In this document: positions 1-64,000 of the stretch, piece by piece
Numbering within the stretch: position 1 is the stretch's first letter
Layout of the letters: the number at the start of each line of letters is the position of its first letter
From: Candidatus Uhrbacteria bacterium
Lineage (GTDB): Bacteria; Patescibacteriota; Patescibacteriia; UBA9934
Direction of reading: 5' to 3'
DNA length: 64,000 bases
Assembly: GCA_018673485.1 (NCBI GenBank)
Contig: JABHCP010000015.1
Location: forward strand, 25,529 to 89,528
Notes under the pieces: model-generated
Database searches by the model: none
What the model saw: only the letters and a program-made list of their open reading frames with translations
What the model was told of the DNA's origin: nothing
Position numbers and translations under genes: made by a program

Positions 1-2295
1 TTTGCTGATGCTCGACGTGGTGAGGTTTTGGAGTACGTTAAGCAGAAGTACGGGGAAGATAAGGTTGCTGGGATTATTACTTTTGGAACAATGATGCCGC
101 GATTGGCAGTGCGTGATATGGCCCGTGTTTTGGGGCTTGAGTATGAAGAGGCTGATTTGATCGCGCGGTGCATCCCAGAGCCAGTGCAGGGCCGTCACAC
201 GCCGTTGAAGGTAGCTGAGGTGGAGCATGCTGAGCTTCGGGATCTGCTTAAATCAAATCCAATGGCTCGCAAGGTTATTGATTTAGCAAAGAAGGTTGAG
301 GGTAATCCGCGTCACACATCGCAACACGCCTGTGGAATTGTGATTGGAGACGTACCGCTTGTTGAGAGGATCGCGCTTAAGGAAGGTCAAAAGGAGGACA
401 TGGCTTATGTATCTCAGTTTTCTTTGGACTCAGCCGAGGCTGCTGGTTTGGTGAAAATGGATTTCTTAGGGCTATCAAACCTAACCATTATTCAAGACGC
501 GCTCGAGATCATCAAGGCGGTTCACGATGTGGATATCGATATTGAGAATGTTCCGCTTGATGATGAGCAGACCTTTGAGCTTTTAGGACGCGGTGAGACG
601 ACCGGTGTATTCCAGCTTGAGTCAGATGGAATGAAGCGCTACATTCGTGATCTTCAACCAACTCAGTTTGAGGACATTATTGCGATGGTTTCATTGTATC
701 GCCCTGGGCCGATGCAGTTTATTGAAAGCTTTATTAAAAGAAAGCACGGTAAGGAAAAGATCACGTATGAGCATCCGCTCATGGAAAATGCTTTCCGTGA
801 GACATATGGAATTCCGGTTTATCAGGAGCAGGTGATGCAAGTCTCCAAAGACATGGCGGGATTTACTGGAGGAAAAGCTGACACATTGCGAAAGGCGATG
901 GGAAAGAAGATCGTAGAGTTGATGGCCAAGATGCGGATTGAGTTCATTGATGGTGCTGTAGAGAAGGGGGTTCAAAAAAAGATTGCTGAGAAGGTGTTCC
1001 AAAAACTAGAAGACTTTGCCGCGTATGGATTTAACAAGTCTCACGCCGCATGTTACGCGATGATTGCTTATCGCACAGCTTATTTGAAGGCGCGCTATCC
1101 GTCTGAGTTTATGGCTGCGGTTATGAATTCGGATATTGGTACAATCGAGCGGATTACTATTGAGGTTGAGGAGTGTAAGCGAATGGGGATCGAGGTGCTG
1201 GCACCTGACGTTAATGAGTCATACCCTGGTTTCGCGGTTGTGCCTGGAACTGGAAACATTCGTTGGGGGTTAGCTGCAATTAAAAATTTTGGATACGAGA
1301 TCGGTAAAGCAATTCAGCTTGAGCGAAAGGAAAACGGTCAGTATGAGGACTTAGCTGACTTTGTTGCGCGCGTTCCTTCTAAGTATTTTAATAAAAAAGG
1401 GTTGGAGTCATTGATTAAAGCCGGTGCGCTTGATCGTTTTGCAGACCGTGGGCAGTTGGTGTCGAATATGGATCAGTTATTGCTTTTAAATAAGCAATCG
1501 CAAAGAGACAAGGAGCAGAATCAGGTTTCTATGTTTGATTTTGCGCCAGATGTTGCTGAGCAGAAGATTACGCTTAGGCCTTCACCACCACTGACAAAGG
1601 AGCAGATTTTGGACTGGGAACGAGAGTTGCTTGGTATTTATATTTCAGATCATCCGGCAAAGATTATTAAGGAAAAGATTGGTGACTTGGTGGTGATGAC
1701 AAATCAGATACCGGACAAGCAAAAAGACGATCTTGTGCGCATGGCTGGTGTAATTGTTGGTGTACGCAAAATTTTAACAAAGAAAAAACAGGAGCCAATG
1801 GCATTTGTGAGGTTTGAAGATGCTAGCGGACCTATCGATATTGTAGTTTTTCCTAAACTTTATAAAACAGTCGCGCATTGGCTTGATGCGGGAAAGATGG
1901 TGTTGATTGACGGAAAGGTGTCGATTCGTATTTGGGATGAACGAGAAGAGTATTCGGTGTTAGCTGATAAGATTAATGTCTTCACCGAAAAGGATTTCGA
2001 CGAGGTCGTGGTTCACCTTAGGCAAGGATCGTTGTGGGACGGTAAAGAAAATAATGGGTCCGTAGAAGAAGAGGAGGACAACGGAGTATATATCACGGTT
2101 CCTGAGAGCCCAGATCACAATATGATCGTTGAGCTTAGGGCATTACTTAAAGACAGTCCTGGCCGTGAGCAGGTTTACTTATTGGTTGAGTCAGGGAGCG
2201 AGGTGAAAAAGGTCTCAACTGAATATTCAGTAACTAAGGACAGACAGTTGCTTGAGCGGATTGCAGAGATTGTCGGTCCGGGCAATGTGCGATAA
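1..2295 (+). CDS. dnaE: DNA polymerase III alpha subunit, C-terminal portion (5' end lies outside the window)
   Basis: ORF 28..2295 is open to the window edge; DnaE-typical motifs FGYNKSHAACYAMIAYRTAYLKARYP and C-terminal OB/tau-binding region. Confidence 0.9.
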   Translation, partial: FADARRGEVLEYVKQKYGEDKVAGIITFGTMMPRLAVRDMARVLGLEYEEADLIARCIPEPVQGRHTPLKVAEVEHAELRDLLKSNPMARKVIDLAKKVEGNPRHTSQHACGIVIGDVPLVERIALKEGQKEDMAYVSQFSLDSAEAAGLVKMDFLGLSNLTIIQDALEIIKAVHDVDIDIENVPLDDEQTFELLGRGETTGVFQLESDGMKRYIRDLQPTQFEDIIAMVSLYRPGPMQFIESFIKRKHGKEKITYEHPLMENAFRETYGIPVYQEQVMQVSKDMAGFTGGKADTLRKAMGKKIVELMAKMRIEFIDGAVEKGVQKKIAEKVFQKLEDFAAYGFNKSHAACYAMIAYRTAYLKARYPSEFMAAVMNSDIGTIERITIEVEECKRMGIEVLAPDVNESYPGFAVVPGTGNIRWGLAAIKNFGYEIGKAIQLERKENGQYEDLADFVARVPSKYFNKKGLESLIKAGALDRFADRGQLVSNMDQLLLLNKQSQRDKEQNQVSMFDFAPDVAEQKITLRPSPPLTKEQILDWERELLGIYISDHPAKIIKEKIGDLVVMTNQIPDKQKDDLVRMAGVIVGVRKILTKKKQEPMAFVRFEDASGPIDIVVFPKLYKTVAHWLDAGKMVLIDGKVSIRIWDEREEYSVLADKINVFTEKDFDEVVVHLRQGSLWDGKENNGSVEEEEDNGVYITVPESPDHNMIVELRALLKDSPGREQVYLLVESGSEVKKVSTEYSVTKDRQLLERIAEIVGPGNVR

Positions 2296-2298
2296 AAT

Positions 2299-3486
2299 GT
2301 GTATATCAACCTAGGAGGCTTGAACAATAAAAGTATTCATATGACTGCCAAAACATCAGGAAAGCCACTTTCACGATCATTGAGGATTTATCAAAAGATT
2401 GCTATAGCATTTGTGATCGTTTCGTTCATTTTGCTACTTTTTGTTCTCTATCTTTCAATATCTTCAGCAACAATTAGAATCACCCCAGTTCCACAAGTAG
2501 CGAGCTCAAATTTTTCTGTTGAAGTAGTTCCTGAGGCTTTGCAAGAAGGGCAGATTAGCGGATATGTGTTAAATGCAGATTTTCAGAAAGCTCAAGAGTT
2601 CTATCTTCCAGAAGAGGGAGCTGATCCAGTTGAGGGTAGCGCTGGCGGGATTGTAACTTTAATAAACGAGACTTCAAATGATCAGGCATTAGTAGCTACA
2701 ACTCGAGTACTTTCAGAAGAAGGTATTTTGTTCAGGCTCGATGAGGCAATATCGGTACCAGCTGGCGGACAGGTTGATGCGATTGTTCACGCAGATGAGA
2801 CGGGGTTGGCTGGCGAGGTTGGTCCAACACAGTTCACGATCCCGGGACTTTCACTGTCATTGCAAGATGTTATTTACGCAGTGAGTATCGATTCAATGAC
2901 GGGCGGAGTTAAGTACGTGCGCGTGCTAACTGATTCTGATTTAGAGGATGCCGCTGCAACGCTGGAGGCTGAGATATTGGAAGGTGCGAAAACAGAGCTT
3001 GCAGAGCTCGTAGACGTAGATGAGTTTGACGGAGTAACTTATCTTATTGAAGAGATCGAGCGAGTGGTAGATCAGGAGCTTGGAGTTGAAGTAGGATCGT
3101 TCACCGCTTCGCTGACACTAAGCGTGACGGCCGTATATTACAGCGGTGAGGCATTGCAGGATTATGCAGTAGCCGATTTACAATCAAGAATTTCTGAAAA
3201 TTATGACTTAGCGCAAGTTAGCGAAGACGGAGCTCAGGTCGAAATCCGTTCAGCTGACATAGAGAGTGAAGAGGCAACGTTGAACGTATATATTGATGGA
3301 ACTGCAGTTATATCATCATCGAGTGATGTGCTCGATAAAGATCGACTGGTAGGCCGATCGCCAAGCGAGGTAATAACAATTTTGCAGGCCTCAGAGCTCA
3401 TTGAGGACGTATCGGTAGCATTCACTCCGTTCTGGTTGAAGCGTGTGCCAACGCTCAAGGATCATATTAAGATTATAATTGATTAA
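2299..3486 (+). CDS. hypothetical membrane-anchored protein (single N-terminal TM, extracytoplasmic domain)
   Basis: 395 aa ORF 3 nt after dnaE stop; hydrophobic segment IAIAFVIVSFILLLFVLYLSI; no recognisable catalytic motif. Confidence 0.45.
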   Translation: MYINLGGLNNKSIHMTAKTSGKPLSRSLRIYQKIAIAFVIVSFILLLFVLYLSISSATIRITPVPQVASSNFSVEVVPEALQEGQISGYVLNADFQKAQEFYLPEEGADPVEGSAGGIVTLINETSNDQALVATTRVLSEEGILFRLDEAISVPAGGQVDAIVHADETGLAGEVGPTQFTIPGLSLSLQDVIYAVSIDSMTGGVKYVRVLTDSDLEDAAATLEAEILEGAKTELAELVDVDEFDGVTYLIEEIERVVDQELGVEVGSFTASLTLSVTAVYYSGEALQDYAVADLQSRISENYDLAQVSEDGAQVEIRSADIESEEATLNVYIDGTAVISSSSDVLDKDRLVGRSPSEVITILQASELIEDVSVAFTPFWLKRVPTLKDHIKIIID

Positions 3487-3503
3487 TTAGTAATAAATTT
3501 TGT

Positions 3504-3887
3504 ATGGGAACAGGAGATGTTCGAACGAGTTATGAACCTAGAGTGGAATCTAGCGGTGGTGGTATGTGGGATGCGACTCCCGAAGTTGGTTCGCTCACTA
3601 GAGATCAGGTTGAGGCAGTTTACAGTGGAGACACCACTGTCGTGTTGGATAAATTTAAAGAAATGACACCAGAGGTAAGAGACAGAGCGATAATTGGGCT
3701 CAGTACAGACATATCAGAGGCTATTATGGGATTGTGCGAAATGACAGCTGCTCTTGAAAGTTTCAGTGATCCAGAAAATGAAAAGTTGGTCCGTCAAGCA
3801 CTTGATAGTATTGATAAACTTTCAGCGTTAGATAATGAAGCTATGGGCCTTTTTGAAGGTGCAGGCTTTGACATGGGAGACGAGTAA
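3504..3887 (+). CDS. hypothetical small acidic protein
   Basis: 127 aa ORF, same strand, tightly packed after previous gene. Confidence 0.35.
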   Translation: MGTGDVRTSYEPRVESSGGGMWDATPEVGSLTRDQVEAVYSGDTTVVLDKFKEMTPEVRDRAIIGLSTDISEAIMGLCEMTAALESFSDPENEKLVRQALDSIDKLSALDNEAMGLFEGAGFDMGDE

Positions 3888-3903
3888 AGATTTTGTGTAA
3901 TTT

Positions 3904-3931
3904 AAAGCCTGGCTTTACAAGGTCAGGCTTT
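3904..3931 (+). terminator. hairpin AAAGCCTG-12 nt loop-CAGGCTTT; weak intrinsic terminator, member of a 3-copy hairpin motif family
   Basis: perfect 8 bp stem read directly; similar hairpins at 15950-15990 and 23885-23911. Confidence 0.35.
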
Positions 3932-4039
3932 GTGATTTAGATGAGCAACTTGAACACTTTGAACCTTTTGGTGTACTATATATCTACGCAATGAAGAGGC
4001 TTCACTAACCTTTGAGCTGTGGTTCTACAGCGCTTCTGT

Positions 4040-4180
4040 AGAGAAAAGAGATGCTCTTAATCGAGACTGGTTAAGTAGCAAGCTCGGGTGGAACCGTTTC
4101 GATCGTTTGATCGGAGCCCCGGGGCTGGTCTATATGGATCAGGCTCGGTTATTTATTTGTCCAATCACTCGGCGTTGCCT
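4040..4180 (+). promoter_or_regulatory. candidate T-box leader upstream of thrS
   Basis: GGGTGGAACCG at 4086-4096 matches the conserved T-box core AGGGTGGNACCGCG; ~350 nt untranslated leader before an aminoacyl-tRNA synthetase gene; palindrome AGCCCCGGGGCT immediately downstream. Confidence 0.3.
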
Positions 4181-4189
4181 TTGCTTGTT

Positions 4190-4254
4190 GAAAATGTTTA
4201 AGTTGTTTATTTCGAAATAAACACTTTAAGCATTTTAGACAATTTAAACATCCT
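4190..4254 (+). promoter_or_regulatory. conserved 5' motif copy 1 (contains 18 bp perfect palindrome GTTTATTTCGAAATAAAC) directly upstream of thrS start
   Basis: TGTTTAAGTTGTTTATTTCGAAATAAACACTTTAAGCAT...TTTAAACAT; near-identical copies at 60607-60680 and 63916-64000. Confidence 0.4.
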
Positions 4255-6069
4255 ATGAACAAAGAAGAACTACAAAAAATGAGACATAGTTGTGCGCATT
4301 TGCTTGCTGCGGCTGTGCAAAAAATGTATCCAGACGCAAAGTTTGGAGTTGGTCCCGCGGTGGATAACGGATTTTATTATGATATTTCATTACCTCAGAC
4401 GATTTCTGAATCTGACTTGAAGTCGATCGAGAAAACGATGAAAAAACTCACCAACCATAAGTTGGAGATGGTGCGTGAGGAAATGTCGCTTGATGATGCT
4501 GTTAAGTTTTTCCAAGATAAGGATCAAGATTTTAAAGTTGAGCTTCTTAAAGATCTTAAAGAACGTGGAACTACAAAAGTGGGTGAGGACTTATCAGATG
4601 AGGTTGACCTTGAGAACCCTGATCAAGTGTCGATTTATCACACTGGTGAGTTTGCTGATTTGTGTCGTGGTCCGCATGTTGATCACATTGGTGAGACGGG
4701 AGTCTTTAAGCTTATCAAGGTAGCAGGTGCTTATTGGCGCGGTGATGATAGTAAAGCACAGATGCAGCGTATTTATGGAGTGTGCTTTACAACCAAGGAG
4801 GAGCTTAGTGAATACCAGGCAATGATTGAGGAAGCGAAGAAGCGTGATCATAGAAAAATAATTAAGGATTTGGATTTGGTCACATTTTCAGAGCTCGTAG
4901 GTCCTGGTCTGCCACTTTGGACTCCAAGAGGAACTATTGTGCGAAATGCACTTAATGATTTTGTATGGAGCCTCAGAAAACAGTATGGATATGAGGAGGT
5001 TACCATTCCACATATTACTAAAAAAGATTTGTACGAAACTAGTGGGCATTGGGAGAAATTTAAAGACGATCTTTTCAAGATTGTTACCCGTGAAGGTCAT
5101 GAGTTTGCAATGAAGCCAATGAACTGCCCGCATCACACTCAGATTTTTGCCGCTCAACAACGTAGTTATCGCGATTTACCACAGCGCTATGCAGAGACAA
5201 CGATGGTTTATCGTGACGAGCAGACAGGTGAGCTGTCAGGTTTATCTCGAGTTCGGAGTATCACACAAGATGATGCACATGTATTTTGCAGAGAGTCACA
5301 GGTTCGCACTGAGGCGTTTAAAATTTGGAATATCGTTGAAGCATTTTATGGACAGTTCGGTTTTGATCTTCGTATTCGTCTCTCTGCTCACGATCCAGAA
5401 AACATGAAAGCTTACTTGGGTTCAGTAGAGCAGTGGGATAATAATGTCGAGATTCTTAAAACTTGGATGGATGAACGTGGTACTAAGGATTATGAGTATG
5501 GAGTAGGTGAGGCTGCCTTCTATGGTCCAAAGGTAGACTTCATCGCTAAAGATGCGATCGGTCGTGAGTGGCAGGTAGCAACAATCCAGGTTGATCGGCA
5601 TATGCCAGAGAGGTTTGGTCTGAAGTGTATTAACGAAGATGGAGCAGAGGAGCCTGTTGTTATGGTGCACGCTGCGATCATGGGAGCGATCGAGAGATTT
5701 GCTGCAGTGCTAATCGAACACACTGCCGGGTCGTTACCAATGTGGGCAATGCCAGAGCAAGTTCGATTGGTGCCAGTTAGTGATGACTTTGTTAAGTACG
5801 CAAGCGAGATTGAGCGCCAGCTTAAGGAAGTTGATGTACGCGTGATGATTGACGCTAGCGCTGAGGGAGTCGGTAAAAAGATTCGCAAAGCAGCAATGGA
5901 GAAGGTGCCGTGGACTGTAGTCATTGGAGAAAAGGAAGAGCAGGGAGGTAGCTTTGTGGTGAATGTGTTTGGAGACGAGAAGGACCTAGGTATTGCTCAA
6001 GATGTATTCGTAGATGAGGTCTTGAAATGCTCAAAAATACCACAAGTAGATTTGCCCGAAGTCGAATAG
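4255..6069 (+). CDS. thrS: threonyl-tRNA synthetase
   Basis: N-terminal HSCAHLLAAAV editing-domain motif, class II core FAMKPMNCPHHTQIF, 604 aa. Confidence 0.95.
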   Translation: MNKEELQKMRHSCAHLLAAAVQKMYPDAKFGVGPAVDNGFYYDISLPQTISESDLKSIEKTMKKLTNHKLEMVREEMSLDDAVKFFQDKDQDFKVELLKDLKERGTTKVGEDLSDEVDLENPDQVSIYHTGEFADLCRGPHVDHIGETGVFKLIKVAGAYWRGDDSKAQMQRIYGVCFTTKEELSEYQAMIEEAKKRDHRKIIKDLDLVTFSELVGPGLPLWTPRGTIVRNALNDFVWSLRKQYGYEEVTIPHITKKDLYETSGHWEKFKDDLFKIVTREGHEFAMKPMNCPHHTQIFAAQQRSYRDLPQRYAETTMVYRDEQTGELSGLSRVRSITQDDAHVFCRESQVRTEAFKIWNIVEAFYGQFGFDLRIRLSAHDPENMKAYLGSVEQWDNNVEILKTWMDERGTKDYEYGVGEAAFYGPKVDFIAKDAIGREWQVATIQVDRHMPERFGLKCINEDGAEEPVVMVHAAIMGAIERFAAVLIEHTAGSLPMWAMPEQVRLVPVSDDFVKYASEIERQLKEVDVRVMIDASAEGVGKKIRKAAMEKVPWTVVIGEKEEQGGSFVVNVFGDEKDLGIAQDVFVDEVLKCSKIPQVDLPEVE

Positions 6070-6079
6070 TTGACATTGA

Positions 6080-6107
6080 AATCCCCTCGAGCAATCGAGG
6101 GGTTTTT
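6080..6107 (+). terminator. intrinsic terminator after thrS
   Basis: AAATCCCCTCGA-GCAA-TCGAGGGGTTTTT hairpin plus U-run. Confidence 0.6.
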
Positions 6108-6298
6108 GTATCCATCACTCTCTTCCATCTCGAGGAGTGTACGACGAGAGATCTGCTCAGTTCGAAAAGATCTCTCCCCATCGACAAGCTCAGGATCTAA
6201 CAACTGGACGTCGAGATGGAAGTTCTGGCAGGGGTTTTTCTATCCCCATGGTTGTTTTTTAGCACTCTGCGATGATATAATATAACCACAATTCAAAC

Positions 6299-7666
6299 AT
6301 GAAAAATATGAAGACAAGATCACTTGCCTTATTGCTTTGTAATGTTTCAATCATTGCAATGGTTTTGGTTCCATTCACCTTTATGGTGCATGTTCCAGAG
6401 GCACAAGCTGCAACCATAACCGCATACTGTGATGGTACGGCAGCTTCTCCGGTTGTGCCAACAGATGCACCAGGTGGTTCCGAGCTTGATGAAGGATCCT
6501 GGACAACATCGGACAACGTAACTTTCCTAAATGGAAACAATGATGGGTACTGTGTTTTAGATAAAGAAATAGATGTAGCGTCAGTTACAATCGGTAACGG
6601 CCTAGCAGATGGATTTGACTATGCATTCCTAACTCACGCTGCAGCAGGTTGGGACAACGATCCCACTGGAGGTTTCGATATGCAGGGGGTGCTTATATCT
6701 ACATCGGGTAATTTTACAATTTATGCCGGTAACGGGATTAGTGCAGATAGTAAGGGGTGTGTAGGTGCTGGGACTTATAATGGCTATGGTCCAAATGGAT
6801 CAAATGTTTGTACATTGGGTGCAACTGGCTATGGTCCCGGTTTTAACTCTACTGGTAAAGGAGTTGCAGGTGCTGGTCATGGAGGAGCTGGTGGTGCTGG
6901 ATCGAGTGCAAACGGGACTGGAGCGTATTATGGATCTAATACAGCACCTATATTATTCGGCTCTTCTGGAGGAAATGTAACTTCAGCGGCATTGGGAGGC
7001 TCTGGAGGAGGACTTGTCAGGCTAGATGTTTCAGGAAGTTTCACACACAACGGATCTATTACGGCAGATGGCGGAGATGGTGGCGTGGTTGATGTTGGAG
7101 ATAAGGCTGCAGGTGGAGGATCTGGAGGATCTATTTATGTGACTGTTGTGGGGGCATTTGCTGGTAGTACAGGAACATTCTCTGCAGATGGTGGCGCTGG
7201 TGCTAATGATGATGCTCAAGATGGTGGTGGAGGTGGAGGAGGACGTGTTTCACTTAACTATGGATCCAGTACTTTTTCTGGATTGGGAAGTGAAGATTTT
7301 ACTGTAACGGGTGGAACAGCTACAGGTACAGCGGTAGCTGGTGACCTTGGAACTGTTTATGTAAAAGATACAACTGCAAGTGCAGTAACTATCTATCATG
7401 GGTTTACGTATGATTCAGATTTTAGTGAGACGACTTGGACCGTGGATTCATCTGCTACGGGTCAATACTGCGATGGTGCTTCAGATGCAACACCTTCGAT
7501 TACAGTCTCAGGAGCCCTTACTCTTGCAGGTACTTTAGACTGTACACACGCATCTGTCACAGGTTTTGACACCGCTGCAGGTACTAGTGTTACTTTGAGC
7601 AGTCTTACTTATACAATGAATGCTACAGCTGCAGGGGGAGTCCCCAGATATTTGGACAATGAATGA
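6299..7666 (+). CDS. secreted glycine-rich surface protein, N-terminal part (probably the 5' portion of one larger gene interrupted by a frame change at a G5 run)
   Basis: signal peptide MKNMKTRSLALLLCNVSIIAMVLVPFTFMVHVPEAQA; Gly-rich module CVGAGTYNGYGP...GGGGGGGRVSLNYG; TATAAT box at 6275-6280. Confidence 0.6.
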   Translation: MKNMKTRSLALLLCNVSIIAMVLVPFTFMVHVPEAQAATITAYCDGTAASPVVPTDAPGGSELDEGSWTTSDNVTFLNGNNDGYCVLDKEIDVASVTIGNGLADGFDYAFLTHAAAGWDNDPTGGFDMQGVLISTSGNFTIYAGNGISADSKGCVGAGTYNGYGPNGSNVCTLGATGYGPGFNSTGKGVAGAGHGGAGGAGSSANGTGAYYGSNTAPILFGSSGGNVTSAALGGSGGGLVRLDVSGSFTHNGSITADGGDGGVVDVGDKAAGGGSGGSIYVTVVGAFAGSTGTFSADGGAGANDDAQDGGGGGGGRVSLNYGSSTFSGLGSEDFTVTGGTATGTAVAGDLGTVYVKDTTASAVTIYHGFTYDSDFSETTWTVDSSATGQYCDGASDATPSITVSGALTLAGTLDCTHASVTGFDTAAGTSVTLSSLTYTMNATAAGGVPRYLDNE

Positions 7667-10331
7667 CGCTGTGCCAGTTACGCTTGCAAGCTCTACAATA
7701 AATTCAAATGTTCAATGGACGAACATGACTACTCTTTCCATTGATGCTAGTTCAACTATTAATGCAAATGAAAGAGGTTGTGTAAGTGCTGGGACTTATA
7801 ATGGTTATGGTCCAGATGGATCAAATGTTTGTACACTAAGCACAGCTGGATATGGTGCCGGTTTTAACGCTACTAGTAAAGGAGTCGAAGGTGCTGGTCA
7901 TGGAGGAACCGGTGGTGCCGGATCGACTACAAGCGGGGCTGGAGCTACTTATGGATCTAATACAGCACCTGTATTACTTGGATCTTCTGGAGGAAATGTA
8001 ACTGCAGCGGCATTGGGAGGTTCTGGAGGAGGACTTGTTAGGTTGGATGTTTCGGGAAGTTTCACACACAATGGATCTATTACGGCAGATGGTGGGGATG
8101 GTGGCGTGGTTGATACTGGTGATAAGGCTGCAGGTGGAGGATCTGGAGGATCTATTTATGTAACGGCTGGTTCAGTTATCGAAGGTGGTGGCGCAACAGG
8201 AACATTTTCTGCAGATGGTGGTGCTGGTGCTAATGACAATGTCACAGATGGAGGTGGAGGTGGAGGAGGACGTGTTCGTGTAGGATATGGAGCGGATGCA
8301 GACTCTCTCGTAGCTGGACTCTCGGCAGGTGGCGTGGCGGCTGGTGGTGCAGCTACAGGCACAGCAGTAGCAGGTTCAACGGGAACCCTTTCAACCGCTG
8401 ATATATACGGCCCATCAATCTCAACAGCCGTAACAAATGACGCAGACGCAGACGGTCAGATAGATACTATTGTCCTAACACTCTCAGAAGACGTAACAGG
8501 CGGCACAGTCGCCGGTGCTGACTTTACATTGTCAGATAGTTATACGGTGGCCTCAGCCTCGCGTACGGCAGATTCACAAATTACAATTGTTGTTACAGAA
8601 AAGAGCAACGATGGTGACACAGAAGTCGTTCCAACAGTAACCATCGCCGGCTCTATTGACGACACTTCAGCAAACTCAACAACGTCAGGCTCAAAAGCAT
8701 CAACAGACGGAGCTAAGCCTCGCATTAGTGCAATCAAGTACAGAGACCAAGATGCCGATGGAAAGATAGATGTGGTTACATTAAACTTTTCAGAATCCCT
8801 TGACGCAGCGTCAAGCATATCTCAAAATGATCTACTCGTTTATGCTGTAGGAGATTTCACAGGAGCGGCGTTTAATAGTGAAACAAATGATCTCTTCATG
8901 TCTCCAGACTGGACCATTCAGATTCCTTTGGCTACCGAAGCGACCGTGGTAGATACTAAGGATGATTCCGGCACCTTCGAGATTCGTCCACAAAAGTCTT
9001 TCTCAATCACAGACGGAACAAATACAAACACAGACACAGGTGAGCTTACACACATCTCTCCTGGAAGCTATGGAGACGAGGCCCAGCCTGTTATTACCTC
9101 GATAGCACCAGCTGACGCCGAGACAAGTGTTTCGGCCTCAGAAGATATCGTTGTAGTATTTTCAGAAGCAATGAATACAGGCTCAACTACCTATACAATT
9201 ACAGCTGACCCTGGCGGAGCATCTGAAGCATGGACAGTGAGTGATACAACTCTTACTATTTCTCATGACCAATTCCAGGGTTCCACTGATTACATTTTTG
9301 AAGTAACAGCAGCACCCGACGTCGCAGCGAATGCTCTTGCAGGTACAGTCTCTGGAGTAACCAACCCCGCAACATTCTCCATAGCGTCCGCTGGAGGAGT
9401 ATCTGTCTCTTCATCTGCCCCAGACCCATCCATTGGTTCAGGCTCAGAGGACAATCCAGTAGATTCAATCTCAGAGTCCTCAAGTGCATCTGGAACATGC
9501 GAAGAAGGTTTCAACCCTGGAGAGAACATCGCCCTTGCATGGGCTTCAAACTCAAGCGTGAATCTCGTCAACTTATACTATTCGACAGACGATGGAGATT
9601 CTTACACGCTCATTGAAGGTCCAATAACCAACACAGAAAACTACACTTGGACAATCCCAACAGACATCGTAGGCTCAACATTGCAGTTTAAGATAGAAGG
9701 AACGGACTTAGCTGAGATCACTGCCACCTTCGAGACCGAGAGTTGCGCCCTCAACGGTGCGGACGACGGCACAGAGGATGATACGATCGAAGACCCAACC
9801 TCAGAGGTCACAGAGCCAACCACAGGCGAGCAAGGCTATTCACCAGTGACAGGAGAAGTCGAGGACATCTCAGTGACAGAGGTAGGAGATTACATCCGAT
9901 CATCTTACTTCAGCACTGTCTACTATCTCGACACTGACACAGAAACAAACGAGATAGTTCGACGTCCTTTCATGGACGCACAGACATTCTTTACATACCA
10001 AGATAATTTCGACAACGTAAAGACGGTTACGGATGCAACACTTACAACAATAACTCTAGGATATCCAATGCTACCCAATCCAGGAGTTGTACTCATTAAG
10101 ATCCAATCTGACCCTAAGGTATATGCAATAGACTCAGACGGAACCACTATCCGCTGGATAGCCTCAGAAGAGGTCGCAAACACACTCTACGGCGATGATT
10201 GGAGCCAATACATCATAGACATCGAAGCAACGTTCTTCCCGAGGTTTACGCAAGGAGGTGATGTTGACGAAGCCGATGATATCGATCTTATGGATAGGGT
10301 GATGAAGAGGAGAAGCGAGCTTTCACAATAA
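7620..10331 (+). CDS. glycine-rich surface protein, continuation; carries a second copy of the Gly-rich module and a C-terminal ~110 aa domain shared with two other secreted proteins in the window
   Basis: overlaps previous ORF by 47 nt in another frame; module 7776-8282 ~90% nt identical to 6757-7262; C-terminus STVYY...KIQSDPKVYAI...FFPRF. Confidence 0.6.
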   Translation: MLQLQGESPDIWTMNDAVPVTLASSTINSNVQWTNMTTLSIDASSTINANERGCVSAGTYNGYGPDGSNVCTLSTAGYGAGFNATSKGVEGAGHGGTGGAGSTTSGAGATYGSNTAPVLLGSSGGNVTAAALGGSGGGLVRLDVSGSFTHNGSITADGGDGGVVDTGDKAAGGGSGGSIYVTAGSVIEGGGATGTFSADGGAGANDNVTDGGGGGGGRVRVGYGADADSLVAGLSAGGVAAGGAATGTAVAGSTGTLSTADIYGPSISTAVTNDADADGQIDTIVLTLSEDVTGGTVAGADFTLSDSYTVASASRTADSQITIVVTEKSNDGDTEVVPTVTIAGSIDDTSANSTTSGSKASTDGAKPRISAIKYRDQDADGKIDVVTLNFSESLDAASSISQNDLLVYAVGDFTGAAFNSETNDLFMSPDWTIQIPLATEATVVDTKDDSGTFEIRPQKSFSITDGTNTNTDTGELTHISPGSYGDEAQPVITSIAPADAETSVSASEDIVVVFSEAMNTGSTTYTITADPGGASEAWTVSDTTLTISHDQFQGSTDYIFEVTAAPDVAANALAGTVSGVTNPATFSIASAGGVSVSSSAPDPSIGSGSEDNPVDSISESSSASGTCEEGFNPGENIALAWASNSSVNLVNLYYSTDDGDSYTLIEGPITNTENYTWTIPTDIVGSTLQFKIEGTDLAEITATFETESCALNGADDGTEDDTIEDPTSEVTEPTTGEQGYSPVTGEVEDISVTEVGDYIRSSYFSTVYYLDTDTETNEIVRRPFMDAQTFFTYQDNFDNVKTVTDATLTTITLGYPMLPNPGVVLIKIQSDPKVYAIDSDGTTIRWIASEEVANTLYGDDWSQYIIDIEATFFPRFTQGGDVDEADDIDLMDRVMKRRSELSQ

Positions 10332-10338
10332 GATAAAA

Positions 10339-10372
10339 CAAAAAACTCAGTTCGATTGAACTGAGTTTTTTT
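10339..10372. terminator. bidirectional intrinsic terminator (A-run, hairpin, T-run)
   Basis: AAAAAACTCAGTTCGATTGAACTGAGTTTTTTT. Confidence 0.7.
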
Positions 10373-10378
10373 ATTGAA

Positions 10379-10537
10379 CTATTCTACTGTTGGAGTGTCC
10401 TCTCCTACAACAGGTACCTCTGGAGTCTCAGGTTCAGTTGTAGAATCAGTAGCTGGGTCCATTTCTTGCTTCTCATCACCACAGCAAGATCCGCTATCAT
10501 CGCAGCACTTGCCGAAAAGTTTGTTAAACCATGACAT
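10379..10537 (-). CDS. candidate small Cys-rich protein (52 aa), below the ORF-track size cutoff
   Basis: AGGAGG Shine-Dalgarno ~14 nt upstream of ATG at 10537; translation MSWFNKLFGKCCDDSGSCCGDEKQEMDPATDSTTEPETPEVPVVGEDTPTVE; ends at the bidirectional terminator. Confidence 0.3.
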   Translation of the reverse strand: MSWFNKLFGKCCDDSGSCCGDEKQEMDPATDSTTEPETPEVPVVGEDTPTVE

Positions 10538-10655
10538 ATATAAAAACGTAAAGAATAATGTTCCTCCTAACTTCAGCTTACCTTGGTGGTACTAAGGCGT
10601 CAAAGTAGTTATCCATAGGGTTGATTAAAACACATTTTTTGGCTAGTATAAGCCC

Positions 10656-11402
10656 ATGCACAAGCCAAAGATAATAGTTATAGTTGGACCAACAGCAAGC
10701 GGGAAGACCTCGCTCTCAATTTCGGTCGCAAAGCAGTTTAATGGTGAGATTATCTCAGCAGACTCACGAGCCATATATCGAGGCATGGGAATTGGAACAG
10801 CGAAGCCGGGGAGGGACAGTATGCAGAATGCAGAAGGCAGTAGGCAGTATCTCGTTGAAGGGATCGTTCATCACGGATTTGATATTGTTAATCCTGATGA
10901 GCATTTTCAAGCATTTGATTTTAAGGAGTTTGCAGAGATGAAGATTGAAGAGATTATATCGAGAGGTAAGTTGCCGATCATTGCTGGAGGGACTGGATTG
11001 TATGTTTCTGGGCTTGTTGATAATTTTGACTTCGATGGTGGTACAGCGGGGGAACCAAAGTTTGATGCTTTGCAGATTGGTATAACTAGAGAGCGCGAAG
11101 TTCTCTACAGTCGTATAAACAAACGAATTGATGAAATGGTTGATGAAGGTTTGGTTGACGAGGTTCGAAAGCTCAATGATGAATATGGCTGCGAGATTAA
11201 ATCAATGACCGGAATCGGCTATCGGCAGATCTGTGAATATTTAAATGGTAAAGTTTCGCTCGATGAAGCAGTTGAAAATCACAAACGCGATTCACGTCAC
11301 TACGCAAAACGCCAAATGACCTGGTTCAAACGCGACAAGCGAATTCATTGGATCGAAAAGCCTGAGGAGGCGATCGAATTGATCGAAAAGTTTCTTAAAT
11401 AA
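10656..11402 (+). CDS. miaA: tRNA dimethylallyltransferase
   Basis: P-loop GPTASGKT, ISADSRAIYRGMGIGTAKP motif. Confidence 0.9.
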   Translation: MHKPKIIVIVGPTASGKTSLSISVAKQFNGEIISADSRAIYRGMGIGTAKPGRDSMQNAEGSRQYLVEGIVHHGFDIVNPDEHFQAFDFKEFAEMKIEEIISRGKLPIIAGGTGLYVSGLVDNFDFDGGTAGEPKFDALQIGITREREVLYSRINKRIDEMVDEGLVDEVRKLNDEYGCEIKSMTGIGYRQICEYLNGKVSLDEAVENHKRDSRHYAKRQMTWFKRDKRIHWIEKPEEAIELIEKFLK

Positions 11403-11500
11403 AAAACAGCCCGTCACACATTCCATCCCGAACGCAGTGAGGGATCTTCTAGAAGATATCTCGTGCACTCGATATGGTGGGTGAAGAGGGCTGATTTTTT
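11403..11500 (+). ncRNA. structured element A: ~95 nt candidate small RNA / elaborate terminator, homologous to element B at 20633-20740
   Basis: closing helix CAGCCC/GGGCTG followed by T6; internal CCATCCCGAACG block; palindromic GGGATCTTCTAGAAGATATCTC; ATGGTGGG block; shared blocks with element B. Confidence 0.3.
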
Positions 11501-11534
11501 ATTCTGCGTACTGCGAACTGAGCACTGCGTACTA

Positions 11535-13064
11535 TTACTTCAATTTATCTTTCAAAACTTTTGCGCTTGTGGCGGGGTCGGCGTTGCCTTTTGTGATTTT
11601 CATGATTTGTCCGAGGAAGAATTGCATTAGTTTTTGTTCTCCGTTTCGGAATCGTTCAGCCTCGGCTGGGTTCTCTTCGATTACTGTATCGACGATTGAT
11701 AGCAATGCGTCCATGTCGTCCATGCGTGATGCCCCAAGATCCTCTACGACGTGTTCTGGGTCAGCTCCTGAGTCGAGCATCGCACCGAGCACCTCAAGCC
11801 CTTTAGTTCCAGTAACCTTGCCCTCGGCAAGCATTACGATGAATTCAGCAAAGTTTTCAGTAGTTACTTTCATTGTACGAATATCGATCTTTCGTTCAGT
11901 TAAAAGCCCCATGAGCTTGTTGAGCAACCAACTAGAAAATAGCTTATTGAGCTTCTTTCGATGTTCAAGGACATTGTCTTCGTTAACATCTTCACGTGAT
12001 TGCAACCACGACGCAAGCTCACTCATGGCGTTTTCTGTGTAGTCAGCAAGTGCTGGATCATCGATCATCTGCTTAATGTCTTCTTTTTTGAAGCCATACT
12101 CTGTTGCAAAGCGCTTTTTGCGATCCCATGGAAGTTCAGGAATGGTCCGCCTAATCTCCTCAGTCATTTCGGTCAGATCAAGTGGTGGTATATCTGGCTC
12201 GGGGAAGTATCGGTAGTCAGCAAAGCCCTCTTTTATTCGTTGTTCGTAGGTCATCTGCTTCACATCATTCCAACCACGAGTTGTGGTTTGTGATGGTGGA
12301 GTTCCCATTTTCCAAAGTTTAGTTTGACGTTGAATTTCGTGTTCAATAACGCGACCAATTGCTTTAAATGAGTTTACGTTTTTGATTTCAGTTTTAGGAT
12401 GCAGTATGTCGTCAAGCGGCTCGCCGTTATCATCAACCTCGCGCATCGAAATGTTTACGTCGCATCTAAGCTGACCTTTTTCCATATCACCATTGGAAAC
12501 TTGCAGACTTCTTACAAGAAGACGTATCTCTTGGGTGTATGCCTTTGCTTCCTCAGCGCTGTGAATGTCGGGTCGAGTTACGATTTCGCATAGCGGAGTT
12601 CCACCGCGATTAAAGTCGACATATGTTTTTCCGTCATCGCCGTGAATGTTCTTGGCGGCGTCTTCTTCTAAGTGAAGTCTTTCAAGCCGTACAATGCTTG
12701 ATCCTTCTCGCCCTGGTATTTCAATTTCAACCTCACCATTTTCCATGACAGGCAGGTCGAACTGAGAAATCTGATAAGCCTTGGGAAGGTCAGGGTAGAA
12801 ATAGTTTTTGCGATCAAATTTAGATCGTGTTGCAATTGTTCCGCGAAGTGCTAGTCCAACAAGGATGGCCCACCTTACAGCTTGTTCATTTGGCACAGGC
12901 AAAACTCCTGGGTGACCTAGGCAAACCGGACACACGTGCGTGTTTGGTGCTTCATCTTGGCCACGCGCTGAACAAGCACAAAACATCTTTGTGTTTGTTT
13001 TTAATTGTACGTGAGTTTCTAGTCCAATTACTGGTTGTAAGTTCATACGAGGCGATATTATCAC
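11535..13064 (-). CDS. gatB: Asp/Glu-tRNA(Asn/Gln) amidotransferase subunit B
   Basis: N-terminal PVIGLETHVQLKTNTKMFCACS typical GatB; 509 aa. Confidence 0.93.
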   Translation of the reverse strand: MIISPRMNLQPVIGLETHVQLKTNTKMFCACSARGQDEAPNTHVCPVCLGHPGVLPVPNEQAVRWAILVGLALRGTIATRSKFDRKNYFYPDLPKAYQISQFDLPVMENGEVEIEIPGREGSSIVRLERLHLEEDAAKNIHGDDGKTYVDFNRGGTPLCEIVTRPDIHSAEEAKAYTQEIRLLVRSLQVSNGDMEKGQLRCDVNISMREVDDNGEPLDDILHPKTEIKNVNSFKAIGRVIEHEIQRQTKLWKMGTPPSQTTTRGWNDVKQMTYEQRIKEGFADYRYFPEPDIPPLDLTEMTEEIRRTIPELPWDRKKRFATEYGFKKEDIKQMIDDPALADYTENAMSELASWLQSREDVNEDNVLEHRKKLNKLFSSWLLNKLMGLLTERKIDIRTMKVTTENFAEFIVMLAEGKVTGTKGLEVLGAMLDSGADPEHVVEDLGASRMDDMDALLSIVDTVIEENPAEAERFRNGEQKLMQFFLGQIMKITKGNADPATSAKVLKDKLK

Positions 13065-13080
13065 ATAGGAGCATCAGCGT

Positions 13081-13824
13081 CTATGATCGTGTTTCTTTGG
13101 CATTTTTGTAAAAAGTAACACCAAAAATTATGAATACTGGAATGAAGAATACATCAATTACGCGAAGCATAATTTGTTCCATTAGAGTTGCTGGATTGCT
13201 TATGAGAGCATCTACGCTTCCCCCGCTTAGCATTAATAGTAGTCCTGCGATGATAAGCATCGCTGCAGCGTATGGTATGAAAATTATTATATTACCCGCA
13301 AAGAGCCTGCCTAGTATCTTCCAGAATCGTCCCTTCACAAGCTCAAAACTCGCCCGTATCGCTTCTTTGATACTTTTCCGCTCTAGTACTAGTATCACCG
13401 ATGAAAAAGTGGCATAGACAGTAAATGCAACACCAGGGACAATCAGCAGTAAGAGTCCTAGTCCCGTGATTATCGAAAGTATTATGCTAAGTAGTAGTAG
13501 GGATACAGACACACCCCACGAATACGAGCTAATTTTACGAGCATCAATTCGTTTATTTGCTTGCACTAGCGCGGTGACTTGGATGATGGATGCCATTACC
13601 CAAATCACCATCAATAGATCAAGCGTCAGAACTACCGTTGTTATAATGTCTGCATAATCTGAGCCAAAGGTTATGGTCAGCAGCACATTGATTATCATCG
13701 GAATTAATAGCCAGGCACTGTAGCCAATAAAAAGACCTACATGGGAACGATATAGTTCCCATGTGGTTTTGACTAATTCAATAATAGATTTCATGTTCTT
13801 ATTTTGTTTTGAGGAGATTGTCAT
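13081..13824 (-). CDS. polytopic membrane protein, uncharacterised family (tandem paralogue 1)
   Basis: multiple TM helices; shares LVKGRFWKILGRLFAGNIIIF-type block with the next gene. Confidence 0.5.
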   Translation of the reverse strand: MTISSKQNKNMKSIIELVKTTWELYRSHVGLFIGYSAWLLIPMIINVLLTITFGSDYADIITTVVLTLDLLMVIWVMASIIQVTALVQANKRIDARKISSYSWGVSVSLLLLSIILSIITGLGLLLLIVPGVAFTVYATFSSVILVLERKSIKEAIRASFELVKGRFWKILGRLFAGNIIIFIPYAAAMLIIAGLLLMLSGGSVDALISNPATLMEQIMLRVIDVFFIPVFIIFGVTFYKNAKETRS

Positions 13825-14683
13825 AGATTATGTAATCAACAATGACAAATATCGGAGTAGATAGCACTAATACGCCGGTTCCCAAAAATAGTGAAAAGAT
13901 TGCGCTGGCCGCTTCCTGAGTTTCGCTTAGCGGGAAGAATGCATACTCGATGCCCAAAATTATCAAAGCGATAATGACATGCAAAAGAGCTACCCCAATG
14001 CCAAATACTATTTTTGATATGAGCAGTCTCCAGAGTGTTGCCCAGAATCGCCCAGTAACTAATTGGTACGATCCCTTCACAGCTGACATCCCTTTCTTTT
14101 CAGCGATCAGTCTTTCAAAGGCTGAGAATCCCAATTTTATCCCAAGTAAGATTAGTAGAACCAGAGCCGCCACAACGCCAATGAGCATGGTTAGGTTGCT
14201 AAATGCCCCCCAAAAGCTTCCGCCGTTGTAATAAATGTTTGTAAAAATTAAGATCATTCCGGGAACAAGTAATAGTAGGGGAAGTGCGGTAAGTACTGAC
14301 TTCAAGATCGCCACCCAAAAGTATGAGAAAAAGTTCGTCCAACCGTATTTGCGCAATGCCTTGAGTGAAGTTGGCTTTTTCTTATCTTGAGATTCGACTG
14401 CTTTAACTAAGTTTATATAAATCCAAATTGTTAAAACAGGTACGGCAATTAATGAAATTAGTACCCCAAGAATTAAGCCGATAACCAGCATTGCATCACC
14501 TTGGCCATTGAATAGAGAGGCGAGTGACATGATTTCACCACTCGGGACAATCAAGATTCGTAGCAAGACGAGTACAGGAATGATGAGTGCCCATAGTGAG
14601 ATTTTCATCAGTGGCTTAAAAAATGCGCTGTAGTGATCCCAGCTTCGGTCAATGATCTGTCCGATTGAAATTAGTTTACCCAT
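13799..14683 (-). CDS. polytopic membrane protein, uncharacterised family (tandem paralogue 2)
   Basis: LVTGRFWATLWRLLISKIVFG block similar to paralogue 1; 294 aa. Confidence 0.5.
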   Translation of the reverse strand: MGKLISIGQIIDRSWDHYSAFFKPLMKISLWALIIPVLVLLRILIVPSGEIMSLASLFNGQGDAMLVIGLILGVLISLIAVPVLTIWIYINLVKAVESQDKKKPTSLKALRKYGWTNFFSYFWVAILKSVLTALPLLLLVPGMILIFTNIYYNGGSFWGAFSNLTMLIGVVAALVLLILLGIKLGFSAFERLIAEKKGMSAVKGSYQLVTGRFWATLWRLLISKIVFGIGVALLHVIIALIILGIEYAFFPLSETQEAASAIFSLFLGTGVLVLSTPIFVIVDYIIYDNLLKTK

Positions 14684-15422
14684 AGTTTTTGTTTAAAATC
14701 GAAGTTATTATTTTTGTAATATGTTCTTCCATCTGTGCCTTTGGTTGATCGGTGCTAAAGTCATGCACACAGGTTCCGCGGGAAGTGAAGAGTTGTGAGA
14801 ACCATTCTGAGCGGAAGCGTTGATCAACTTTTTTTAGATAGTCGATATTCTCAAACACACCTTTTGAATCATCGTCTCTGGTGTCGAGTCTAGTCTGCAG
14901 TTTTTCAGGATCAATGTGCGTAAGGATCAGGTGGTCAGGTGGGTAGGTGAGCGCTAGGGCGTTTCCTGGTAGCGCTATTAGATCTTCAAGCGATGGTGCT
15001 TCTTTCATAATCGGCTGGTAGACGATCGAGGACGATACTGATCTGTCTTGGATGATGATTTTACCAGCGGCAAGCGCTGGAGCGATAAGACGTACGTATT
15101 GAATGTGTCGATCGAGCGAGAACGCTTGCGCGACAATATCACCGCTAGCACCGGAATAGGAAAGTTCGTGCCGTATCGCTGCACCTACCCAATACTTCGT
15201 TGGTTCAAATGTGAAATAAACGTCGTAGTCTGCAATGTCTTTGAATTTTGGTGGTTTATCATTCTCCCGCGTCCAATCATTCAAATCAAATATTTTCAAC
15301 CCTTTTTCTTCTAGTTTGGCTTTTATAGCGCGAATAAGCGTGGATTTTCCACTACCTGCCACTCCATCGATTACTATAAATTGACCAGTGTCATTGCGCA
15401 TAAAGTATTTACAGTATAGCAA
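14676..15422 (-). CDS. thymidylate-kinase-family (d)NMP kinase
   Basis: P-loop FIVIDGVAGSGKSTL, FTFEPT and IIQDRSVSSS (DRx) blocks resembling Tmk. Confidence 0.6.
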   Translation of the reverse strand: MLYCKYFMRNDTGQFIVIDGVAGSGKSTLIRAIKAKLEEKGLKIFDLNDWTRENDKPPKFKDIADYDVYFTFEPTKYWVGAAIRHELSYSGASGDIVAQAFSLDRHIQYVRLIAPALAAGKIIIQDRSVSSSIVYQPIMKEAPSLEDLIALPGNALALTYPPDHLILTHIDPEKLQTRLDTRDDDSKGVFENIDYLKKVDQRFRSEWFSQLFTSRGTCVHDFSTDQPKAQMEEHITKIITSILNKNYG

Positions 15423-15460
15423 AACAACGCTCCTTTCAGAACGTTGCTTGTTAATGAAAA

Positions 15461-15892
15461 TTATTGTCCAGTTGTACCGAATCCACCACGATCTTTTGCG
15501 ATCATTTCATCGACCTCCTGGAACTCTGGACGGGTAACAGGAGTGAATAGCCCTTGAGCGACTCGATCTCCTGCTTTTAGCTCGATAGGCTCATCGGTTA
15601 TATTTTTAACGAGCAATGCCAACTCATCATTCGGGCCACAATAATCAGAGTCGATTACGCCAACACTGTTTGCTAAGTCGATCCCTTTTTTAAACGGGTT
15701 GGACGATCGTGAAATGATTAAGAGAGCGTGATCATCCGGGACATTGATTACCAATCCAGTTCTGATTTTTGTTATTGATCGAGCCTCAATCATCGCATCT
15801 TCCACGATCGCAATATCAAAGGCGGCAGCACCAGAAGTTTTGTATTCCGGGATCTGGGCCAATGGATGGTTTCGTTTGAATTCTATTTTCAT
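15461..15892 (-). CDS. dut: trimeric dUTPase-family nucleotide pyrophosphatase (dUTPase or dCTPase/dUTPase)
   Basis: motif 3 GVIDSDYCG (Arg replaced by Cys) and C-terminal motif 5 RGGFGTTG; start taken at internal MKIEFK. Confidence 0.75.
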   Translation of the reverse strand: MKIEFKRNHPLAQIPEYKTSGAAAFDIAIVEDAMIEARSITKIRTGLVINVPDDHALLIISRSSNPFKKGIDLANSVGVIDSDYCGPNDELALLVKNITDEPIELKAGDRVAQGLFTPVTRPEFQEVDEMIAKDRGGFGTTGQ

Positions 15893-15949
15893 ATGAGGCC
15901 ATGTTATCAGAGGGGTTGAGTAGAGTGAAGGGATAAAGGGGATGAATTC

Positions 15950-15990
15950 AAAGCCTGACTTTACAAAGCCAGGCTTTGTCTCATTTTTTT
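15950..15990 (+). terminator. terminator-like hairpin plus T-run in the thyA-like 5' region (copy 2 of the AAAGCCTG...CAGGCTTT family)
   Basis: AAAGCCTG-ACTTTACAAAGC-CAGGCTTT followed by GTCTCATTTTTTT; ~65 nt upstream of the 16057 start. Confidence 0.35.
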
Positions 15991-16056
15991 GCGAACTTAG
16001 ACTAGATGTCCACACCTTGCTCTTGAGCACTTTTCTAGTTCTGTTAAAGTCGGAGT

Positions 16057-16908
16057 ATGACAGAGTTTGATAAAGCTTTTCGAGATGCTATTGCCCAGAT
16101 CATGCTTGAGGGCTATGACATATTTTCTGAGCGCTCCCAGATTGATACTAAAGCGTTTCCAGGAATTACCTATGAGTTAAACCCAAGTAAAGGTTTTCCG
16201 CTTTTAACTCTGCGCAGAATTCCGATTCAGATTTTTGTTTCCGAAGTTGTTTGGATGATCACGGGAGAAAAGGATATATCGTTCATGCAGGAGTTTACGA
16301 AGATTTGGGATGCTTTTGCAGAAGAGGATAATACGATGGCAGCAGCTTATGGCTACAGGTGGCGCCATCATTTTGGTCGCGATCAGTTGTTGGACCTTGT
16401 TGAGCATCTAAAGCGAGAGCCGACTTCTCGGCAAGCAGTAGTTATTATGTGGGATCCAGCAGATGATGGGCTTTTGTCTCCAAAAAAGAAAAATGTACCG
16501 TGTCCTTTTACTTTCAGTGTTAATACCATTGGAAACAAGTTGAACTTTCATCTGGGTGTCAGGTCCAATGATATGATGCTTGGAAACCCGCATGATACTG
16601 CTGGTTTCGCGCTCTTGCAGGCCATGCTTGCGCAAGAGATTGGTATGGAGGTTGGGCGGTATATTGTTTCTATTTCTCATGCACACATCTACGGAAATCA
16701 TTATGAGCAGGCGCACACCATGCTTGAGCGCATGCCACATATGCATGATGAGATTGTGTTACAATTGCCCGAGAGGTCTTTTCAAAGAGCGCTTCAAAGA
16801 GATGTTAGTTTAGTTCATGAAATAACGGATTCTCTAAAGGCTCAGTATAAACCTATGAAGAAATTAAAGAAGATGAATATCATTGTGGGAGAACATAGCA
16901 CTAAGTAA
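16057..16908 (+). CDS. thymidylate synthase (ThyA) family enzyme with Asp at the uracil-specifying Asn position; candidate dCMP methylase/hydroxymethylase or divergent TS
   Basis: alignable by eye to E. coli ThyA through GFPLLTLRR, YGYRWR, catalytic Cys in NVPCPF (PCH equivalent), VRSNDMMLGNPHDTAGFALL versus RSCDVFLGLPFNIASYALL (Asn177 -> Asp); unrelated C-terminal extension. Confidence 0.7.
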   Translation: MTEFDKAFRDAIAQIMLEGYDIFSERSQIDTKAFPGITYELNPSKGFPLLTLRRIPIQIFVSEVVWMITGEKDISFMQEFTKIWDAFAEEDNTMAAAYGYRWRHHFGRDQLLDLVEHLKREPTSRQAVVIMWDPADDGLLSPKKKNVPCPFTFSVNTIGNKLNFHLGVRSNDMMLGNPHDTAGFALLQAMLAQEIGMEVGRYIVSISHAHIYGNHYEQAHTMLERMPHMHDEIVLQLPERSFQRALQRDVSLVHEITDSLKAQYKPMKKLKKMNIIVGEHSTK

Positions 16909-17416
16909 TATGAACGTATTATTATTAGCAGCAGTCAGTGCTGACGGTCGGATTGCAAAGTCAGCGGATCATTTGGCTGACTGGACTAGCAAAGAAGACA
17001 AGCGTTTTTTTGTTTCCAAAACAAAAGAGGTTGGTGCTTTGATTATGGGTCGTAAGACTTATGACACAATCGGACGTCCACTTCCAAATCGGCTGAACAT
17101 GATTATGACGCGCGAGGCAGATGCTTCGAAGAATGTTCAAGGTGAGCTTGAGTACACATCTAAATCTCCGCGTGAACTCATCGATGAACTAAAAGAGCGT
17201 GGTTATGATTCTGTGGTAATTGGTGGTGGAACATCTATCTACTCATTGTTTTTGAAAGAAGGGTTGGTGACGGATTTGTATCTTACGGTTGAATCGTTGT
17301 TGTTTGGATCGGGTATTCCATTGGTTGACGGTGTACCTCAGTTGATCCTTGACCTTCAATCAGCGGAGAAGATTGGCGAGCAGTCAGTTTTATTGCATTA
17401 TAAAATGACACAGTAG
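16883..17416 (+). CDS. folA: dihydrofolate reductase
   Basis: LLAAVSADGRIA ... LIMGRKTYDTIGRPLPNRLNMIMTRE matches the DHFR signature; overlaps the TS-family gene. Confidence 0.8.
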   Translation: MWENIALSNMNVLLLAAVSADGRIAKSADHLADWTSKEDKRFFVSKTKEVGALIMGRKTYDTIGRPLPNRLNMIMTREADASKNVQGELEYTSKSPRELIDELKERGYDSVVIGGGTSIYSLFLKEGLVTDLYLTVESLLFGSGIPLVDGVPQLILDLQSAEKIGEQSVLLHYKMTQ

Positions 17417-17516
17417 TGTCATCCCGGCCCCCGAGCCGGGATCTATCGTTTATCGAATTCGATAGTTGATAGATTCCTGCTTTCGACCCGTCTGACGGGT
17501 TTCGCAGGAATGACAA
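17404..17516 (+). ncRNA. structured intergenic element: three hairpins enclosed by TGTCAT/ATGACA
   Basis: CCCGGC-CCCCGA-GCCGGG; ATCTATC...TATCGAATTCGATA...GATAGAT; TCCTGC-TTTCGACCCGTCTGACGGGTTTC-GCAGGA; outer TGTCAT...ATGACA. Confidence 0.3.
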
Positions 17517-17529
17517 GAAATATAATTAT

Positions 17530-18453
17530 ATGAATTTAGAGGCCCCACAAATTGAATATCCATACTTACCAGAAGGTAGAGTTTTGAAATATGTTGCCCA
17601 TGATCATCCGATGATGATTGAGGCTCGTAAGGCTCAAGAGGAATTTAGTGGAGACCCAAGCTATCCGGTCGGGTCTGTATTAGTTAAGGATGGCAAGATT
17701 ATCGCAAGCGCTGGAAATGGTTTTAATCGTGGCAGGCAGGTGCATATTTGTCCACGCCTTGTCTTAGACGTTCCAACAGGAACGCAATATGAATTATGTT
17801 CATTGCATTTAAATCAAGGACATTCTGAGCAGATGTGTGTAGATCAGGCTTGTGAAGCTGGAGCGGATACAGAGGGTGCTGATTTATATATGTACGGACA
17901 TTGGTGGGCGTGTGAGCCGTGTTGGAAGAAGTTGCTTGATGCAGGAATTCGAGATGTGTATGTTACCGATGACGCTCATATTCGATTTGCACGCGATAAA
18001 GTTTATTCAGCATTTTTAACACCTTCATCGAAATCGGTGTATATCGCAGGAACTATTTCAAGTTTACCTCAGAAAGATCGATATGAATATTTACGCTTGT
18101 ACGAACGATTTGATGAGACTGCGCGAGAGATGGGGCTTGAAAGTTTTGTACCACATATTCATTCTGATATTGAAAAGAGTGAGGGTCAGGACGTGAAGAG
18201 TGTTTTTGATGTGGGGGAGGGTGAGATTGCCAAGCGTGATGCATTTGTAGCTGAGGTTACACATCCATCACACGGTGTAGGAATGGAGCTCATGAGTGCA
18301 TATAAACTTGGTAAGTCGATAATATTATTGTCAAAAAAGGGAAGTGACGTCGGGCGATTTGTGAAAAGTATCCCCACCGTGGTTTATCATGCCGAGTACG
18401 AAGATTTTGATGAGGCGTGTAAGTTTTTGAAAAACATTTTGAAACAGCTCTAG
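17530..18453 (+). CDS. dCMP/cytidylate deaminase fused to a nucleoside 2-deoxyribosyltransferase / Rcl(DNPH1)-like domain
   Basis: zinc deaminase motifs HSEQMCV and CEPCWKKL in the N-terminal half; C-terminal half has NDT/Rcl-like THPSHGVGMELMSAYKLGKSIILL with the conserved Glu. Confidence 0.65.
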   Translation: MNLEAPQIEYPYLPEGRVLKYVAHDHPMMIEARKAQEEFSGDPSYPVGSVLVKDGKIIASAGNGFNRGRQVHICPRLVLDVPTGTQYELCSLHLNQGHSEQMCVDQACEAGADTEGADLYMYGHWWACEPCWKKLLDAGIRDVYVTDDAHIRFARDKVYSAFLTPSSKSVYIAGTISSLPQKDRYEYLRLYERFDETAREMGLESFVPHIHSDIEKSEGQDVKSVFDVGEGEIAKRDAFVAEVTHPSHGVGMELMSAYKLGKSIILLSKKGSDVGRFVKSIPTVVYHAEYEDFDEACKFLKNILKQL

Positions 18454-18455
18454 CT

Positions 18456-18878
18456 ATGAGTGCAGAGCGTCCAATGTATTGTGTTGGAGTGAACGTTTTT
18501 GTGATGCGTGATGGTAAGTTGCTTTTAGGACAACGAAAGCATTGTTCAGGTGAGGGATCGTGGGGTTTACCTGGTGGTCACTTAGAGCATGGTGAATCGA
18601 TGGAAAGTGCGGGTTTGCGTGAACTGATGGAAGAGACGGGGCTTCAGGCAGATTCGTTGACATTTGTGAATATTGTTAATGATCGTAGTAGGGGGCAGCA
18701 TTACATTCAGACAGGATTTTTGGCGAACAATATTTCTGGGGAGGTTGGTGTTATGGAGCCAGATCGGTGTGAATGTTGGGAGTGGTTTGATGTTGATTTA
18801 TTACCTAAGAATCTTTTTCACGGACATGAAGCTCAGATAGAAATATTTAGACAGGATAAAATATTTAGAGATAATTAA
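18456..18878 (+). CDS. Nudix (MutT-like) hydrolase
   Basis: Nudix box GGHLEHGESMESAGLRELMEETGL. Confidence 0.8.
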   Translation: MSAERPMYCVGVNVFVMRDGKLLLGQRKHCSGEGSWGLPGGHLEHGESMESAGLRELMEETGLQADSLTFVNIVNDRSRGQHYIQTGFLANNISGEVGVMEPDRCECWEWFDVDLLPKNLFHGHEAQIEIFRQDKIFRDN

Positions 18879-18881
18879 AAC

Positions 18882-18907
18882 ACAGCTCTAATCAAGCTGT
18901 TTTTTTC
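18882..18907 (+). terminator. intrinsic terminator after the Nudix gene
   Basis: ACAGCT-CTAATCA-AGCTGTTTTTTT. Confidence 0.6.
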
Positions 18908-20178
18908 TTGGAAAAGCATGAAGCGCGTAGACGAGTGTCGTACGCGCTTCTTACGAGGAGGGAGTCAGACGAAGCCCTCCTTGAGAATGTGGCCCATGTT
19001 ACCTCCGTGAGGTTAGAGGCCTGATTGTTTGGCAAATGCCATGCTCGCTTACCAGTCGTGTGACTGCGAGCGTTGGGTTTTGACGAGATTGATTACCGAG
19101 GCCCTCGTCATCTGGCCCCATATCGCGCATGATGCACCTCCTTGAAGGGGCCTAGCGATTTCATTGCAGCGCATTACCTAGCGCTGCGTTAGGACAGATT
19201 ATCCGATCTGCACAGGGATCTAAGTTAACCGCGTTTTGTCTCTGGGTGGCCAAGGTTGACGTCTCATGGCGACCTTGCGGGGCGGTGCTTCTGCACCCGA
19301 GCCAGCATGATACTTTTACGCACACTTACTGTGCACCTGCTACCAACGCTGCAACGCTGATTCAGGGGGAGCTATACTGTACTCCGTGTTTCGAGAGATG
19401 GCGAGTCTCCCATTTTTCATCTTGGGCGCCTTACTTCCCTTAAGGTGTCCGAGACACCAAGTATCAGATGAGGTACTTGTGCGTTGTGGCCCTGGTAGGC
19501 CTTAACGACATATCTGTAACTTGAGTACTTGCAGTGACTCATGAAACAGTGAGGTCTCCGTACTAATTTCCATTTCTCAAAGAGTTGAGCCATTTGCCCG
19601 CAGGCATATGATTCTTCTTGGATTGGCCTAAATGTTGGTTTGGCCCCAAATGCCCGTTCGAGACATTCTTGAAAAATCCTACTATTAATACGTTCTTCTC
19701 TCGCATTGTCGACTGGCGCAGTGCCTCTATTCGAGGACTTCTTCACGCGTGGAACCAGTTACCGTGTTATCCCTTCCCAGGGCACGGCCTCCACACGCTG
19801 TTTAGTATTCATCTTCCATCGGGGGGTTGGGGAAGAACATCTCTTCCTCCTGTGTGAGTTGTTCTGGCGCCTTTTTATGCGCCGTGTATGTGCCTACATT
19901 TTTACGCCCCGTTTCATTGGGGTGGGTTTGAGGGTTGTTGTGGTACCTGCCTTGCGGCAGGTGCTTGCTGCCGGTTGGCCCGGGCGGGCCAGTTACGTGG
20001 CAGCTCCTCAACCGAAGTGCGAAGAATACATAATTCCTCTCCTCCTTGTGTAGGATGAACAATATAGCACAAAAAAGACCTTTTGTCAAGGTAAAGTGCT
20101 AATTTTCGCGCTAAAATTAGGTGCAAAACAAGGGCCGCTCCGGCCCAAAGGGCGGAGCGGAAGTGCTGTGTGGGCCAT

Positions 20179-20568
20179 CTAGACCATGAGTGTTTTGACT
20201 GCCTCGACGATCTCTGGGAGAGATGAGTCGCCGGCAATGAAGGCTTTGGTTGCGTGACGCGCAACAAGCTCCATGCCAGCAGGATCACATCGGTCTGAGG
20301 CGATGAAGATGGGGATGTCGATCTCCATCACTCGGAGTGCAGCAGCAATGATGACACCAGCTTCGCCACGTACGTCGTGATGAATGTTTTCGCATTCGGT
20401 GAACATCATTCGTGTGATGATGAGGCCGGGTTGTGGGATTTGGAGTATCGCCTGTATACCTGCATAGGGGTTGAATGCCACCATGACTTCAGTGCCTTCG
20501 ATGGTGTCAATGTGGTGCTCAAGGCTTTCACGCCAGGGCAGATTCGAGGCGATGATAAGGATGCGCAT
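20179..20568 (-). CDS. hypothetical protein, possibly a degenerate CheY-like receiver domain
   Basis: 129 aa; beta-alpha pattern MRILIIASN...GLIITRMMF but no acidic pocket DD. Confidence 0.3.
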   Translation of the reverse strand: MRILIIASNLPWRESLEHHIDTIEGTEVMVAFNPYAGIQAILQIPQPGLIITRMMFTECENIHHDVRGEAGVIIAAALRVMEIDIPIFIASDRCDPAGMELVARHATKAFIAGDSSLPEIVEAVKTLMV

Positions 20569-20632
20569 GGATTCCTCCAGGAGTAGGTTGTACGCAGATG
20601 AATTTAATCATCGACAATGTTTCTTGTCAATC

Positions 20633-20740
20633 ACAAAACCGCATCCATATCATCATCCTGAACGAGGCCGATAGGCCGATGGGGGATCTTTTGAGAAGAT
20701 TTCTCCCTGCGGTTGAATGGTAGGAGAATGCGGTTTTTGT
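20633..20740 (+). ncRNA. structured element B: homologue of element A, ends in a hairpin plus T-run
   Basis: closing helix AAAACCGCAT/ATGCGGTTTTTG; CCATATCATCATCCTGAACG block; GGGGGATCTTTTGAGAAGATTTCTCC; GAATGGTAGG; T-run at 20735-20744. Confidence 0.3.
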
Positions 20741-20745
20741 TTTCT

Positions 20746-20783
20746 GACTTCACATAAGGTCCGATCGGACCTTATGTGAAGTC
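20746..20783. repeat. 38 bp perfect palindrome GACTTCACATAAGGTCCGATCGGACCTTATGTGAAGTC
   Basis: read directly; lies between dcd stop and element B. Confidence 0.6.
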
Positions 20784-20788
20784 ATTGA

Positions 20789-21442
20789 TTAGAGTGAAAA
20801 TTTGTCTTTTAGGGCTTGTAGGTTTCCTCTTGTGAGTAGGTCTCGTTCTTCAGATTTATCAACTTTATATTTTGGTTCACCTGAGTTTGAGTATTTCGCT
20901 TCTGACAGCCCGTGCATTTGTGCTTCTTCACTCGTGAGAGGTTCGGACAACTCTTCGAAAATCACCTGGCAGATTCGTTCACCTGGGAAGATTCGTAGTA
21001 CTTGGTTTCCAGCCTCGTTTTTCATTGGGAATATCAAGTTGCCGTTATATCCGGTGTCGATGATTCCTGAGAGTGATAGGTTTATTCCTCTTCGGTTCGT
21101 GGAAGTTCGGGGGAAGAGGATTGCCATAAGGTCAGGCGCGTTCATTTCGATTCGTTCAAGACTTGTTGCTATAACGAATTCGTTTGGAAGAAGATCGAAA
21201 TATTGTCCGGGCTTGAGGGTTACTTCATCAAACTGTTCAGAGTGAATGTCGGTATCTTCTATTGAAACTTTGAGAGCTGCACGACCTTTTTCGGTTATGG
21301 TCCAGTTTTTTGGAATCAAGAACTTATATCCGAGCCTCAAATCAATAGCGTGTGGTTGCAATTGGAAATGATCGAGTCCTGGATCAAAAACGATATCATT
21401 GGATTTGATCCGTTCTAAAATTGCTTTTCGCGTTAAAATCAT
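20789..21442 (-). CDS. dcd: dCTP deaminase family protein
   Basis: MILTRKAILERIK...AIDLRLG...GIIDTGYNGNLIFPMKNEAGN...PGERICQVIFEEL matches Dcd; start taken at the Met aligning with the Dcd N-terminus (the 276 nt GC-rich ORF extension upstream is not credited). Confidence 0.8.
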   Translation of the reverse strand: MILTRKAILERIKSNDIVFDPGLDHFQLQPHAIDLRLGYKFLIPKNWTITEKGRAALKVSIEDTDIHSEQFDEVTLKPGQYFDLLPNEFVIATSLERIEMNAPDLMAILFPRTSTNRRGINLSLSGIIDTGYNGNLIFPMKNEAGNQVLRIFPGERICQVIFEELSEPLTSEEAQMHGLSEAKYSNSGEPKYKVDKSEERDLLTRGNLQALKDKFSL

Positions 21443-21892
21443 ATGCCAATAGATTATCATATTGAGCGATTTGCCTCCAGGTGCGAGAACACCGCAGCTC
21501 AAGTGTTGCGGTGTAGTGAGGCGTTGAGCCACGTTTGACGTAATACGCGTCGTATTTGTTCGAGCGAGAGAACTTCGGGGCGCGTATTGCCAATCCGCAC
21601 ACAGACCATGATGACGCCGGCGCGTACCCAGGAGCAGGGGATTGAGCGTGAGCGCATGAAAAGCTCTAGCTGATTTGGCGTTGGAAGCGTAGCCGCGTTT
21701 ATAGAGATTGTGATGCAATACTCTGTTTGATAACCGTGGAGCTCCATTAGGCGTTCACGGTCAATATTGCTCAAATCTCGAAGCGTGATGCCCATAGGGC
21801 TCTCCTGTGCAAAGGTTGGACATTCACCTTAGCAGATTTATAGGAAACACAAAACCGCCCTTACGAGCGGTTTATTTGTTTCGTGTTTTCGA

Positions 21893-22591
21893 TTACAGAC
21901 TTCCAGTATCAAGTTTGATTGCTGGCCCCATTGTTGAGGTGAGCGTTGCAGACTTTATGAATGTTCCTTTTGTTTTTGCAGGTCGAGCTTTTTTGATGGC
22001 CTCGATTGCAGTCTGAGCATTCTCCATGATCTTAGTCTCATCAAATGAGATCTTTGCCACGGTCATGTGGATGTTTGATGTGTTGTCGTTTTTGAATGAT
22101 ACTTTTCCAGCTTTCTGTTCTTTAATCATTTTCTCCACGTTTGTACCAACAGTATCAGTCTTTGGGTTTGGCATTAGTCCACGTGGCCCTAGGATACGTG
22201 CTGCTTTTGCAAGCTTGGCCATCATAGTTGGTACCGCTACTGCAACGTCGAAGTTTATTTCACCTTTTTGGATGATCTGCGCGATTACCTCTTCTGTTCC
22301 TACAATGTCTGCTCCTGCATCTTTTGCAACGGTTTCATTAGCTGAGTCTACGAACGCAATCACTCGTACTTTCTTACCACTTCCATGAGGAAGGGTGATG
22401 GTTGGTCGAATCTGTTGTTCAGATTGCTTTGGATCGATTCCTAGCAACATGTGGATCTCTACAGATTCATCAAACTTTGCATTTGCTACTTCCTTGAGTA
22501 ATGTAATCGCTTCATCTAACTTGTAGTTTTTAGTCTTATCAACTTTACTTACAGCTTCAACGAAGCGTTTGCTTGTTTTTTGTTTTTTCAT
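21893..22591 (-). CDS. rplA: 50S ribosomal protein L1
   Basis: full-length match to L1 (LLKEVANAKFDESVEIHMLLGIDPKQS...LGPRGLMPNPKTDTVG). Confidence 0.95.
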   Translation of the reverse strand: MKKQKTSKRFVEAVSKVDKTKNYKLDEAITLLKEVANAKFDESVEIHMLLGIDPKQSEQQIRPTITLPHGSGKKVRVIAFVDSANETVAKDAGADIVGTEEVIAQIIQKGEINFDVAVAVPTMMAKLAKAARILGPRGLMPNPKTDTVGTNVEKMIKEQKAGKVSFKNDNTSNIHMTVAKISFDETKIMENAQTAIEAIKKARPAKTKGTFIKSATLTSTMGPAIKLDTGSL

Positions 22592-22639
22592 ATTTGCTTT
22601 AGTGGTATTAGCGCCAGTTCAGGCTCCCACGATTATTAT

Positions 22640-23074
22640 TTATTTTTTGATCAGATTTTTCCAATCTCGATATACGATTCTGAAGTGAATCAGGAATAGT
22701 GGCAGAGCAATGAGTATTAGTGATAGGTTGCGCACCGCATCACTAGCCTTGGTTCGGTGATAATTATCAATTGATTCTTGATTGTAAGTTTCGCACTCTG
22801 CAAGGATCTCTTCACTTGTAAGCCCCTCGTCTTCATACATATATTTTGCTGAGCGAGTCTCTGAACAGCTTTGCAACCATTCTGGTGTATCTGCTGCAGG
22901 GAAGACGTAAGTCTTTAACCCCATGTTGAGCAGGTCAGCTGTGCCGAACATTAGTGTGAAGAATGTTACTGCCGCTACAACTGCGAAGTACAATCTAATA
23001 ATAAATGAACTTGCCTCCTTCATATATTGATAATTATTTTTGATTACTTGATATCTACTCCCATCTGTCGACAT
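22640..23074 (-). CDS. hypothetical membrane protein inserted between rplK and rplA
   Basis: 144 aa with two hydrophobic helices; position unusual for this conserved cluster. Confidence 0.4.
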   Translation of the reverse strand: MSTDGSRYQVIKNNYQYMKEASSFIIRLYFAVVAAVTFFTLMFGTADLLNMGLKTYVFPAADTPEWLQSCSETRSAKYMYEDEGLTSEEILAECETYNQESIDNYHRTKASDAVRNLSLILIALPLFLIHFRIVYRDWKNLIKK

Positions 23075-23466
23075 GTTCCAGCAACAATGTTCATTGCCAT
23101 CTCAACGTCATCAGTATTAAGGTCGGGAATTTTCACCTCAGCGATTTCTGCAAGCTGAGCTTTTGTGATTGAACCAATTTTTTCAGTATTTGGCTTTCCA
23201 GAACCCTTTTTAATTCCAGCTGCTTTTTTGATTAGTTCTGCAGTTGGAGCGGTCTTGAGCTCAAAGCTATATGATCGATCTTCATAGATTGTAAGCACTG
23301 CTGGAACAACTTCACCGCGACGATCTTGTGTTGCGTTGTTAAAGTCATTTACGAACTGTGCAATGTTTACACCATGCTGTGATAGTGCTGGTCCAAGAGG
23401 AGGCGCCGGAGTTGCAGCCCCTCCCATTGCCTGAACCTTCATTACTGTAAGGATTTTTTTTGCCAT
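23044..23466 (-). CDS. rplK: 50S ribosomal protein L11
   Basis: MAKKILTVMKVQAMGGAATPAPPLGPALSQHGVNIAQFVNDFN; start at the MAKK Met rather than the longer ORF. Confidence 0.93.
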   Translation of the reverse strand: MAKKILTVMKVQAMGGAATPAPPLGPALSQHGVNIAQFVNDFNNATQDRRGEVVPAVLTIYEDRSYSFELKTAPTAELIKKAAGIKKGSGKPNTEKIGSITKAQLAEIAEVKIPDLNTDDVEMAMNIVAGTCRQMGVDIK

Positions 23467-24012
23467 ACATTTAGTATTTAAGTAGATTCCCGCAATTGCG
23501 AGCAACTACTGTATGAATAAGTGCCGTAAGTGTGCCAGAATTGCACTTTTGTGTCAAGATTAGCGGTTTAACTGCGCTGGAGGTGTTTCACCCTCCAGAC
23601 CTCCTGACATACTTTCTTTGTTGGCTCAAAGAAAGTATGCAAAGCCATGGCGGAGCCAGGTCCGGCTCCGCCGGAAAAGAGCCCTGTCAGGGCGTCCCAC
23701 GGCCGAACAGAATGCCGCGGCCTGCAGTCAATGTTTTTGGGTGACTATGAATGGACTGATTGCCAGTTCGGTCGGCAGGCTCCCTCTCAGACGGAGTGGT
23801 TTGACAATGAATGGACGGGGGCTAACTACTTAAACATTGACGGGGGACTGAGAGGGGAAGATGGGGTATGATATTTGATTAGTAGGCCTAGCTTTATAAA
23901 GCCAGGCCTAGGGTCATGCTTATCAAAAAAAGCGGAATCCCCGACCAGTTGATCGGGGCACGGGGCTGTGGATAGAGGTTGAACATCTGTCCACAGGACG
24001 GATTGAGTTGTA

Positions 24013-24402
24013 TCAGGGGCCCTCGGGCTCGTCGGGTTCAGGTTTATCGACCTCAGGTGCCGGGTCGAAGCCATTGTCGAGCTCACGGATCTTGTGTTCA
24101 AGCCATGACACAACGGCACCAGGATCTCTCCTATGTTCCAAGTTGATGATGACGGTGCGCATCTGATCAAGCGCGTAGTTGAGCTGGCGTGCGAGCTTGC
24201 GCTCGCTGGCGGAGGGGACGGTCAGATTCGAGGTCTTGCATCGCTGCTTCTTGATCGTTTTACCACCCAACAGTAGACCGAAAGTAAACAGACACATAGG
24301 GCCTATTAGGTGTGCCATGTCGGGCATTTCCGGCTTGAAGATGGTGTTGAGCAGGGAAGCGAATGCAATTGCGATAAGAACGAGGATTTGAACAAGGATC
24401 AT
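24013..24402 (-). CDS. hypothetical small membrane protein inserted between nusG and rplK
   Basis: 129 aa, N-terminal TM pair, acidic proline-rich tail. Confidence 0.35.
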   Translation of the reverse strand: MILVQILVLIAIAFASLLNTIFKPEMPDMAHLIGPMCLFTFGLLLGGKTIKKQRCKTSNLTVPSASERKLARQLNYALDQMRTVIINLEHRRDPGAVVSWLEHKIRELDNGFDPAPEVDKPEPDEPEGP

Positions 24403-24493
24403 GCTTGCCTCATGTGATATGGAATGAACAGATACACTCGGGAATGAGCGGTAAGTTAAAGTTAGATTGATAGAGGGGGATTGTCAAGTTGAC

Positions 24494-24529
24494 GGCAACC
24501 TCCCCTAGCCCCTCCTTGGGAAGGAGGGG
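24494..24529 (+). repeat. REP-like GC-rich element, copy a (GGCAACC + CCCCTCCTTGGGAAGGAGGGG hairpin)
   Basis: sequence read directly; family of 5 copies. Confidence 0.5.
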
Positions 24530-24544
24530 AATCGAGAAGTGAAA

Positions 24545-24583
24545 CCAAAAGACCGAGCTGTGAGGCTCGGTCATTTTTATTTG
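24545..24583. terminator. bidirectional intrinsic terminator downstream of nusG
   Basis: GACCGAGC-TGTGAG-GCTCGGTC flanked by A-rich and T-rich runs. Confidence 0.6.
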
Positions 24584-24592
24584 TGTTCTGTT

Positions 24593-25138
24593 CTAGGTTT
24601 TCTTCACCTGCAAGAAGTCAAGCTCCACAGGGGTCTCTCGTCCAAACATGGAAACAAGGACTTTAACCTTTCCACGTTGTTCGTCGATTTCTGAGATTTT
24701 ACCTTGCTGACCTTTGAATGGCCCGTCTGTAATAACCACTGGATCATTTTTCTGAATATCAAATGTAAATTCTGGCTCGTCAACTCCCATTCGTTTCATT
24801 AGGGCATCAATCTCTTCTTGAGCAATTGGGGTTGGAGTTGTTCCAGTTCCAATAAATCCTGTTACGTTTGGTGTGTTCCGGACACAGTACCAAGAGTCGT
24901 CTGTTACGATCATTTCTACAAGTACGTAACCGGGGAAGATCTTCTCTTCTACAATTCGTCGTTTTCCGTTTTTGATTTTAATCTTCTTTTCTTTTGGAAC
25001 CAGGATTGCAAAAATCTTCTCGTCCATGTCCATTGTATCTACACGCTGCTCAAGGTTTTCGTATACGTTCTCTTCGTAACCTGAGTATGTATGGATTGCG
25101 TACCAGCGCCTTCCATAGTTCGCGGTTTGTTTAGCCAT
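24593..25138 (-). CDS. nusG: transcription termination/antitermination factor NusG
   Basis: NGN domain WYAIHTYSGYEENV and KOW domain GPFKGQQGKISEID. Confidence 0.93.
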   Translation of the reverse strand: MAKQTANYGRRWYAIHTYSGYEENVYENLEQRVDTMDMDEKIFAILVPKEKKIKIKNGKRRIVEEKIFPGYVLVEMIVTDDSWYCVRNTPNVTGFIGTGTTPTPIAQEEIDALMKRMGVDEPEFTFDIQKNDPVVITDGPFKGQQGKISEIDEQRGKVKVLVSMFGRETPVELDFLQVKKT

Positions 25139-25141
25139 AGA

Positions 25142-25351
25142 TTATGAAGTTAGGTAAATTAGACCTTCAAGACCAAGATTTAGAATGTAATCAAGAACTC
25201 CAAAGTATACAGCCAAAGCCACTACAAAGATCACAACGATGATTGAGTATCGAGTGGTCTGTTGCTGTGTTGGCCAAGCAACCTTCTCAAGCTCTTGTTT
25301 TGACTCGCGCAAATACTTAACGAGTTTGTTGTTTGTTAGAAAGTTTGTCAT
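25142..25351 (-). CDS. secE: preprotein translocase subunit SecE
   Basis: 69 aa, KYLRESKQELEKVAWPT plus a single TM, directly upstream of nusG. Confidence 0.85.
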   Translation of the reverse strand: MTNFLTNNKLVKYLRESKQELEKVAWPTQQQTTRYSIIVVIFVVALAVYFGVLDYILNLGLEGLIYLTS

Positions 25352-25483
25352 ATTATTTAAGTTTTTTAAAAAGCCCTTCCGGGCCGTCTGTGGAAAGAAT
25401 ACTAAGATTCGCGTGGTGTGTCAAGTGCTAAATAGCGAAGACCCGACGCCGATGCGCCGGGAGGAGTAGAGGTTGGCTGATTG

Positions 25484-25933
25484 CTAGCCGTCATTTTGGT
25501 AGACGGTGTACACCAGGTAACAATCGCCGGTCTGATCATGGATCTTTTCTTCAACCGCGACATCGAGCTCAGATCCATAGTAGAGGTCAGTGAACAAAAT
25601 GGTAAGGTTGGCAGACTCACAGATCGAGTGAATTTCGGTATCGGCGGCGGTGGAGCTGTGGAGCCAGCCACTGATTTCGACGTCAGCTTCACGAATTTCG
25701 CATGCGAACTTTAGGTTTGAGACGCCTCCACTCTCGATGTAGGCGTAGTTGGTGTTGCTCAAACCTGTGACATTAAGACGCAGGTAGTAGGAACTCCACT
25801 CTTCGTCTGGAGCAAGCTCGACTGTGAACAGTGTGTGGTCTGGGGGGTCGTTGCATCCCAGGATGATCGACACGAAGAGGATGTATAGTGTGCCGTGATG
25901 ACGCATGGTGCCTCCAGCCATACTTTGCGTCAT
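25484..25933 (-). CDS. hypothetical lipoprotein / small secreted protein (GC-elevated)
   Basis: LYILFVSIILGC lipobox-like signal; start codon uncertain. Confidence 0.4.
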   Translation of the reverse strand: MTQSMAGGTMRHHGTLYILFVSIILGCNDPPDHTLFTVELAPDEEWSSYYLRLNVTGLSNTNYAYIESGGVSNLKFACEIREADVEISGWLHSSTAADTEIHSICESANLTILFTDLYYGSELDVAVEEKIHDQTGDCYLVYTVYQNDG

Positions 25934-26041
25934 TTGATTATGCGCAAGAGTCTAGTTTTGTTTTAGCACATTGTGATTATAAAAGCGAGGACCCCCGTTC
26001 CGGAGAACGGGGGTCGAGGCGTTCGAGCAGAGCGAGGTCTG

Positions 26042-26725
26042 CTAGATGCGCAGGAGTTCCACCTTCACGATGGCCGTGAGGGTGCCCTGGTCGGTGACGT
26101 CGAGGATCGGGCAGTAGCCGCTGCCTTCGAGAGTCGTGAGCTTGTTGGTCACGGCCATGTACGTACCGTTGTCCTGGACTTCGCAGGAGACTCCGATCCA
26201 GTCCGAGCCGTCGTCGAGCTTGGCCTGGTAGGTGCCGTTGACGAAGCTGTGGCCAGACAGCAGTGGCAGGACCGTGAGGCCGTCATGGTCGGGAGAGCTG
26301 TAGATCAGCGTGCTCTCGTAGGCGTACCAGGCGTTGGCACGTTCCCAGCAGGCCATGTCCGAGGCCTCGCGCAGGACGGGGTGCACATAGAGGATGTGCA
26401 CGTTGCCGATGGAATCCTGAGCAGTACAGGTGGCCGTGTCCGGCACCTGGGTCAGCGGGTAGGACTCCTCTGGGATCGTGGTGACGATGGTCAGGCTGCT
26501 GCCCTCGATCTCGCAGGTCAGGTAGTCCCAGTCGCTCTGGACTACGGTGTGCTCGTCGGGCTGTTCCGGGGTCGGGATGATGCCTTTCCAGCCGCGGAAG
26601 GTGATGGTCTGCTCGGTGCCTTCGAAGACGAGGGTCGGGCAGAGGTTGATGTCAATGTGGCGCTTGCGCACCTCAGCCTGGGCGGAGGAGGCGAACACGA
26701 TGGTGAACAGGATGAAGGCCTTCAT
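26042..26725 (-). CDS. hypothetical secreted protein (high-GC)
   Basis: clean signal peptide MKAFILFTIVFASSAQA; 227 aa; the opposite-strand 435 aa ORF looks like a GC-driven artefact. Confidence 0.5.
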   Translation of the reverse strand: MKAFILFTIVFASSAQAEVRKRHIDINLCPTLVFEGTEQTITFRGWKGIIPTPEQPDEHTVVQSDWDYLTCEIEGSSLTIVTTIPEESYPLTQVPDTATCTAQDSIGNVHILYVHPVLREASDMACWERANAWYAYESTLIYSSPDHDGLTVLPLLSGHSFVNGTYQAKLDDGSDWIGVSCEVQDNGTYMAVTNKLTTLEGSGYCPILDVTDQGTLTAIVKVELLRI

Positions 26726-26782
26726 GGTTCCTCTGAGACTTGTGTGTTGGGGTGGTTCGATGTTGATGAAGGAGCAGAAGGG

Positions 26783-27199
26783 CTACTCGTACGAATAGTC
26801 GCTGCCGGTGGGGTCGGTGGTCTGGACGTAGCCGCGACAGTCGCACGTGGAGTAGGCTGCGCAGCCATCCTGCGATTCGCAGAAGAAGACCGCATCGGAG
26901 AAGCCGAGCGCTTCACAGTGTGCGATACACATCTCATGGTGGTCGTCACAGGTCTCGCACTCGCACCCCGCGGCCTTGGCCGAGATGGTCACGGTGAGGA
27001 TCATCGCAGTGGCGAGACGCAGGATCCAGATCTTCTTGTCGAGGATCGTAGCGCCGATGCGACGCAGGATCCAGGTCTGCTTGCTGAGGATTGCAGCAAT
27101 GGTGCATTGCAAGGTCCAGATCTTTTGGTCGAGCATCGCGGAGCCGATGATGCGCAGGGTCCGAAGCCGTTCTCTCCAGGTCATCTTCTCGGGGAGCAT
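26783..27199 (-). CDS. hypothetical Cys-rich protein containing three 15-aa repeats encoded by a 45 bp tandem repeat
   Basis: repeats LDQKIWTLQCTIAAI / LSKQTWILRRIGATI / LDKKIWILRLATAMI; C-terminal CECETCDDHHEMCIAHCE. Confidence 0.3.
   Translation of the reverse strand: MLPEKMTWRERLRTLRIIGSAMLDQKIWTLQCTIAAILSKQTWILRRIGATILDKKIWILRLATAMILTVTISAKAAGCECETCDDHHEMCIAHCEALGFSDAVFFCESQDGCAAYSTCDCRGYVQTTDPTGSDYSYE
27016..27165. repeat. ~45 bp tandem repeat, about 3.3 copies
   Basis: GACGCAGGATCCAG(A/G)TCT(T/G)CTTG... repeated at 27016, 27061, 27106. Confidence 0.6.
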
Positions 27200-27353
27200 A
27201 CGCTCTCCTATACCTGCTCAAAGATTGAGCTAGGCGTTTGGGTTAAGCCGATGTTGGCCCGCGGATTTAACTACATTTAGCGGAATTTGTCAATGGTATA
27301 TACCAAAACAACTGCCTTGCGGCAGTCGTTATTGATCGATTTGTGTATTTTAT

Positions 27354-29420
27354 CTAAACATCCAAATTTGCAACATCCTTTGCATGGGTTTGGATGAACT
27401 TTTTACGTGGGGCGACTTCTGAGCCCATTAGTATTTCGAAAGTTTCATTCGCGATTTCTGCATCCTCGATCGTCACCTGCTTCATTAATCTGGTTTCAGG
27501 ATTCATGGTTGTGTCCCACAATTGGTCTGGGTTCATTTCTCCAAGACCCTTGTAGCGCTGGATATTAACCTTGACTCCGGCAGTTTCTACAACCTCAGCT
27601 TCAATCGCGTCATCGCCTTCGCTTGCTTCTGACTTGGCCGCCTTCGCACCCTTGCCTTTGGTCATCTCGATGATTACTTCTTCCTTTTCTTCGTCAGTGT
27701 AAACGTACCTTGCATCTTTACCAACCTGGATTCGGTACAGTGGAGGCATGGCAATGTAGATGTGACCTTGTCGAATAAGTTCTTGGAAGTGACGGAAGAA
27801 TAGTGTTAGTAACAATGTTCTGATGTGCGCTCCATCAACGTCCGCGTCGGTCATTATCACGATTTTGTCATAACGCAGGCTTTCAATCTCGAACCCCTCA
27901 CCAATATTGGTTCCCAGTGCAATAATGAGATTTTTGATTTCATTGTTTGATAGTAGTTTATCCAGTCGCGCACGTTCAACGTTTAGGATTTTTCCACGCA
28001 AAGGTAAGATAGCCTGATAGTTTCGATCACGCCCTTGCTTTGCTGAACCTCCCGCAGAATCTCCCTCCACAATGTAAAGCTCACCAATTGACGCATCCTT
28101 AGAAGAGCAGTCAGCGAGCTTTCCAGGAAGCATGAGTCCCTCAAACGCACCTTTGCGCAAAACTGTATCACGCGCTGCGCGTGCAGCTGCGCGAGCTCTT
28201 GCAGAGAGCAAACACTTTCCAATAATCTCTTCTGCGTCTTTAGGATGTTCTTCTAAGTAAACTCGTAGCGCTTCACCAAATACAGCCTCGACTGCAGTTC
28301 GAGCTTCTGGGTTTCCTAGTTTTCCTTTGGTCTGTCCTTCAAATTGTGGTTCTGGAACCTTAACACTGATTACGGCAGTCAGTCCTTCACGGGTATCATC
28401 ACCTGACAGGTTTCCGTCTTTTTCCTTTAAATAACCCTTATCACGAGCGTGAGTATTCAAGCTTCTTGTAAGTGCTGATCTGAATCCTGCTAAGTGAGTA
28501 CCACCGTCTGGGTTTGTAATGTTGTTTGTAAAGCAGTGAACGCTGTCGTGGTAGTCGGTTGTGTATTGCACCGCAACTTCTACTTGAACATCCTCATGTT
28601 GCTTGTTTATGTAAAATACATTTTGGTGCTTTACGTCATTGTTCGCATTTAAATGCCGAACATATGAAGAAACTCCACCTTCAAAATAGAAGCCATAAAC
28701 CTTCACATTTTCTGCATCGCGTTCATCTATGATTTCTACCTCAACACCGGCAGTGAGATAAGTTTGTTGTCGAAGGTGGTCGATTACAGTTTTGTAGTCA
28801 AAGTCAATTGTTTCAAAAATATCAGGATCGGGATGGAAGCGAATTATACTTCCAGTTTTTTTACTTTTTCCAACAGCTTTGATTTTTGCCTTTGCAACTC
28901 CGCGCTTGTAAGCCTGAAACCATTCTTTACCATCACGGTGAATTTTTGCTTCAAGTTCTGTTGAAAGCGCATTAACCACAGAGACTCCCACACCGTGCAA
29001 ACCTCCTGAGATTTTGTATCCACTTTCATCTCCTCCAAATTTACCTCCAGCGTGTAGTTTAGTTAGAACTAACTCTAGTGCTGATACTTTTTGCTCAGGG
29101 TGCACGTCGACTGGAATTCCACGTCCATCGTCTTCAACTTGAATCCAGTTGTCAGGTTGCATGCGGATCACAACTTTTGTTGCATGTCCTCCCATAACTT
29201 CGTCAAATGAGTTGTCCACGACTTCCCAAATAAGGTGATGCAGTCCTGTTGGTCCGGTTGAACCAATGTACATTCCTGGGCGCTTTCGAACAGGCTCTAA
29301 ACCTTCCAAAACGCTAATGCTTTTTGCACTATATTCTCCTTTTTTAGTTTTCTTTGCAGCCCCTCCTTCGCTTTTTGAGCTTCGGTGGGCAGGCTTTTTA
29401 GCTGGTATTGTTTTTGCCAT
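27354..29420 (-). CDS. gyrB: DNA gyrase subunit B
   Basis: ATPase N-terminus LEGLEPVRKRPGMYIGS and Toprim/C-terminal domains, 688 aa. Confidence 0.95.
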   Translation of the reverse strand: MAKTIPAKKPAHRSSKSEGGAAKKTKKGEYSAKSISVLEGLEPVRKRPGMYIGSTGPTGLHHLIWEVVDNSFDEVMGGHATKVVIRMQPDNWIQVEDDGRGIPVDVHPEQKVSALELVLTKLHAGGKFGGDESGYKISGGLHGVGVSVVNALSTELEAKIHRDGKEWFQAYKRGVAKAKIKAVGKSKKTGSIIRFHPDPDIFETIDFDYKTVIDHLRQQTYLTAGVEVEIIDERDAENVKVYGFYFEGGVSSYVRHLNANNDVKHQNVFYINKQHEDVQVEVAVQYTTDYHDSVHCFTNNITNPDGGTHLAGFRSALTRSLNTHARDKGYLKEKDGNLSGDDTREGLTAVISVKVPEPQFEGQTKGKLGNPEARTAVEAVFGEALRVYLEEHPKDAEEIIGKCLLSARARAAARAARDTVLRKGAFEGLMLPGKLADCSSKDASIGELYIVEGDSAGGSAKQGRDRNYQAILPLRGKILNVERARLDKLLSNNEIKNLIIALGTNIGEGFEIESLRYDKIVIMTDADVDGAHIRTLLLTLFFRHFQELIRQGHIYIAMPPLYRIQVGKDARYVYTDEEKEEVIIEMTKGKGAKAAKSEASEGDDAIEAEVVETAGVKVNIQRYKGLGEMNPDQLWDTTMNPETRLMKQVTIEDAEIANETFEILMGSEVAPRKKFIQTHAKDVANLDV

Positions 29421-29488
29421 AACGGACTATATTTTACCACAGAGGGTGGGTGTTCACAAGCGGTTTTATGGTATCATATGGTTATATA

Positions 29489-30405
29489 TGGGGGATCAAA
29501 ATACAGGCGGTACATCTGCCGAATTGCAACACATTGAAAAGGAATATAAGCGCGAGGTAGCGATCACTGAAGCTCGTCCGCTTTTGCATAAAATATTTTT
29601 TATTCTGTGGGTAGTATTCGATGTTGCCCTCGTTGGTCTTTTGATTTTAGTAACCGTTGGTTATCTCATTTCAGGGCAATGGAAGGATAGGGCTAGCACT
29701 GCAGGGTTGGTGCAAAATCTATCTTCTATTCATTCCGCGGCCGAAAGTCAGTCCGCATCATCAATTTTTGTTGGCGAAACAGTTGTTATAGGCTCGGGTG
29801 ATGGTTATGATTTTTATGTTGAGCTTGAGAACTCAAACGAAGACTGGTATGCCAGCTTTGATTACGCATTTGAATTTGGGTCAGAGAAAACTAGCCAGCA
29901 TCACGGATTTATTCTTCCAGGCGAGAGTAGGGTATTTGTGGCGCTCAATGAGGAGTTTGAAGGGGGAGCTTCTGGTGCTGAAATGATTGTTAGTGATATA
30001 GAGTGGCAAAGAGTTGACGCGCATAGTGTTGATGATTACAGTCAGTGGTATGCAGATCACATTGATTTTCAAATTGTTGATTCAGAGCACGGTACAGTTA
30101 AGGTCGGTAGTGAAAATATAGTTCGCTCATCATTTACAATAAAAAATAATACACCTTATAGTTATTGGTCTGCACCGTTTGTTTTGATTCTGGAGCGTAA
30201 TGGCACACCGGTTGGTGTAAATCAGATCTCAATTGCTGGATTTGAAACAGGAGAGACTCGTGAAATTGATATTAATTGGTTTGACAACACACCTTCGAGT
30301 GGGGATTTGGTCATTCAACCCGCAATTGATTATTTGGACGACGATGTTTACATGCAAGAGAGCGTAGAGGCGCAAGTCGACGTGCGGGATATTGAGATTG
30401 ATTAG
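29489..30405 (+). CDS. hypothetical membrane-anchored protein
   Basis: start moved to MGDQNTGG because the longer ORF overlaps gyrB; TM IFFILWVVFDVALVGLLILVTVGYLI. Confidence 0.45.
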
Positions 30406-30425
30406 TTAATAGATAAAATTTGAAT

Positions 30426-31535
30426 TCAAAACCCCGTGTATTAGCGAGGGTTCTTGCATTCTAAGTCAAACCGCAATACCTTTAAAAACTTCTAATGGGG
30501 TGAGATAGTTGTGACGTTTTCTTGGCCTGGTATTTATGAGCTTCACATAGCGATCTAATTTTTGTTTAGTTATATTTTGGAATGGACTTCCTTTTGGAAT
30601 AAATTGTCTTAGAAGCCCGTTGGCATTTTCATTAGTTCCTCGTTCCCATGAACGGTATTGGTGTGCGAAATAGACAGCAATTTGTAGGTCTCTTTCAAGA
30701 GTTTCGTGCTCAGCAAACTGTACGCCATTGTCATAGGTGATTGTATGGCATTTTTTCTTTGCAATCTTTTTAAATCGTCTTGTTGTTATCTTTCGTACCT
30801 GTTCTGCTGTTGCCCGTTCAACCTTATCCGCCAATAACAATCCACTCTTTCTATCTACATGAGTAAGGATATGTTTTATCTTTTCTTTTCCAACAATAGT
30901 ATCTCCTTCCCAGTCTCCAATGCGGGAACGATATTCTACAATAGCTGGACGTACATCGATACGTTTCTTTTTAGCCTCTTCTCTGCGTTTTTCACGAATC
31001 TTTGTACCATATCTACGACGATACTTTCCTTTTCGACAACGTAGATACTTTTTTAATTCAGGTTGTTCTTTGTAGATATATTTATAGATGGTTTCATGGC
31101 AGACGCTTGGTTTATTTGGATGGTCTCTTTTCATGCGTCCTGAGACTTGTTCTGGTGACCAATACTTTTTAATCCCCTCCTCAATATATTTTGCAAGGTC
31201 AGATCCAGCTAAAATCTTTCTTCGTGTAGCATTTGAGGCCCTTCTTACTTCAATACGCCTACGTTCTGCAGGTAGGGCTTTATATAGGTTCCCATTTCTT
31301 TTAAGTTCTCGCCCTATAGTTGAACGGCTTCTACCGAGGAATCTAGCAATGTCTCCATTGCTTTCTCCTGCCTGCTTCCAGGCTTCTATTTTTACACGTT
31401 CCTCACGTGTGATATGTTGGTATGGCATCTCTTTGTAGGTTTAGATGAATTGCTTTGACACAACCATCTTACCCACAGGAGATGCTTTTGTTTAAAGGGG
31501 TGTTGCACTTTGAGATAGAATACAGGGTTTTTTGA
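30426..31535 (-). mobile_element. IS30-family insertion sequence (~1.1 kb) with imperfect terminal inverted repeats
   Basis: ends TCAAAACCCCGTGTATT (30426-30442) and AATACAGGGTTTTTTGA (31519-31535, reverse complement TCAAAAAACCCTGTATT); single full-length transposase ORF inside. Confidence 0.85.
30466..31428 (-). CDS. IS30-family transposase
   Basis: N-terminal HTH ITREERVKIEAWKQAGESNGDIARFLGRSRSTIGRELKRN and DDE region DNGVQFAEHE...ERGTNENANGLLRQFIPKG. Confidence 0.9.
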   Translation of the reverse strand: MPYQHITREERVKIEAWKQAGESNGDIARFLGRSRSTIGRELKRNGNLYKALPAERRRIEVRRASNATRRKILAGSDLAKYIEEGIKKYWSPEQVSGRMKRDHPNKPSVCHETIYKYIYKEQPELKKYLRCRKGKYRRRYGTKIREKRREEAKKKRIDVRPAIVEYRSRIGDWEGDTIVGKEKIKHILTHVDRKSGLLLADKVERATAEQVRKITTRRFKKIAKKKCHTITYDNGVQFAEHETLERDLQIAVYFAHQYRSWERGTNENANGLLRQFIPKGSPFQNITKQKLDRYVKLINTRPRKRHNYLTPLEVFKGIAV

Positions 31536-31567
31536 TTGACTAGCAAAAAGGCCTGTGTTAGGTTGAA

Positions 31568-32002
31568 TTGTCAGAAATCAACCCATGTCAGCCGAAGCGT
31601 TATGCGACGGCGGGCCAACCTCTCATGGAGGCTACTGTGAAGCAAGTTCTTTCGATTCTCGCCGTTATGGCTGCTGTTCTGATCGCTGGTAGCTCTACCA
31701 TGATTGGTTTCACTGCGATCATTTCGGGTGCTGCGAGTTCGGTGCAGGCATATCGAATGTTCGACATCTTGTCCGAAGGTCCGATGCGGTACTGTATGAC
31801 CATGGAACCCACCGACGCCTTCATGTGTCAGGTCCGCATGGTTCCTGACGAGCACAACGAGAGTGTCACACTGGTAGTCTTCACAGCTTATGAGCTTGTT
31901 GATGATGGTTCCTATCAGCCTATTCCCAATATGATCGAGGAGTTCGAGTGGAGAAGGATGTGGTCTGGTGGTTGGGTGCGGCGCCTCACGTCTGATCATT
32001 AA
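31568..32002 (+). CDS. hypothetical protein, possibly secreted (GC-elevated)
   Basis: 144 aa; internal signal-like VLSILAVMAAVLIAG. Confidence 0.35.
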   Translation: MSEINPCQPKRYATAGQPLMEATVKQVLSILAVMAAVLIAGSSTMIGFTAIISGAASSVQAYRMFDILSEGPMRYCMTMEPTDAFMCQVRMVPDEHNESVTLVVFTAYELVDDGSYQPIPNMIEEFEWRRMWSGGWVRRLTSDH

Positions 32003-32023
32003 TTGTCCCGTACATCTCGCTTC

Positions 32024-32059
32024 TGCCGCGCCTCGCTAAGGCGTGGCGCTTGTTTTTTT
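32024..32059 (+). terminator. intrinsic terminator
   Basis: GCCGCGCC-TCGCTAAG-GCGTGGCGC TTGTTTTTTT. Confidence 0.6.
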
Positions 32060-32084
32060 ATCCCGTTTTTGAAACAATCAACAC

Positions 32085-33236
32085 ATGCAAATCGGTAAGG
32101 CTTTTAGACATTTACAGCGCTTTGACTGGCTTTTAATCCTGGGAGTATTGGTTTTGTTTGTTTTTGGTGTATCGGCAATTTATTCCGTTGAGTTGTCACG
32201 TGAAGGGTCTGAGTTTATTTTAGTTAAAAAACAGACGATCGCTTTTGTGCTGGGGTGCATTGCAATGATTGCGCTTGCTAGGTTTAATTATTTAATGTTG
32301 CGCAACTGGGGTAGGGCATTGTATTTATTTGGCGCGATTCTTTTGGTGCTTGTATTAATTTTTGGAACTACGATTAACGGAACGACTGGTTGGTTTGTTA
32401 TTTTTGGAATCTCATTTCAGCCAGTGGAGTTTATGAAGATCGCGCTGGTCATTCAGTTGGCGCGATATTTTGGCGAGCATGCCAGTCGAAAGTTTGGTTG
32501 GAAAGAAGTTTTTGGTAGTGGGTTTTTAGTAATGGTGCCTGTCGTTCTTACCATGTTACAACCAGACCTTGGTAGCGCCGCGATACTTTTGGGTCTGTGG
32601 GGTGTCATGTTGTTTTTTGCTGGATTAAGGTGGTTGCACGCAGGAGCCTTATTTGGAGGTGTGACATTGATGGGTATTTTAGGTTGGATATTTGTGATGG
32701 CTGATTACCAAAAACAAAGATTGGAAGTTTTCTTAAATCCAGACCTTGATCCTTTAGAGACTGGGTATAATATAACGCAGGCGAAAATTGCGATTGGATC
32801 AGGCGGATTCTTTGGAAGAGGATTAGGATTTGGGTCACAAAGCCAGCTTCAGTTTTTACCAGAGAGTCAAACAGATTTTATTTTTTCAGTAATTGCCGAG
32901 GAGCTTGGATTTTTTGGAGTGTGTATTTTGTTCTTAGCTATACTTTTGGTGCTTTGGCGCATTTTGCGTTCCGCAAAGCTTGCGAAAGATCACTTTTCAA
33001 AGTTTGCAATTCTAGGCATATTTGGCCTTCTAACAGTTCAGTACGTTGTTAATATTGGTGTGAATCTTTCTTTACTTCCGGCAACGGGTATTGCACTTCC
33101 ATTTGTGAGCGCTGGGGGTACATCTTTGCTTATTTCCCTTGCAATGATAGGTATTTTGCAAAGTATTGCAGTTCGGCGTCGGCCTGGAGATGAAAAGATT
33201 GGCCAAATGTTGTATAATCGCCAGGCTAATTCTTGA
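32085..33236 (+). CDS. SEDS-family peptidoglycan glycosyltransferase (RodA/FtsW)
   Basis: PVEFMKIALVIQLARYF, GSAAILLGLWGVMLFFAG, DFIFSVIAEELGFFG. Confidence 0.85.
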   Translation: MQIGKAFRHLQRFDWLLILGVLVLFVFGVSAIYSVELSREGSEFILVKKQTIAFVLGCIAMIALARFNYLMLRNWGRALYLFGAILLVLVLIFGTTINGTTGWFVIFGISFQPVEFMKIALVIQLARYFGEHASRKFGWKEVFGSGFLVMVPVVLTMLQPDLGSAAILLGLWGVMLFFAGLRWLHAGALFGGVTLMGILGWIFVMADYQKQRLEVFLNPDLDPLETGYNITQAKIAIGSGGFFGRGLGFGSQSQLQFLPESQTDFIFSVIAEELGFFGVCILFLAILLVLWRILRSAKLAKDHFSKFAILGIFGLLTVQYVVNIGVNLSLLPATGIALPFVSAGGTSLLISLAMIGILQSIAVRRRPGDEKIGQMLYNRQANS

Positions 33237-33286
33237 CATTTTTCCTGAAATAAGGTGAAATACTGCCGAATTTCAATAACACTTTT

Positions 33287-33958
33287 ATGGTAGACATTAT
33301 TACACTAGTAGCGAACGCTCGAGATTTGATGGGTCGAAAGACAGACGGGCTTCGCGCAGAAAACTTTGTACCGGCTGTGATGTATGGATTTGAAACAGAT
33401 CCAGTTAATATCAAGCTTAGCCGCGGTGATTTTGGCCGTGCGTATGAGAAGGCTGGTTCAAGTTCAGTTATTCAATTAGACATTGAAGGAACTGCTCATC
33501 CTGTTTTGATTCAGGCTATTCAGTACGACCCACTAACAGACTATGTTACGCACGTTGACTTTAGACGCATTAACATGGCAGAGAAGGTTGAGACTTCTAT
33601 CACAATTGTGCTTGAAGGAATCGCGCCTGCTGTTAAGGATCTAAACGGAGTCCTTGTTCAAAATATCGAGGAAGTGGAAGTGGTAGCATTGCCAACAGCA
33701 CTTGTTCGTGAATTCACACTTGACCTTATTGCACTAGCAACATTCGATGACGTGTTGCGTGTTTCAGACATCAAGGTTCCAGAAGGAATCGAGATTCTTA
33801 CAGACCCTACGCGAACTATTGCTATTGTGCAGGAGCCACGAGTTGAAGAAGAGCCTATCTCGGTTGAGGGAGAAGAGGTCGATGATGGCAGTGAGCTAGC
33901 AGAAGGCGAAGAAGGTGCAGCAGCACCTGACGATGCAGAAAATAAGAAGGAGGAATAA
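33287..33958 (+). CDS. rplY: 50S ribosomal protein L25 / general stress protein Ctc
   Basis: L25 N-terminal beta-barrel domain plus acidic C-terminal tail. Confidence 0.85.
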   Translation: MVDIITLVANARDLMGRKTDGLRAENFVPAVMYGFETDPVNIKLSRGDFGRAYEKAGSSSVIQLDIEGTAHPVLIQAIQYDPLTDYVTHVDFRRINMAEKVETSITIVLEGIAPAVKDLNGVLVQNIEEVEVVALPTALVREFTLDLIALATFDDVLRVSDIKVPEGIEILTDPTRTIAIVQEPRVEEEPISVEGEEVDDGSELAEGEEGAAAPDDAENKKEE

Positions 33959-33960
33959 AT

Positions 33961-35064
33961 ATGAAAAAAATCCGCAAGCAAGACAAGCGGGTACAAAAGA
34001 AAGCCGAGCAACGAAAGGGGCTCGCTTCTTTTGTATCTTTCGCTAAGCAAAAAGAGATATTGGTTGGTGTGGGAGCTTTGATCCTGGTGGGCGCTATCGC
34101 GCTATTGGTTTTTGGACTCACAGTTGATGGGCCAGTGGACATTGTTGAAGAAATTTTTGAAGAGCAGATTCCCAGACATCCGCTAACAGGCGCTGTTTTG
34201 GATGAAGAGTTGGAAGAGCTTCCGCAAGTGTTTGGCGTGATGGTTGAAAACGCAGCTGACGCTTGGCCACTTTCAGGTATCGATGAAGCATTTTTAGTAA
34301 TTGAAGCTCCGGTTGAGGCAAGTATCCCACGGTTCATTGCTTTCTTTGGTTCAGATTCTGAAGTGGAAAAGATTGGTCCGGTTCGTTCGGCTCGACCATA
34401 TTACATTGATTGGAATGATGGATTGCAGGCAATCTACACACACGTTGGTGGTTCTCCAGAGGCATTAGAGCTTATTAAGAGTACATACGACACATTGGAC
34501 CTGAATCAGTTCTGGTACGCAGATTATTTCTACAGAGAAAATGGTACGCGTTACGCGCCTCATAACGTTTTTACTGACATTGAAATGTTGGTCGAGGCAT
34601 GGGCCGATGTGTTTGGCGATGTTGACGAGCCTGATTATGATGTGTGGGAGTTTGCAGATGATGCTCCTGTAGGTGTAGGAAAGTCTGTATCGATTGATTG
34701 GACTGATGGTACGACTTATGATGTTTCTTGGGAGTATCAACCTGAGACCAATGATTATTTACGATATCAAGGCTTGTCAGTTATGACACTTGAAGATGGT
34801 GATACTGTTGAAGCGAATAATATTGCTGTAATTGCAACCGACATTCGTGTGATTGACAACGAAGGACGACGTAGCATTGTTACAGAAGGAGGGGGTGATG
34901 CGCTAATTATTCAAAACGGAGAGATGTATTTGGCACGTTGGAAAAAGAGTGACCATGATGATCGATTGAAGTTTTATACCGCAGACGGTTACGAAATTTC
35001 ATTCAATGCCGGAAGCACATGGATTGAGATCGTCTCAAGCCTAAGCCAGGTCGAAACTGAATAG
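33961..35064 (+). CDS. membrane-anchored protein, DUF3048 (YerB)-like
   Basis: N-terminal TM; GPVRSARPYYIDW block reminiscent of DUF3048. Confidence 0.45.
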   Translation: MKKIRKQDKRVQKKAEQRKGLASFVSFAKQKEILVGVGALILVGAIALLVFGLTVDGPVDIVEEIFEEQIPRHPLTGAVLDEELEELPQVFGVMVENAADAWPLSGIDEAFLVIEAPVEASIPRFIAFFGSDSEVEKIGPVRSARPYYIDWNDGLQAIYTHVGGSPEALELIKSTYDTLDLNQFWYADYFYRENGTRYAPHNVFTDIEMLVEAWADVFGDVDEPDYDVWEFADDAPVGVGKSVSIDWTDGTTYDVSWEYQPETNDYLRYQGLSVMTLEDGDTVEANNIAVIATDIRVIDNEGRRSIVTEGGGDALIIQNGEMYLARWKKSDHDDRLKFYTADGYEISFNAGSTWIEIVSSLSQVETE

Positions 35065-35068
35065 AAAA

Positions 35069-35108
35069 TAAAAAACACTAGCATTTTCAAGCGCTAGTGT
35101 TTTTTTAA
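35069..35108. terminator. bidirectional intrinsic terminator between convergent genes
   Basis: AAAAAACACTAGC-ATTTTCAA-GCGCTAGTGTTTTTTT. Confidence 0.6.
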
Positions 35109-35983
35109 ATGCTAATTTTTACAATTCGTGCTTTGTGGTTGAGATCAGGGATTATTTTGATTTGTGCTTGAGGGAAGATTTCAAGAATCAAGGCTTGGAT
35201 TGACCGTTCTTGTCTTGGATCGATTTCAAAGTATAGGTCAAGTTCCGCGGGGAAGAGGTTTCGATTATTCGCAACTTGTTGCAGGAGTTGATCGTAAAGA
35301 TCGAGCCCGTCTATTCCACCTACTAGCGCGTGCTTTGGTTCGTATTCTTTAACATCGGGGTCTGAGAGCTCCCACTGCGTTGGAGTTAGGTAGGGAAGAT
35401 TGGCAAGTATTATTCCGTGCCCAGTTTCGCGGATATTTTTTTGAATATAAGGTTCAAGCAATGATCCGTGTTGGAATGCTATTAGATGATCAACTGTGTG
35501 TGATCGCGCATTACGTCGCGCAACAGACAACGCTTGAGGATCAATATCGATCGCAATTACAGGTTGTTGAAGCTCTGCAGCAAGTGTTACTGCAATTGCA
35601 CCGGAGCCTGTTCCAATTTCAATTAATGTTGATTCAGGAGATATGGCGCTCATCGCATTCTCTACCATGATTTCTGTTTCTGGTCTTGGAGTTAGAACAA
35701 ATTGATTAATAAAAAACGGTCGCCCAAAGAATTCTTTTTGTTGCAAAATGTGCGAGATCGGTTCGTGTCGTTGCCGTCTCTCGATTAGCCTTTGATAGGC
35801 CTCACATGTCGCAGGTGTTAGTTCATCTTCACCGTGCGCAAAAAGATAAGATGTTGGTTTGTCTAGATAGTGAGAAAGCAATACCTGCGCATCAAGCATT
35901 GGATTTGCTTGCATAATGCGTTTTTGATCTGCGGTGCTCTTGAGTTGTCCTTGCGCCCAATTAAGCGCTTCTAAGATGGTCAT
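35105..35983 (-). CDS. prmC: release factor glutamine N5-methyltransferase
   Basis: SAM motif EIGTGSGAIA and NLPY substrate motif; directly downstream of prfA. Confidence 0.85.
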   Translation of the reverse strand: MTILEALNWAQGQLKSTADQKRIMQANPMLDAQVLLSHYLDKPTSYLFAHGEDELTPATCEAYQRLIERRQRHEPISHILQQKEFFGRPFFINQFVLTPRPETEIMVENAMSAISPESTLIEIGTGSGAIAVTLAAELQQPVIAIDIDPQALSVARRNARSHTVDHLIAFQHGSLLEPYIQKNIRETGHGIILANLPYLTPTQWELSDPDVKEYEPKHALVGGIDGLDLYDQLLQQVANNRNLFPAELDLYFEIDPRQERSIQALILEIFPQAQIKIIPDLNHKARIVKISI

Positions 35984-36076
35984 ATTTTTGTCATTCTGAG
36001 CGAACGGAGTGAGTCGAAGAATCTGTTTGAGAGATCCTTCGACTTGGCCTTCGGCCTCGCTCAGGATGACGAATTA

Positions 36077-37147
36077 TTATTTTTCAAGCACGTCGTCGAT
36101 ATTTCTGTCAGCCAATCGAAGTTTGGTAATAATTTCTTCAATTTGTCCGTCGAGGATGCCTGGCAAGTTGTGCCAAGACTCTTTTATTCTGTGGTCAGTA
36201 ATCCTGTCTTGTGGAAAGTTGTATGTTCTAATTTTCTCAGAGCGATCTCCAGTTCCAATTTGGCTTAGGCGTTCTTCTGATAGTTCCTTTTGCTTCTTTG
36301 CCTGTTCATGAGCGAAAATGCGAGCGCGCATTATGTTTAGCGCCTTTTCCTTGTTTTGGTGCTGCGATCGTTCACTTTGGCAGTAAACCTGAATCCCAGT
36401 TGGTTTATGTGTCATTCTGATCGCTGACTCTGTTTTGTTCACGTGCTGACCACCAGCGCCCTGAGCTGTTGTTGTTTCAATTTCAAGTTCTGATGTATCA
36501 AGGTGAAATTCTTTTTCTTCCACCTTTGGCAAAACCGCAACTGTAACCGTTGAGGTGTGCACTCTTCCTTGTTTTTCAGTTTCAGGAACACGTTGTACGC
36601 GGTGTACTCCTGATTCATATTTCATATCTCCATAACTTCCTAGTCCACGAATTTCAAAGACTACTTCTTTAAATCCGCCAATATCATTTTGGCTTTGTGA
36701 AACAAGGTCGGTTTTACGTTCGGTTGTTTCTGCGAATCTGCTATACATTCTAAAAAGGTCTGTTGCAAAAAGTGCGGCCTCATCCCCACCTGCCCCGGCG
36801 CGAATTTCGATGATCGCGTCGTTGTCATCTATTGGGTCTTTAGGTATGAGCGCTAGTTCCAGTTTTTGCTTTTGCTCAGGAATTGATGTTTCAAGCTCGC
36901 TGATTTCACTTTTTGCTAGGTCTTGGACTTCTGCGTCTGGATCACTAAGTGCATTTTTTGCAGCCTCAAGATTTTTCTCACTTTCCAATATTTTAGCTGA
37001 GAGTTCGAGTATGTGGTTGGCATGCTGAAAATCACGGTTAGCCTGAGATAATTTTTCTTGATCACCAATAACGCCCGGGTCCATTAGTAGGGCGTTTAGT
37101 TCTTTGATTTTATTGGCGTAGGTGTCGTGAATTTTCTGTATATCCAT
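36077..37147 (-). CDS. prfA: peptide chain release factor 1
   Basis: GGQ motif [25 protein letters not shown]. Confidence 0.93.
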
Positions 37148-37228
37148 ATAGATTAATTATAGCATTGTATGAGATTACTTTTGCATAAATAAAACACCCG
37201 GGCTCCGGGTGCTATATTTAAATTTGAT

Positions 37229-37525
37229 TTACTCTTCAGTTTCCTTGAGTTTCTTTTCTGCCTTTTTTGCTGCTCGAGCTGCTTTTTTAACTGCCTTTGC
37301 CTTACTATCAAGTATTTCTGTTGATTTTTTGTCTTGTCGTGCTTTGAATTTTTCAACTCGACGAGCAGTGTCCACAATTTTTTGCTTACCTGTATAAAAC
37401 GGGTGGCACAGTGAACAAAGCTCAATGTTGATTTTTTCAACAGTTGAACCGATTTTTACTTCGTTTCCACAGGCACATTTGATAGTAGCTTGTGCGTGGT
37501 AGGTTGGGTGAATAGCTTTTTTCAT
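37229..37525 (-). CDS. rpmE: 50S ribosomal protein L31 with a Lys-rich C-terminal extension
   Basis: [23 protein letters not shown]...[12 protein letters not shown]; start at the internal Met. Confidence 0.85.
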
Positions 37526-37706
37526 AGCACTGAATTTCGTCGAGATTGTAGCATGAGCCCTTTTTGCTGTCAATAAACGATCCTGGCCTATGGACAGGAT
37601 GCTTGGTATGGTGTACTTTAGAGCGTTCTGCGCGGAAAATCGTGCGGTACGACACGTCCCTTTTACCCCAATGTTCGAGAAAACCCACGCACGGAGGAGC
37701 AATTCA

Positions 37707-39902
37707 ATGCGTACGATTTATCTGATCCTGGTCGCTATTCTGGTGGCCGGCTGTCTCCCCGCTCTTCCGGAGTATGACCCTTCGGTAGAGAAGTACGATC
37801 TGCCACCGGCAGACGCTGATGGTGATGGCTACGAGTCTGATGTCGACTGCGACGATGACGATGCCAGCATCTATCCTGGCGCAGAAGAGATCTGCGACGG
37901 CCAGGATAACGACTGCGACGAGCTCACCGACGAGGATGTGGCTCAGAGCTTCTACCTCGACAGCGACGGTGACAGCTATGGCGATCCCAACATGATCATT
38001 CAGGCCTGCGAGGCCTCAAGCGACTACGTTGACAACGCTGACGACTGCGACGATGATGATCAGGACACCTACCCGGGTGCACCTGAGCGCTGCGACGGCG
38101 ATGACAACGACTGCGACGAGCAGATCGACGAGGACCTGGTGGAAACCTGGTATCTCGATTCCGACGGCGATAGCTTCGGCAACGTCGAGGAATCGATCGA
38201 ATCCTGTGATCCGTCAAGCGCCTATGTCGCGAATCCTGACGATTGCGATGACGCTGACGCCGAGGTTTACCCCGAGGCTGATGAGTATTGCGATCTGATC
38301 GACAACGACTGCGACAGCATGGTCGACGAAGACGATGCACTCGATGCCCAGACCTGGTACTTCGACGAGGATGGCGATGGCTACGGGCTCGACGATGAAT
38401 CGATCCAGAGTTGTCAGTGGCCTGAGGGCTATGCTCGCCACAGTGGTGACTGCGATGACGGCGACATAGCCTTCAATCCCGCAGCACTCGAGGACGATTG
38501 CACCGATCCCAACGACTACAACTGCGATGGCTCAACCGGCTATGCCGACGATGACAGCGATGGTTTCGCAGCCTGTGAGGAGTGCAATGACTCAGATGCG
38601 AGCATCAATCCCGCCGCGACCGAGATCTGCGACGAGCTCGACAACGACTGTGATGGCCTCATCGACGATGAGGATGACAGCCTCGACGCATCGACCGGTT
38701 CGATCTTTTACCTCGACGGCGACGGCGACGGCTACGGCGACTCAAGCGTGGCCGACGATGCCTGCGAGCCCTTGTCTGGCTACGTGGCCGACGCGACCGA
38801 CTGCGACGACACCGATGCGGACATCAACCCTGACGCGACTGAGGTCTGCGACGAGGACGATGTCGATGAGGACTGCAACGGCTACGCTGACGACGATGAT
38901 GTCAGTGTGGATGTGTCCACGCAGACAGATTGGTTCGATGACGGCGACGGCGATAGCTACGGTGACGCCGCTTCGCTCGTCACTGCGTGTGAGTCCCCGG
39001 ACGCACATGCAGTCACCAACGATTCGGACTGCGATGATACCGACTCCACAATCAACCCCGATGCGACCGAGGTCTGCGACGAGGATGATGTCGATGAGGA
39101 CTGCGACGGTCTGATCGATGACGACGACCCCAGTGTCGATGTTTCGACCGGCCCCACCTTCTACCTGGACTGGGATGGCGACGGCTACGGTGCCGATGAC
39201 TACACGGTCACGGCTTGCGACGCTCCTTCTGGGTACGTTGAGGACAGCACAGATTGCGATGATGCTGACGTAGACGTGAGTCCCGCTGCGACCGATGAGC
39301 AGGCCACGGCCTGGGATGAGGACTGCGATGGAGACGATGGACGCGCAGACGGTTACGAGTACGTCACCAGCTATTATGGTAACTGGTATGCCTCGGGCAG
39401 CAGCTTGGTGGAGGAGTCCACCTCCAATGAGTTTTCCACTCTCGAAAGTGGAATTACTAGTTGGTACGATGTTGCTGGTTCCAGCCTCGTGGTTTCCACG
39501 CATGTGTTCTCTTCGGTCTATTCCGGTGAAATGGATGTGATCGAGTTTCCTGAGAACACGGGGACACATCCGCTCGATGGATGTGTACGCGCGGATGATC
39601 TTTCCACTAGTCTGAGCGCAGGAGTGGATTACGGGTTCGTCTTTGTGGTGGCCAATACCAGTACCACTGGTTCGACAACCATCTTCGTAGCCGAAGGTGA
39701 TGGATACGAGTACCATGTCTCTGGAGAGGGGGATTACATCATGGGTGCGCTTGCGCTCAATGCTGGTGATGAGGTCTTGGTGGGCGAGGCTTTCACTGCC
39801 TCGGACAGCTCTGAAGATCTGTTGATCTGTGCCTTGGGTAACAGTGGCGCTGATGAGATGGACTTGCGGATTAGCCACTTTGGTATCTACTCGGTGAACT
39901 AG
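37707..39902 (+). CDS. high-GC lipoprotein built from Cys/Asp-rich putative metal-binding repeats (myxobacterial-type DxDxDGYxxxxDCDDxDxxxxPxAxExCDxxDNDCD modules)
   Basis: lipoprotein signal [16 protein letters not shown]; at least 8 repeat modules; GC content far above flanking genes. Confidence 0.6.
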
Positions 39903-40189
39903 AGCGATGGCTCAGAAAACAACGAAAACCCCCTGATTCAGGGCCTAGCGGTGCTCCGCAAAGGTTGCTGGATTGGGGGATTGTGCTTTGGGCAATGTTG
40001 AGCTTCCAAGGTAGCTATTGACAAAATAGCTAAAATTTGGTAAAAAAAGGCGTTATTTTGTAGTGTTTTTTGTTTTATGTAAGTGGTATCTTTCCTTTTA
40101 CATAAGGCCAAAAGCTTCTTTCACATCTACACTTTCCCCCATTGCCACGCTGGCCTGCGTGACAATAAACCCCCAGCAAGGAGAATGTC

Positions 40190-42058
<1,869 letters not shown>

Positions 42059-42157
42059 ACCCAGCCCCAGACACGGCCCTCGAGCCGGCAGATGGAAAGC
42101 ATGCACTGCATGTGGACCTCTGCCGGCTCTTCTGCTTTTCTGATACAATATAGGTGA

Positions 42158-43687
42158 ATGATTAATCTGAAGGAGACTTATCAAGCAAGTGATCAATACG
42201 CACGCTTTGCCGCGTTTGTTCTTTTTGGTATTTCACTCGCAGCTTTGGTTGGCTCAATAGTATTCTCCCCATCTCTTATTTTGGGAGTTGTGTTTGCGAT
42301 AGCGGTTTTGGTGATGAGTTTTGTGCGGCCAACTTGGTCATTAGCGTTCCTGCTTGTTTATCTGCCATTTGAGCCATTTCTGCTGAAGTGGATTTCAGAT
42401 GACATTTATTTATATGCCCGTTATTTTTCAGAGTTATTAATTTATTTGCTCGTTGTTGTTGTTTTTTGGAAGTTTGCCAGTGGTCAGCTTAAGTTAAAAC
42501 AGTCGCCAATCGACGTTATATTCATCCTATTTTTAATTGCATTATTAACATCAGCGCTTGTAAATTTTGTTGATCCAACAGTCGCAGTGCTAGGAATTCG
42601 TCAGATCATTCGCTTTATTCTTTTGTTCTTTGTGACGATTTATTTAAATCCAACAGACAAATGGATCAAGTCTTTGGTTTATATAATGTTTATTATTTTA
42701 GGATTTGAGGTTTTGCTCGGAGTAGGGCAAGTGTTTTTTGGAGAAATGCTAGATAGCTTTTTACTACCATCAGAAGCCCGAGCTTTTGGTGAGATTCAGC
42801 TTACATCAGGAACTGTACAATTTTGGGACCATGGACAGCGGATTTTTGGAACTCTTGGTCGTTATGACAGGCTGGGAACTTTTATGGCATTTTTTATGCT
42901 GATCGGAGTTTCAATGCTTTATGAGCCGAGACTGCGTAAGTATCGATCGCTGTTGATTTTCTTACTAGTTCTTTCTATTTTTACGTTAGCAATGACATAT
43001 TCTCGCTCGGCGTGGTTTGGTTTTGTTTTGGGATTTTTGTTTATTGCCATATGGGCCAAGAAAGATAGGCGAGTAGTATGGGCCGTAGGAGTGGCTTTGG
43101 GCGCGATCGCTGTATATCTAGCTATATCTGGGCTTATTGTAAGCAATTTATTTGACGTTGCCGATCAAACCGTAATTGAAAGGTTTTTTGAAGCGTTTTC
43201 TTATGAAAGGTGGCGAGGTGAGTATTATGGATTAGGGCGACTTTATTGGATTGTGCAGACTGTCATTACCGTAATTCCGGCAGCGTTTATTTTTGGATTT
43301 GGTCCAGCAACATATGGTGGAGGTGCAGTGGCAGCATTGGGAAATACAGAAGTTTATGATCAGCTAGGATTGTCATTTGGTGTTTATGGAACAGAGGGTT
43401 ACATTGATAACAATTGGTTTAGTTTGTGGGGTGAGACTGGAACACTTGGATTAACAATATACATAGTGATGTATGTGACTTTGTTTTTGATATGTTTAAA
43501 AGTATGGCGAAGGTCAAAAAAATCATTTACTAGAGCTTTAGCACTTGGCGTAGCAGCAGCAATGATTGCTATTGTACTTAATTCATTTTTAGCTACTTTT
43601 TTGGAAGTGAGAACCCTAGCTCCATACTTGTGGGTATTTACTGCATTGGTAGTTATCATGGGGGTACGCGAAAAATTAATTGAGTAA
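42158..43687 (+). CDS. O-antigen ligase / Wzy-like polytopic membrane protein
   Basis: ~12 TM helices; block [25 protein letters not shown] typical of O-antigen ligase family. Confidence 0.55.
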
Positions 43688-43695
43688 GTTTTATT

Positions 43696-44919
43696 ATGAA
43701 GATAATACATGCTCACAAATATTATTATCCACGTGCAGGCGCTGAGCGCTACATGTTGGATTTAATGAAGATGCAACAAGAAGACGGGCATCAGGTTGTG
43801 CCATTTTGTATGCATTATCCAAAAAATTTAGAGTCCACTTGGTCGGAATATTTTGTATCTGAACTTAAAACTGAAACTGGAACAAGTAGTCCTTGGCATG
43901 CCTTGAAACAAACTTGTCGATCTTTATGGTCGCTTGAAGCTAAAAGAAAGTTTGAGGCTTTGGTTGATGTGATCGATCCTGACGTTGTTCATGTTCATAA
44001 TATTTACACACACATTTCGCCTTCAATGCTCAAGGTTTGTCAGAAGCGGGGGATTCCAGTTGTAATGACTGTGCATGATTACGCTCCGGTGAGTGCGAAT
44101 TATTCGCTGTGGGACCATGGTCGCACAATGAATCTAGAAAAAATCGGACTGTTTGCAACGGCCCGTACCAAATTTATTAAAGGTTCTTATCTTAAGACTT
44201 TGGTGTTAGATGTAATTTTGACTTGGCAGAGATTCTTGAAAATGTACGAGAAACGCGTTGATAAGTTTTTAGCAAATTCAAAGTTTACAGCAGCAGTATT
44301 AGTTAGAGCTGGTTTTAATCAAGATAAAGTAAAGACGCTGTATCCATTTACACAACTTCCAACAGAGACTGATTATAAGGATGATGGTTATGTTTTATTT
44401 TTTGGCAGACTTGAAGATTATAAAGGGGTGCAGTTATTGATCGAAGCAATGAAGAAGTTTCCTAATACGAAGTTAAAAATTGCAGGAACTGGAACTTACG
44501 AGCATGAACTTCGAGAATTATCAAAGGGAATGGCTAATGTAGAGTTTTTAGGATTTGTGTCCGGTCAGGCTCGTGAAGATTTAATTAGAAAGGCAAGGGT
44601 GTGTGTGGTGCCATCAATTTGGTATGAGCCATTTGGTTTAGTTGCGGTGGAGGCCATGATTCGCAAGACTCCAGTTATAGTCTCAGACATCGGAGGGCTC
44701 AAAGAGATTGTTGAGCCTGGTGTTAGTGGTGAAATATTTAGAGCAGGGGACAGTGAAGATCTTGTGGATAAGATAAGGTTGTTCATACAGGATCCAAACT
44801 ACGCTGAGTCTTTTTCACATGGCGCGCACGATAGAGCATGTGAGATTTCAGATCCTCAGGAGCATTACGCAAATATTATGCAAGAATATGGATGGTTGAT
44901 AGAGAATGGGGAATTGTAG
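43696..44919 (+). CDS. glycosyltransferase family 1 (GT4-type)
   Basis: C-terminal EPFGLVAVEAMIRKTPVIVSDIGGLKEIV. Confidence 0.8.
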   Translation: MKIIHAHKYYYPRAGAERYMLDLMKMQQEDGHQVVPFCMHYPKNLESTWSEYFVSELKTETGTSSPWHALKQTCRSLWSLEAKRKFEALVDVIDPDVVHVHNIYTHISPSMLKVCQKRGIPVVMTVHDYAPVSANYSLWDHGRTMNLEKIGLFATARTKFIKGSYLKTLVLDVILTWQRFLKMYEKRVDKFLANSKFTAAVLVRAGFNQDKVKTLYPFTQLPTETDYKDDGYVLFFGRLEDYKGVQLLIEAMKKFPNTKLKIAGTGTYEHELRELSKGMANVEFLGFVSGQAREDLIRKARVCVVPSIWYEPFGLVAVEAMIRKTPVIVSDIGGLKEIVEPGVSGEIFRAGDSEDLVDKIRLFIQDPNYAESFSHGAHDRACEISDPQEHYANIMQEYGWLIENGEL

Positions 44920-45074
44920 AAACTGTGTATAACTTTAAAAATCGACCAATATTGGTCGATTTTTTGGTACCGAATCTGTATCAATAGCATTGACAGTTCG
45001 AGTATATTTTGCTAAGGTTCGTCGTTATCAAATCAAAGCTAAGCTTTGAAATAAAATCATTCGAAACATTTATT

Positions 45075-46235
45075 ATGCATATTGCATTTATTGGACAAAA
45101 GGGAATTCCAAGTAAATACGGTGGAATCGAAACGCACGTTGAGGAGCTTGCAACACGTTTGGTTCGATTTGGTCACCACGTGACTGGATACACTAGAGGC
45201 TGGTACACACCAGCTGACACGGATAAATATAATGGAATTGAACTTAAGTCATTGCCATCAATTAATACTAAGCACTTGGATGCGATCTCTCATACATTTA
45301 TCGCAACGATTCATGCATGTTTATTTTTACGTCCTGACGTGATTCATTTTCACGGTGTTGGACCGTCATTGCTTTCATGGATTCCAAAGATTTTGCGACC
45401 TCAGGCAGTAGTGATTAACACATTCCATTGTATTGATAGAGAGCATGCCAAGTGGGGCCGAGTTGCACAGTGGGCATTGCACATTGGTGAAAAGGCTTGT
45501 GCTAAGTTTGCGCATGAAGTTATTGCGGTAAGTAGGACGCTCGTAAATTACATTGGAGTTGAATATGGTGAGCGCGTTAATTACATTCCAAACGGGATTA
45601 CTCCACGCAGAGTTGTAGTTGATGATGTGATTTTAGCACCTCTAGGATTGGAACCTTACAAGTACATCGCCATGGTTTCACGCTTGGTACCACACAAGGG
45701 ACAGCACACACTAATCGATGCTTGGAAGTTGGCACGCGAAAAGAATCCTTCAATTTTAGCTGGTACAAAATTGGCAATTGTTGGAGGCTCGGCATTTACC
45801 GACGATTACGTTGAGCAGCTTCACGCTCAAGCGCAAGGTGATGATTCAATTGTTTTCACAGGATATCAAAGAGGCGATGCCTTAAAGTCATTATTTGCAG
45901 GTGCGCGATTTATGGTGCACCCAAGTACATCAGAAGGTTTGCCAATTGCGGTCCTCGAGGCAATGAGCTTTGGAAAGACAGTGATTGCGTCTGACATTCC
46001 AGAGAACATGGAGGTAGCCGCTGAATACGGAATCCCATTTGCAACTGGAGATATAGATGAACTTTCAGATAAAATCATTGAGCTTGCAAGTGATGATATG
46101 AAGGCAGCTTCAATCGGTCACGCTGCTCGAGAGTTTGTAGAAACAGAATACAACTGGGACGACATCGCCCGCGAGACACACGAGATTTACGAAAAGCGCT
46201 TAGCACTTCGTGATGGAGTATTGGCGATAAGATAA
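45075..46235 (+). CDS. glycosyltransferase family 1 (GT4-type)
   Basis: MHIAFIGQKGIPSKYGGIETHVEEL N-terminus; EGLPIAVLEAMSFGKTVIASDIPEN. Confidence 0.8.
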   Translation: MHIAFIGQKGIPSKYGGIETHVEELATRLVRFGHHVTGYTRGWYTPADTDKYNGIELKSLPSINTKHLDAISHTFIATIHACLFLRPDVIHFHGVGPSLLSWIPKILRPQAVVINTFHCIDREHAKWGRVAQWALHIGEKACAKFAHEVIAVSRTLVNYIGVEYGERVNYIPNGITPRRVVVDDVILAPLGLEPYKYIAMVSRLVPHKGQHTLIDAWKLAREKNPSILAGTKLAIVGGSAFTDDYVEQLHAQAQGDDSIVFTGYQRGDALKSLFAGARFMVHPSTSEGLPIAVLEAMSFGKTVIASDIPENMEVAAEYGIPFATGDIDELSDKIIELASDDMKAASIGHAAREFVETEYNWDDIARETHEIYEKRLALRDGVLAIR

Positions 46236-46292
46236 AGGTAATTAAAATTTCAAAATATCCAACATTCGATGTTGGATATTTTGTTTTGGGCC

Positions 46293-47489
46293 CTATTTAC
46301 TGATTAGGTCTGGAGTTTTTACGTATGAAAGGTCTAGGTGTTTTATTGTATCGAGGTGGTGCAGGCCGATGTTTCCAGCGAATAGTAGTTTTTGAACGTC
46401 AGGATTTTCAATGTCGGTCTTGCGGATCTTTTCAAGCCCGGATCTGTATATGTGATCCTTACATGTCCCCAGTCCTGGTTTGTTTGGATTTGTAATTCCT
46501 CTGTAGGCGCGCATGCAAAGTTTCCATACACGACTTTGTTGCTCTTCTTTGGTGACAGATCGCCCAACCAATTTATCAAGTGCCATTCGAGCTTTTAACA
46601 ACTTTTGAAATGTTTGATTGAAATCATGCTCCTGTGTAAGTGCACAGGCGTAGCTTCCCCAGAAGCCAGAATCAAATTGCCTTGGCTTATCTCCTTGCTT
46701 CATTTGAAAGTAAAGAGCCAAGCCTTCGTCGGTTTCTATATAACTGTCGAGTCCAATTCTTAAAATGTGCAAAGGGCTGTTCATTCCATTTTGAGTACGC
46801 AGGGCGTGGATTTCGATTTCATGTATGAGTAAACGTTTTGCACGTCCATGCGAGGCTTTAAATTTTCTAGGGATCCAGATGGTGGCTGTATTTTTACTGC
46901 GACCTCGACTGAGCTTTACATTTGGTTGATCTGTGAATTTTATTTTCCAGTTTTGCATTTCATAATAATCCAAAACTGTCTGTACTTGCTGCGCAAACAT
47001 TTCAGCATTAATAGGTTTCTGTTTAGCTTTAAAATTTGAGCTTGGTGAAATCATCCTACTTAATTCATTCTCAAGTTCAGTTTTATCGCATTGGTGAGTT
47101 CCAAATAATTCTCTGGCTATCTTTTCTACTGTGCGGTCATCACTGGCCTTGATTGCCACGATCATGTTAGCCCTTGTTTTTAGCTCTGACAATTTTGCAA
47201 TGTAAAGGTCACGAATCCAATCTTCTGTTTCCATTTTTCCAATATCTGTTTTGCACTCTTCTAGTTCTTTCAGATAATTTTCAATGTCAAAATCCATTGC
47301 CCGCGTATAAGAAAAAACAGGGTTTTTACCACTTAGTAAAAATTCCTGCTTTTGCACCTTTGTATCTTGCGGATCAGGTTTTATTAGCTTGAAAAATGGA
47401 AAAATTGGCAGCTTGTAAAAGCGCTCAAAAAGTTCTTGGTCAAGTTTAGTATGTGACAATCCCGCCATATGAAGAAGCCTTTGTATCAT
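46293..47489 (-). CDS. DUF1704-like protein with HExxH and xEGLA motifs (putative metallopeptidase)
   Basis: HEIEIHALR and ETDEGLALYFQ. Confidence 0.5.
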   Translation of the reverse strand: MIQRLLHMAGLSHTKLDQELFERFYKLPIFPFFKLIKPDPQDTKVQKQEFLLSGKNPVFSYTRAMDFDIENYLKELEECKTDIGKMETEDWIRDLYIAKLSELKTRANMIVAIKASDDRTVEKIARELFGTHQCDKTELENELSRMISPSSNFKAKQKPINAEMFAQQVQTVLDYYEMQNWKIKFTDQPNVKLSRGRSKNTATIWIPRKFKASHGRAKRLLIHEIEIHALRTQNGMNSPLHILRIGLDSYIETDEGLALYFQMKQGDKPRQFDSGFWGSYACALTQEHDFNQTFQKLLKARMALDKLVGRSVTKEEQQSRVWKLCMRAYRGITNPNKPGLGTCKDHIYRSGLEKIRKTDIENPDVQKLLFAGNIGLHHLDTIKHLDLSYVKTPDLISK

Positions 47490-49296
47490 AAGGAATGGAA
47501 GTTGTCACCCCTGAGGCCCAAGAAGAAATAAAGCTCTGTGTCCATGCATCTGTAGCATTTACTGATGTTTGACCAAGTAATATTGGGGTTGTTTCAAGCT
47601 GATCTTCACTTGGAGTTATAGCTACTTCAAAAGCAATTCCCACCACCGTGCTTGTTGGTGGTAAGGTTGGATTGAGGGAATTGATAGTCCACGTGACGGT
47701 CCCGTTTTCTGAGTCTATAGAACTTCCTGTGGACACACTCTGCCTGCCAGTTAGCTCAACGTTCGTTCCTAAGTCAGCGTTAATCGAAAGGTTCTCAAGG
47801 TCATTGGTTGTTCCGCTTATATTCCAGAAGATCCAATATTTTGTAACCTCATCAACGGCAGGTGGAATAGGTCCACGCCCCAACTGATCTCCATTTGGTC
47901 CCCAGTAACGCCCAAATGAACTCAACGTAATTGGTGAAGTGAGAGGGGAGTCAAAGCTTGAGCCAAATGTATTTACTGTAATGAGCTCATCATTTGGTGT
48001 GAATGAGAATTGTGCCGAAGCTGTTGTGGTTATGTTTATTGATTCGTAAATATCAGTAGCTGATCGTGAAAGAGAGCTATTGTTTGGCAAGATCATAGTT
48101 ATCGATCCATTAGCGCCAGCATTTAAATTTTCGATTTGATTATCAAAGTAGTAATACCCATCATTGTAAGATCCACCTTCTATTCCAGATGTACCGAAGA
48201 TATTTATATCATCTGATATTCGAAGTTCAATATTGGAAAGTTCGTAATCGCTCACGTTCTCATATTGAAGTTCAATCGTTGTTGACTCTCCTGGTATGAT
48301 CGAGCTTTCTTTAACTGCATGCGATAGTTGCAGTGGAGTTGGTAGAATTCCAATAACATCAGTCAGCTTTGATTGATTATATTGCGCTGTGTCAAAAATA
48401 AATGATGGATAAAAATCAAATGTTGAATCATCTGCAGATCCGAGTTGGCCGGTGAATTCTATCACTCCAGTTTCTCCAGGTTCGATTCCATCAACGTAGA
48501 ATTTTGCGTTTGATTGAAGGGCGGGGGCGCTCGATATCAATGAAAAGCTTTCTGGCCAGTCAGGCTCAATGATTAATTCAGGAAAGGTGACTGAACCAGT
48601 GTTCGTGTAGCTGATCGTTCCTTCAACTAGTTGATAGGCAACGAGGTGTTCGGGCAGCGATAGTTCCAGGGCAAGTGCTGAGCGAATTGGTTGGAAGATA
48701 TGTTCTTTGACTTTTGTGTCTTCAATTTCATCCTCTGAATATATATAGTTTAACGTTGTTGTAAAAATCTGATCACCACCAACGTTGCCAAACATTGTTC
48801 CTTGCACGTGAATGTATCCATACTGCGTTGGTGCAATATCTCCGATGTCGAATGTTAGCGTGCTAACTTCTTCTACATCGGTATCGATATTTGCCAATTC
48901 AAAATGTTCTGGCAGCTCAAACATGAGACGAGTATTTTTAATAGTCTCATCACTATTATTTTCGTATCTAAAGGTTAGTGTAGATAGATCCCCGGTGATT
49001 ACCTGCTCTGGTGCGACTGATGCATCGATTACAATTAAGTCAGGTGTATTTTTTGGAAAGACGAGATATGCGACAGCTGTGATTGTTAAGATAAGAAATC
49101 CAATTCCCACAATATCCAATGCTTTGTGCAATCTCCCACGATGTTTAAGGTAGTTGCCTTGCATGAGTAGCTTGATGGGGTCAGATACATGCTTACCTGC
49201 TTGTCGGCGAACATTTAGAGAACAAACAAGCAGGTGCTTTTTTGTTTTTGGGTCAATTGTATCCTCGCAAATCAGTTGCGGATCTTTTGTGGTCAT
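47446..49296 (-). CDS. large membrane-anchored surface protein with beta-rich repeat domains
   Basis: start moved to MTTKDP because upstream codons are read through a REP-like element; TM IVGIGFLILTITAVAYLVF. Confidence 0.45.
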   Translation of the reverse strand: MTTKDPQLICEDTIDPKTKKHLLVCSLNVRRQAGKHVSDPIKLLMQGNYLKHRGRLHKALDIVGIGFLILTITAVAYLVFPKNTPDLIVIDASVAPEQVITGDLSTLTFRYENNSDETIKNTRLMFELPEHFELANIDTDVEEVSTLTFDIGDIAPTQYGYIHVQGTMFGNVGGDQIFTTTLNYIYSEDEIEDTKVKEHIFQPIRSALALELSLPEHLVAYQLVEGTISYTNTGSVTFPELIIEPDWPESFSLISSAPALQSNAKFYVDGIEPGETGVIEFTGQLGSADDSTFDFYPSFIFDTAQYNQSKLTDVIGILPTPLQLSHAVKESSIIPGESTTIELQYENVSDYELSNIELRISDDINIFGTSGIEGGSYNDGYYYFDNQIENLNAGANGSITMILPNNSSLSRSATDIYESINITTTASAQFSFTPNDELITVNTFGSSFDSPLTSPITLSSFGRYWGPNGDQLGRGPIPPAVDEVTKYWIFWNISGTTNDLENLSINADLGTNVELTGRQSVSTGSSIDSENGTVTWTINSLNPTLPPTSTVVGIAFEVAITPSEDQLETTPILLGQTSVNATDAWTQSFISSWASGVTTSIPYDTKASSYGGIVTY

Positions 49297-49312
49297 ATGT
49301 GATGCGGTTTGT

Positions 49313-49419
49313 CCCTCCCCCTTCCCAAGGGGGAGATGGAGGGGGTTGCCAGTGAACTTAATTTGATCGAATTTGATCAAATGGCAACCACCCCTTACCC
49401 CTCCTTGGGAAGGAGGGGG
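49313..49419. repeat. inverted pair of REP-like GC-rich elements (copies b and c) separated by ~30 bp
   Basis: CCCTCCCCCTTCCCAAGGGGGAGATGGAGGGGGTTGCC ... GGCAACCACCCCTTACCCCTCCTTGGGAAGGAGGGGG. Confidence 0.5.
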
Positions 49420-49424
49420 TTAGA

Positions 49425-51398
49425 TTAAAAAATCGATAAGGTAAAAACGTCTTGTGTGAATGCGATGATTTCAGCGATGCCGTCGCCATCAAGGTCGGCC
49501 GTTGAGACTTCGGCGCCAAGGCCGTCGTATGTGTCAAAAGCCCAGAATGAATCCATTACTTCCTCACCCTCGTTGTTGAAGGCTTTTATTTCTGGCGCGC
49601 CTCCAAGTCCTGGACCAGTAATTATTTCATCTATTCCGTCGCCATTAATATCACCAGCGGCAACATTCACACCTCCACGGAAGTCTGGGTCATACGCAAA
49701 GAATCCAGGATTAATTAATGCACCGTCTTTATTGAACATTCGAACATGTGGTCCACCCTCTGTTCCGGCTCCACAGATGATTTCATACCAGCCATCGCCA
49801 TTTAAATCACCAATTGAAACATTAACACCTCCTCGATAAACTTCGTCGTATGCAAAGAAGCCAGGATTAATTAACACGCCGTCTGAGTTGAATATTCTGA
49901 CGTGTGCACCTCCACCGTCTTCAGTACCAGTTACAATCTCCACCGTTCCGTCACTTTCCAGGTCTCCAACTGAAATATTTATTCCGCCAGTATAATTTTG
50001 AGTGTAAGGATAAAAGCTAGCATGCAAGCTACCATCGTTGTTGTAGATAAATACTTGGTTGATGTCAGCTACTACCGTTTCACTAAGACCGTCGGCATTA
50101 ATGTCCGAGGTAACAACCTGAACACCACCGATGTAATCCTCATTATAGGAGAAGAATCCGGTTCTGTATGTTTCACCACCACCGTTGAATACTCTGGCAA
50201 AGGCACCATTTAAAAATACGCCCCCAATAATTTCATCAAGAGGCCTGACGAGGATTGCTCCGTCTTCTGATTCAAGTGTGATTCTGGAGATGATTGATCC
50301 ATCGTTAAAATCTGAATCTTGAGTTCCGTGCAGTTTTTCAAAATCACCATTAAGTTTTATGGTTTGCTCAGAACTTGTTGAGTTAACGATTACTTTTCCA
50401 TTTGTGAATTCTCGACTCCAAACTCCATCGTCTTCTTGTGCCCCCTCCTTAGCGGATCCGATATATGCGTCGTATTCGTCATACCACCAAAGCTGAGCGT
50501 GTGACTGGGTGCCATGGTCAAAGCCGAAAAATCCTTCACCTAAAAGTGTGCTTGATAACCCAAATCTAACTTTTTGATAGTCATCACTGTTACCCGTGTT
50601 GTTTGTGTCACTGTTTAGAATGATGACCGGGTCGTATGAGACTGTGTTACCTAAAGCTAAGTAGTTACCAATATTTGTTCCCCAGGAGCCATCTTCTTCC
50701 CACGGAGTAGGGAAGCTCTCAAACATACGACCATTCACATATGGAGCATAGTCTAAGTTTGAGCTTCCATTAGAAATGATGATTTTTTCAGACCCAATTA
50801 AAGATCTAGTTGTTGAAAAAAGATCTGCATAGGCATTGCGCCAAGAGCCATCAATGTCAGATGAGCCATTTGCAAGATCTAGATCACCAACCCAGCTAAT
50901 TGAGTCATTAACTTCATCGTAAAAAACACCATCCCAATAGTCATTATATAAAACCTCGTATGCTACAAATTCGGCTAGATAATCTCCCCAACCAGATGTG
51001 AGGTCGAGTGCTTGCGTGCCTGGCCATATGGAAACATCTGATCCATTGGTTTCATTGAGCCAATAAGGGTCTTGGATTCCGCTGTAAAGTTCGCGGTGAA
51101 GTTTGTCTTGCCAAATGTCGTTCCAACTCACAGTTGGTATGTAGGCGAGAATTTTTATGTCTGGATTGAGGTCGCGAATTTCATCTGAGAAGTTGGGATT
51201 GTACACCTGTGCTTCTGACGGTATAACGATGAGATCGTATTTTGAGAGTGATTCAAGTGTTTGGTTGTCATCAAGTGTTGTTCCAGAGAGCAAAAAATAA
51301 TTCGCCGTTTTAATGGCGTTCTGGTCTTGCGTGAAAACTGCTGCCAGGGGAACTAGCAGAAGGATTAGAAGTGCGATTGTAAGAAATGATTTTTTCAC
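49425..51398 (-). CDS. secreted protein with N-terminal glycoside-hydrolase-like domain and C-terminal FG-GAP (integrin-alpha-like) repeats
   Basis: signal MKKSFLTIALLILLLVPLAAVFT; repeated FG-GAP-like GDLNGDG..EII blocks. Confidence 0.55.
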   Translation of the reverse strand: MKKSFLTIALLILLLVPLAAVFTQDQNAIKTANYFLLSGTTLDDNQTLESLSKYDLIVIPSEAQVYNPNFSDEIRDLNPDIKILAYIPTVSWNDIWQDKLHRELYSGIQDPYWLNETNGSDVSIWPGTQALDLTSGWGDYLAEFVAYEVLYNDYWDGVFYDEVNDSISWVGDLDLANGSSDIDGSWRNAYADLFSTTRSLIGSEKIIISNGSSNLDYAPYVNGRMFESFPTPWEEDGSWGTNIGNYLALGNTVSYDPVIILNSDTNNTGNSDDYQKVRFGLSSTLLGEGFFGFDHGTQSHAQLWWYDEYDAYIGSAKEGAQEDDGVWSREFTNGKVIVNSTSSEQTIKLNGDFEKLHGTQDSDFNDGSIISRITLESEDGAILVRPLDEIIGGVFLNGAFARVFNGGGETYRTGFFSYNEDYIGGVQVVTSDINADGLSETVVADINQVFIYNNDGSLHASFYPYTQNYTGGINISVGDLESDGTVEIVTGTEDGGGAHVRIFNSDGVLINPGFFAYDEVYRGGVNVSIGDLNGDGWYEIICGAGTEGGPHVRMFNKDGALINPGFFAYDPDFRGGVNVAAGDINGDGIDEIITGPGLGGAPEIKAFNNEGEEVMDSFWAFDTYDGLGAEVSTADLDGDGIAEIIAFTQDVFTLSIF

Positions 51399-51529
51399 AA
51401 GTGTACTGGGTGGATGTTCAGATTTGGATATGATGCAAGGAAGGATTAAGGTTATGCCCGAGGCGTACTAGAGTGTACGGTGAGGGCAAAATGAAGATCC
51501 TGACAACGCAGCATACCAAATGTGGACAT

Positions 51530-51802
51530 CTACTCCTCTATTGTATCAGGGTTAGGTGAATAAAGCGTATTCTTTATCCTCCATTTTTCTACAAATTGTC
51601 CAATGCCTGCTTTGTCGCGTTTGTTGCGAACAGTGGTGCTGGTCTGTGACCATTTAAGTAAAGATTCGAATTGGATCTTATATCTGCCGTGAACCACAAT
51701 ATAGCTTACTTCGCCATTGGTGATGGCTCGGCGCACAGTGCGTGTGCTGACTCCAAAGAGCTTTGCAGCTTCTGATACAGATAGACGAACATTTGATTTC
51801 AT
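51530..51802 (-). CDS. small helix-turn-helix DNA-binding protein (excisionase/MerR-like HTH)
   Basis: LSVSEAAKLFGVSTRTVRRAITNGEV. Confidence 0.45.
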   Translation of the reverse strand: MKSNVRLSVSEAAKLFGVSTRTVRRAITNGEVSYIVVHGRYKIQFESLLKWSQTSTTVRNKRDKAGIGQFVEKWRIKNTLYSPNPDTIEE

Positions 51803-51948
51803 AAAATAGTTGTATTTGTCAACGCTAGTGTAGCCAAAAAGCCTGATTTTGTCAATTTATACTTGATCTTTTGTGCTAAAAATGCTATATTTCTTAGCCT
51901 TTTTGGGAATGTGTAACAAAAAAGGAGAATTTTCGACTAATTATACGA

Positions 51949-52473
51949 ATGCGTCGACGAAGCAAATTCTTACTGTTCCGAGTTTATAAATATAGAGATA
52001 CAGGAGCCTACGGGGAACTGTACGATTTTTATATTTCTAGAATTCGACGTTTTATTACATTCCGCGTGTCTCGTCCTGAGGATGCCGAAGAGCTTGCAGC
52101 TGAGGTGTTCTTGCGAGGATGGGAGTATGCAACCTCAAGCATTGTCAAAAACCCGGGAGCTTTATTCTATAAGATAGCGCGAAATATAGTAGCTGATCAC
52201 TATCGACAAAGAAAGCTGGAAATGGGTATAGATGAAGCGCCCGAGATCGCTGATCCGCTGGAGCTTGAAGAAAGCATTTCAAGCAAGCAAGAGCAGCAGG
52301 AGCTTATAGGTCACCTCAAATTGTTAAAAGAAGAATATAGAGATGTGCTGGTGATGAGGTACTTAGATGAGATGAATATCGCAGAGATTGCAGAAGCGCT
52401 GGAGAAAACCTCAGGAACTGTCAGGGTCACGCTGCACAGAGCGAAGAAAGCTTTACAAAAACATACAAAATAA
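51949..52473 (+). CDS. ECF-type sigma-70 family RNA polymerase sigma factor
   Basis: region 2 FLRGWEY... and region 4 HTH LDEMNIAEIAEALEKTSGTVRVTLHRAKKAL. Confidence 0.75.
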   Translation: MRRRSKFLLFRVYKYRDTGAYGELYDFYISRIRRFITFRVSRPEDAEELAAEVFLRGWEYATSSIVKNPGALFYKIARNIVADHYRQRKLEMGIDEAPEIADPLELEESISSKQEQQELIGHLKLLKEEYRDVLVMRYLDEMNIAEIAEALEKTSGTVRVTLHRAKKALQKHTK

Positions 52474-52474
52474 T

Positions 52475-53632
52475 ATGAGTCGCGAAATTATCGCACAATT
52501 GAAGGAGCTCAAGAACCACGCAGATACTGGGTGGGTGAATGATGTTGCTCAAGATGACTCTCGTGATGTGCTCATGAAGGCAATCGGTCACAATGAGGAT
52601 CGAGTTGTTTTGGATGCACAAGGCGCTTATATAAGATGGAATTTGGTTCAAACTGCCGTGCGCCCTGTGGGAGTAGGAATGTTGATGCTTATGTTCGTTT
52701 TTGGTGGTTGGTTTACAAGTGCTAAGGCAGCAGCGAACAGTCTGCCTGGTGACACTTTGTATGGAGTCAAGATAGCTACTGAGCAAGTTCAACTGTTTAT
52801 AACTTCAGATGATAATAAAGCTGTGCTTCACACACAATTTGCACAACGTAGATTATCAGAGGTTCAGGCACTGCAAACTTCCGATGATGAGCTTGCTGAT
52901 CAATATTTAGTTGAGACTGTACATGCGCTTGAGGCAGAAATGATTAAAGCTGGAGATGCATTGGCTCAGATGAAAATGGGCGGAGATGCGGCTACACTCA
53001 CGGTAGCGAGCATTCTAGATGAAAAGATTGGTTCAATTAACGCTGAGTTGGATTTGGTAAGCGGTCAAGATGAAGTGGTAGACGCAGCGCAAGATGCTGC
53101 AGATCAAGTTGCAGAAAGCGCAGTGGATACAATAGTAGAGTCACATGAGGTAGAAGAGACCCAGGAGTCTGCAACGGCAGTAGATCGATCATTTAAAAAT
53201 GAATACACATCACTTCGATCGCGACAGGAGTTTAACCTGGGACGTGTTGCCACTATCAGGTTGGTAGTTACAGAAAATGCTTTGGGGGGAATTATTACAG
53301 AAGATGAGCTTTTGCACATGGAGTTCATCGTTGAAGATGCAACTGATGAAGTTGGGCGTGCTATGGGCCTTGCGGCAGCCGGTGGATATAGAGCAGCGTT
53401 CGAGATTCTCAGAGAAGCAGATGTGACATTGTTAGGTATTGAGGCTCAACTAGTAGAGATCGAGTCAGCGATTATGGCAGTAATGAGTTCCGATTCGTCT
53501 ACTGAGGTTCCAGTGGATGAGGATATGCCTGCAGAGGTCAGCGACAACGATACTGACGACGATAGTGCTGCAGAGGAGCTTCAAAGTGATCCGGTTGCTC
53601 AAGAGATTGACGCTACAATTGATCCCCAATAA
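52475..53632 (+). CDS. putative anti-sigma factor / membrane protein with acidic extracytoplasmic domain
   Basis: immediately downstream of the ECF sigma gene; single TM VGVGMLMLMFVFGGWF. Confidence 0.4.
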   Translation: MSREIIAQLKELKNHADTGWVNDVAQDDSRDVLMKAIGHNEDRVVLDAQGAYIRWNLVQTAVRPVGVGMLMLMFVFGGWFTSAKAAANSLPGDTLYGVKIATEQVQLFITSDDNKAVLHTQFAQRRLSEVQALQTSDDELADQYLVETVHALEAEMIKAGDALAQMKMGGDAATLTVASILDEKIGSINAELDLVSGQDEVVDAAQDAADQVAESAVDTIVESHEVEETQESATAVDRSFKNEYTSLRSRQEFNLGRVATIRLVVTENALGGIITEDELLHMEFIVEDATDEVGRAMGLAAAGGYRAAFEILREADVTLLGIEAQLVEIESAIMAVMSSDSSTEVPVDEDMPAEVSDNDTDDDSAAEELQSDPVAQEIDATIDPQ

Positions 53633-53667
53633 TAACGATTCTATCTGGATGTGATCAAGACCCAGGT

Positions 53668-53700
53668 CCCCCTTCCCAAGGGGGACGACAGGGGGTTGCC
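53668..53700 (-). repeat. REP-like GC-rich element, copy d
   Basis: CCCCCTTCCCAAGGGGGACGACAGGGGGTTGCC. Confidence 0.45.
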
Positions 53701-53857
53701 ATTGGTCGCATTCGATAGAAACGTCTATACGTTTCTATCCCACTTGGTTCTTAGGAGCCTTGCGGGGCCTTAAATAAGGTTCAACCCTGAGATATCGCCC
53801 GAAAGGTCGAGGGCGCATGCCCAGTGATATCTCCTACTATTAAATAGAAAGGACTAA

Positions 53858-56800
53858 TTGATTATGCAAAAAGCATTACAAAATCGAGTATTCGCAGTCG
53901 TTACAATCGCTGCAATGTTGCTCGGTTCCTTGAGCGCAGTTCTCGTGCCATCTACAGCTTCAGCTGCTGGTGCAGGAGATCTGATCAAGAACGAGTCTCT
54001 CTCAACGGTGTATTACTACGCTCCAGATGGAACGCGGTTTATATTCCCTAACGAGAAGACTTACATGACTTGGTATCAGGACTTTGACGAGGTAGAGACT
54101 ATCTCTGACAGCGACCTAGCTGATATCGCAATGGGTGGAAACATCGTTTACCGCCCAGGAACAAGCTGGATTAAGATCCAGTCAAACCCTAAGGTTTACG
54201 CAGTAGCTACTGATGGAACAATCCACTGGATTGAGACAGAAGACGTTGCTGTTGATTACGCTGGAGCAGACTGGGCAGAATATGTTCAGGACGTACCAGA
54301 CGTATTTTTCCCAGATTACGATTCAGGAACATCTCTAACTGCAGCAACCGCATATGACGGACTGATGTACATGGATGGATCTGATTATTACATTTCATGG
54401 GGTGGCGAAAAGTTGCTAGTAAGCGACCTTGACGCTAACAACATGGTAGAAGACTTCTACCTAGCTGGAGAAGGGATCGATGACAGCGCACTAACTGCTG
54501 GTGATGAAGTCACTGGTGAGGACGCAGCTATCGTTGATGCTTCACAACAGGGTGGAGTAGAAGCAACTGAGGTTACAGGTGGAGATGTTGATTTCTCACT
54601 TTCATCTTCAAACCCAGCAGGAACTTCAGTTCCTACAAACGCTAACACTGTTGAAGTTTTGAGCTTTGACATCGAAGCAGGTGACGAGGCAACTGAGGTT
54701 GACCAAGTTGCTGTTAAGATGGTTGGTCTTTCATCAACAACAGATGTTACAAATGTTTACCTTTACGAAGGTTCAACACGATTGACTGAAGCTCGTTCGG
54801 TTAATTCATCAACTCGAAAAGCAACTTTTGGAAGCCTTAATCTAGCACTTGACGCAGGTGAAACACGAACAATTACTGTTCGCGTTACTATCGATGCTTC
54901 AGCTGGAGATGAGCTACAATTTGCTGTTTACGAGGTAGATGATGTAACTGCAGACGGAGACGTTTCAGGAAGCTTCCCACTTGAAGGAAATACTTTTGAG
55001 GTATCGGGAACAACAATCGGAACAGTTACTATTATTGATACAGGTTCAGTAAGCAACCCTTCATTGGGTGCAAATGATGCAGAAATTGGATCATTCAAGG
55101 TTACAACTGCTACTGAGGCTGGAAACGTACAGTCATTGACATTGAAGATCGCAAACGCTGACGATCACGATGACTACCGAATGTTAGCTGATGACGAAGA
55201 AGTAGCAACAGGTGAGTACATTGGTGACAAGCTTGTTGTATTCGACTTCGATGAGGATTACGAAATCAGCAAGGGTGGAAGCGAAATCTTCACAGTTACA
55301 GCTGATATTGGTGGAGATGCTGCTGACACAATCACTATGTACATGGATAACGCCATTGACGTCATGGTAGAAGGTGCTGAGTATGGCTTTGCTATGGCAG
55401 CAACTATTACCGGTTACGATCAAGGTACATGTACAACTGACGGAGATGAGTGTAACTACTCAACAATCCAGGGTGGAGAAGTAACATTTGACACTTATGG
55501 ACCAACTGCAGGTGATATCCGAACTAACAGTCAGGATCAGACCTTGCTCGAGTTCACACTTACATCAATGCAGGACATTACTGTTAAAGATCTAGACATT
55601 GTTATCGTAGCTAATGATGAAGAAGAGCTAACTAGCACTGATCCATTTAATGAGGTGGATGACGAAGATAGTGATGGAGCTGATGACGCTGGAGTACAAG
55701 ACGCAACTGGAGATGACGATGGACTTGTAAACACAGACGGAGAAGCAAACATTACTGACATCCGAATCGTTAACGCAGACACAGGCGATACTCTTATGGG
55801 GCCGCTTGAGCTTGATTCATTGGTCGCAGCAGCAGATGATGCTGGTCAAATTATTGATTTCACAGACGACTTTGATATGGATGCAGGTGAAACGTTGACT
55901 CTAGCAGTTGTGGTTGACGTTGATGACACAATTACATCTGGAACAGAAATTGGAGCTATCATTGATATCTCTGGATTCGTTGCAGAAGATGTAAATGGAG
56001 ACACTCTTACAAACTCAACAGACGTTGTTCCAACATCTGATATGTATGAGGGTGCTCAAAAGGCTACTTCCGCTTCATTGACAATTGCACTTTCTACTGT
56101 TCCTGGTGATGTAACAACTATCCACGGAATGGAAGATGTAGGTGTTGGTAAGTTCAACATTACCGGTGGAGACGCAGGTCAGGTTGATATCTCAAGCATC
56201 ACAATGGATGTTTACCTTCACGATGATGATGTAGATGGTTCTGATGATGACTTCTCACAGGCTGGAAACTGTTCAGCCGCTGAGTGTGCTGTAATCGCTG
56301 CTATTGTAACCGTTACAGACTATCTAGAATCATGTTCTATCTATGACATTGACGGAAACTTGCTTGACGGTCCTAAGTCACCATCATCTAGCGGATCATT
56401 GCTAGTATTTGATGACGTTGACTGGACAATTGAATCCGGTGAGTCTGAGGTTTTGGATCTTCACTGTGATTTCTCAAACCCAGTTCTTTCCACAACAGTA
56501 TATTTTGCATTCGACATTGACGATATGTCAGAGTTGGTTATTGCAGAGGACCAGGATGGAACAGATGTTGACCCAACAACTGATTCACCAAACGGTGATT
56601 ACTCAACGCCAACAAACGTTGTAACGCTTGCTGCTTCTGGATCAATCGCAATTACTGCAGATTCAAGCATGCCTAGTGCTGATATCTTGCTAACAGGAAC
56701 AACAGACAACCATGTTGCTTCTTACAACATTGCTGCTACAAATGAGGACTTTGAAGTTACAATTCTAACCTTCCATGAGGAGCAGTCTGAGGATGACACC

Positions 56801-58072
56801 GGAACTGCCGATGATTCAGGTTATACAAATAACATTAGTTTGGTAACTCTTGAATATCCAATTGAAGACGGAACGACAGAGACAGCTACTGCAACAATGT
56901 CTGGAAACGCAGCTAAGTTCACTTTGAGCTCAGCGCCATTGTATGTAAGTACAGAAGACGACGTTACCATTGATGTATATGTCGATGTACCAGCTACTGA
57001 TCGTACTGCCGGAGGTTCTGCAACATCTAACGAAAAGATCCGAATGGGATTCTCTGATGCAGACAATTCTGGTACTGAAAACTTCAAAGCTGTTGGAGTT
57101 GGATCTGGTACAACATTAGGTGAGGACGCTACTGGTGTAGATGATGTTGGACATGACTACTATACAACTGACGGCGTTCCAACATTCGTTGTGCAAGAGA
57201 CAAAGCCAACAATTAGCTTGAGCTCTTCAAGCCCATCTGGAACTTCTATCCCTGGAGACATTGAGGTTTACCGCTTCAACGTATCTGCAGCGAGCAACGA
57301 GGATGCAGTCCTACGTGAGTTAGTATGGAAGTTCTCATCAACTGATAACGCTTCCTCTAGCTGGAACTTCTGTGATCAGGCTGGAGTAGGAGATGGAGAG
57401 ATTGCAGCGGCTGATATGGATCTATACGATCTAACAGATCTTGGAACAGCACTTGACGATGACGCTGAGTGGTCATTCCATGATTCTGCAACTGCAGCAA
57501 CTGCTGTGGCAGGTACTAGAGAGATCTGTACTGACAGCACAGACGTTGTTGATTACATCGCGCTAGCATTTAGCACTGATGCAGAAACAATCACAGTTCC
57601 TGCTGGAGAGACAAAGACATTTGCTCTTTACATGGACTTGACCGGAGCTTCAGCTACAAACGATGATTCAGTACAGCTAACACTTGCTAGCTCAACTGAT
57701 CTAACTTGGGTTGATGACGTTAATATCGCTGACGCAGCTCTTACAATCTCTGATACAACCATTACGGTTGGAGCAGACTCAACATTTGACGCTGGTGATC
57801 AGATTTGTTTCACAGGAGCAGACACAACATGTGATGCAGGTGAAGAAATCGCTCTTATCACTGTTAAGTCGACAAATGACATTACATTGGTACGTGGTTA
57901 TCTAGGCACCGACTTTATATTGCCAGTAACAACACAGAACCTTTCATACCGTGCAGATCCACTGTATTGGGAGGATGATGGTACTGCTGGTACTCTTGCA
58001 ACAGTAGCTGCTTCATGGGGTTCATACCTCGTAGACAGCCTACCTGTTACAGGTAACGCACTACAGTTCTAA
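53858..58072 (+). CDS. very large secreted acidic surface protein (1404 aa), N-terminal shared ~110 aa domain followed by repetitive beta-rich Thr/Asp-rich regions
   Basis: signal peptide MIMQKALQNRVFAVVTIAAMLLGSLSAVLVPSTASAAG; STVYYYAPDGTRFIFPN...KIQSNPKVYAV block. Confidence 0.6.
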   Translation: MIMQKALQNRVFAVVTIAAMLLGSLSAVLVPSTASAAGAGDLIKNESLSTVYYYAPDGTRFIFPNEKTYMTWYQDFDEVETISDSDLADIAMGGNIVYRPGTSWIKIQSNPKVYAVATDGTIHWIETEDVAVDYAGADWAEYVQDVPDVFFPDYDSGTSLTAATAYDGLMYMDGSDYYISWGGEKLLVSDLDANNMVEDFYLAGEGIDDSALTAGDEVTGEDAAIVDASQQGGVEATEVTGGDVDFSLSSSNPAGTSVPTNANTVEVLSFDIEAGDEATEVDQVAVKMVGLSSTTDVTNVYLYEGSTRLTEARSVNSSTRKATFGSLNLALDAGETRTITVRVTIDASAGDELQFAVYEVDDVTADGDVSGSFPLEGNTFEVSGTTIGTVTIIDTGSVSNPSLGANDAEIGSFKVTTATEAGNVQSLTLKIANADDHDDYRMLADDEEVATGEYIGDKLVVFDFDEDYEISKGGSEIFTVTADIGGDAADTITMYMDNAIDVMVEGAEYGFAMAATITGYDQGTCTTDGDECNYSTIQGGEVTFDTYGPTAGDIRTNSQDQTLLEFTLTSMQDITVKDLDIVIVANDEEELTSTDPFNEVDDEDSDGADDAGVQDATGDDDGLVNTDGEANITDIRIVNADTGDTLMGPLELDSLVAAADDAGQIIDFTDDFDMDAGETLTLAVVVDVDDTITSGTEIGAIIDISGFVAEDVNGDTLTNSTDVVPTSDMYEGAQKATSASLTIALSTVPGDVTTIHGMEDVGVGKFNITGGDAGQVDISSITMDVYLHDDDVDGSDDDFSQAGNCSAAECAVIAAIVTVTDYLESCSIYDIDGNLLDGPKSPSSSGSLLVFDDVDWTIESGESEVLDLHCDFSNPVLSTTVYFAFDIDDMSELVIAEDQDGTDVDPTTDSPNGDYSTPTNVVTLAASGSIAITADSSMPSADILLTGTTDNHVASYNIAATNEDFEVTILTFHEEQSEDDTGTADDSGYTNNISLVTLEYPIEDGTTETATATMSGNAAKFTLSSAPLYVSTEDDVTIDVYVDVPATDRTAGGSATSNEKIRMGFSDADNSGTENFKAVGVGSGTTLGEDATGVDDVGHDYYTTDGVPTFVVQETKPTISLSSSSPSGTSIPGDIEVYRFNVSAASNEDAVLRELVWKFSSTDNASSSWNFCDQAGVGDGEIAAADMDLYDLTDLGTALDDDAEWSFHDSATAATAVAGTREICTDSTDVVDYIALAFSTDAETITVPAGETKTFALYMDLTGASATNDDSVQLTLASSTDLTWVDDVNIADAALTISDTTITVGADSTFDAGDQICFTGADTTCDAGEEIALITVKSTNDITLVRGYLGTDFILPVTTQNLSYRADPLYWEDDGTAGTLATVAASWGSYLVDSLPVTGNALQF

Positions 58073-58142
58073 TCACTACTTAGTAGAATTAGAAATTCAC
58101 ATTCGAAGAACTTGTTGCTTCACAAGAACTTCGTAACCACAA

Positions 58143-58176
58143 ACCCCCGCGTAAGCGGGGGTTTTGGTGTCTTCTT
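58143..58176 (+). terminator. intrinsic terminator after the large surface-protein gene
   Basis: CCCCCGC-GTAA-GCGGGGG TTTTGGTGTCTTCTT. Confidence 0.6.
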
Positions 58177-58233
58177 AAATTCTTATTCTTTGTCGCTTCA
58201 AAGAAATGAGATCAGATAAGGGTCGAATCTCAA

Positions 58234-58290
58234 TCCCCCTCCTTTTCCTGCCTGCCGGCAGGCACGGCAAGGAGGGGTTAGGGGTGGTTA
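58234..58290 (-). repeat. REP-like GC-rich element, copy e (longer variant with inner palindrome TGCCTGCCGGCAGGCA)
   Basis: CCCCCTCCTTTTCCTGCCTGCCGGCAGGCACGGCAAGGAGGGG ... GGTTGCC. Confidence 0.4.
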
Positions 58291-58348
58291 TTTGGTTGCC
58301 TCAAATTCCTAAATCAGCTAAAATGAAGCCATAATTAGTTTATATTTT

Positions 58349-59023
58349 ATGAAGAAAATTTCTTTAATTTTAGCTTTAATCGTTGTAGCTGTTGGTGCAT
58401 ATTTGCTTTTCCAAGCAACAAATCCATATTACGGACTTGTTACCGAGATTGAGGTTCAGTCAGACGAGGCCACTGTTGAGTACTTAGAGCAACAGCTTGA
58501 GCAGACTCTTGCCGCTATGGAAGCCGCGTATCAGTCAGGTGAAACTCCAGATTTGGATATGTTTTTAATTGCCGCAACGAATGCATATTATCTTGGCGAT
58601 TTAGCGCAAGCTCGTGAGATTTATGAAGAATACTTTGATTATAATTCCATCAACCCAGCATCTTGGAATACTTACGCGAATATTTTGTATAAAATGGAAG
58701 ATTGGGATAATGCAGAAGAAGCTTATCGCACAGCATTGGAGCTAAGCCCAATGGAGGAATTTTATATGGATTTGGTAAAAGTTATAGAAAAAGATTCAGA
58801 GCGTTATTTAGAAGTTGAAGAGCTGCTCAAAGAAGCGGTGGAGGTTCTTGGTCAGTCACGTTCACTTATGGTTGCACTGGCAAGTTGGTACGAGGAGACC
58901 GGAGATTGCGAACGTTCAATTGCGCATTATAGTGTCGCCAAAACACTTGCCGAATCAGATACCTTGGCTGACTCTGTGCAGGAGGATATAGATCGGGTAG
59001 AAGAAACTTGTGAACAAAAATAG
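58349..59023 (+). CDS. membrane-anchored TPR-like repeat protein
   Basis: N-terminal TM; helical repeat pattern. Confidence 0.4.
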   Translation: MKKISLILALIVVAVGAYLLFQATNPYYGLVTEIEVQSDEATVEYLEQQLEQTLAAMEAAYQSGETPDLDMFLIAATNAYYLGDLAQAREIYEEYFDYNSINPASWNTYANILYKMEDWDNAEEAYRTALELSPMEEFYMDLVKVIEKDSERYLEVEELLKEAVEVLGQSRSLMVALASWYEETGDCERSIAHYSVAKTLAESDTLADSVQEDIDRVEETCEQK

Positions 59024-60602
59024 TGTGATTAAAAAAGGAGGAATAACTAAACTGATAGCGGCACTACTTTTTATAAGTATGTGTCCGCTCTCTGTTTTTG
59101 CAGAAACTCCCAACGATCCGGAGTATAGCGAACAGTGGTACTTGGGCATGGTCGATGCGCCTGAAGCGTGGGACATCGAAACAGGAGATGATGACATCGT
59201 TGTTGCAGTTCTTGATACTGGAGTTGATCTTGATCACCCGGACTTGGAAGATAATATTTGGGTGAATGCTGACGAGGTTCCTGACAACGGAATTGACGAC
59301 GATGGCAACGGGTACGTCGACGATTATTATGGTTGGGATTTTGTCGATGATGATAGTACGCCGATTCCAGATGTATCTAGTGGTGCTAATGAAGATGCGA
59401 TTTCGCACGGTACGGTTATTGCTGGGATCATTGCGGCTGTTGGTGATAACAATGAAGGTTTGACAGGAGTAGTTTGGGACGCGCAAATAATGGCCGTGCG
59501 CATGCTCGACAAGGTTGGTTCTGGTAATTCGGTTGACGCCAGGGAGGCAATTGAGTACGCGGTCGAAAATGGTGCGGATGTTATTAATTTAAGTTTTTCC
59601 GGAACAACTAATGATCCAGCGCTAAAGGCTGCGGTCCAAGAAGCGTATAATAATGGTGTGGTGATTGTGGCAGCATTAGGAAATGATGGAGTTAGCGTAA
59701 ATGATAATCCAGTTTATCCAGCATGTTACAGAAATGGCGCAAATGATTGGGTAATTGGCGTTGCGGCATCGAACAAATACGACAAGCACTCATTATTTTC
59801 TAATTATGGAAATTGCGCTGATTTGTCAGCCCCAGGCGAGGAAATGTATGGGCTCTTTTATTATGATCCAGCTAATGGGTTCACAGATCCATACGGAGAT
59901 GATTGGGCTGGAACATCAGTTGCGTCCCCAGTGGTAGCGGGAGCGGCTGCACTTTTGTTGTCAAAGTATCCAAGCTTAGACCCTGCCGCGATTAGAAATA
60001 TTTTGAAACTATCAGTGGATCCGATGGCTCTTTCAGGTGTTTATCGTGGGCAGTTTGGAGCAGGTCGACTCAATCTTAATCAGGCAGTCGAGATGGCTGC
60101 CAGTTATGCGTCAGAGGCTGATGATTCAGATAGTTCGGACGATTCAGAGTTTACCGAAACCTACATAACATCACCATCATTTTCAACGGTTTACTATATA
60201 ACAGAGGGTGGTGCACGCAGGCCATTTATGAATACTGATGCGTATTTTTCGTGGTCAGATACGTTTGGTGATATTGAGGAAGTGCTAGATGGTGATTTGG
60301 CAGATTATGCAATTGACGGAATTATGTTACCAAGAGCTGGAGTTGTTCTGGTGAAAATCCAAAGCGATCCAAGCGTTTATATGCTTGAGGAGGGTGATGA
60401 TCAATTGGTTCCGGTCTTGCGTAAGATCGCAACAGAAGAGATTGCAATAGAAATGTATGGTAGTAATTGGGCGGATTATGTAATAGACGTCGAGCCAACA
60501 TTTTTCAATAAGTTTGAATCGGGTGACGAGGTGGATGAAGCGATTCCAGTAGATAAGAGTATAATGAAAACACGCGCACAGCTTGCAGCGCTCGCGCTGT
60601 AA
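59010..60602 (+). CDS. secreted subtilisin-like (S8) serine protease with a C-terminal shared ~110 aa domain
   Basis: catalytic Asp VLDTGVDLDHPDL, His HGTVIAGIIAA, Ser GTSVASPVVAGAAALL; C-terminal STVYYITEGGARRPF...KIQSDPSVYML. Confidence 0.8.
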   Translation: MNKNSVIKKGGITKLIAALLFISMCPLSVFAETPNDPEYSEQWYLGMVDAPEAWDIETGDDDIVVAVLDTGVDLDHPDLEDNIWVNADEVPDNGIDDDGNGYVDDYYGWDFVDDDSTPIPDVSSGANEDAISHGTVIAGIIAAVGDNNEGLTGVVWDAQIMAVRMLDKVGSGNSVDAREAIEYAVENGADVINLSFSGTTNDPALKAAVQEAYNNGVVIVAALGNDGVSVNDNPVYPACYRNGANDWVIGVAASNKYDKHSLFSNYGNCADLSAPGEEMYGLFYYDPANGFTDPYGDDWAGTSVASPVVAGAAALLLSKYPSLDPAAIRNILKLSVDPMALSGVYRGQFGAGRLNLNQAVEMAASYASEADDSDSSDDSEFTETYITSPSFSTVYYITEGGARRPFMNTDAYFSWSDTFGDIEEVLDGDLADYAIDGIMLPRAGVVLVKIQSDPSVYMLEEGDDQLVPVLRKIATEEIAIEMYGSNWADYVIDVEPTFFNKFESGDEVDEAIPVDKSIMKTRAQLAALAL

Positions 60603-60606
60603 GGTT

Positions 60607-60680
60607 TAAATTGATGAAATTGTTTAAGTTGTTTATTTAGAAGTAAACACTTTAAACATCTTAAACAAGTGAGGGCTCGG
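60607..60680 (+). promoter_or_regulatory. conserved 5' motif copy 2 upstream of the epimerase gene
   Basis: TTGTTTAAGTTGTTTATTTAGAAGTAAACACTTTAAACATCTTAAACAA. Confidence 0.4.
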
Positions 60681-60704
60681 CCCGAGCTATAAAACGTTAT
60701 CCAT

Positions 60705-61724
60705 ATGCCTGAAGAAAAACAAAAGAAACTCGCAGTCGTCACCGGTGGCGCAGGATTTATTGGATCGTTTTTATGCGCTGAGCTTCTAAAGAAAAATTAT
60801 CGAGTGATTTGCATTGATGATTTCACAACTGGACATGTCCGAAATATTGATCCATTTTTGCGAAGTGTTGATTTTCAATTTTTGAAAGTGAACATCAACG
60901 AGCGATTCGATCTAGAAAGGTTCCCAGAACTTGAACCTTTTAAAATTCAGTTCACTGGTGTCGATGAGATTTATCACCTAGCTGTTCCTACATCAATTAA
61001 GAACTTTGATACTTTGAAAAAGAATACATTGCTTACGAGTTCTGCTGGTACTCAAAATATTCTTGAGCTCGCTGTTAAGTACAATTCAAAAGTCTTACTT
61101 GCATCAAGCTCGGTAGTTTACGGACCGCGCACTGAGGATCATAAGATATTTAAGGAGTCCGATATCGGATGCGTTGATCACTTAAACCCGCGTTCATGTT
61201 ATGACGAAGGTAGAAGATTCGCCGAGACAATGTTCTACACATATGGCGATGTACACAAGCTTGATTACAAAATAGCAAGAATCTTCAGAACTTACGGTCC
61301 GCACATGCCACTTTTTGACGGGCATCAAATTCCTGATTTTGTACTGCAAGCATTAAACGGTGAGGATGTTGTGGTCAACGGCACAGAGGAGTTTAAGACT
61401 TCGGTTGTTTACGTGACAGACGTAGTAGACGGAATGCTTCGACTTATGGGGTACCAAGGTGAGGAAAGAGTTATGAACTTTGGAAGTGATTTAGACCTAA
61501 AATTGGTCGAGATCGCTCAGAAAGTAATAGATTTAACTGGATCAAGCTCAAAGTTACGATTTGAGGAACAATTGGCATTTTTGTCAGAGCTCGGTTTGCC
61601 AGATATCAGTTTAGCTAAAGAAAAGCTCGGATGGTTACCGGTTGTGCAATTAGAGCATGGTTTACAGAAAACAGTTGAATATATTCGTGCAAATAAAATT
61701 CTATTGACTGGAGAGGGTAATTAG
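60705..61724 (+). CDS. NAD-dependent sugar-nucleotide epimerase/dehydratase (UDP-glucuronate decarboxylase-like SDR)
   Basis: Rossmann motif VTGGAGFIGSFL; YxxxK region. Confidence 0.8.
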   Translation: MPEEKQKKLAVVTGGAGFIGSFLCAELLKKNYRVICIDDFTTGHVRNIDPFLRSVDFQFLKVNINERFDLERFPELEPFKIQFTGVDEIYHLAVPTSIKNFDTLKKNTLLTSSAGTQNILELAVKYNSKVLLASSSVVYGPRTEDHKIFKESDIGCVDHLNPRSCYDEGRRFAETMFYTYGDVHKLDYKIARIFRTYGPHMPLFDGHQIPDFVLQALNGEDVVVNGTEEFKTSVVYVTDVVDGMLRLMGYQGEERVMNFGSDLDLKLVEIAQKVIDLTGSSSKLRFEEQLAFLSELGLPDISLAKEKLGWLPVVQLEHGLQKTVEYIRANKILLTGEGN

Positions 61725-61733
61725 CGCTAACCT

Positions 61734-62417
61734 TTGGGTATGAAGACGGTTGCCATTATCCCAGCTTACAACGAGGAGTCGCGTGTGGCAGATGCTGTGC
61801 GCGATGCTTCTTGTTTTGTCGATCATGTGGTTGTTGTTGATGATTGTTCATACGACCAAACATTTGATGAGGCATATAGCTCAGGCGCATATGCTTTACG
61901 CCACGTGCTCAATCGTGGGCAGGGGGCCGCATTGCAAACTGGAACTAGTTTTGCGCTTAAAAATCTTAATCCTGATGTTATTGTCCACTTTGATGCGGAT
62001 GGACAGATGCAAGGTAGGGATATCCCCAAGATGATTGATCTGCTGAGCAATTCTGATGTGGATGTTGTGCTTGGGTCGAGGTTTTTGCATGGTTGCCCAG
62101 ATATGCCACTTTCGCGCAAAATCACTCTCAAGCTTGCGATTATATTCACACTTGTAGTTTCTGGAATAAAGCTCTCTGACGCTCATTGCGGTTTCAGGAT
62201 TCTATCAAAGAGCGCCGCAAAGAGGATTTGTATCACCCGTGATCGTATGGCGCACGCCTCCGAGATCCTTGATCTCATAAAAGTAAACCGACTTAAGTAT
62301 ACTGAATGCCCGGTGGACATAAAATATTCAGATGAAACGCTAGCCAAAGGTCAGTCATCACTTGGAGCGATAACAATTGTAAAAGATCTTATAAAAAGTA
62401 AATTCTTCGATGTTTAA
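61734..62417 (+). CDS. glycosyltransferase family 2 (polyprenyl-phosphate sugar transferase-like)
   Basis: VAIIPAYNEE...VVVDDCSYDQT...DADGQ. Confidence 0.8.
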   Translation: MGMKTVAIIPAYNEESRVADAVRDASCFVDHVVVVDDCSYDQTFDEAYSSGAYALRHVLNRGQGAALQTGTSFALKNLNPDVIVHFDADGQMQGRDIPKMIDLLSNSDVDVVLGSRFLHGCPDMPLSRKITLKLAIIFTLVVSGIKLSDAHCGFRILSKSAAKRICITRDRMAHASEILDLIKVNRLKYTECPVDIKYSDETLAKGQSSLGAITIVKDLIKSKFFDV

Positions 62418-62500
62418 TAAAACAGTATGCAGTAGGCAGTAGGCAGCATAAGTTCTTAACTACATTCTACATTCTACTTTCTACTCTCTATTCTAAAAAT

Positions 62501-62842
62501 ATGATTTTCCAAATACTACTTATCGCCTTTGCATTTTTTGCACTTGCGATTACAACCAAACAATATCGAAGGCGTAAGGTGAGTTTGTACTGGTACATTC
62601 TTTGGACATTGCTCTGGCTCGCTGTGATCATCGTCGCTTTGCTGCCACAGGCTACAGATCCACTGGCGCAATTGGTGGGAGTAGAGCGTGGTGCGGACTT
62701 ATTGGTTTACATTGCGATTGTTGTTTTGGCCTACGGACTTTATCGTGTGTTAGTTAGATTGGAGAAAGTTCAAAAAGAAATTACCGAAGTTGTACGAAAA
62801 GTAGCGATCGATAAGGTACAGGAACCAAAAAAAGATGAGTAG
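62501..62842 (+). CDS. small membrane protein (DUF2304-like, often paired with GT2 polyprenyl-phosphate glycosyltransferases)
   Basis: 113 aa, three hydrophobic helices. Confidence 0.4.
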   Translation: MIFQILLIAFAFFALAITTKQYRRRKVSLYWYILWTLLWLAVIIVALLPQATDPLAQLVGVERGADLLVYIAIVVLAYGLYRVLVRLEKVQKEITEVVRKVAIDKVQEPKKDE

Positions 62843-63914
62843 ACCAAAAGTAGCAATAATATATTTGTGCCACAACGATCTTCGGTATGTACCGGAGGTT
62901 GTTGAGTCATGGCATGATCAGACGTACCAGAAAGATAGGTTGGCAACTTTGATGATTCCAAATGGAGCAACAGACGGCGTTCAGGATTTAATTAAATCAG
63001 ATATCTTACCTCGATCAAAAAAAGATTTGCCGGAGATGGTGATGATTGATGATGGGGTTAATCATGGATTTGCAGGCGGTAACAATCTTGGTATTAAGTG
63101 GGCGATCGATCACGGATTTGATTACGTTTTTTTAAATAACGGAGATTTAAAGTTAGACCCTAAGGCGATTGAAAAGCTCGTTGAAGTGATGGAATCAGAT
63201 TCTGGCATTGGATCTGCACAGAGTTTTGTTCGATTTTGGAAAGAGCCTGAAATGGTAAATGTCACGGGTGGAGTTATGCATGTGGCAGGGTTCGGTTACG
63301 CCCGCGATAACGGATCTAACATTTCAGATGTTAAAAGAAAGAATGGTGAAGAGATAATGTACGCATCTGGCGCGGCTGTGATGTATCGACTAAGCGCACT
63401 AAAAAAAGTTGGTTTTCTTGAGGAGGGTTTTTTCATGTATCACGAAGATTTAGAGCTTGGACTGAGGCTTAGGTTCGCAGGATATAAAAACGTACTTTGC
63501 ACAGAGTCTCATGCATTTCATGACTACAGCTTTGGGAGGAATCCAAAAAAATTCCAGTGGATGGAAACGTATCGATATATAGTTTTATTCTCGTACGCAA
63601 AGTTTCGATCATTGTTGCTATTAGTTCCGATGCTAAAATTTGTTGAATGCGGTATGTGGGCGATGTCATTAAAAGGAGGTTGGCTGGGTAGTAAGCTCAA
63701 AGCAAATATTGAACTTTGCAAGCCAAGCACTCTAGGGCTTTTATGGAAAATGCGTCAGCGTGCGCAGAGTCTTAGAACAATCGATGATAAAGATTGGATG
63801 AAAATGCTTTCGCCAAAAATAGAAGCGCAGGAAGTTGAGTCTGAGATTACCACTATTGGCAACTCAATCATTTCATGGATGTGGAAAATTATTTTGCCGT
63901 TAATCCGATGGTAA
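62835..63914 (+). CDS. glycosyltransferase family 2
   Basis: KVAIIYLCHNDLRYV ... DDGVNHGFAGGNNLGIKWAI. Confidence 0.7.
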   Translation: MSRPKVAIIYLCHNDLRYVPEVVESWHDQTYQKDRLATLMIPNGATDGVQDLIKSDILPRSKKDLPEMVMIDDGVNHGFAGGNNLGIKWAIDHGFDYVFLNNGDLKLDPKAIEKLVEVMESDSGIGSAQSFVRFWKEPEMVNVTGGVMHVAGFGYARDNGSNISDVKRKNGEEIMYASGAAVMYRLSALKKVGFLEEGFFMYHEDLELGLRLRFAGYKNVLCTESHAFHDYSFGRNPKKFQWMETYRYIVLFSYAKFRSLLLLVPMLKFVECGMWAMSLKGGWLGSKLKANIELCKPSTLGLLWKMRQRAQSLRTIDDKDWMKMLSPKIEAQEVESEITTIGNSIISWMWKIILPLIRW

Positions 63915-63915
63915 T

Positions 63916-64000
63916 TATTGTTTAAGTTGTTTAAAATGCTTAAAGTGTTTATTTCGAAATAGACAATTTAAATATCTTCAACATTTAAACATTTTGGAAT
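63916..64000 (+). promoter_or_regulatory. conserved 5' motif copy 3 (rearranged variant) at the window edge
   Basis: TTGTTTAAGTTGTTTAAAATGCTTAAAGTGTTTATTTCGAAATAGACAATTTAAATATCTT. Confidence 0.35.

Follow-up and report, generated by a model that had tools for sequence, protein, structure and literature searches.

Elements A and B in the 64-kb window

The window, by which we mean the whole 64-kb stretch of DNA analysed here, contains two related elements, A (11403-11500) and B (20633-20745), for which direct reading and pairwise alignment revealed ordered blocks in common far above chance. According to the Pfam assignments, A lies between the convergent genes miaA and gatB, and B between two minus-strand genes, one dCTP-deaminase-like and the other an unassigned ORF of 129 aa. 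A 38-bp perfect palindrome (20746-20783), which occurs only once in the window, adjoins B. A sequence-only reading of this DNA had described the two elements as a candidate novel sRNA family or an elaborate terminator module. The places it gave for them (for B, from 20633 onward), the convergent setting of A and the location of B next to the palindrome between two minus-strand genes were all confirmed.

Element A begins with an A-run (11403-11406), followed by the 5' arm of its outer helix, CAGCCC (11407-11412), which is orthologous to CCAGCC and CAGTCC at the same site of two relatives (L008 and L007, see below). The 3' arm, GGGCTG (11488-11493), is followed by a single A and then by TTTTTT (11495-11500). 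On the minus strand the outer helix is followed by TTTT, so that the terminator, placed between the convergent miaA and gatB, looks bidirectional. In B the 5' arm AAAACCGCAT (20635-20644) adjoins a −35-like TTGACA (20630-20625) of the downstream minus-strand gene, and the 3' arm ATGCGGTTTT (20728-20737) is followed by TGTTTT; arm and T-rich tail together (20728-20743) are kept in L008. The long-range helices of the earlier description are present in both elements, and only the direct junction of helix and T-run had to be corrected for A, where one A intervenes. Compensatory changes between the outer helices of A and B had also been proposed, but these helices are unrelated to each other, and true compensation was seen only between orthologues (A versus L007). 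Minimum-free-energy folds closed the outer helix on both strands of A and of B, with fold stabilities corresponding to z = −3.4 and −2.9.

The outer shells of A and B consist of a GC stem and a T-run downstream of a gene, as in an intrinsic terminator. On the plus strand the shell of A comes after miaA and on the minus strand after gatB, that of B follows the dCTP-deaminase gene on the minus strand, and after these genes no terminator-like structure other than A and B was found. Their loops of 75 nt (A) and 83 nt (B) are far from the short loop of about 3-8 nt, and it is for this reason that simple terminator scans miss them: a consensus terminator scan of the surroundings of A and B found neither element. 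A promoter-like match, TTGTCA-18-TATCAT, is located near B at 20624-20653; near A no promoter-like site was found.

The interior of each element holds two units of a short repeat in inverted orientation. In A, an intact GA-type unit on the plus strand (11424-11449) reads ATCCC-GAACGCAGTGA-GGGAT-C and carries TCC instead of the canonical GTC head. It scored 30.9 bits (E = 1.7e-5) with R1, a covariance model of the repeat unit, and matched the family pattern with 2 mismatches. The central palindrome CTTCTAGAAG (11446-11455) joins this unit to a second, degenerate one on the minus strand (11452-11476, ATATC-GAGTGCACGA-GATAT; R1 = 13.1 bits, E = 0.45), whose apex is 1 nt short and whose intra-arm stem ATATC/GATAT, as read from the sequence, is intact. 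The GA-type unit of B (20655-20688, plus strand) has ATC at the head position and an extended apex, ATCCT-GAACGA-[GGCC GATA GGCC]-GATGG-GGGAT-C; because of this GGCC-GATA-GGCC extension B stays under the R1 threshold. The same apex subtype recurs in two other units, that at the B site of L008 and the minus-strand one of pair C, described below. The second unit of B (20698-20720, minus strand, ATTC-AACCGCAGGGA-GAAAT), again read from the sequence, is degenerate and also under the R1 threshold.

Alignment of A with B gave the common blocks CATCC(C/T)GAACG, GGGATCTT(C/T)T..AGAAGAT(A/T)TCTC and ATGGT(G/A)GG. The shared ordered blocks reported before are present in both elements, with two amendments: the first base of the proposed CCATCC differs in B, and the palindrome block contains a 1-nt indel. 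For a degenerate 23-nt pattern of the central block, 0.00 matches were expected in shuffles. In both elements the canonical GTCAT...ATGAC ends are replaced by CCAT...ATGG, which marks A and B as divergent members of the repeat.

R1, run over the 64-kb window with filters off, added two loci, C and D, so that the window carries at least four rather than the two copies assumed previously. Pair C (35989-36071) falls within the spacer of 93 nt separating prfA from prmC (flanking genes assigned by Pfam), has canonical TGTCAT...ATGACG ends and is without an outer helix and a T-run; its units scored 29.9 bits (plus strand) and 19.4 bits (minus strand). Pair D (17417-17515), between the DHFR and dCMP-deaminase genes, has TGTCAT...ATGACA ends and no terminator shell (R1 = 17.1 bits, E = 0.044). 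No tRNA genes were found in the 64-kb window. In the 64 kb Rfam returned no hit at the gathering level, around A and B it returned nothing relevant at E ≤ 10, and a search of 20 loci with canonical copies gave no relevant match either. A known ribozyme, riboswitch or sRNA was rejected on the basis of these gathering and E-value searches of the window, A, B and the canonical copies, none of which gave a relevant match. A hammerhead-like reading of CUGA..GA in B was rejected by eye, the GAAA core being absent.

Covariation of the 25-nt repeat unit

The repeat unit comprises about 25 nt, T-GTC-AT-xyz-GA-RC-GNA-GY-GA-z'y'x'-AT-C, and on one strand folds into a compact hairpin, in which a stem of 5 bp is followed by a tandem G.A/A.G step, by 2 bp and by a GNA triloop. 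In the commonest form the apex is a GCGNAGC 'mini-hairpin' (GA-GCGNAGC-GA); A and B use a variant with AC..GT closing pairs. Units were found singly or as inverted pairs. The canonical pair is a 60-nt imperfect palindrome, TGTCATCCCGAACGaAGTGAGGGATCTTgcttAAGATtCCTCGCtgTGCTCGGAATGACA, and each of its arms is itself a small inverted repeat (ATCCC..GGGAT and ATTCC..GGAAT).

Viral contigs were scanned with the pattern GTCAT-NNN-GARC-NN-AGYGA-NNN-ATC, which leaves both stem triplets free. Full Watson-Crick complementarity of the free triplets was observed in 142 of the 153 unique matches listed, where chance would give 1 in 64, and at least nine types of triplet pair were present among them. Among the matches listed, the R/Y pair below the apex was Watson-Crick in 145 of 150, the apex had the consensus C-(G/A)-N-A-G, the base preceding GTC was T in 85%, and GA..GA was invariant. 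In an alignment of 67 sequences (A3), 97.7% of the cells were paired and all four of the four variable pairs showed double changes. The covariation score of this alignment was reached by 0 of 500 shuffles, and controls with a slid pairing fell to 13-53% paired.

In 100 inverted pairs, for which the most frequent inter-unit spacer is 8 nt, the partner arm was perfectly self-paired in 92 and perfectly paired between the arms in 31. The hairpins of the individual units, and not a long hairpin, are therefore maintained, and a single long hairpin as the conserved structure was rejected on these counts. Covariation had been named as a check on the helices of the earlier reading; what covaries is the unit of 25 nt, not the fold of about 100 nt that was drawn there.

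The placement of the GA..GA steps suggests that they would form tandem sheared G.A pairs. The GA-type hairpin arises from the purine-rich strand only, so that an inverted pair provides one good hairpin per strand. Nearest-neighbour folding recovered the proposed pairing of the unit with an energy that was not significant (−1.9 kcal/mol, z = 0.19), its parameters not modelling sheared G.A pairs or the stability of mini-hairpins. The apex of the common unit corresponds to the d(GCGNAGC) mini-hairpin of Hirao and colleagues, with its two G-C pairs, GNA loop and sheared G.A; the mini-hairpin is a structural motif rather than a genetic element, and the likeness is one of sequence. Its unusual stability as DNA is documented, and mini-hairpins are present at G4/ssiA priming sites and N4 promoters (PMC13037366).

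Turnover among relatives, spread and gene context

Three syntenic relatives were compared, L007, L008 and L009, with MiaA identities to that of the window of 82% (L007), 73% by BLASTP or 77% by alignment (L008), and 70% and 72% (L009). MiaA homologues were labelled Patescibacteria, Uhrbacteria or Parcubacteria by their sources, and the exact MiaA was found on marine metagenome contigs. At the A site the element is present in L007, where the outer helix CAGTCC/GGACTG shows a compensatory change with respect to CAGCCC/GGGCTG of A, and where a 38-nt tandem-duplicated GC hairpin is inserted in the 3' half. In L008 the A site is a 38-nt gap with a plain terminator, CCAGCC-ttgc-GGCTG, that has a 4-nt loop; in L009 it holds unrelated sequence. 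The core of A differs from that of L007 at about 9% of positions, compared with about 33% between outer helix and core (alignment A5). This low divergence of the core could reflect purifying selection on function, or gene conversion.

At the B site of L008 the outer helix is identical and lies within a 23-nt identical stretch, and the neighbouring −35-like TTGACA is retained. The interior consists of a single unit in the opposite orientation, and the 38-bp palindrome is absent. In all three relatives (L007, L008 and L009) the D site is empty, with DHFR and deaminase genes that adjoin or overlap each other; the insert of about 120 nt at D is therefore specific to the lineage of the window. In L008 an inverted pair (R1 = 47.1 and 25.7 bits) lies in-frame inside miaA. 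This insertion adds GVCHSERSEESIRVDPSASTTPQDDD in a variable loop of the protein and is absent from the other orthologues in both protein and DNA alignments. The outer helices fold in every orthologue examined. The outer stems are orthologous to plain terminators, and the repeats turn over among the relatives.

When 185,579 species genomes were scanned for exact matches to the pattern ATCCYGAACG-N(2-32)-GGGATCTT-N(3-6)-AAGAT, a narrow variant of the A/B core, the yield was 58 loci in many phyla, of which a few are chance matches inside genes (L027, L034, L036). One Gammaproteobacteria MAG accounted for 21 of the 58 and one rumen Clostridiales MAG for four; single loci were found in Saccharibacteria, Verrucomicrobia, Binatia, Micavibrio, Alphaproteobacteria including the isolate Reyranella sp. 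CPCC 100927, and others. Some of the phylum labels may stem from contigs that were mis-binned and have flanks in common with the Gammaproteobacteria MAG (L022, L038). The general unit pattern matched at least 120 viral contigs. In annotated collections the unit was found, unannotated, on Planktothrix and Calothrix plasmids, with weak matches in three Enterobacteriaceae phages, and it was absent from 5,426 E. coli genomes. A metagenome scan with the spacer N{1,2}, which left out the CTTCTAGAAG of A, recovered only the B locus of the same organism (L188). In total, the fetched loci analysed amounted to about 1.5 Mb. No description of the repeat unit was found in Rfam 15 or in the literature searched: full-text queries by unit sequences, their reverse complements and typical spurious peptides gave at most primers, and queries by topic led to papers on REP/RAYT and on mini-hairpins. 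Peptides translated from the units are present in many 'hypothetical proteins' of environmental genomes, so that the sequence has certainly been seen before, even if unnamed.

Based on crude ORF calls, the 58 genome loci comprised 18 convergent, 13 + 13 tandem (either orientation) and 4 divergent contexts, and the viral loci among the matches listed divided into 32 and 29 in the two tandem orientations. The repeats are intergenic and located mostly at gene 3' ends, and no preference for a transcription strand was seen, single units included. Target-site duplication was not apparent: direct repeats of 2-8 nt were no commoner than in shuffled flanks under either definition of the boundary. A set of 350 ORFs located up to 400 nt from units clustered only into families of phage structural and of housekeeping genes, and no transposase or other mobilising gene was found among them. 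Related phage contigs offered no clean empty sites. In these contigs the unit was usually kept at the orthologous intercistronic position, and some units were swapped for variants or unrelated spacers. One multi-copy genome has half-units beside or ahead of full pairs at a spacing of about 25 nt, which suggests nested or composite arrangements of the repeat.

Nature of the repeat and of elements A and B

The repeat shares several properties with REP/REPIN elements, which come with RAYT Y1 transposases in Enterobacteria, Pseudomonas and Stenotrophomonas. In both, the hairpin units measure 20-40 nt and have a conserved 5' head that is single-stranded; they are found alone as well as in inverted pairs, lie outside genes with an excess at gene 3' ends, and lack target-site duplication. 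Like a REP, the repeat is a short, imperfect, hairpin-forming palindrome, and several enterobacterial REPs have the same GCGnAGC apex (PMC2817692, Table 1). Its copy number is 4 loci in the 64-kb window and, for one narrow variant, 21 in one Gammaproteobacteria MAG. It differs from REPs in its head, which is (T)GTC and not GTAG or GTGG and so departs from the 5' GT(A/G)G tetranucleotide, in its AT-YCY/RGR-AT stem with a tandem G.A step, and in spanning many phyla as well as phage contigs, whereas REPs are normally lineage-specific. A RAYT gene was not found beside the copies when the 350 adjacent ORFs were clustered. Because of the deviating head and the lack of a RAYT gene among these ORFs, we liken the repeat to REPs but do not file it with them.

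Rickettsia palindromic elements (RPE) are selfish DNA found in-frame in protein-coding genes; they measure about 100-150 bp and are not known outside Rickettsia. The repeat resembles them in being palindromic, in being open in several frames and in its tolerated in-frame insertion (the MiaA surface loop of L008). It has no sequence relationship to them, its unit is 25 nt long and its pair about 60-100 nt, and it is mostly intergenic. MITEs (Correia/NEMIS, ERIC, Nezha) are also small, non-autonomous, intergenic elements with inverted repeats that may carry or sit in terminators, and repeat pairs have inverted TGTCAT...ATGACA ends. Unlike MITEs, the repeat has no target-site duplication, its 'terminal repeats' are covarying hairpins, single half-elements are common, and it is not known to have a parent insertion sequence, none having appeared among the adjacent ORFs. 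With Rho-independent terminators A and B have in common the outer GC stem and T-run downstream of genes and the orthology to plain hairpins of relatives, the difference being a loop of 75-83 nt instead of 3-8 nt. A bacterial sRNA gene would have a consistent orientation, its own promoter and terminator, and conservation as a unit; here the orientation is unbiased, A has no promoter-like site nearby, and the sites are variable or empty in relatives.

A and B are probably ordinary intrinsic terminators, the loops of which are occupied by inverted pairs of a REP/RPE-like interspersed repeat that forms hairpins in single-stranded DNA. The repeat would be a non-autonomous element of the REP/REPIN or RPE type that acts as DNA, in the form of a single-stranded hairpin. 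The terminator shells would be resident at the A and B sites, and their interiors would be insertions of the repeat that differ in content and orientation between relatives. Since the insert would fold on itself, the outer stem could close despite its presence, and both terminators would in this way tolerate the repeat. The covarying stem, together with the lack of a transcription-strand bias, suggests that the repeat moves or is recognised as a single-stranded DNA hairpin, and its mobility would involve such an intermediate, processed by an HUH/Y1-type enzyme or arising by template switching. The preserved stems and T-runs of A and B, and the absence of other terminator-like structures nearby, suggest that both have retained terminator activity. 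As A and B are without the canonical TGTC/GACA ends, they may be immobile relics or domesticated copies.

A counterpoint to the REP-type interpretation is the conservation of one short sequence across phyla, which is unusual for selfish REP-type repeats, these being normally lineage-specific. Further points against it are that neither a mobilising gene among the adjacent ORFs nor a target-site duplication was found, that related phages offered no clean empty site, that the core of A diverges little from that of L007, and that nearest-neighbour energies do not single out the unit. A further-reading proposal, which we put forward tentatively and consider possible though not likely, is that the 25-nt GA mini-hairpin unit represents an undescribed family of single-stranded DNA hairpins that extends across phyla and phages and constitutes a new class of mobile element or a hairpin signal instead of a lineage-specific REP. 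This family would still be turning over in the tiny CPR genomes, colonising terminator loops, operon spacers and coding loops with no target duplications, and its mover could be a broad HUH-type enzyme, phage-borne spread or replication template switching.

The strongest rival to the view of A and B as terminators with repeat insertions is a cis-acting RNA module, in which units at mRNA 3' ends or between cistrons would block 3' exonucleases, guide processing or aid bidirectional termination. A and B would then be functional 'elaborate terminators', the second option of the sequence-only reading. That they are the sole terminator-like structures after miaA/gatB and after the dCTP-deaminase gene is in line with such a role, as are the much better conservation with L007 of the A core than of its surroundings, the retention of the unit at the same intercistronic position by related phages, and the enrichment at gene 3' ends with 18 convergent versus 4 divergent contexts; E. 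coli REPs, moreover, are known as 3'-UTR elements. However, single units have no orientation bias although one strand alone gives the GA-type hairpin, relatives manage well on a loop of 4 nt at the A site and lack a spacer altogether at the D site, pairs are also located in-frame within coding sequence, and C and D have no T-run. Because units show no orientation bias, relatives have empty sites and an insertion lies in coding sequence, we doubt that this is the raison d'être of the family, and regard the cis-acting explanation as unlikely. The absence of a transcription-strand bias and the presence of the unit in phage contigs would also fit a host DNA signal, in which the GA mini-hairpin in single-stranded DNA is the recognition site of a widespread host or phage protein; candidates are priming or single-strand initiation and the site of a nucleoid protein or recombinase, as proposed for GCGAAGC hairpins at phage origins. 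Loop and flanks are indeed strongly conserved (among the matches listed, T at −1 in 85% and GA..GA invariant), the stem only covarying. Copy number and position nevertheless vary among close relatives, the coding-sequence insertion and the nested or tandem half-copies resemble parasitic spread, and no associated gene was found among the adjacent ORFs, so that we consider such a signal very improbable.

A trans-acting sRNA family, with A and B as independent RNA genes of about 100 nt that would bind a protein or recognise target mRNAs through their conserved loops, is more improbable still, to the point of being highly unlikely. The same blocks are found in dozens of unrelated contexts, in both orientations, in operons (C and D) and in coding sequence. 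The stable folds (z = −3.4 and −2.9), the T-run after each element and the free-standing position of B on the plus strand with the promoter-like TTGTCA-18-TATCAT at 20624-20653 could be taken in its favour, but transcription from this site would start inside B and lose the outer helix, and near A no promoter-like site was found. The covarying structure is, in addition, the 25-nt unit instead of the 100-nt fold, close relatives differ in the presence of the sites, and no Rfam match was obtained. The lack of further copies had been named as an outcome that would speak against a functional RNA; many further copies were found, yet they mark a repeat and not an RNA gene. We therefore do not support an sRNA family: the blocks belong to a repeat of many phyla and phage contigs that has no strand preference, is present or absent among relatives, and is located also inside operons (C, D) and in-frame in a coding gene. 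Of the two original options the terminator is the one that holds, as the outer helices are orthologous to the terminators of relatives, and the sRNA falls away, as the blocks are an interspersed repeat. Degenerate or permuted 5S rRNA-like genes, finally, to which we attach practically no credence, were suggested by CCGAAC and GATGGT-like strings that occur in both A and B and recall loops C and E of 5S rRNA. Searches of 300 nt gave no match to RF00001 at A or B at E ≤ 10, and neither a 5S nor another plausible Rfam match appeared at this level. CCGAAC is the stem end, GA step and apex pair of the unit and is found in hundreds of non-rRNA contexts, and the 3' string of canonical copies is the ATGAC end of the repeat instead of a loop E motif. 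As far as Rfam covariance-model searches reach, the 5S rRNA reading is refuted.

The observation behind the two elements is real, and its interpretation as sRNA is wrong. Annotators should treat A and B as terminators with repeat insertions and not as sRNA genes, and many conserved intergenic hairpins of metagenome-assembled genomes call for the same caution. When translated, the units yield spurious peptides (...VILSEAKNL..., ...CHSERSEES..., ...ILRFAQND...). A short hairpin repeat whose stem covaries and whose GA/GNA apex is fixed is common to Patescibacteria, Proteobacteria, Firmicutes, cyanobacterial plasmids and phage contigs. The breadth of the repeat, its turnover among close CPR relatives and the in-frame copy in MiaA are unusual for REP-type repeats. 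The repeat is also a tractable system for studying the movement of such elements and the reasons for their tolerance by terminator loops.

Pairs C and D and the in-frame pair of a relative

A third copy of the repeat, the inverted pair C, was found at 35989-36071 of the window, where it takes up the 93-nt prfA-prmC spacer. Its ends are canonical (TGTCAT...ATGACG) and its GA apexes are two-storey; the terminator shell is absent around it. The fourth copy, pair D, lies at 17417-17515 between the genes for DHFR and dCMP-deaminase. Because these two genes abut or overlap in three relatives, pair D is an insertion, about 120 nt long, that is specific to this lineage. The right end of the element is matched by an ATGACA string just left of the insert.

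In the syntenic relative L008 an inverted pair is located within the miaA coding sequence (10168-10239) and is in-frame, so that a variable loop of the encoded MiaA (P0006) is lengthened by about 25 residues (GVCHSERSEESIRVDPSASTTPQDDD). Rickettsia palindromic elements likewise occur in-frame in coding sequence. At 248 aa, the MiaA of the window is of a short form that its closest relatives share. The stretch upstream of its gene, at 10374-10655, contains in-frame stops as well as a low-complexity ORF.

Surroundings of elements A and B

Element B, one of the two terminator hairpins that carry a repeat pair in their loop, is adjoined by a perfect 38-bp palindrome at 20746-20783 (GACTTCACATAAGGTCCGA followed by its reverse complement). 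Since the window has a single copy of this palindrome and the orthologous L008 spacer has none, it is a small insertion separate from the repeat; it may terminate transcription of the dCTP-deaminase gene. The short stretch from element A, the other hairpin, to the gatB stop codon holds the direct repeat CTGCGTACT ... CTGCGTACT (11503-11532) and is lacking in the relative L007.

Between 18879 and 20178 about 1.3 kb of the window lacks any convincing ORF; those present are short and overlap one another, and they lie on both strands. The GC content is 51% there versus 45% for the whole window, conservation with L008 is barely present and no Rfam match was obtained at E <= 0.1. Possible readings of this stretch are a decayed gene, foreign DNA and a novel RNA.

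Composite repeats and insertions at the apex

In Gammaproteobacteria bacterium Ga0077554 (LNFF01 contigs, L012-L067), a genome with multiple copies, the pair is embedded in a larger composite repeat, with the order partial arm, CCCCGCAGCTTGCTGCG, pair, CCCCGCAGCTTGCTGCGGGG and T-run (for example L033 1290-1450, L062 930-1050 and L059 780-910). Additional half-units about 25 nt outside the pair look like subterminal repeats or nested insertions. Several pairs have a 3' unit with an additional GC-rich hairpin, CCTACC..GGTAGG or CCTGCC..GGCAGG, at the same loop position (L007 1305-1345 and, among the scanned loci, L016 around 890-960 and L013 around 154-240); in L007 this hairpin is present as a tandem duplication. 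The unit apex looks like a hot spot of additional small insertions.

Follow-up and report, generated by a model that had tools for sequence, protein, structure and literature searches.

The closest described counterparts of the locus reported here are phage modules built around an altered thymidylate synthase (TS). Phage Xp12, whose DNA is fully 5-methylcytosine (5mC), encodes a dCMP methylase of the TS family (QNN97214), a dCMP-family deaminase and a DHFR-like protein, and has been associated with a "new thymidylate biosynthesis" (Kuo et al. 1982). Phage deaminases encoded beside such D-type TS are selective for 5mC, and a role in making dT nucleotides has been proposed for them; mSCD-B5, the sole characterised phage 5mC-deaminase, acts on the triphosphate and not on the monophosphate (bioRxiv 10.1101/2024.12.05.627091). 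In vivo, 5-methyl-dC (5mdC) is produced by the Xp12 enzyme and by five D-type enzymes from metagenomes; for 5mdC to enter E. coli DNA, the promiscuous T4 kinase gp1 had to be expressed as well. The specificity switch is established by experiment: N177D or N229D turns TS into a dCMP methylase, and D179N reverses the T4 dCMP hydroxymethylase (dCH). DCTD enzymes accept 5-methyl-dCMP. To our knowledge, the route from dCMP via 5-methyl-dCMP to dTMP is known from Xp12-type phages only.

The window analysed here comprises 64,000 nucleotides of a Candidatus Uhrbacteria genome. An original prediction, made from the sequence alone, had described in it a deoxypyrimidine nucleotide cluster of six adjacent genes with a Dcd-family gene 2 kb away; all seven open reading frames exist at or near the positions proposed and match the families named. 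The boundaries of Tmk, Dut, DHFR and the Dcd-like protein were refined from the source's own gene calls. The features are as follows.

14676..15401, minus strand: tmk, dTMP kinase (PF02223, E 2e-23; boundaries from the source gene call)
15461..15892, minus strand: dut, canonical trimeric dUTPase, 143 aa (PF00692; source gene call)
16057..16908, plus strand: ThyA-family enzyme with Asp177, Pro147 and Phe83, predicted dCMP C5-methyltransferase (5-methyl-dCMP synthase) of the Xp12 type
16910..17416, plus strand: folA, dihydrofolate reductase (PF00186; boundaries from the source gene call)
17530..18024, plus strand: dCMP-deaminase (DCTD-type) domain of a fusion protein (PF00383, E 5e-12)
18025..18453, plus strand: Rcl/DNPH1-like 2'-deoxynucleoside 5'-phosphate N-glycosidase domain, the C-terminal half of the deaminase fusion; accessory
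18456..18878, plus strand: Nudix hydrolase (PF00293, E 7e-21)
20789..21442, minus strand: Dcd-family protein without the deaminase catalytic Glu (PF22769; source gene call)

The ThyA-family protein matches PF00303 (E 1e-53) and exceeds the cut-off of TIGR03284 (141.7 bits against 108.35), while it scores under the cut-offs of all NF0024xx ThyA equivalog models. In HMMER alignments against solved TS structures its RSNDMMLGNPHDTAGF lies opposite RSADVFLGVPFNIASY, with Asp at the position of Ec-Asn177 and Lc-Asn229. Of the L. casei structures, the N229D mutant (1njc) gives it a higher score than the wild type does. The Asn-to-Asp switch first read from a manual alignment has thus held under profile alignment. 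Asp177 is found in 120 of 120 homologues (57-93% identity) and at 80 of 80 GTDB loci and so is not a chance variant, and Pro147 accompanies it in all of these 120 close homologues and 80 genome loci. Aligned by MAFFT with E. coli ThyA (30% identity), the protein keeps R21, E58, W80, Y94, R126, C146, R166, S167, D169, H207 and Y209; H147 is replaced by Pro, W83 by Phe, F176 by His and N177 by Asp. The fold (TM 0.80-0.86, from an AF2 model with pLDDT 90.5 that includes the C-terminal tail), the catalytic residues, the hydrophobic tail and the tight coupling to folA are common to canonical ThyA of E. coli and L. casei, whereas Asp177, Pro147 and Phe83 are constant in this family where ThyA has Asn, His and Trp. 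The long C-terminal tail, originally regarded as novel, is real, but its novelty does not stand: family members share a hydrophobic C-terminus, K-M-x-I-A-[LVI], that resembles the TS K-A-P-V-A-I, and six additional residues (GEHSTK) are found in the window protein and in a relative of 93% identity (P0001).

Among characterised enzymes the protein scores highest with Xp12-type dCMP methylases (155-160 bits; 158 bits and 38% identity to the Xp12 enzyme), against 120 bits with E. coli ThyA and 35 bits (22% identity) with T4 gp42, and it groups with the validated dCMP methylases in a simple neighbour-joining tree without support values. With the Xp12 enzyme it shares Asp177, Pro147 and Phe83 as well as the KNVPCP loop and a long region at the C-terminus. 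The third residue before the catalytic Cys, equivalent to L143 and assigned by register from that Cys because the loop has an indel, is Asn as in Xp12, not an acidic residue. T4 gp42 shares with the window enzyme the ThyA family, Asp at the specificity position and the dCMP substrate (predicted for the window enzyme), but it carries Thr147 and Val83, its residue three before Cys is acidic, the C-terminal tail is lacking, and it releases THF and does not depend on DHFR. We conclude from these sequences that the protein is Xp12-like and not T4-like, and the T4-like, hydroxymethyl framing of the original prediction is not supported. The unvarying Asp177, together with the experimentally established N177D/N229D and D179N switches, points to cytosine specificity, and the retained Ser167 and Arg126 point to a deoxy substrate. 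A methyl rather than a hydroxymethyl product is suggested by the Xp12-type relatives, Pro147, Phe83 and KNVPCP, the non-acidic residue before Cys, D169, the tail and fold, and the adjoining DHFR.

DHFR lies directly downstream of the Asp-type gene at 68 of 80 loci and is its most constant neighbour (neighbour counts here and below refer to the best 80 of 519 GTDB species-representative loci). It aligns over its full length with T. maritima DHFR 1CZ3 (104 bits, E 4e-29), is 32% identical to the Xp12 DHFR-like protein and appears to be a credible DHFR; CPR folA genes complement E. coli delta-folA. The earlier argument that this neighbour favours a reductive, methyl-transferring reaction as in XP12 agrees with the Xp12-type relatives of the ThyA-family enzyme. 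A dCMP-deaminase-family gene is present at 59 of 80 loci. The deaminase domain has the HSE...CEPC zinc and catalytic motifs (HxE and Cys motifs in 111 of 120 family members) and is about 29% identical to the deaminase adjoining the Xp12 methylase, whereas BLAST found it unrelated to the phage Tedan deaminase. Natural fusions of deaminase with Asp-type TS and of DHFR with deaminase exist, and these fusions, the locus frequency and the same triad of Asp-type TS, deaminase and DHFR in Xp12 indicate coupling of the ThyA-family enzyme to the deaminase.

The Rcl-like domain is more variable. It retains the catalytic Glu and phosphate-binding Ser of the Rcl/DNPH1 N-hydrolase (VAEVTHPSHGVGMEL versus VAEVTQPSLGVGYEL; E 3e-4 to rat/human Rcl-DNPH1). 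It differs from Rcl/DNPH1 in its fusion with a dCMP deaminase and in its score, which remains under the PF05014 (Nuc_deoxyrib_tr) gathering score (a weak 24.1 bits against 28.8), and many relatives have a degenerate or truncated version of it: 59 of the 81 long family members show the catalytic motif, in forms of about 236 aa the domain is truncated or degenerate, and it is detected at 25 of 80 loci.

Tmk passes TIGR00041 (95.9 bits, cut-off 83.25) and occurs at 46 of 80 loci. The Phe that stacks on thymine and the Arg that binds its O4 are retained (FSLDR versus FAASR in S. aureus TMK), DRSVSSSIVYQ matches DRYIDSSLAYQ, and the N3-binding Gln is kept as well. These residues are conserved across its family, which suggests dTMP as the end product. 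Dut (34 of 80 loci) passes TIGR00576 (106.5 bits, cut-off 102.55) and aligns over its full length with solved dUTPases (E 1e-22). The Dcd-like protein, encoded at 40 of 80 loci, narrowly passes TIGR02274 (94.5 bits, cut-off 92.8) and shares with E. coli-type Dcd and bifunctional Dcd-Dut the fold family and the motifs that bind nucleotide and phosphate; PR[TS]S and the Asp of IDxGY are retained. Yet its GNLIFPMKN lies opposite Dcd GCIVLEFYN, with Pro in place of the catalytic Glu138, and the HVTAH motif is lost. Among 44 cluster-linked homologues this position is Pro in 43, Ser in one and Glu in none, while the closest viral homologues keep Glu. With its catalytic Glu replaced it cannot be the dCTP deaminase that its family name had implied; it is most likely a dNTP pyrophosphatase, predicted to convert dCTP to dCMP or to serve as a second dUTPase.

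The cluster occurs in 519 species-representative genomes, of which the best 80 are all CPR. In relatives of 57-73% identity the order ThrRS-MiaB-MiaA-GatB-...-Tmk-Dut-ThyA(D)-DHFR-deaminase-Dcd-like-L1-L11-NusG-SecE-GyrB is fixed, and the cluster adjoins ribosomal-protein and translation genes at the same core-chromosome position in distant CPR genomes. We interpret this position as that of a housekeeping locus and not of a prophage. Directly established are the genes of the cluster, their active-site residues, the clade membership, the synteny, the fusions and the loss of the Dcd glutamate. In about 1.0 Mb of CPR sequence no second thyA and, with a hand-typed ThyX query, no thyX was seen. Unlike that of Xp12, the module is chromosomal and vertically inherited in a cellular lineage, Tmk, Dut and the Glu-less Dcd-like protein, which have no Xp12-phage relatives, join it, and its deaminase carries a fused Rcl-like domain.

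The Xp12-type active site suggests that in these CPR bacteria thymidylate probably arises by methylation of dCMP followed by deamination. Specifically, with a probability of roughly 0.5, the locus would provide housekeeping dTTP synthesis in Candidatus Uhrbacteria in swapped order, from dCMP via 5-methyl-dCMP and dTMP to dTDP, which matches the chemistry proposed for Xp12 (from dCMP via a 5-methyl-dC nucleotide to dT nucleotides). The ThyA homologue would convert methylene-THF and dCMP to 5-methyl-dCMP and dihydrofolate, the DHFR encoded directly downstream would reduce the latter, the DCTD-type deaminase would turn 5-methyl-dCMP into dTMP, and Tmk would phosphorylate this to dTDP. The Dcd-like protein most likely acts as a pyrophosphatase only, supplying dCMP from dCTP or clearing dUTP, which Dut would keep low, and the Rcl-like domain may be an optional extra that perhaps destroys dUMP, for which there would be no consumer, arising from off-target deamination. 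Substrates, products, the order of methylation and deamination and the functions of both the Dcd-like protein and the Rcl-like domain are all what we infer from the genes. By analogy with mSCD-B5, which acts on the triphosphate, deamination could instead take place at the level of 5mdCTP; this would require a 5mdCMP kinase, and none is evident in the cluster. In at least 500 other CPR species, too, the gene annotated "thymidylate synthase" has the Xp12-type active site; if the swapped order is correct, this annotation would denote a dCMP-methylating enzyme there.

It is possible, though on balance unlikely, that the pathway is the ordinary one, in which the Asp enzyme is a real dUMP-dependent or dual-specific TS, deaminase and Dut yield dUMP, DHFR recycles folate and Tmk phosphorylates the product. 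Hardy and Nalivaika are said to have found in 1992 that N177D mutants keep some dUMP activity. The TS family models are passed, the modelled fold is complete including the C-terminal tail, every catalytic residue except N177 and H147 is present, and the enzyme is encoded together with Dut, Tmk and DHFR at a housekeeping site. A dCMP deaminase adjoining ThyA is also expected of the Gram-positive-type route, and deaminase, Dut and Tmk would be explained equally well by a route from dCMP via dUMP to dTMP, provided that dUMP were still accepted by the Asp enzyme. Against this, Asp177 and Pro147 are unvarying in more than 200 sequences where canonical TS has Asn and His, the exchange is an established dUMP-to-dCMP switch, the equivalog cut-offs are missed, and the protein groups with validated dCMP methylases and scores higher against them than against TS. 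Moreover, the Dcd-like partner is without the residue needed for dCTP to dUTP, and the absence of Glu138 in 44 of 44 relatives suggests an impaired canonical dUMP supply.

Pre-replicative DNA modification as in Xp12, with 5-methyl-dCTP incorporated, 5mC in place of much or all cytosine and the deaminase diverting some to dTTP, seems rather improbable. The triad is that of a phage with fully 5mC DNA, 5mdCTP is the substrate of the characterised phage deaminase, and the Glu-less Dcd-like protein, with the Nudix enzyme in some genomes, could remove dCTP like a phage dCTPase. However, a promiscuous dNMP kinase, the function for which T4 gp1 was needed in E. coli, is not apparent; the only kinase of the cluster keeps the O4-binding Arg and N3-binding Gln of a dTMP kinase, and neither it nor the Dcd-like protein has relatives in Xp12-type phages. 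We know of no cellular organism with wholesale base replacement. While Xp12 DNA is fully 5mC, for Uhrbacteria it is the genes that were read, and their sequence does not imply 5mC in the DNA. The housekeeping locus, DHFR, usual deaminase and canonical Tmk point to 5-methyl-dCMP as an intermediate of dTMP and not as a DNA base, contrary to the originally suggested modified-cytosine pathway for cellular DNA.

A hydroxymethylase or small-molecule pathway of the T4 gp42, MilA/MilB or BcmA/BcmB type, in which the Rcl-like N-glycosidase frees a modified cytosine from 5-hydroxymethyl-(d)CMP, is very improbable: T4 dCH, MilA and BcmA do share Asp at N177, and MilB and BcmB are N-glycosidases of the Rcl superfamily, but the MilA/BcmA ribo-signature (Ala at S167, Lys at R126) is absent, the residue before Cys, the tail and the 35 bits to gp42 all speak against it, such enzymes release THF and need no DHFR although DHFR is the most constant neighbour, and the Rcl domain is missing or degenerate at most loci.

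The Nudix hydrolase resembles NudG/MutT generically, with all scores far under the family cut-offs, and since it occurs at only 10 of 80 related loci it is probably a neighbour and not a core member; its originally assumed part in the system is not supported, and its presence would be incidental. The DYCG motif of Dut, which had been singled out, is real but uninformative, since DYQG occupies this position in E. coli Dut. The 189-aa Dut frame in the list of open reading frames begins too early.

The locus is best described as a putative chromosomal, housekeeping thymidylate pathway of the Xp12 type, built on a dCMP methylase and a deaminase; it is a variant of a kind known from phage and is widespread in the CPR (Patescibacteria). 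All open reading frames of the original prediction were found in the ORF list, profile searches placed them in the families named there, and the source's own gene calls improved the gene boundaries within the cluster:

14676-15401, Tmk (TIGR00041 95.9 bits, cut-off 83.25; boundaries from the source gene call)
15461-15892, Dut (TIGR00576 106.5 bits, cut-off 102.55; boundaries from the source gene call)
16057-16908, plus strand, ThyA homologue with Asp at the position of E. coli Asn177, here ThyA-D (PF00303, E 1e-53)
16910-17416, DHFR (boundaries from the source gene call)
17530-18453, deaminase-Rcl, a fusion of a dCMP-deaminase domain with an Rcl-like domain (weak match to Nuc_deoxyrib_tr)
18456-18878, Nudix hydrolase (source gene call)
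20789-21442, Dcd-like protein of the DCD family, 2 kb further along

The deaminase-Rcl protein matches the NCBI protein HN358_02425 (Candidatus Uhrbacteria bacterium) at 100% identity. The "DYCG" motif that had been singled out in Dut is present but not meaningful, as E. coli has DYQG. The Nudix gene is likewise present but not a conserved member of the cluster, and was dropped from the core because its match is generic and it occurs at only 10 of 80 loci of relatives; a role as NudG-like 5-methyl-dCTPase was rejected on the same generic resemblance (40.7 bits against a cut-off of 156).

Aligned with E. coli ThyA by MAFFT, ThyA-D retains R21, E58, W80, Y94, R126, C146, R166, S167, D169, H207 and Y209; H147 is replaced by Pro, W83 by Phe and N177 by Asp. 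The catalytic core of thymidylate synthase (TS; Cys146, Glu58, Tyr94, Arg166, Asp169, His207, Tyr209) is intact and the deoxyribose residues Ser167 and Arg126 are kept, the matching columns being invariant in the family alignment. HMMER comparison with solved thymidylate synthases, in which RSNDMMLGNPHDTAGF pairs with RSADVFLGVPFNIASY, bears out the Asp at Asn177 that had been read by eye, and 1njc, the engineered N229D enzyme of L. casei, outscores the wild type there. Asp177 occurs in 120 of 120 listed homologues (57-93% identity, mostly 277 aa), and Pro147 together with Asp177 at all of the best 80 of 519 GTDB loci. When 1.84 billion cluster representatives were searched exhaustively, 13,606 matched; among the nearest 150, the Cys-Pro...Asp signature is found in 98 and the canonical Cys-His...Asn in only 24. 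The protein passes PF00303 (182 bits) and TIGR03284 (141.7 bits, cut-off 108.35), and lies far under the cut-offs of all five NF00249x equivalog models (e.g., 156 vs 327). Its AF2 model (pLDDT 90.5, pTM 0.91) superposes on full-length TS with TM 0.80-0.86.

The C-terminal tail, described earlier as long and novel, is present, but it is conserved in the Uhrbacteria family as K-M-x-I-A-[LVI] and resembles the K-A-P-V-A-I of TS. Beyond it, six further residues, GEHSTK (16891-16908), are seen in this genome's ThyA-D and in its 93% relative. The free C-terminal carboxylate of TS matters for active-site closure, and this extension might therefore alter activity.

The best phage matches of the window ThyA-D are the enzymes of Ruegeria phage Tedan, Achromobacter Steinhofviruses and Xanthomonas phage Xp12. 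They share the motifs LPYD and VPCP, and a gene for a dCMP-family deaminase follows each of the three; Xp12 has a DHFR-like gene as well, as at the CPR locus. In blastp the protein scores 160 bits with Tedan, 158 with Xp12 and 155 with 83-24, as compared with 120 for E. coli ThyA and 35 for T4 gp42. A neighbour-joining tree, built without support values, places the Uhrbacteria clade inside a large Pro147/Asp177/Phe83 clade with the phage enzymes, apart from canonical TS and from T4 gp42, and the signature Pro147/Phe83/KNVPCP is common to the Xp12-type enzymes and the window ThyA-D. The Xp12 enzyme and five metagenomic enzymes of the same Asp type yielded 5mdC in vivo (bioRxiv 10.1101/2024.12.05.627091). 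By sequence comparison the window ThyA-D is Xp12-like, not T4-like, and we predict that it is an Xp12-type dCMP C5-methyltransferase with 5-methyl-dCMP as its product.

The gene immediately downstream encodes a credible DHFR, judging by its full-length match to T. maritima DHFR (104 bits), and CPR folA genes complement E. coli delta-folA (PMC11974145, where their partner gene is regarded as an ordinary thyA). From this genomic context, with DHFR immediately downstream of ThyA-D at 68 of the best 80 loci, a reductive, DHF-yielding reaction is predicted; the proposal that the adjacent DHFR favours a reductive methyl transfer as in XP12 gains from this, and from the Xp12-type character of the nearest phage enzymes.

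The deaminase domain (PF00383, E 5e-12; HSE...CEPC) has the HxE motif, the Cys zinc ligands and the dCMP-deaminase-type insertion of DCTD-type enzymes, and both the HxE and the Cys motifs are found in 111 of 120 family members. DCTD-type deaminases take 5-methyl-dCMP (PMC12088426), and the phage deaminase mSCD-B5 prefers 5mdCTP (bioRxiv 10.1101/2024.12.05.627091). BLAST found no significant similarity between the window deaminase and that of phage Tedan. The fused Rcl/DNPH1-like domain has the catalytic Glu and the phosphate-binding Ser (...PSxGxGxE...), with a Pfam score (24.1) under the gathering score of 28.8. Its catalytic motif occurs in 59 of 81 long homologues, and in forms of about 236 aa the domain is truncated or degenerate. 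The pathway cannot depend on this domain; that it destroys dUMP or surplus 5m-dCMP is speculation. A functional link among the cluster enzymes is supported by natural fusions in metagenomic proteins, namely deaminase with the Asp-type TS (P0142), MazG/PRA-PH with the Asp-type TS (P0204) and DHFR with dCMP deaminase (P0334). Another metagenomic protein (P0137) joins an HNH endonuclease to the Asp-type TS.

The Dcd-family gene of the original prediction does belong to the DCD family and does lie 2 kb away, but GNLIFPMKN aligns with the Dcd motif GCIVLEFYN so that Pro takes the place of catalytic Glu138; HVTAH is lost as well. Of 44 cluster-linked homologues from a wide range of CPR, Pro occupies this position in 43 and Ser in the remaining one, and Glu occurs in none; the Glu is kept in the nearest viral homologues, those of Methanobacterium virus PhiF1, halovirus HGTV-1 and an E. 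coli Kuravirus. TIGR02274 is barely passed (94.5 vs cut-off 92.8). Of the dUTPase superfamily motifs the protein keeps the phosphate-binding PR[TS]S and the Asp of IDxGY. By these motifs the Dcd-like protein is not a dCTP deaminase and is most simply predicted to be a dNTP pyrophosphatase; its substrate may be dCTP, in which case it would supply the methylase with dCMP, or else dUTP. Because its catalytic Glu is absent, the canonical supply line from dCTP through dUTP to dUMP would be broken in these genomes.

The Tmk of the window aligns FSLDR with F66...R70 of S. aureus TMK and DRSVSSSIVYQ with S97/Y100/Q101, which we take to be the thymine-recognition residues (O4 and N3 binding). These residues are conserved in the family and, together with a TIGR00041 score above the cut-off, are those of a dTMP kinase.

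The most economical route for this locus, to which we give a probability of about 0.5, would lead from dCMP to 5-methyl-dCMP by ThyA-D, with DHFR recycling the folate, from there to dTMP by the deaminase, and on to dTDP by Tmk. "A new thymidylate biosynthesis" in Xp12-infected cells was described in 1982, according to the citation of that work in PMC12088426, and the same dCMP-first route was proposed again for 5mC phages (bioRxiv 10.1101/2024.12.05.627091). The full-text literature covered, which is partial, so that an earlier report is possible, held no description of such a pathway in CPR or any other cellular genome.

The strongest rival, that ThyA-D is an ordinary, dUMP-dependent thymidylate synthase despite its Asp, appears unlikely to us, though every neighbouring gene would fit the classical route too and Asp mutants of TS retain some dUMP activity. 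It has to be reconciled with the invariant Asp and Pro in place of the canonical Asn177/His147 pair, and with an enzyme that is closer to validated dCMP methylases than to E. coli ThyA. A second thyA or thyX was not seen in about 1.0 Mb of CPR sequence.

It is a good deal more doubtful that Uhrbacteria and many other CPR also incorporate 5-methyl-dCMP pre-replicatively, with 5-methylcytosine replacing most or all chromosomal cytosine, which would make them the first cells known to have replaced a canonical DNA base wholesale. In E. coli, 5mdC reached the DNA only with the promiscuous T4 gp1 kinase co-expressed (bioRxiv 10.1101/2024.12.05.627091), and no gp1-like promiscuous kinase is evident at the cluster.

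A hydroxymethylase or antibiotic-type pathway is very improbable, given a non-acidic L143-equivalent (by register), the C-terminal tail and the lack of a ribo-signature. Hydroxymethylases have Asp or Glu at the L143 position, and 5-hydroxy-dCMP synthases of the RB69/DLP3 type are D169N (PMC13326640); ThyA-D has Asn at the former by register from the catalytic Cys (KNVPCP as in Xp12; Asp in T4), an assignment weakened by a loop indel, and Asp169, not Asn, is kept in 120 of 120 homologues. T4 dCH (gp42) has no C-terminal tail of the sort that closes off the active site of TS for hydride transfer (PMC6400193), in contrast to the conserved hydrophobic tail of the ThyA-D family, and is absent from the top 50 structural matches of the AF2 model. 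T4 gp56 has no homology to the window Dut or Dcd-like protein. The T4-like reading is rejected on the distance to gp42 and these active-site features; the original observation was correct, and of its interpretation the cytosine-type Asp and the XP12-like reductive reaction stand, whereas the framing as a T4-like hydroxymethylase system falls. In the ribo-specific MilA and BcmA, Ser167 and Arg126 of TS are replaced by Ala and Lys (PMC5175136), whereas Ser and Arg are invariant in the ThyA-D family, and a nucleoside-antibiotic pathway of the MilA/MilB type is rejected on this ground.

The cluster forms a housekeeping locus that recurs widely across the CPR. With each GTDB species represented by one genome, 519 loci were found to encode ThyA-D relatives, the best 80 of which are all CPR by name (Uhrbacteria, Kerfeldbacteria, Gracilibacteria, Peribacteria, Moraniibacteriota, Altimarinota and others) or automatically labelled MAGs with the same cluster. 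Many cluster-bearing representatives are labelled "uncultured Gammaproteobacteria bacterium" or "uncultured Candidatus Saccharibacteria bacterium", which look like automatic mislabels. Within these 80 loci, many of which are cut by contig ends, ThyA-D has as neighbours, besides DHFR, a dCMP-family deaminase (59), Tmk (46), Dcd-like (40), Dut (34) and an Rcl domain (25). Because of these counts we regard the Xp12 triad of Asp-type TS, DHFR and deaminase as the conserved core.

Relatives at 57-73% identity share one fixed gene order: ThrRS, MiaB, MiaA, GatB and two membrane proteins upstream, then Tmk, (Dut), ThyA-D, DHFR, deaminase and Dcd-like, and L1, L11, NusG, SecE and GyrB downstream. One of them lies on a 653-kb contig. 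A prophage or mobile island is rejected on this core-gene synteny and an unremarkable composition, and also on a Tmk and a Dcd-like protein that have no relatives in Xp12 phages. The locus on the 653-kb contig (L004) has two extra genes between deaminase and Nudix (12537-14109), for a 216-aa protein without Pfam match and a 317-aa SET-domain protein, and no Dut between Tmk and ThyA-D.

To our knowledge, the recognised cellular thymidylate routes are ThyA and ThyX only, both starting from dUMP. If the proposed route is correct, dTMP is made in a third way, through dCMP and 5-methyl-dCMP, across a large share of a major bacterial radiation, a way so far seen only in infection by Xp12-type phages. 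Hundreds of CPR "thymidylate synthase" and "dCTP deaminase" annotations would then need correction and models of CPR nucleotide metabolism would change. The route would also suggest lower exposure to dUMP and dUTP, the organisms might be insensitive to inhibitors that mimic dUMP, such as FdUMP, and the question arises whether the enzyme passed from phages to CPR hosts or the other way. The route would likewise explain more simply than the "public goods" idea (PMC11974145) why folA is so widely retained in reduced CPR genomes.

Scans of the entire 64-kb window gave neither a tRNA gene nor an Rfam match at gathering threshold. The approximately 1.3 kb after the Nudix gene (18879-20178) holds only short ORFs, with no Rfam or tRNA match, and is followed by a 129-aa ORF on the minus strand (20179-20568) without Pfam match. 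ORFs of 1404 aa (53858-58072) and 435 aa (25973-27280) have no Pfam match at E 1e-4. The GC content of 37590-42196 is 57-65%, as compared with 41-47% elsewhere. This region comprises a 770-aa ORF (37590-39902, plus strand) with six Cu-binding MopE repeats (PF11617, E 6e-52) and, at 40127-42196, long overlapping ORFs without Pfam match on both strands, and probably encodes a large repetitive secreted protein.

Follow-up and report, generated by a model that had tools for sequence, protein, structure and literature searches.

In human cells, a single nucleotide pool is handled successively by two enzyme families: the deaminase DCTD converts 5hm-dCMP to 5hm-dUMP and DNPH1 removes the latter (PMC10305735). 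The two human enzymes are separate proteins, DNPH1 being a stand-alone ~150-aa dimer, and their 5hm-dCMP comes from salvage of epigenetically modified DNA. A second described system is that of the 5mC phages (XP12, PaMx74 and Xanthomonas phage DoCa5), in which three gene families are clustered: a thymidylate synthase (TS) homologue with Asp at the site of E. coli ThyA Asn177, hereafter TS(Asp177), a deaminase and a dihydrofolate reductase (DHFR). TS homologues of this kind produce 5mdCMP, 5mC substrates are preferred by the deaminases encoded in cis, and it has been proposed that the phages obtain thymine nucleotides by deaminating 5-methyl-dC nucleotides (bioRxiv 10.1101/2024.12.05.627091). 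With 152 aa, the deaminases of the phages are short and canonical, and they have no domain resembling the nucleoside 2-deoxyribosyltransferases (NDTs). Members of the NDT superfamily are also found in nucleoside-antibiotic pathways, where MilB, BcmB and BlsM act as CMP or hydroxymethyl-CMP N-glycosidases and are paired with a TS-like enzyme.

Here, we describe a gene of Candidatus Uhrbacteria, a lineage of the Patescibacteria (CPR) with a tiny genome, that joins the two families of the human route in one bacterial protein, a Rosetta-stone fusion. The gene is located in a chromosomal thymidylate operon, after the TS and DHFR genes (Table 1); the whole stretch of DNA that was analyzed, 64,000 nucleotides, is referred to as the window. 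The combination of a deaminase with a DNPH1-like domain is not a described architecture. Our literature search for a deaminase/NDT-like fusion, or for such a pathway in CPR bacteria, found nothing. The original prediction, made from the DNA letters, had not known the combination as a standard one.

Table 1. Features of the thymidylate operon and its surroundings, with positions in the window.
Feature	Position	Strand	Evidence
Thymidylate-kinase-like dNMP kinase	14676..15422	-	Pfam Thymidylate_kin E=2.3e-23, dNK E=8.9e-9
Canonical trimeric dUTPase	15461..15892	-	Pfam dUTPase E=1.6e-22; IDSDY motif present
Thymidylate-synthase homologue, predicted dCMP methylase	16057..16908	+	Pfam E=1.1e-53
Dihydrofolate reductase	16883..17416	+	Pfam DHFR_1 E=3e-18; start overlaps TS stop by 26 nt
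Spacer, 113 nt, DHFR to fusion gene, three hairpins	17417..17529	+	MFE -50.9 kcal/mol, z=-6.7
Fusion gene, dCMP-deaminase-family domain and DNPH1/Rcl-like domain	17530..18453	+	ORF, ATG start, 307 aa
Deaminase domain core, aa 25-145	17602..17964	+	Pfam PF00383
DNPH1/Rcl-like 2'-deoxynucleotide N-glycosidase-fold domain, aa 168-307	18031..18450	+	Pfam, PDB profile search, AlphaFold2 model, alignments
NUDIX hydrolase	18456..18878	+	Pfam NUDIX E=7e-21; begins 3 nt past the fusion stop codon
DCD-like protein	20789..21445	-	Pfam DCD E=2.9e-26

Domain assignment of the fusion protein

The ORF at 17530-18453 encodes a real and conserved two-domain protein, far beyond what could be expected by chance. 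The motifs quoted in the original prediction are present in the 307-aa product: HSEQMC at aa 98-103, CEPCWKKL at aa 128-135 and SHGVGMELMSAYKLGKSIILL at aa 247-267. An identical protein is recorded as 'hypothetical protein HN358_02425, Candidatus Uhrbacteria'. The AlphaFold2 model of the fusion has a pLDDT of 92.2 and a pTM of 0.86, and residue conservation was counted on an aligned set of 79 full-length relatives.

The N-terminal half matches the Pfam family dCMP_cyt_deam_1 (PF00383) with an E-value of 4.6e-12 and 46.2 bits, exceeding the cut-off of 25 bits, and this part of the model superposes on dCMP deaminases. The top PDB match of the family profile was the S. mutans dCMP deaminase 2hvv (5.6e-8). 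The CDA-fold zinc motifs that had been predicted, H98-x-E100 and C128-x-x-C131, are borne out, all four of these residues being invariant (79/79). A second zinc-like site is located at H72, C74, C90 and H93, of which the first three are invariant in all 79 proteins and the last in 77/79. The CDA fold, the H-x-E and C-x-x-C ligands, the second zinc-type site upstream of HxE and a G(F/Y)N motif are common to the fusion and to the dCMP deaminases of the S. mutans/B. subtilis ComEB type, T4 Cd, human DCTD and PBCV-1 bi-DCD. The fusion clade differs from these enzymes by its YPYLPEGR N-terminus, by GHWWACEPCW where the others have (T/H)FPCxxC, by HSE/HAE-x-M instead of HAE-x-N, by the C-terminal NDT-like domain and by a constant linkage to TS(Asp177) in the loci examined. 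The NCBIfam model for ComEB (TIGR02571) gave just 30.5 bits against a cut-off of 219, which does not support equivalog-level identity with the housekeeping ComEB/dCMP deaminase. The comparisons place the N-terminal domain in a divergent clade of the dCMP-deaminase family, with the signature GHWWACEPCW, and identify it as a zinc enzyme of this family whose predicted catalytic centre is complete. We could not derive a 5-methyl specificity of the deaminase from the sequence, and the mSCD preprint (bioRxiv 10.1101/2024.12.05.627091) gives no pocket residues.

For the C-terminal half, the Pfam family Nuc_deoxyrib_tr (PF05014) was matched at aa 170-276 with an E-value of 4.1e-5 and 24.1 bits for the full query, and with 26.6 bits for the domain alone, both below the gathering score of 28.8 bits. 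The same Pfam family matched 23/25 family members at E<0.01, with a best E-value of 2e-12. A phmmer search against the PDB retrieved rat Rcl/DNPH1 (E=2.9e-4), and the family profile retrieved Rcl/DNPH1 (1e-7), BcmB (1e-6), BlsM (2e-5) and MilB (3e-4). The flavodoxin-like domain of the model superposes on MilB, human DNPH1, NDTs, BlsM and BcmB with target-normalised TM-scores of 0.7-0.8, and the Foldseek probability was 1.00 for MilB, DNPH1, NDT and BcmB. MilB was the best structural match (E=1.2e-6, TM 0.77 target-normalised), with just 17-18% identity to MilB, BcmB and BlsM; DNPH1 was the closest match by sequence profile, with 24-27% identity to the human and rat proteins in structural alignments. 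Because the family-wide matches, the phmmer search, the family profile and the superposition all agree, the assignment as a DNPH1/Rcl-type member of the NDT superfamily is solid despite the sub-threshold Pfam score, and a profile match to NDT/Rcl, on which the original prediction depended, was found.

Conservation of DNPH1 active-site residues

In DNPH1, Asp80 is the general acid and Glu55 activates water, whereas the phosphate is bound by Ser98 (5'-phosphate; an Asp in the nucleoside-specific NDTs) and by Ser128', which the partner subunit contributes through its helical extension. Tyr24 provides 2'-deoxy selectivity, and is a Phe in the ribo-specific MilB, and His56 contacts O2 of the base; these residue roles, and Tyr versus Phe (deoxy versus ribo) and His versus Glu (uracil versus cytosine) as discriminators relative to MilB, have been described (PMC10603095). 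As judged from the alignments, the C-terminal domain keeps the predicted covalent nucleophile E253 (aligned with rat E93 and human E104; invariant in 79/79), the deoxyribose-selecting Y171 (Tyr24 equivalent; Tyr in 76/79), the phosphate-binding S247 (Ser98 equivalent, in the PSxGxGxEL loop; Ser in 77/79) and, in the MAFFT alignment, the putative base-contacting H209 (at the His56 position; His in 74/79). The catalytic Glu had thus been identified correctly. G249 and G251 are near-invariant across the 79 proteins, and Ile29/Ile76 of DNPH1 (I176/V225) and its C-terminal helical extension 'hSxhhRG' are likewise shared. P208-H209 were aligned with DNPH1 E55-H56 by MAFFT; HMMER sets the loop two residues off. 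At the sites of Phe17 (ribo-specific), Glu62 (cytosine contacts) and Arg23 in MilB/BcmB, the fusion family has Tyr, His and Ser/Thr. The sequence gives no indication of the base cleaved by the C-terminal domain.

Other DNPH1 residues are replaced throughout the family, Glu55 by Pro (in the MAFFT alignment) and Arg30 by Ser/Thr. In the query, G229 is found at the Asp80 site, in a register given by sequence alignment (HMMER and MAFFT) and not by residue-level structural superposition, and G275 is found at the Ser128' site; the two glycines characterise the clade of the window protein (P0001-P0006). An Asp occupies the Asp80 site in 26/79 fused relatives as compared to 69/86 stand-alone relatives, and the Ser128' site is Ser/Thr in 68/79 members of the family and Ser in 79/86 stand-alone relatives. 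Because Gly replaces both Asp80 and Ser128', the glycosidase activity of the query domain is probably weak or mechanistically altered. The C-terminal domain also evolves faster than the N-terminal domain, with a mean pairwise identity of 45% as compared to 60%.

The conserved thymidylate operon

The synteny that recurs in relatives consists of Tmk and DUT, followed by TS, DHFR and deaminase(-NDT) and, further along, by the DCD-like, L1, L11 and NusG genes. In 60/65 loci having all three genes, these lie on one strand in the order TS, DHFR, deaminase, and the position of the thymidylate-kinase-like gene is conserved among relatives. We rejected an origin of the locus from a prophage or phage, since synteny of the block, between the GatB and the L1/L11/NusG genes, extends over many species. 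Whereas the phage module serves 5mC DNA, the Uhrbacteria module belongs to a cellular lineage, as a conserved operon on the chromosome beside ribosomal protein genes. No ThyX or second ThyA was found within the 64-kb window. The structured spacer upstream of the fusion gene is unique within the window and is missing in an 81%-identical relative (L006), where the DHFR and deaminase genes abut. Rfam detected no known RNA in the window and none in the spacer, and no tRNAs were found in the window. The NUDIX protein is a candidate (5-methyl-)dCTP pyrophosphatase; it matched the NCBIfam NudG-type pyrimidine (d)NTP diphosphatase weakly (E=1.8e-10, below the cut-off), and BLAST identified a homologue in just 5/86 sources (85 loci and the window region).

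In the TS homologue of the window, Asp replaces E. coli ThyA Asn177 and Pro replaces His147, as seen in gap-free alignment to PDB sequences ('rsndmmlgnphdtagfall' vs 'rsadvflgvpfniasyall'). Asp is present at the Asn177 site in 72/72 linked TS genes and the catalytic Cys146 in 71/72; the linked genes have Pro or Tyr at His147 and retain C146, E58, Y94, R166, S167 and D169. Asn177Asp is an established switch of specificity from dUMP to dCMP (Hardy & Nalivaika 1992; Liu & Santi 1992; both as cited in PMC8670742). The nearest phage TS genes are those of PaMx74/XP12-like phages, located within TS-deaminase-DHFR modules, and they share PCP, Asp177, YGYRWR..FGRDQ and WDPxxDGL with the window TS at 34-38% identity. 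From the Asp at Asn177, the DHFR coupling and the 5mC-phage enzyme subtype, we infer dCMP methylase activity for the TS homologue co-transcribed with the fusion gene. Transfer of a methyl rather than a hydroxymethyl group is suggested by just two features, namely the coupling to DHFR and a C-terminal tail that has been retained.

The DCD-like protein has Pro at the site of E. coli Dcd E138 and is thus without the catalytic Glu ('gnlifpmkn' vs 'gqitlelfn' in the PDB alignments); the catalytic Asp of dUTPases is absent too. Since this Pro is present in 66/66 linked homologues, the linked gene cannot be a canonical dCTP deaminase. A cluster that makes dUMP by dCTP deaminase and dUTPase had been considered, and the contradiction that it posed is gone with the loss of the Glu. 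A natural control is provided by a syntenic relative without the fusion-clade deaminase, which has TS(Asn177) and a canonical, Glu-containing long DCD.

Distribution and decay of the DNPH1-like domain

A scan of species-representative genomes yielded 171 relatives, almost all from Uhrbacteria or other Patescibacteria, and the best 80 of these were examined at the species level. The fusion is intact in 38 of the 80 loci. The C-terminal domain is internally deleted, without the Glu loop, in 31/80 loci, and another 11/80 keep almost no C-terminal domain; relatives of 235-241 aa retain just its first strand, followed by the last strand and helix. Because the domain has decayed in approximately 40% of the species examined, the glycosidase is dispensable and accessory at best.

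Two further architectures are independent fusions: NDT-deaminase, in reverse order (P0156), and NDT joined to a DCD-like domain (P0207). In other lineages, the partner domains are separate neighbouring genes. Stand-alone NDT-like genes adjoin TS, deaminase or DCD-like genes in 4/5 contexts examined, or in 6/7 if the two fusion proteins are included. In two loci (L086 and L103), the same NDT-like family is present as a separate gene beside a canonical TS(Asn177), and this links its role to the thymidylate node generally, not to the deaminase product alone. An exhaustive HMMER scan with the C-terminal domain profile found 3180 relatives; given this number, the absence of a match for the domain alone in an index of 5.8 billion proteins reflects a limitation of the index. 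A metagenome scan with the domain profile and a pattern specific for the fused clade found just 13 loci, all of the same family, and BFVD contained single-domain viral matches only.

A possible route to thymidylate

The reading that we favor, tentatively and at somewhat less than an even chance, is that the fusion is a bifunctional enzyme of the thymidylate operon, in which the N-terminal domain would convert 5-methyl-dCMP to dTMP and the DNPH1-like domain would remove deoxyuridylate by-products. The route would be independent of dUMP: TS(Asp177) would methylate dCMP to 5-methyl-dCMP, the deaminase domain would most likely convert this to dTMP, and Tmk would produce dTDP. The Glu-less DCD-like protein, the adjacent NUDIX enzyme or both would provide dCMP from dCTP. 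The deaminase likely acts on 5-methyl-dCMP because of its co-transcription with the putative dCMP methylase. The TS-type reaction would then be the likely source of the modified nucleotide and dTMP probably the main deaminase product, unlike in the human 5hm-dCMP route. Triphosphates and ssDNA, and not monophosphates, are the substrates of the characterised phage deaminase mSCD-B5 (bioRxiv 10.1101/2024.12.05.627091), which makes the phosphorylation level of the deaminase substrate uncertain.

By homology to DNPH1, the C-terminal domain could be a built-in pool sanitiser for deoxyuridylate-type by-products, namely dUMP, formed when dCMP is deaminated off target, and 5-hydroxymethyl-dUMP, formed when TS intermediates are trapped by water and then deaminated. 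N-glycosidic cleavage would proceed via a Glu253-deoxyribosyl-5-phosphate intermediate to the free base and deoxyribose 5-phosphate. Removal of dUMP as a dead end is weakened by the NDT-like genes beside TS(Asn177), where dUMP is the wanted substrate, so that dUMP removal cannot be the general role; dUMP is kept as a possible substrate. The original prediction had coupled deamination of a (modified) dCMP to cleavage of the resulting dUMP analogue. This coupling mirrors the human DCTD-DNPH1 sequence of reactions and is a live possibility for side products, but the genomic context points to another main job for the deaminase: the TS(Asp177) context suggests that 5-methyl-dCMP is converted to dTMP, cleavage of which would be counter-productive, and coupling would therefore concern by-products only. 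The lack of the general-acid Asp and of the second phosphate-binding Ser in the query, the decay of the domain and the occurrence of separate NDT-like genes beside canonical TS also call for a revision of the original interpretation.

Alternative explanations

The C-terminal domain could be non-catalytic here, a nucleotide-binding or structural module (an allosteric dNMP sensor or an oligomerisation scaffold) in decay towards the rump seen in some relatives. We consider this unlikely. In its favor are the two glycines of the window clade, the short and degenerate relatives and the faster evolution of the domain; the pTM may also point to fixed inter-domain packing. However, the invariant Glu and the near-invariant Y171, S247, G249, G251 and H209 are hard to explain without chemistry or specific binding of a ligand in the active site. 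Moreover, DNPH1 is described (PMC12751057) as having a transition state that is SN2-like, its leaving group being anionic, and loss of the Asp may therefore be tolerated for uracil-type bases.

In a canonical operon, an ordinary dCMP deaminase would feed dUMP to an ordinary TS, and the C-terminal domain would be a general dNMP hydrolase for pool balance or for deoxyribose 5-phosphate supply in a scavenging CPR cell. The best PDB profile match of the N-terminal domain is indeed a housekeeping dCMP deaminase, dUTPase and Tmk are adjacent, stand-alone NDT-like genes are also located beside canonical TS(Asn177) and a ComEB-like deaminase, and Rcl/DNPH1 slowly hydrolyses several dNMPs (PMC10483697). 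We nevertheless judge this explanation to be rather improbable, since it conflicts with the Asp and the phage dCMP-methylase-like motifs of the linked TS genes and with the Glu lost from the linked DCD-like gene, and the perfect association of the deaminase clade with TS(Asp) would be unexplained if dUMP were the TS substrate.

The C-terminal domain might also act as a dNMP:nucleobase phosphodeoxyribosyltransferase, exchanging the bases of scavenged dNMPs (for example, purine dNMP and cytosine or uracil to dCMP or dUMP) and feeding TS in a cell with little de novo synthesis. The founding members of the superfamily are transferases that use the same Glu-deoxyribosyl intermediate. Where activation of water in DNPH1 has been ascribed to E55 and, in the classical scheme, to D80, the present proteins have Pro and mostly residues other than Asp, respectively, and TS linkage in Asn- and Asp-type modules alike fits substrate supply. 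In Borrelia burgdorferi, a parasite with a reduced genome, an NDT has a central part in the salvage of deoxynucleotides (PMC2764106). However, the stand-alone relatives keep the Asp, and the domain is dispensable in many species. To our knowledge, Rcl/DNPH1 is without transferase activity, and we know of no dNMP-level transferase in the NDT superfamily. We judge this function to be improbable.

A pathway like those of MilA/MilB or BcmA/BcmB, in which TS modifies a cytosine nucleotide and the NDT-like domain releases the modified base as a metabolite precursor, is disfavoured and has a very low probability: MilB is the top structural match and a TS-like enzyme is paired with an NDT-like one in these systems (PMC5175136; PMC10603095), but Y171 instead of Phe predicts a 2'-deoxy substrate, H209 instead of Glu predicts a uracil-type base, an equivalent of MilB Arg23 is absent, the DHFR coupling predicts methyl and not hydroxymethyl transfer, and the locus, next to genes for ribosomal proteins, is a housekeeping block that is conserved and has no tailoring enzymes.

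The dUMP-independent route can be extended to a more far-reaching proposal, to which we assign little probability, that Uhrbacteria and related Patescibacteria carry a chromosomal module of the 5mC-phage type, make all thymidylate without dUMP and also incorporate 5-methyl-dCTP made before replication, so that genomic C would be largely or wholly 5-methylcytosine. The parts of such a module would be a dCTP-removing DCD-like or NUDIX protein, the TS(Asp177) dCMP methylase, DHFR, the 5-methyl-dC-nucleotide deaminase and the dNMP kinase, and the DNPH1-like domain would police non-canonical dUMP-type by-products.

Implications

The fusion joins the DCTD-like deaminase and DNPH1 families, for which action in series on modified pyrimidine nucleotides has only recently been shown in human cells, and suggests that this partnership is ancient. 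DNPH1 is a cancer drug target, and small bacterial models for it are offered by the proteins described here. The operon also predicts that methylation of dCMP followed by deamination may be how a whole bacterial lineage obtains its thymidylate, bypassing dUMP, a route so far proposed only for phages with 5mC DNA. If true, this would change the annotation of thymidylate synthesis in CPR bacteria, where the genes are now named 'thymidylate synthase', 'dCMP deaminase' and 'dCTP deaminase', and would raise the question of whether organisms of the Uhrbacteria type carry modified DNA.

A dCMP deaminase domain fused to a DNPH1-like domain

Pfam analysis of the fusion protein identified aa 25-145 (N-domain) as a cytidine/deoxycytidylate deaminase zinc-binding domain (E=4.6e-12, above threshold) and aa 170-276 (C-domain) as a nucleoside 2-deoxyribosyltransferase (NDT; E=4.1e-5), the latter at 24.1 bits and thus slightly under the 28.8-bit gathering score. 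This below-threshold match was backed independently. In a phmmer search of PDB sequences, the protein matched rat Rcl/DNPH1 (E=2.9e-4), with residue-by-residue alignment of the AEVT-x-PS-x-GVG-x-EL signature. A family profile built from 79 full-length relatives matched Rcl/DNPH1 (1e-7), BcmB (1e-6), BlsM (2e-5) and MilB (3e-4), its N-terminal half matched Streptococcus mutans dCMP deaminase (5.6e-8), and PF05014 was matched by the C-domains of 23 of 25 relatives (best E=2e-12). The AlphaFold2 model, with the family alignment as input, was confident (pLDDT 92.2, pTM 0.86). In Foldseek, the modelled C-domain superposed on MilB, human DNPH1, NDTs, BlsM and BcmB (TM 0.7-0.8, target-normalised) and the N-domain on the PBCV-1 and T4 dCMP deaminases. 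These results confirm the original prediction of a deaminase joined to an NDT/Rcl-like domain, including the superfamily assignment of the C-terminal half; the motifs quoted in it are present in the ORF exactly as given.

Active-site residues

The family alignment of the 79 full-length relatives showed that deaminase residues H98, E100, C128 and C131 are invariant. H72, C74 and C90 are invariant too; together with H93 they make up a second zinc-type site like that of dCMP deaminases. The numbering of E. coli ThyA, Dcd and Dut, T4 gp42, human DNPH1 and T. maritima ThyX follows reference sequences checked only against PDB alignments.

Roles in the C-domain were assigned by alignment from those set out for human DNPH1 (PMC10603095). 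The nucleophile Glu104 (here E253, 79/79), the 2'-deoxy discriminator Tyr24 (Y171, 76/79) and the phosphate-binding Ser98 (S247, 77/79) are all retained, and the base-flanking Ile29/Ile76 are conservatively kept as I176/V225. His56, which touches base O2 and is Glu in cytosine-specific MilB, aligns with H209 (74/79) in MAFFT, whereas HMMER placed this loop two residues away. In contrast, the general acid Asp80 and the partner-subunit phosphate ligand Ser128' correspond to G229 and G275 in the window protein, a pair common to its closest relatives (P0001-P0006), and the proposed water activator Glu55 aligns with Pro family-wide. The Asp80 column, placed like His56 by sequence alignment, holds Asp in only 26/79 members of the fused family; of 86 stand-alone relatives, 69 have Asp there and 11 have Asn. 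The retained residues point to a DNPH1-like, deoxynucleotide-directed domain with a predicted uracil-type, not cytosine-type, base contact, whose chemistry may be weakened or altered in the window protein by the loss of Asp80 and Ser128'.

Distribution and decay of the fusion

An identical protein is recorded as a hypothetical protein in a Candidatus Uhrbacteria MAG, and the gene content of the window is that of an ordinary chromosome (DnaE, ThrRS, MiaA, GatB, GyrB and ribosomal proteins). About 75 relatives of full length (~300 aa), sharing 42-81% identity, were recovered from the protein index. With each GTDB species represented by one genome, a scan yielded 171 relatives, essentially all from Uhrbacteria and other Patescibacteria. 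Among the best 80 of the 171 relatives' loci, 38 have the complete fusion, catalytic Glu loop included, 31 have a deaminase with a shortened C-terminal rump, and 11 have hardly more than the deaminase. In the rump, the NDT-like domain is reduced to its first strand plus its last strand and helix, which points to an internal deletion. One relative encodes a DHFR-deaminase-NDT triple fusion. We therefore conclude that the fusion is old, conserved and has decayed repeatedly. Mean pairwise identity was 60% for the N-domain versus 45% for the C-domain. Many TPA-assembled MAGs with the Patescibacteria-type operon (L006, L008, L010 and others) are titled 'uncultured Gammaproteobacteria bacterium', which look like placeholders or mislabels, not taxonomy.

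An operon with a probable dCMP-type thymidylate synthase homologue

Features of the window
Feature	Position	Strand	Remarks
ORF	6299-7666		adjoins the next ORF; Gly-rich
ORF	7620-10331		Gly-rich; Big_5 domain
Internal duplications	6709-7008 / 7730-8029; 7049-7249 / 8070-8276		83-89% identical; common to the two ORFs
TS	16057-16908	+	first in co-directional set
DHFR	16883-17416	+	second; overlaps TS
Spacer	17417-17529	+	113 nt, DHFR-fusion gap; three hairpins, -50.9 kcal/mol, z=-6.7
Fusion ORF	17530-18453	+	ATG start, 307 aa
NUDIX gene	starts 3 nt past fusion stop codon	+	fourth, after fusion gene
Region past NUDIX gene	18879-20178		~1.3 kb; no convincing ORF
Conserved part of this region	20004-20130		~130 nt
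Next ORF	20179-20568	-	129 aa; no Pfam match
DCD-like gene	20789-21445	-	2.3 kb downstream
High-GC island	37590-42196		57-65% GC vs ~43% elsewhere
ORF	37590-39902		five MopE-like Cys/Asp-rich metal-binding repeats
AT-rich palindromic element (TTGTTGAAAATGTTTAAGTTGTTTATTTCGAAATAAACAC...)	4185-4242; 60611-60668; 63927-63984		58 nt, intergenic; three copies, 79-88% identical
GC-rich short hairpin-type repeats (GGCAACC.CCCCT..CCCCTCCTTGGGAAGGAGGGG and complement-like partner)	24494-24529; 49318-49354; 49383-49418; 53668-53704		gene ends

Upstream of the TS-DHFR-fusion set, in divergent orientation, are the genes for a Tmk-like kinase and dUTPase. Relatives repeat this block between flanks of GatB and L1/L11/NusG, with the order TS, DHFR, deaminase kept in 60 of the 65 loci that have all three. 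A gap-free alignment placed Asp at E. coli ThyA Asn177 and Pro at His147 in the window TS, which retains Cys146, Glu58, Tyr94, Arg166, Ser167 and Asp169. All 72 linked TS genes (loci L001-L085) have Asp at Asn177; at His147, 66 of them have Pro and 5 have Tyr. Phe occupies ThyA Trp83 in the window TS and in linked genes of L001-L085.

Asn177Asp is the classical dUMP to dCMP specificity switch (Hardy & Nalivaika 1992; Liu & Santi 1992, as cited in PMC8670742). Among phage TS genes, the nearest matches (34-38% identity) are those of PaMx74/XP12-like phages; they share PCP, Asp177, YGYRWR..FGRDQ and WDPxxDGL with the window-type TS, and are located in TS-dCMP deaminase-DHFR modules. Such phage homologues produce 5-methyl-dCMP, their cis-encoded dCMP-deaminase-family partners favour 5-methylcytosine substrates, and thymine nucleotides in these phages are proposed to arise via 5-methylcytosine deamination (2024 preprint, 10.1101/2024.12.05.627091). 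Neither a second TS nor ThyX was found within the 64-kb window. Judged by its signatures, the 'thymidylate synthase' of the window and the linked loci is probably not a dUMP-using enzyme; its likeness is to the dCMP methylases found in PaMx74/XP12-like 5mC phages. Methyl transfer by TS releases DHF, and the tight DHFR coupling therefore argues for methyl, not hydroxymethyl, transfer by TS(Asp), the homologue with Asp at Asn177.

A canonical dCTP deaminase (DCD) and dUTPase normally provide dUMP, which would conflict with a dCMP-based thymidylate route. In the window DCD-like protein, Pro stands where E. coli Dcd has its essential Glu138, as found in 66/66 linked homologues, and the catalytic Asp of dUTPases, present in the adjoining true dUTPase, is missing too; the protein is therefore no canonical dCTP deaminase. 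It is a possible dCTP or 5-methyl-dCTP pyrophosphatase, or may be regulatory. L086, a syntenic relative without this deaminase clade, is a natural control, with Asn177/His147 in TS and a long, canonical DCD that has the Glu. The comparative pattern, TS(Asn) with DCD(Glu) versus TS(Asp) with this deaminase clade and DCD-like(Pro), is that predicted by a rewired dCMP to 5-methyl-dCMP to dTMP route.

Other features of the window

Compared with L006, a relative at 81% identity, the 113-nt spacer is inserted sequence. It occurs once in the window, matches nothing in Rfam and may act as an attenuator/terminator or represent a small inserted element. The region past the NUDIX gene is unconserved in the closest relative except for the part listed. 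The duplications in the adjoining large ORFs look like paralogous surface-protein modules. Within the high-GC island, degenerate repeats, both tandem and dispersed, are numerous (12/18-nt periods near 40.2-40.8 kb; units of ~200-220 nt), and its overlapping both-strand ORFs are probably composition artefacts. The GC-rich hairpin-type repeats are possibly terminators or REP-like elements.

Proposed route and its alternatives

What stands firm is that both folds are as assigned, that the deaminase centre is complete, that the C-domain has the DNPH1-type nucleophile, Tyr and Ser and, as aligned, the His, and that the operon carries the signatures described above. In the route that we propose, the TS homologue would methylate dCMP, the deaminase domain would convert 5-methyl-dCMP to dTMP, and the fused domain would remove by-products of deoxyuridylate type, passing through a deoxyribose-5-phosphate intermediate bound to Glu253. 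A precedent is the human DCTD to DNPH1 sequence on 5hm-dCMP (PMC10305735). We hold this composite tentatively, at a little under an even chance.

An alternative is an ordinary dCMP to dUMP deaminase joined to a general dNMP hydrolase, to be weighed against the TS(Asp) signature and the Glu-less DCD-like protein. The C-domain could also be catalytically silent in the window clade, with a structural or regulatory role, a reading that has G229 and G275 on its side and the invariant E253 against it. It could be a dNMP base-exchange transferase, as its superfamily allows, set against the loss of the domain in many species. A metabolite pathway of MilA/MilB type, very unlikely here, would accommodate the MilB match, set against His at the predicted base contact and the housekeeping character of the gene block.

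Each domain, deaminase and NDT/DNPH1, comes from a well-known family, and phages already provide examples of the TS(Asp)-deaminase-DHFR logic. The original prediction had not recognised the domain combination as a standard one. Our literature search found no description of a deaminase-DNPH1-like fusion in either order, of the wider NDT-like/TS-node association in Patescibacteria, or of any cellular lineage whose chromosome carries the TS(Asp) module and a Glu-less DCD-like protein as a conserved operon. Public annotation reads 'hypothetical', 'deoxycytidylate deaminase' or '2'-deoxynucleoside 5'-phosphate N-hydrolase'.

The NDT-like family at the thymidylate node

Cluster representatives were scanned exhaustively by HMMER with the C-domain profile, which gave 3180 relatives, most of them stand-alone proteins 140-160 aa long. 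Stand-alone genes lie between TS(Asn177) and DHFR in L086 (4162-5923), after DHFR, a ComEB-like deaminase, DCD-like and TS(Asn177) in L103 (1121-4426), between deaminase and DCD-like(Pro) in L104/L105, and next to a DCD-like gene in L108; one of the five stand-alone contexts, L109, is unrelated. Further fusions from the same scan are a reverse-order NDT-deaminase protein whose gene is followed by a TS gene (P0156, L088) and an NDT-DCD-like protein (P0207, L089). The Glu is likewise absent from the DCD-like partners in L103 and L108 and from the DCD-like half of P0207.

The physiological substrate of DNPH1 is 5-hydroxymethyl-dUMP. Since the family also occurs beside canonical TS, dUMP as such is unlikely to be its general substrate, and a by-product common to both module types, such as 5-hydroxymethyl-dUMP, fits better. 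In TS(Asp) genomes, where dUMP would be a dead end, it is a plausible additional target. From the stand-alone contexts and the P0156 and P0207 fusions, we conclude that in Patescibacteria the NDT-like family turns up repeatedly at the deoxypyrimidine/thymidylate node and has been fused independently in several ways.
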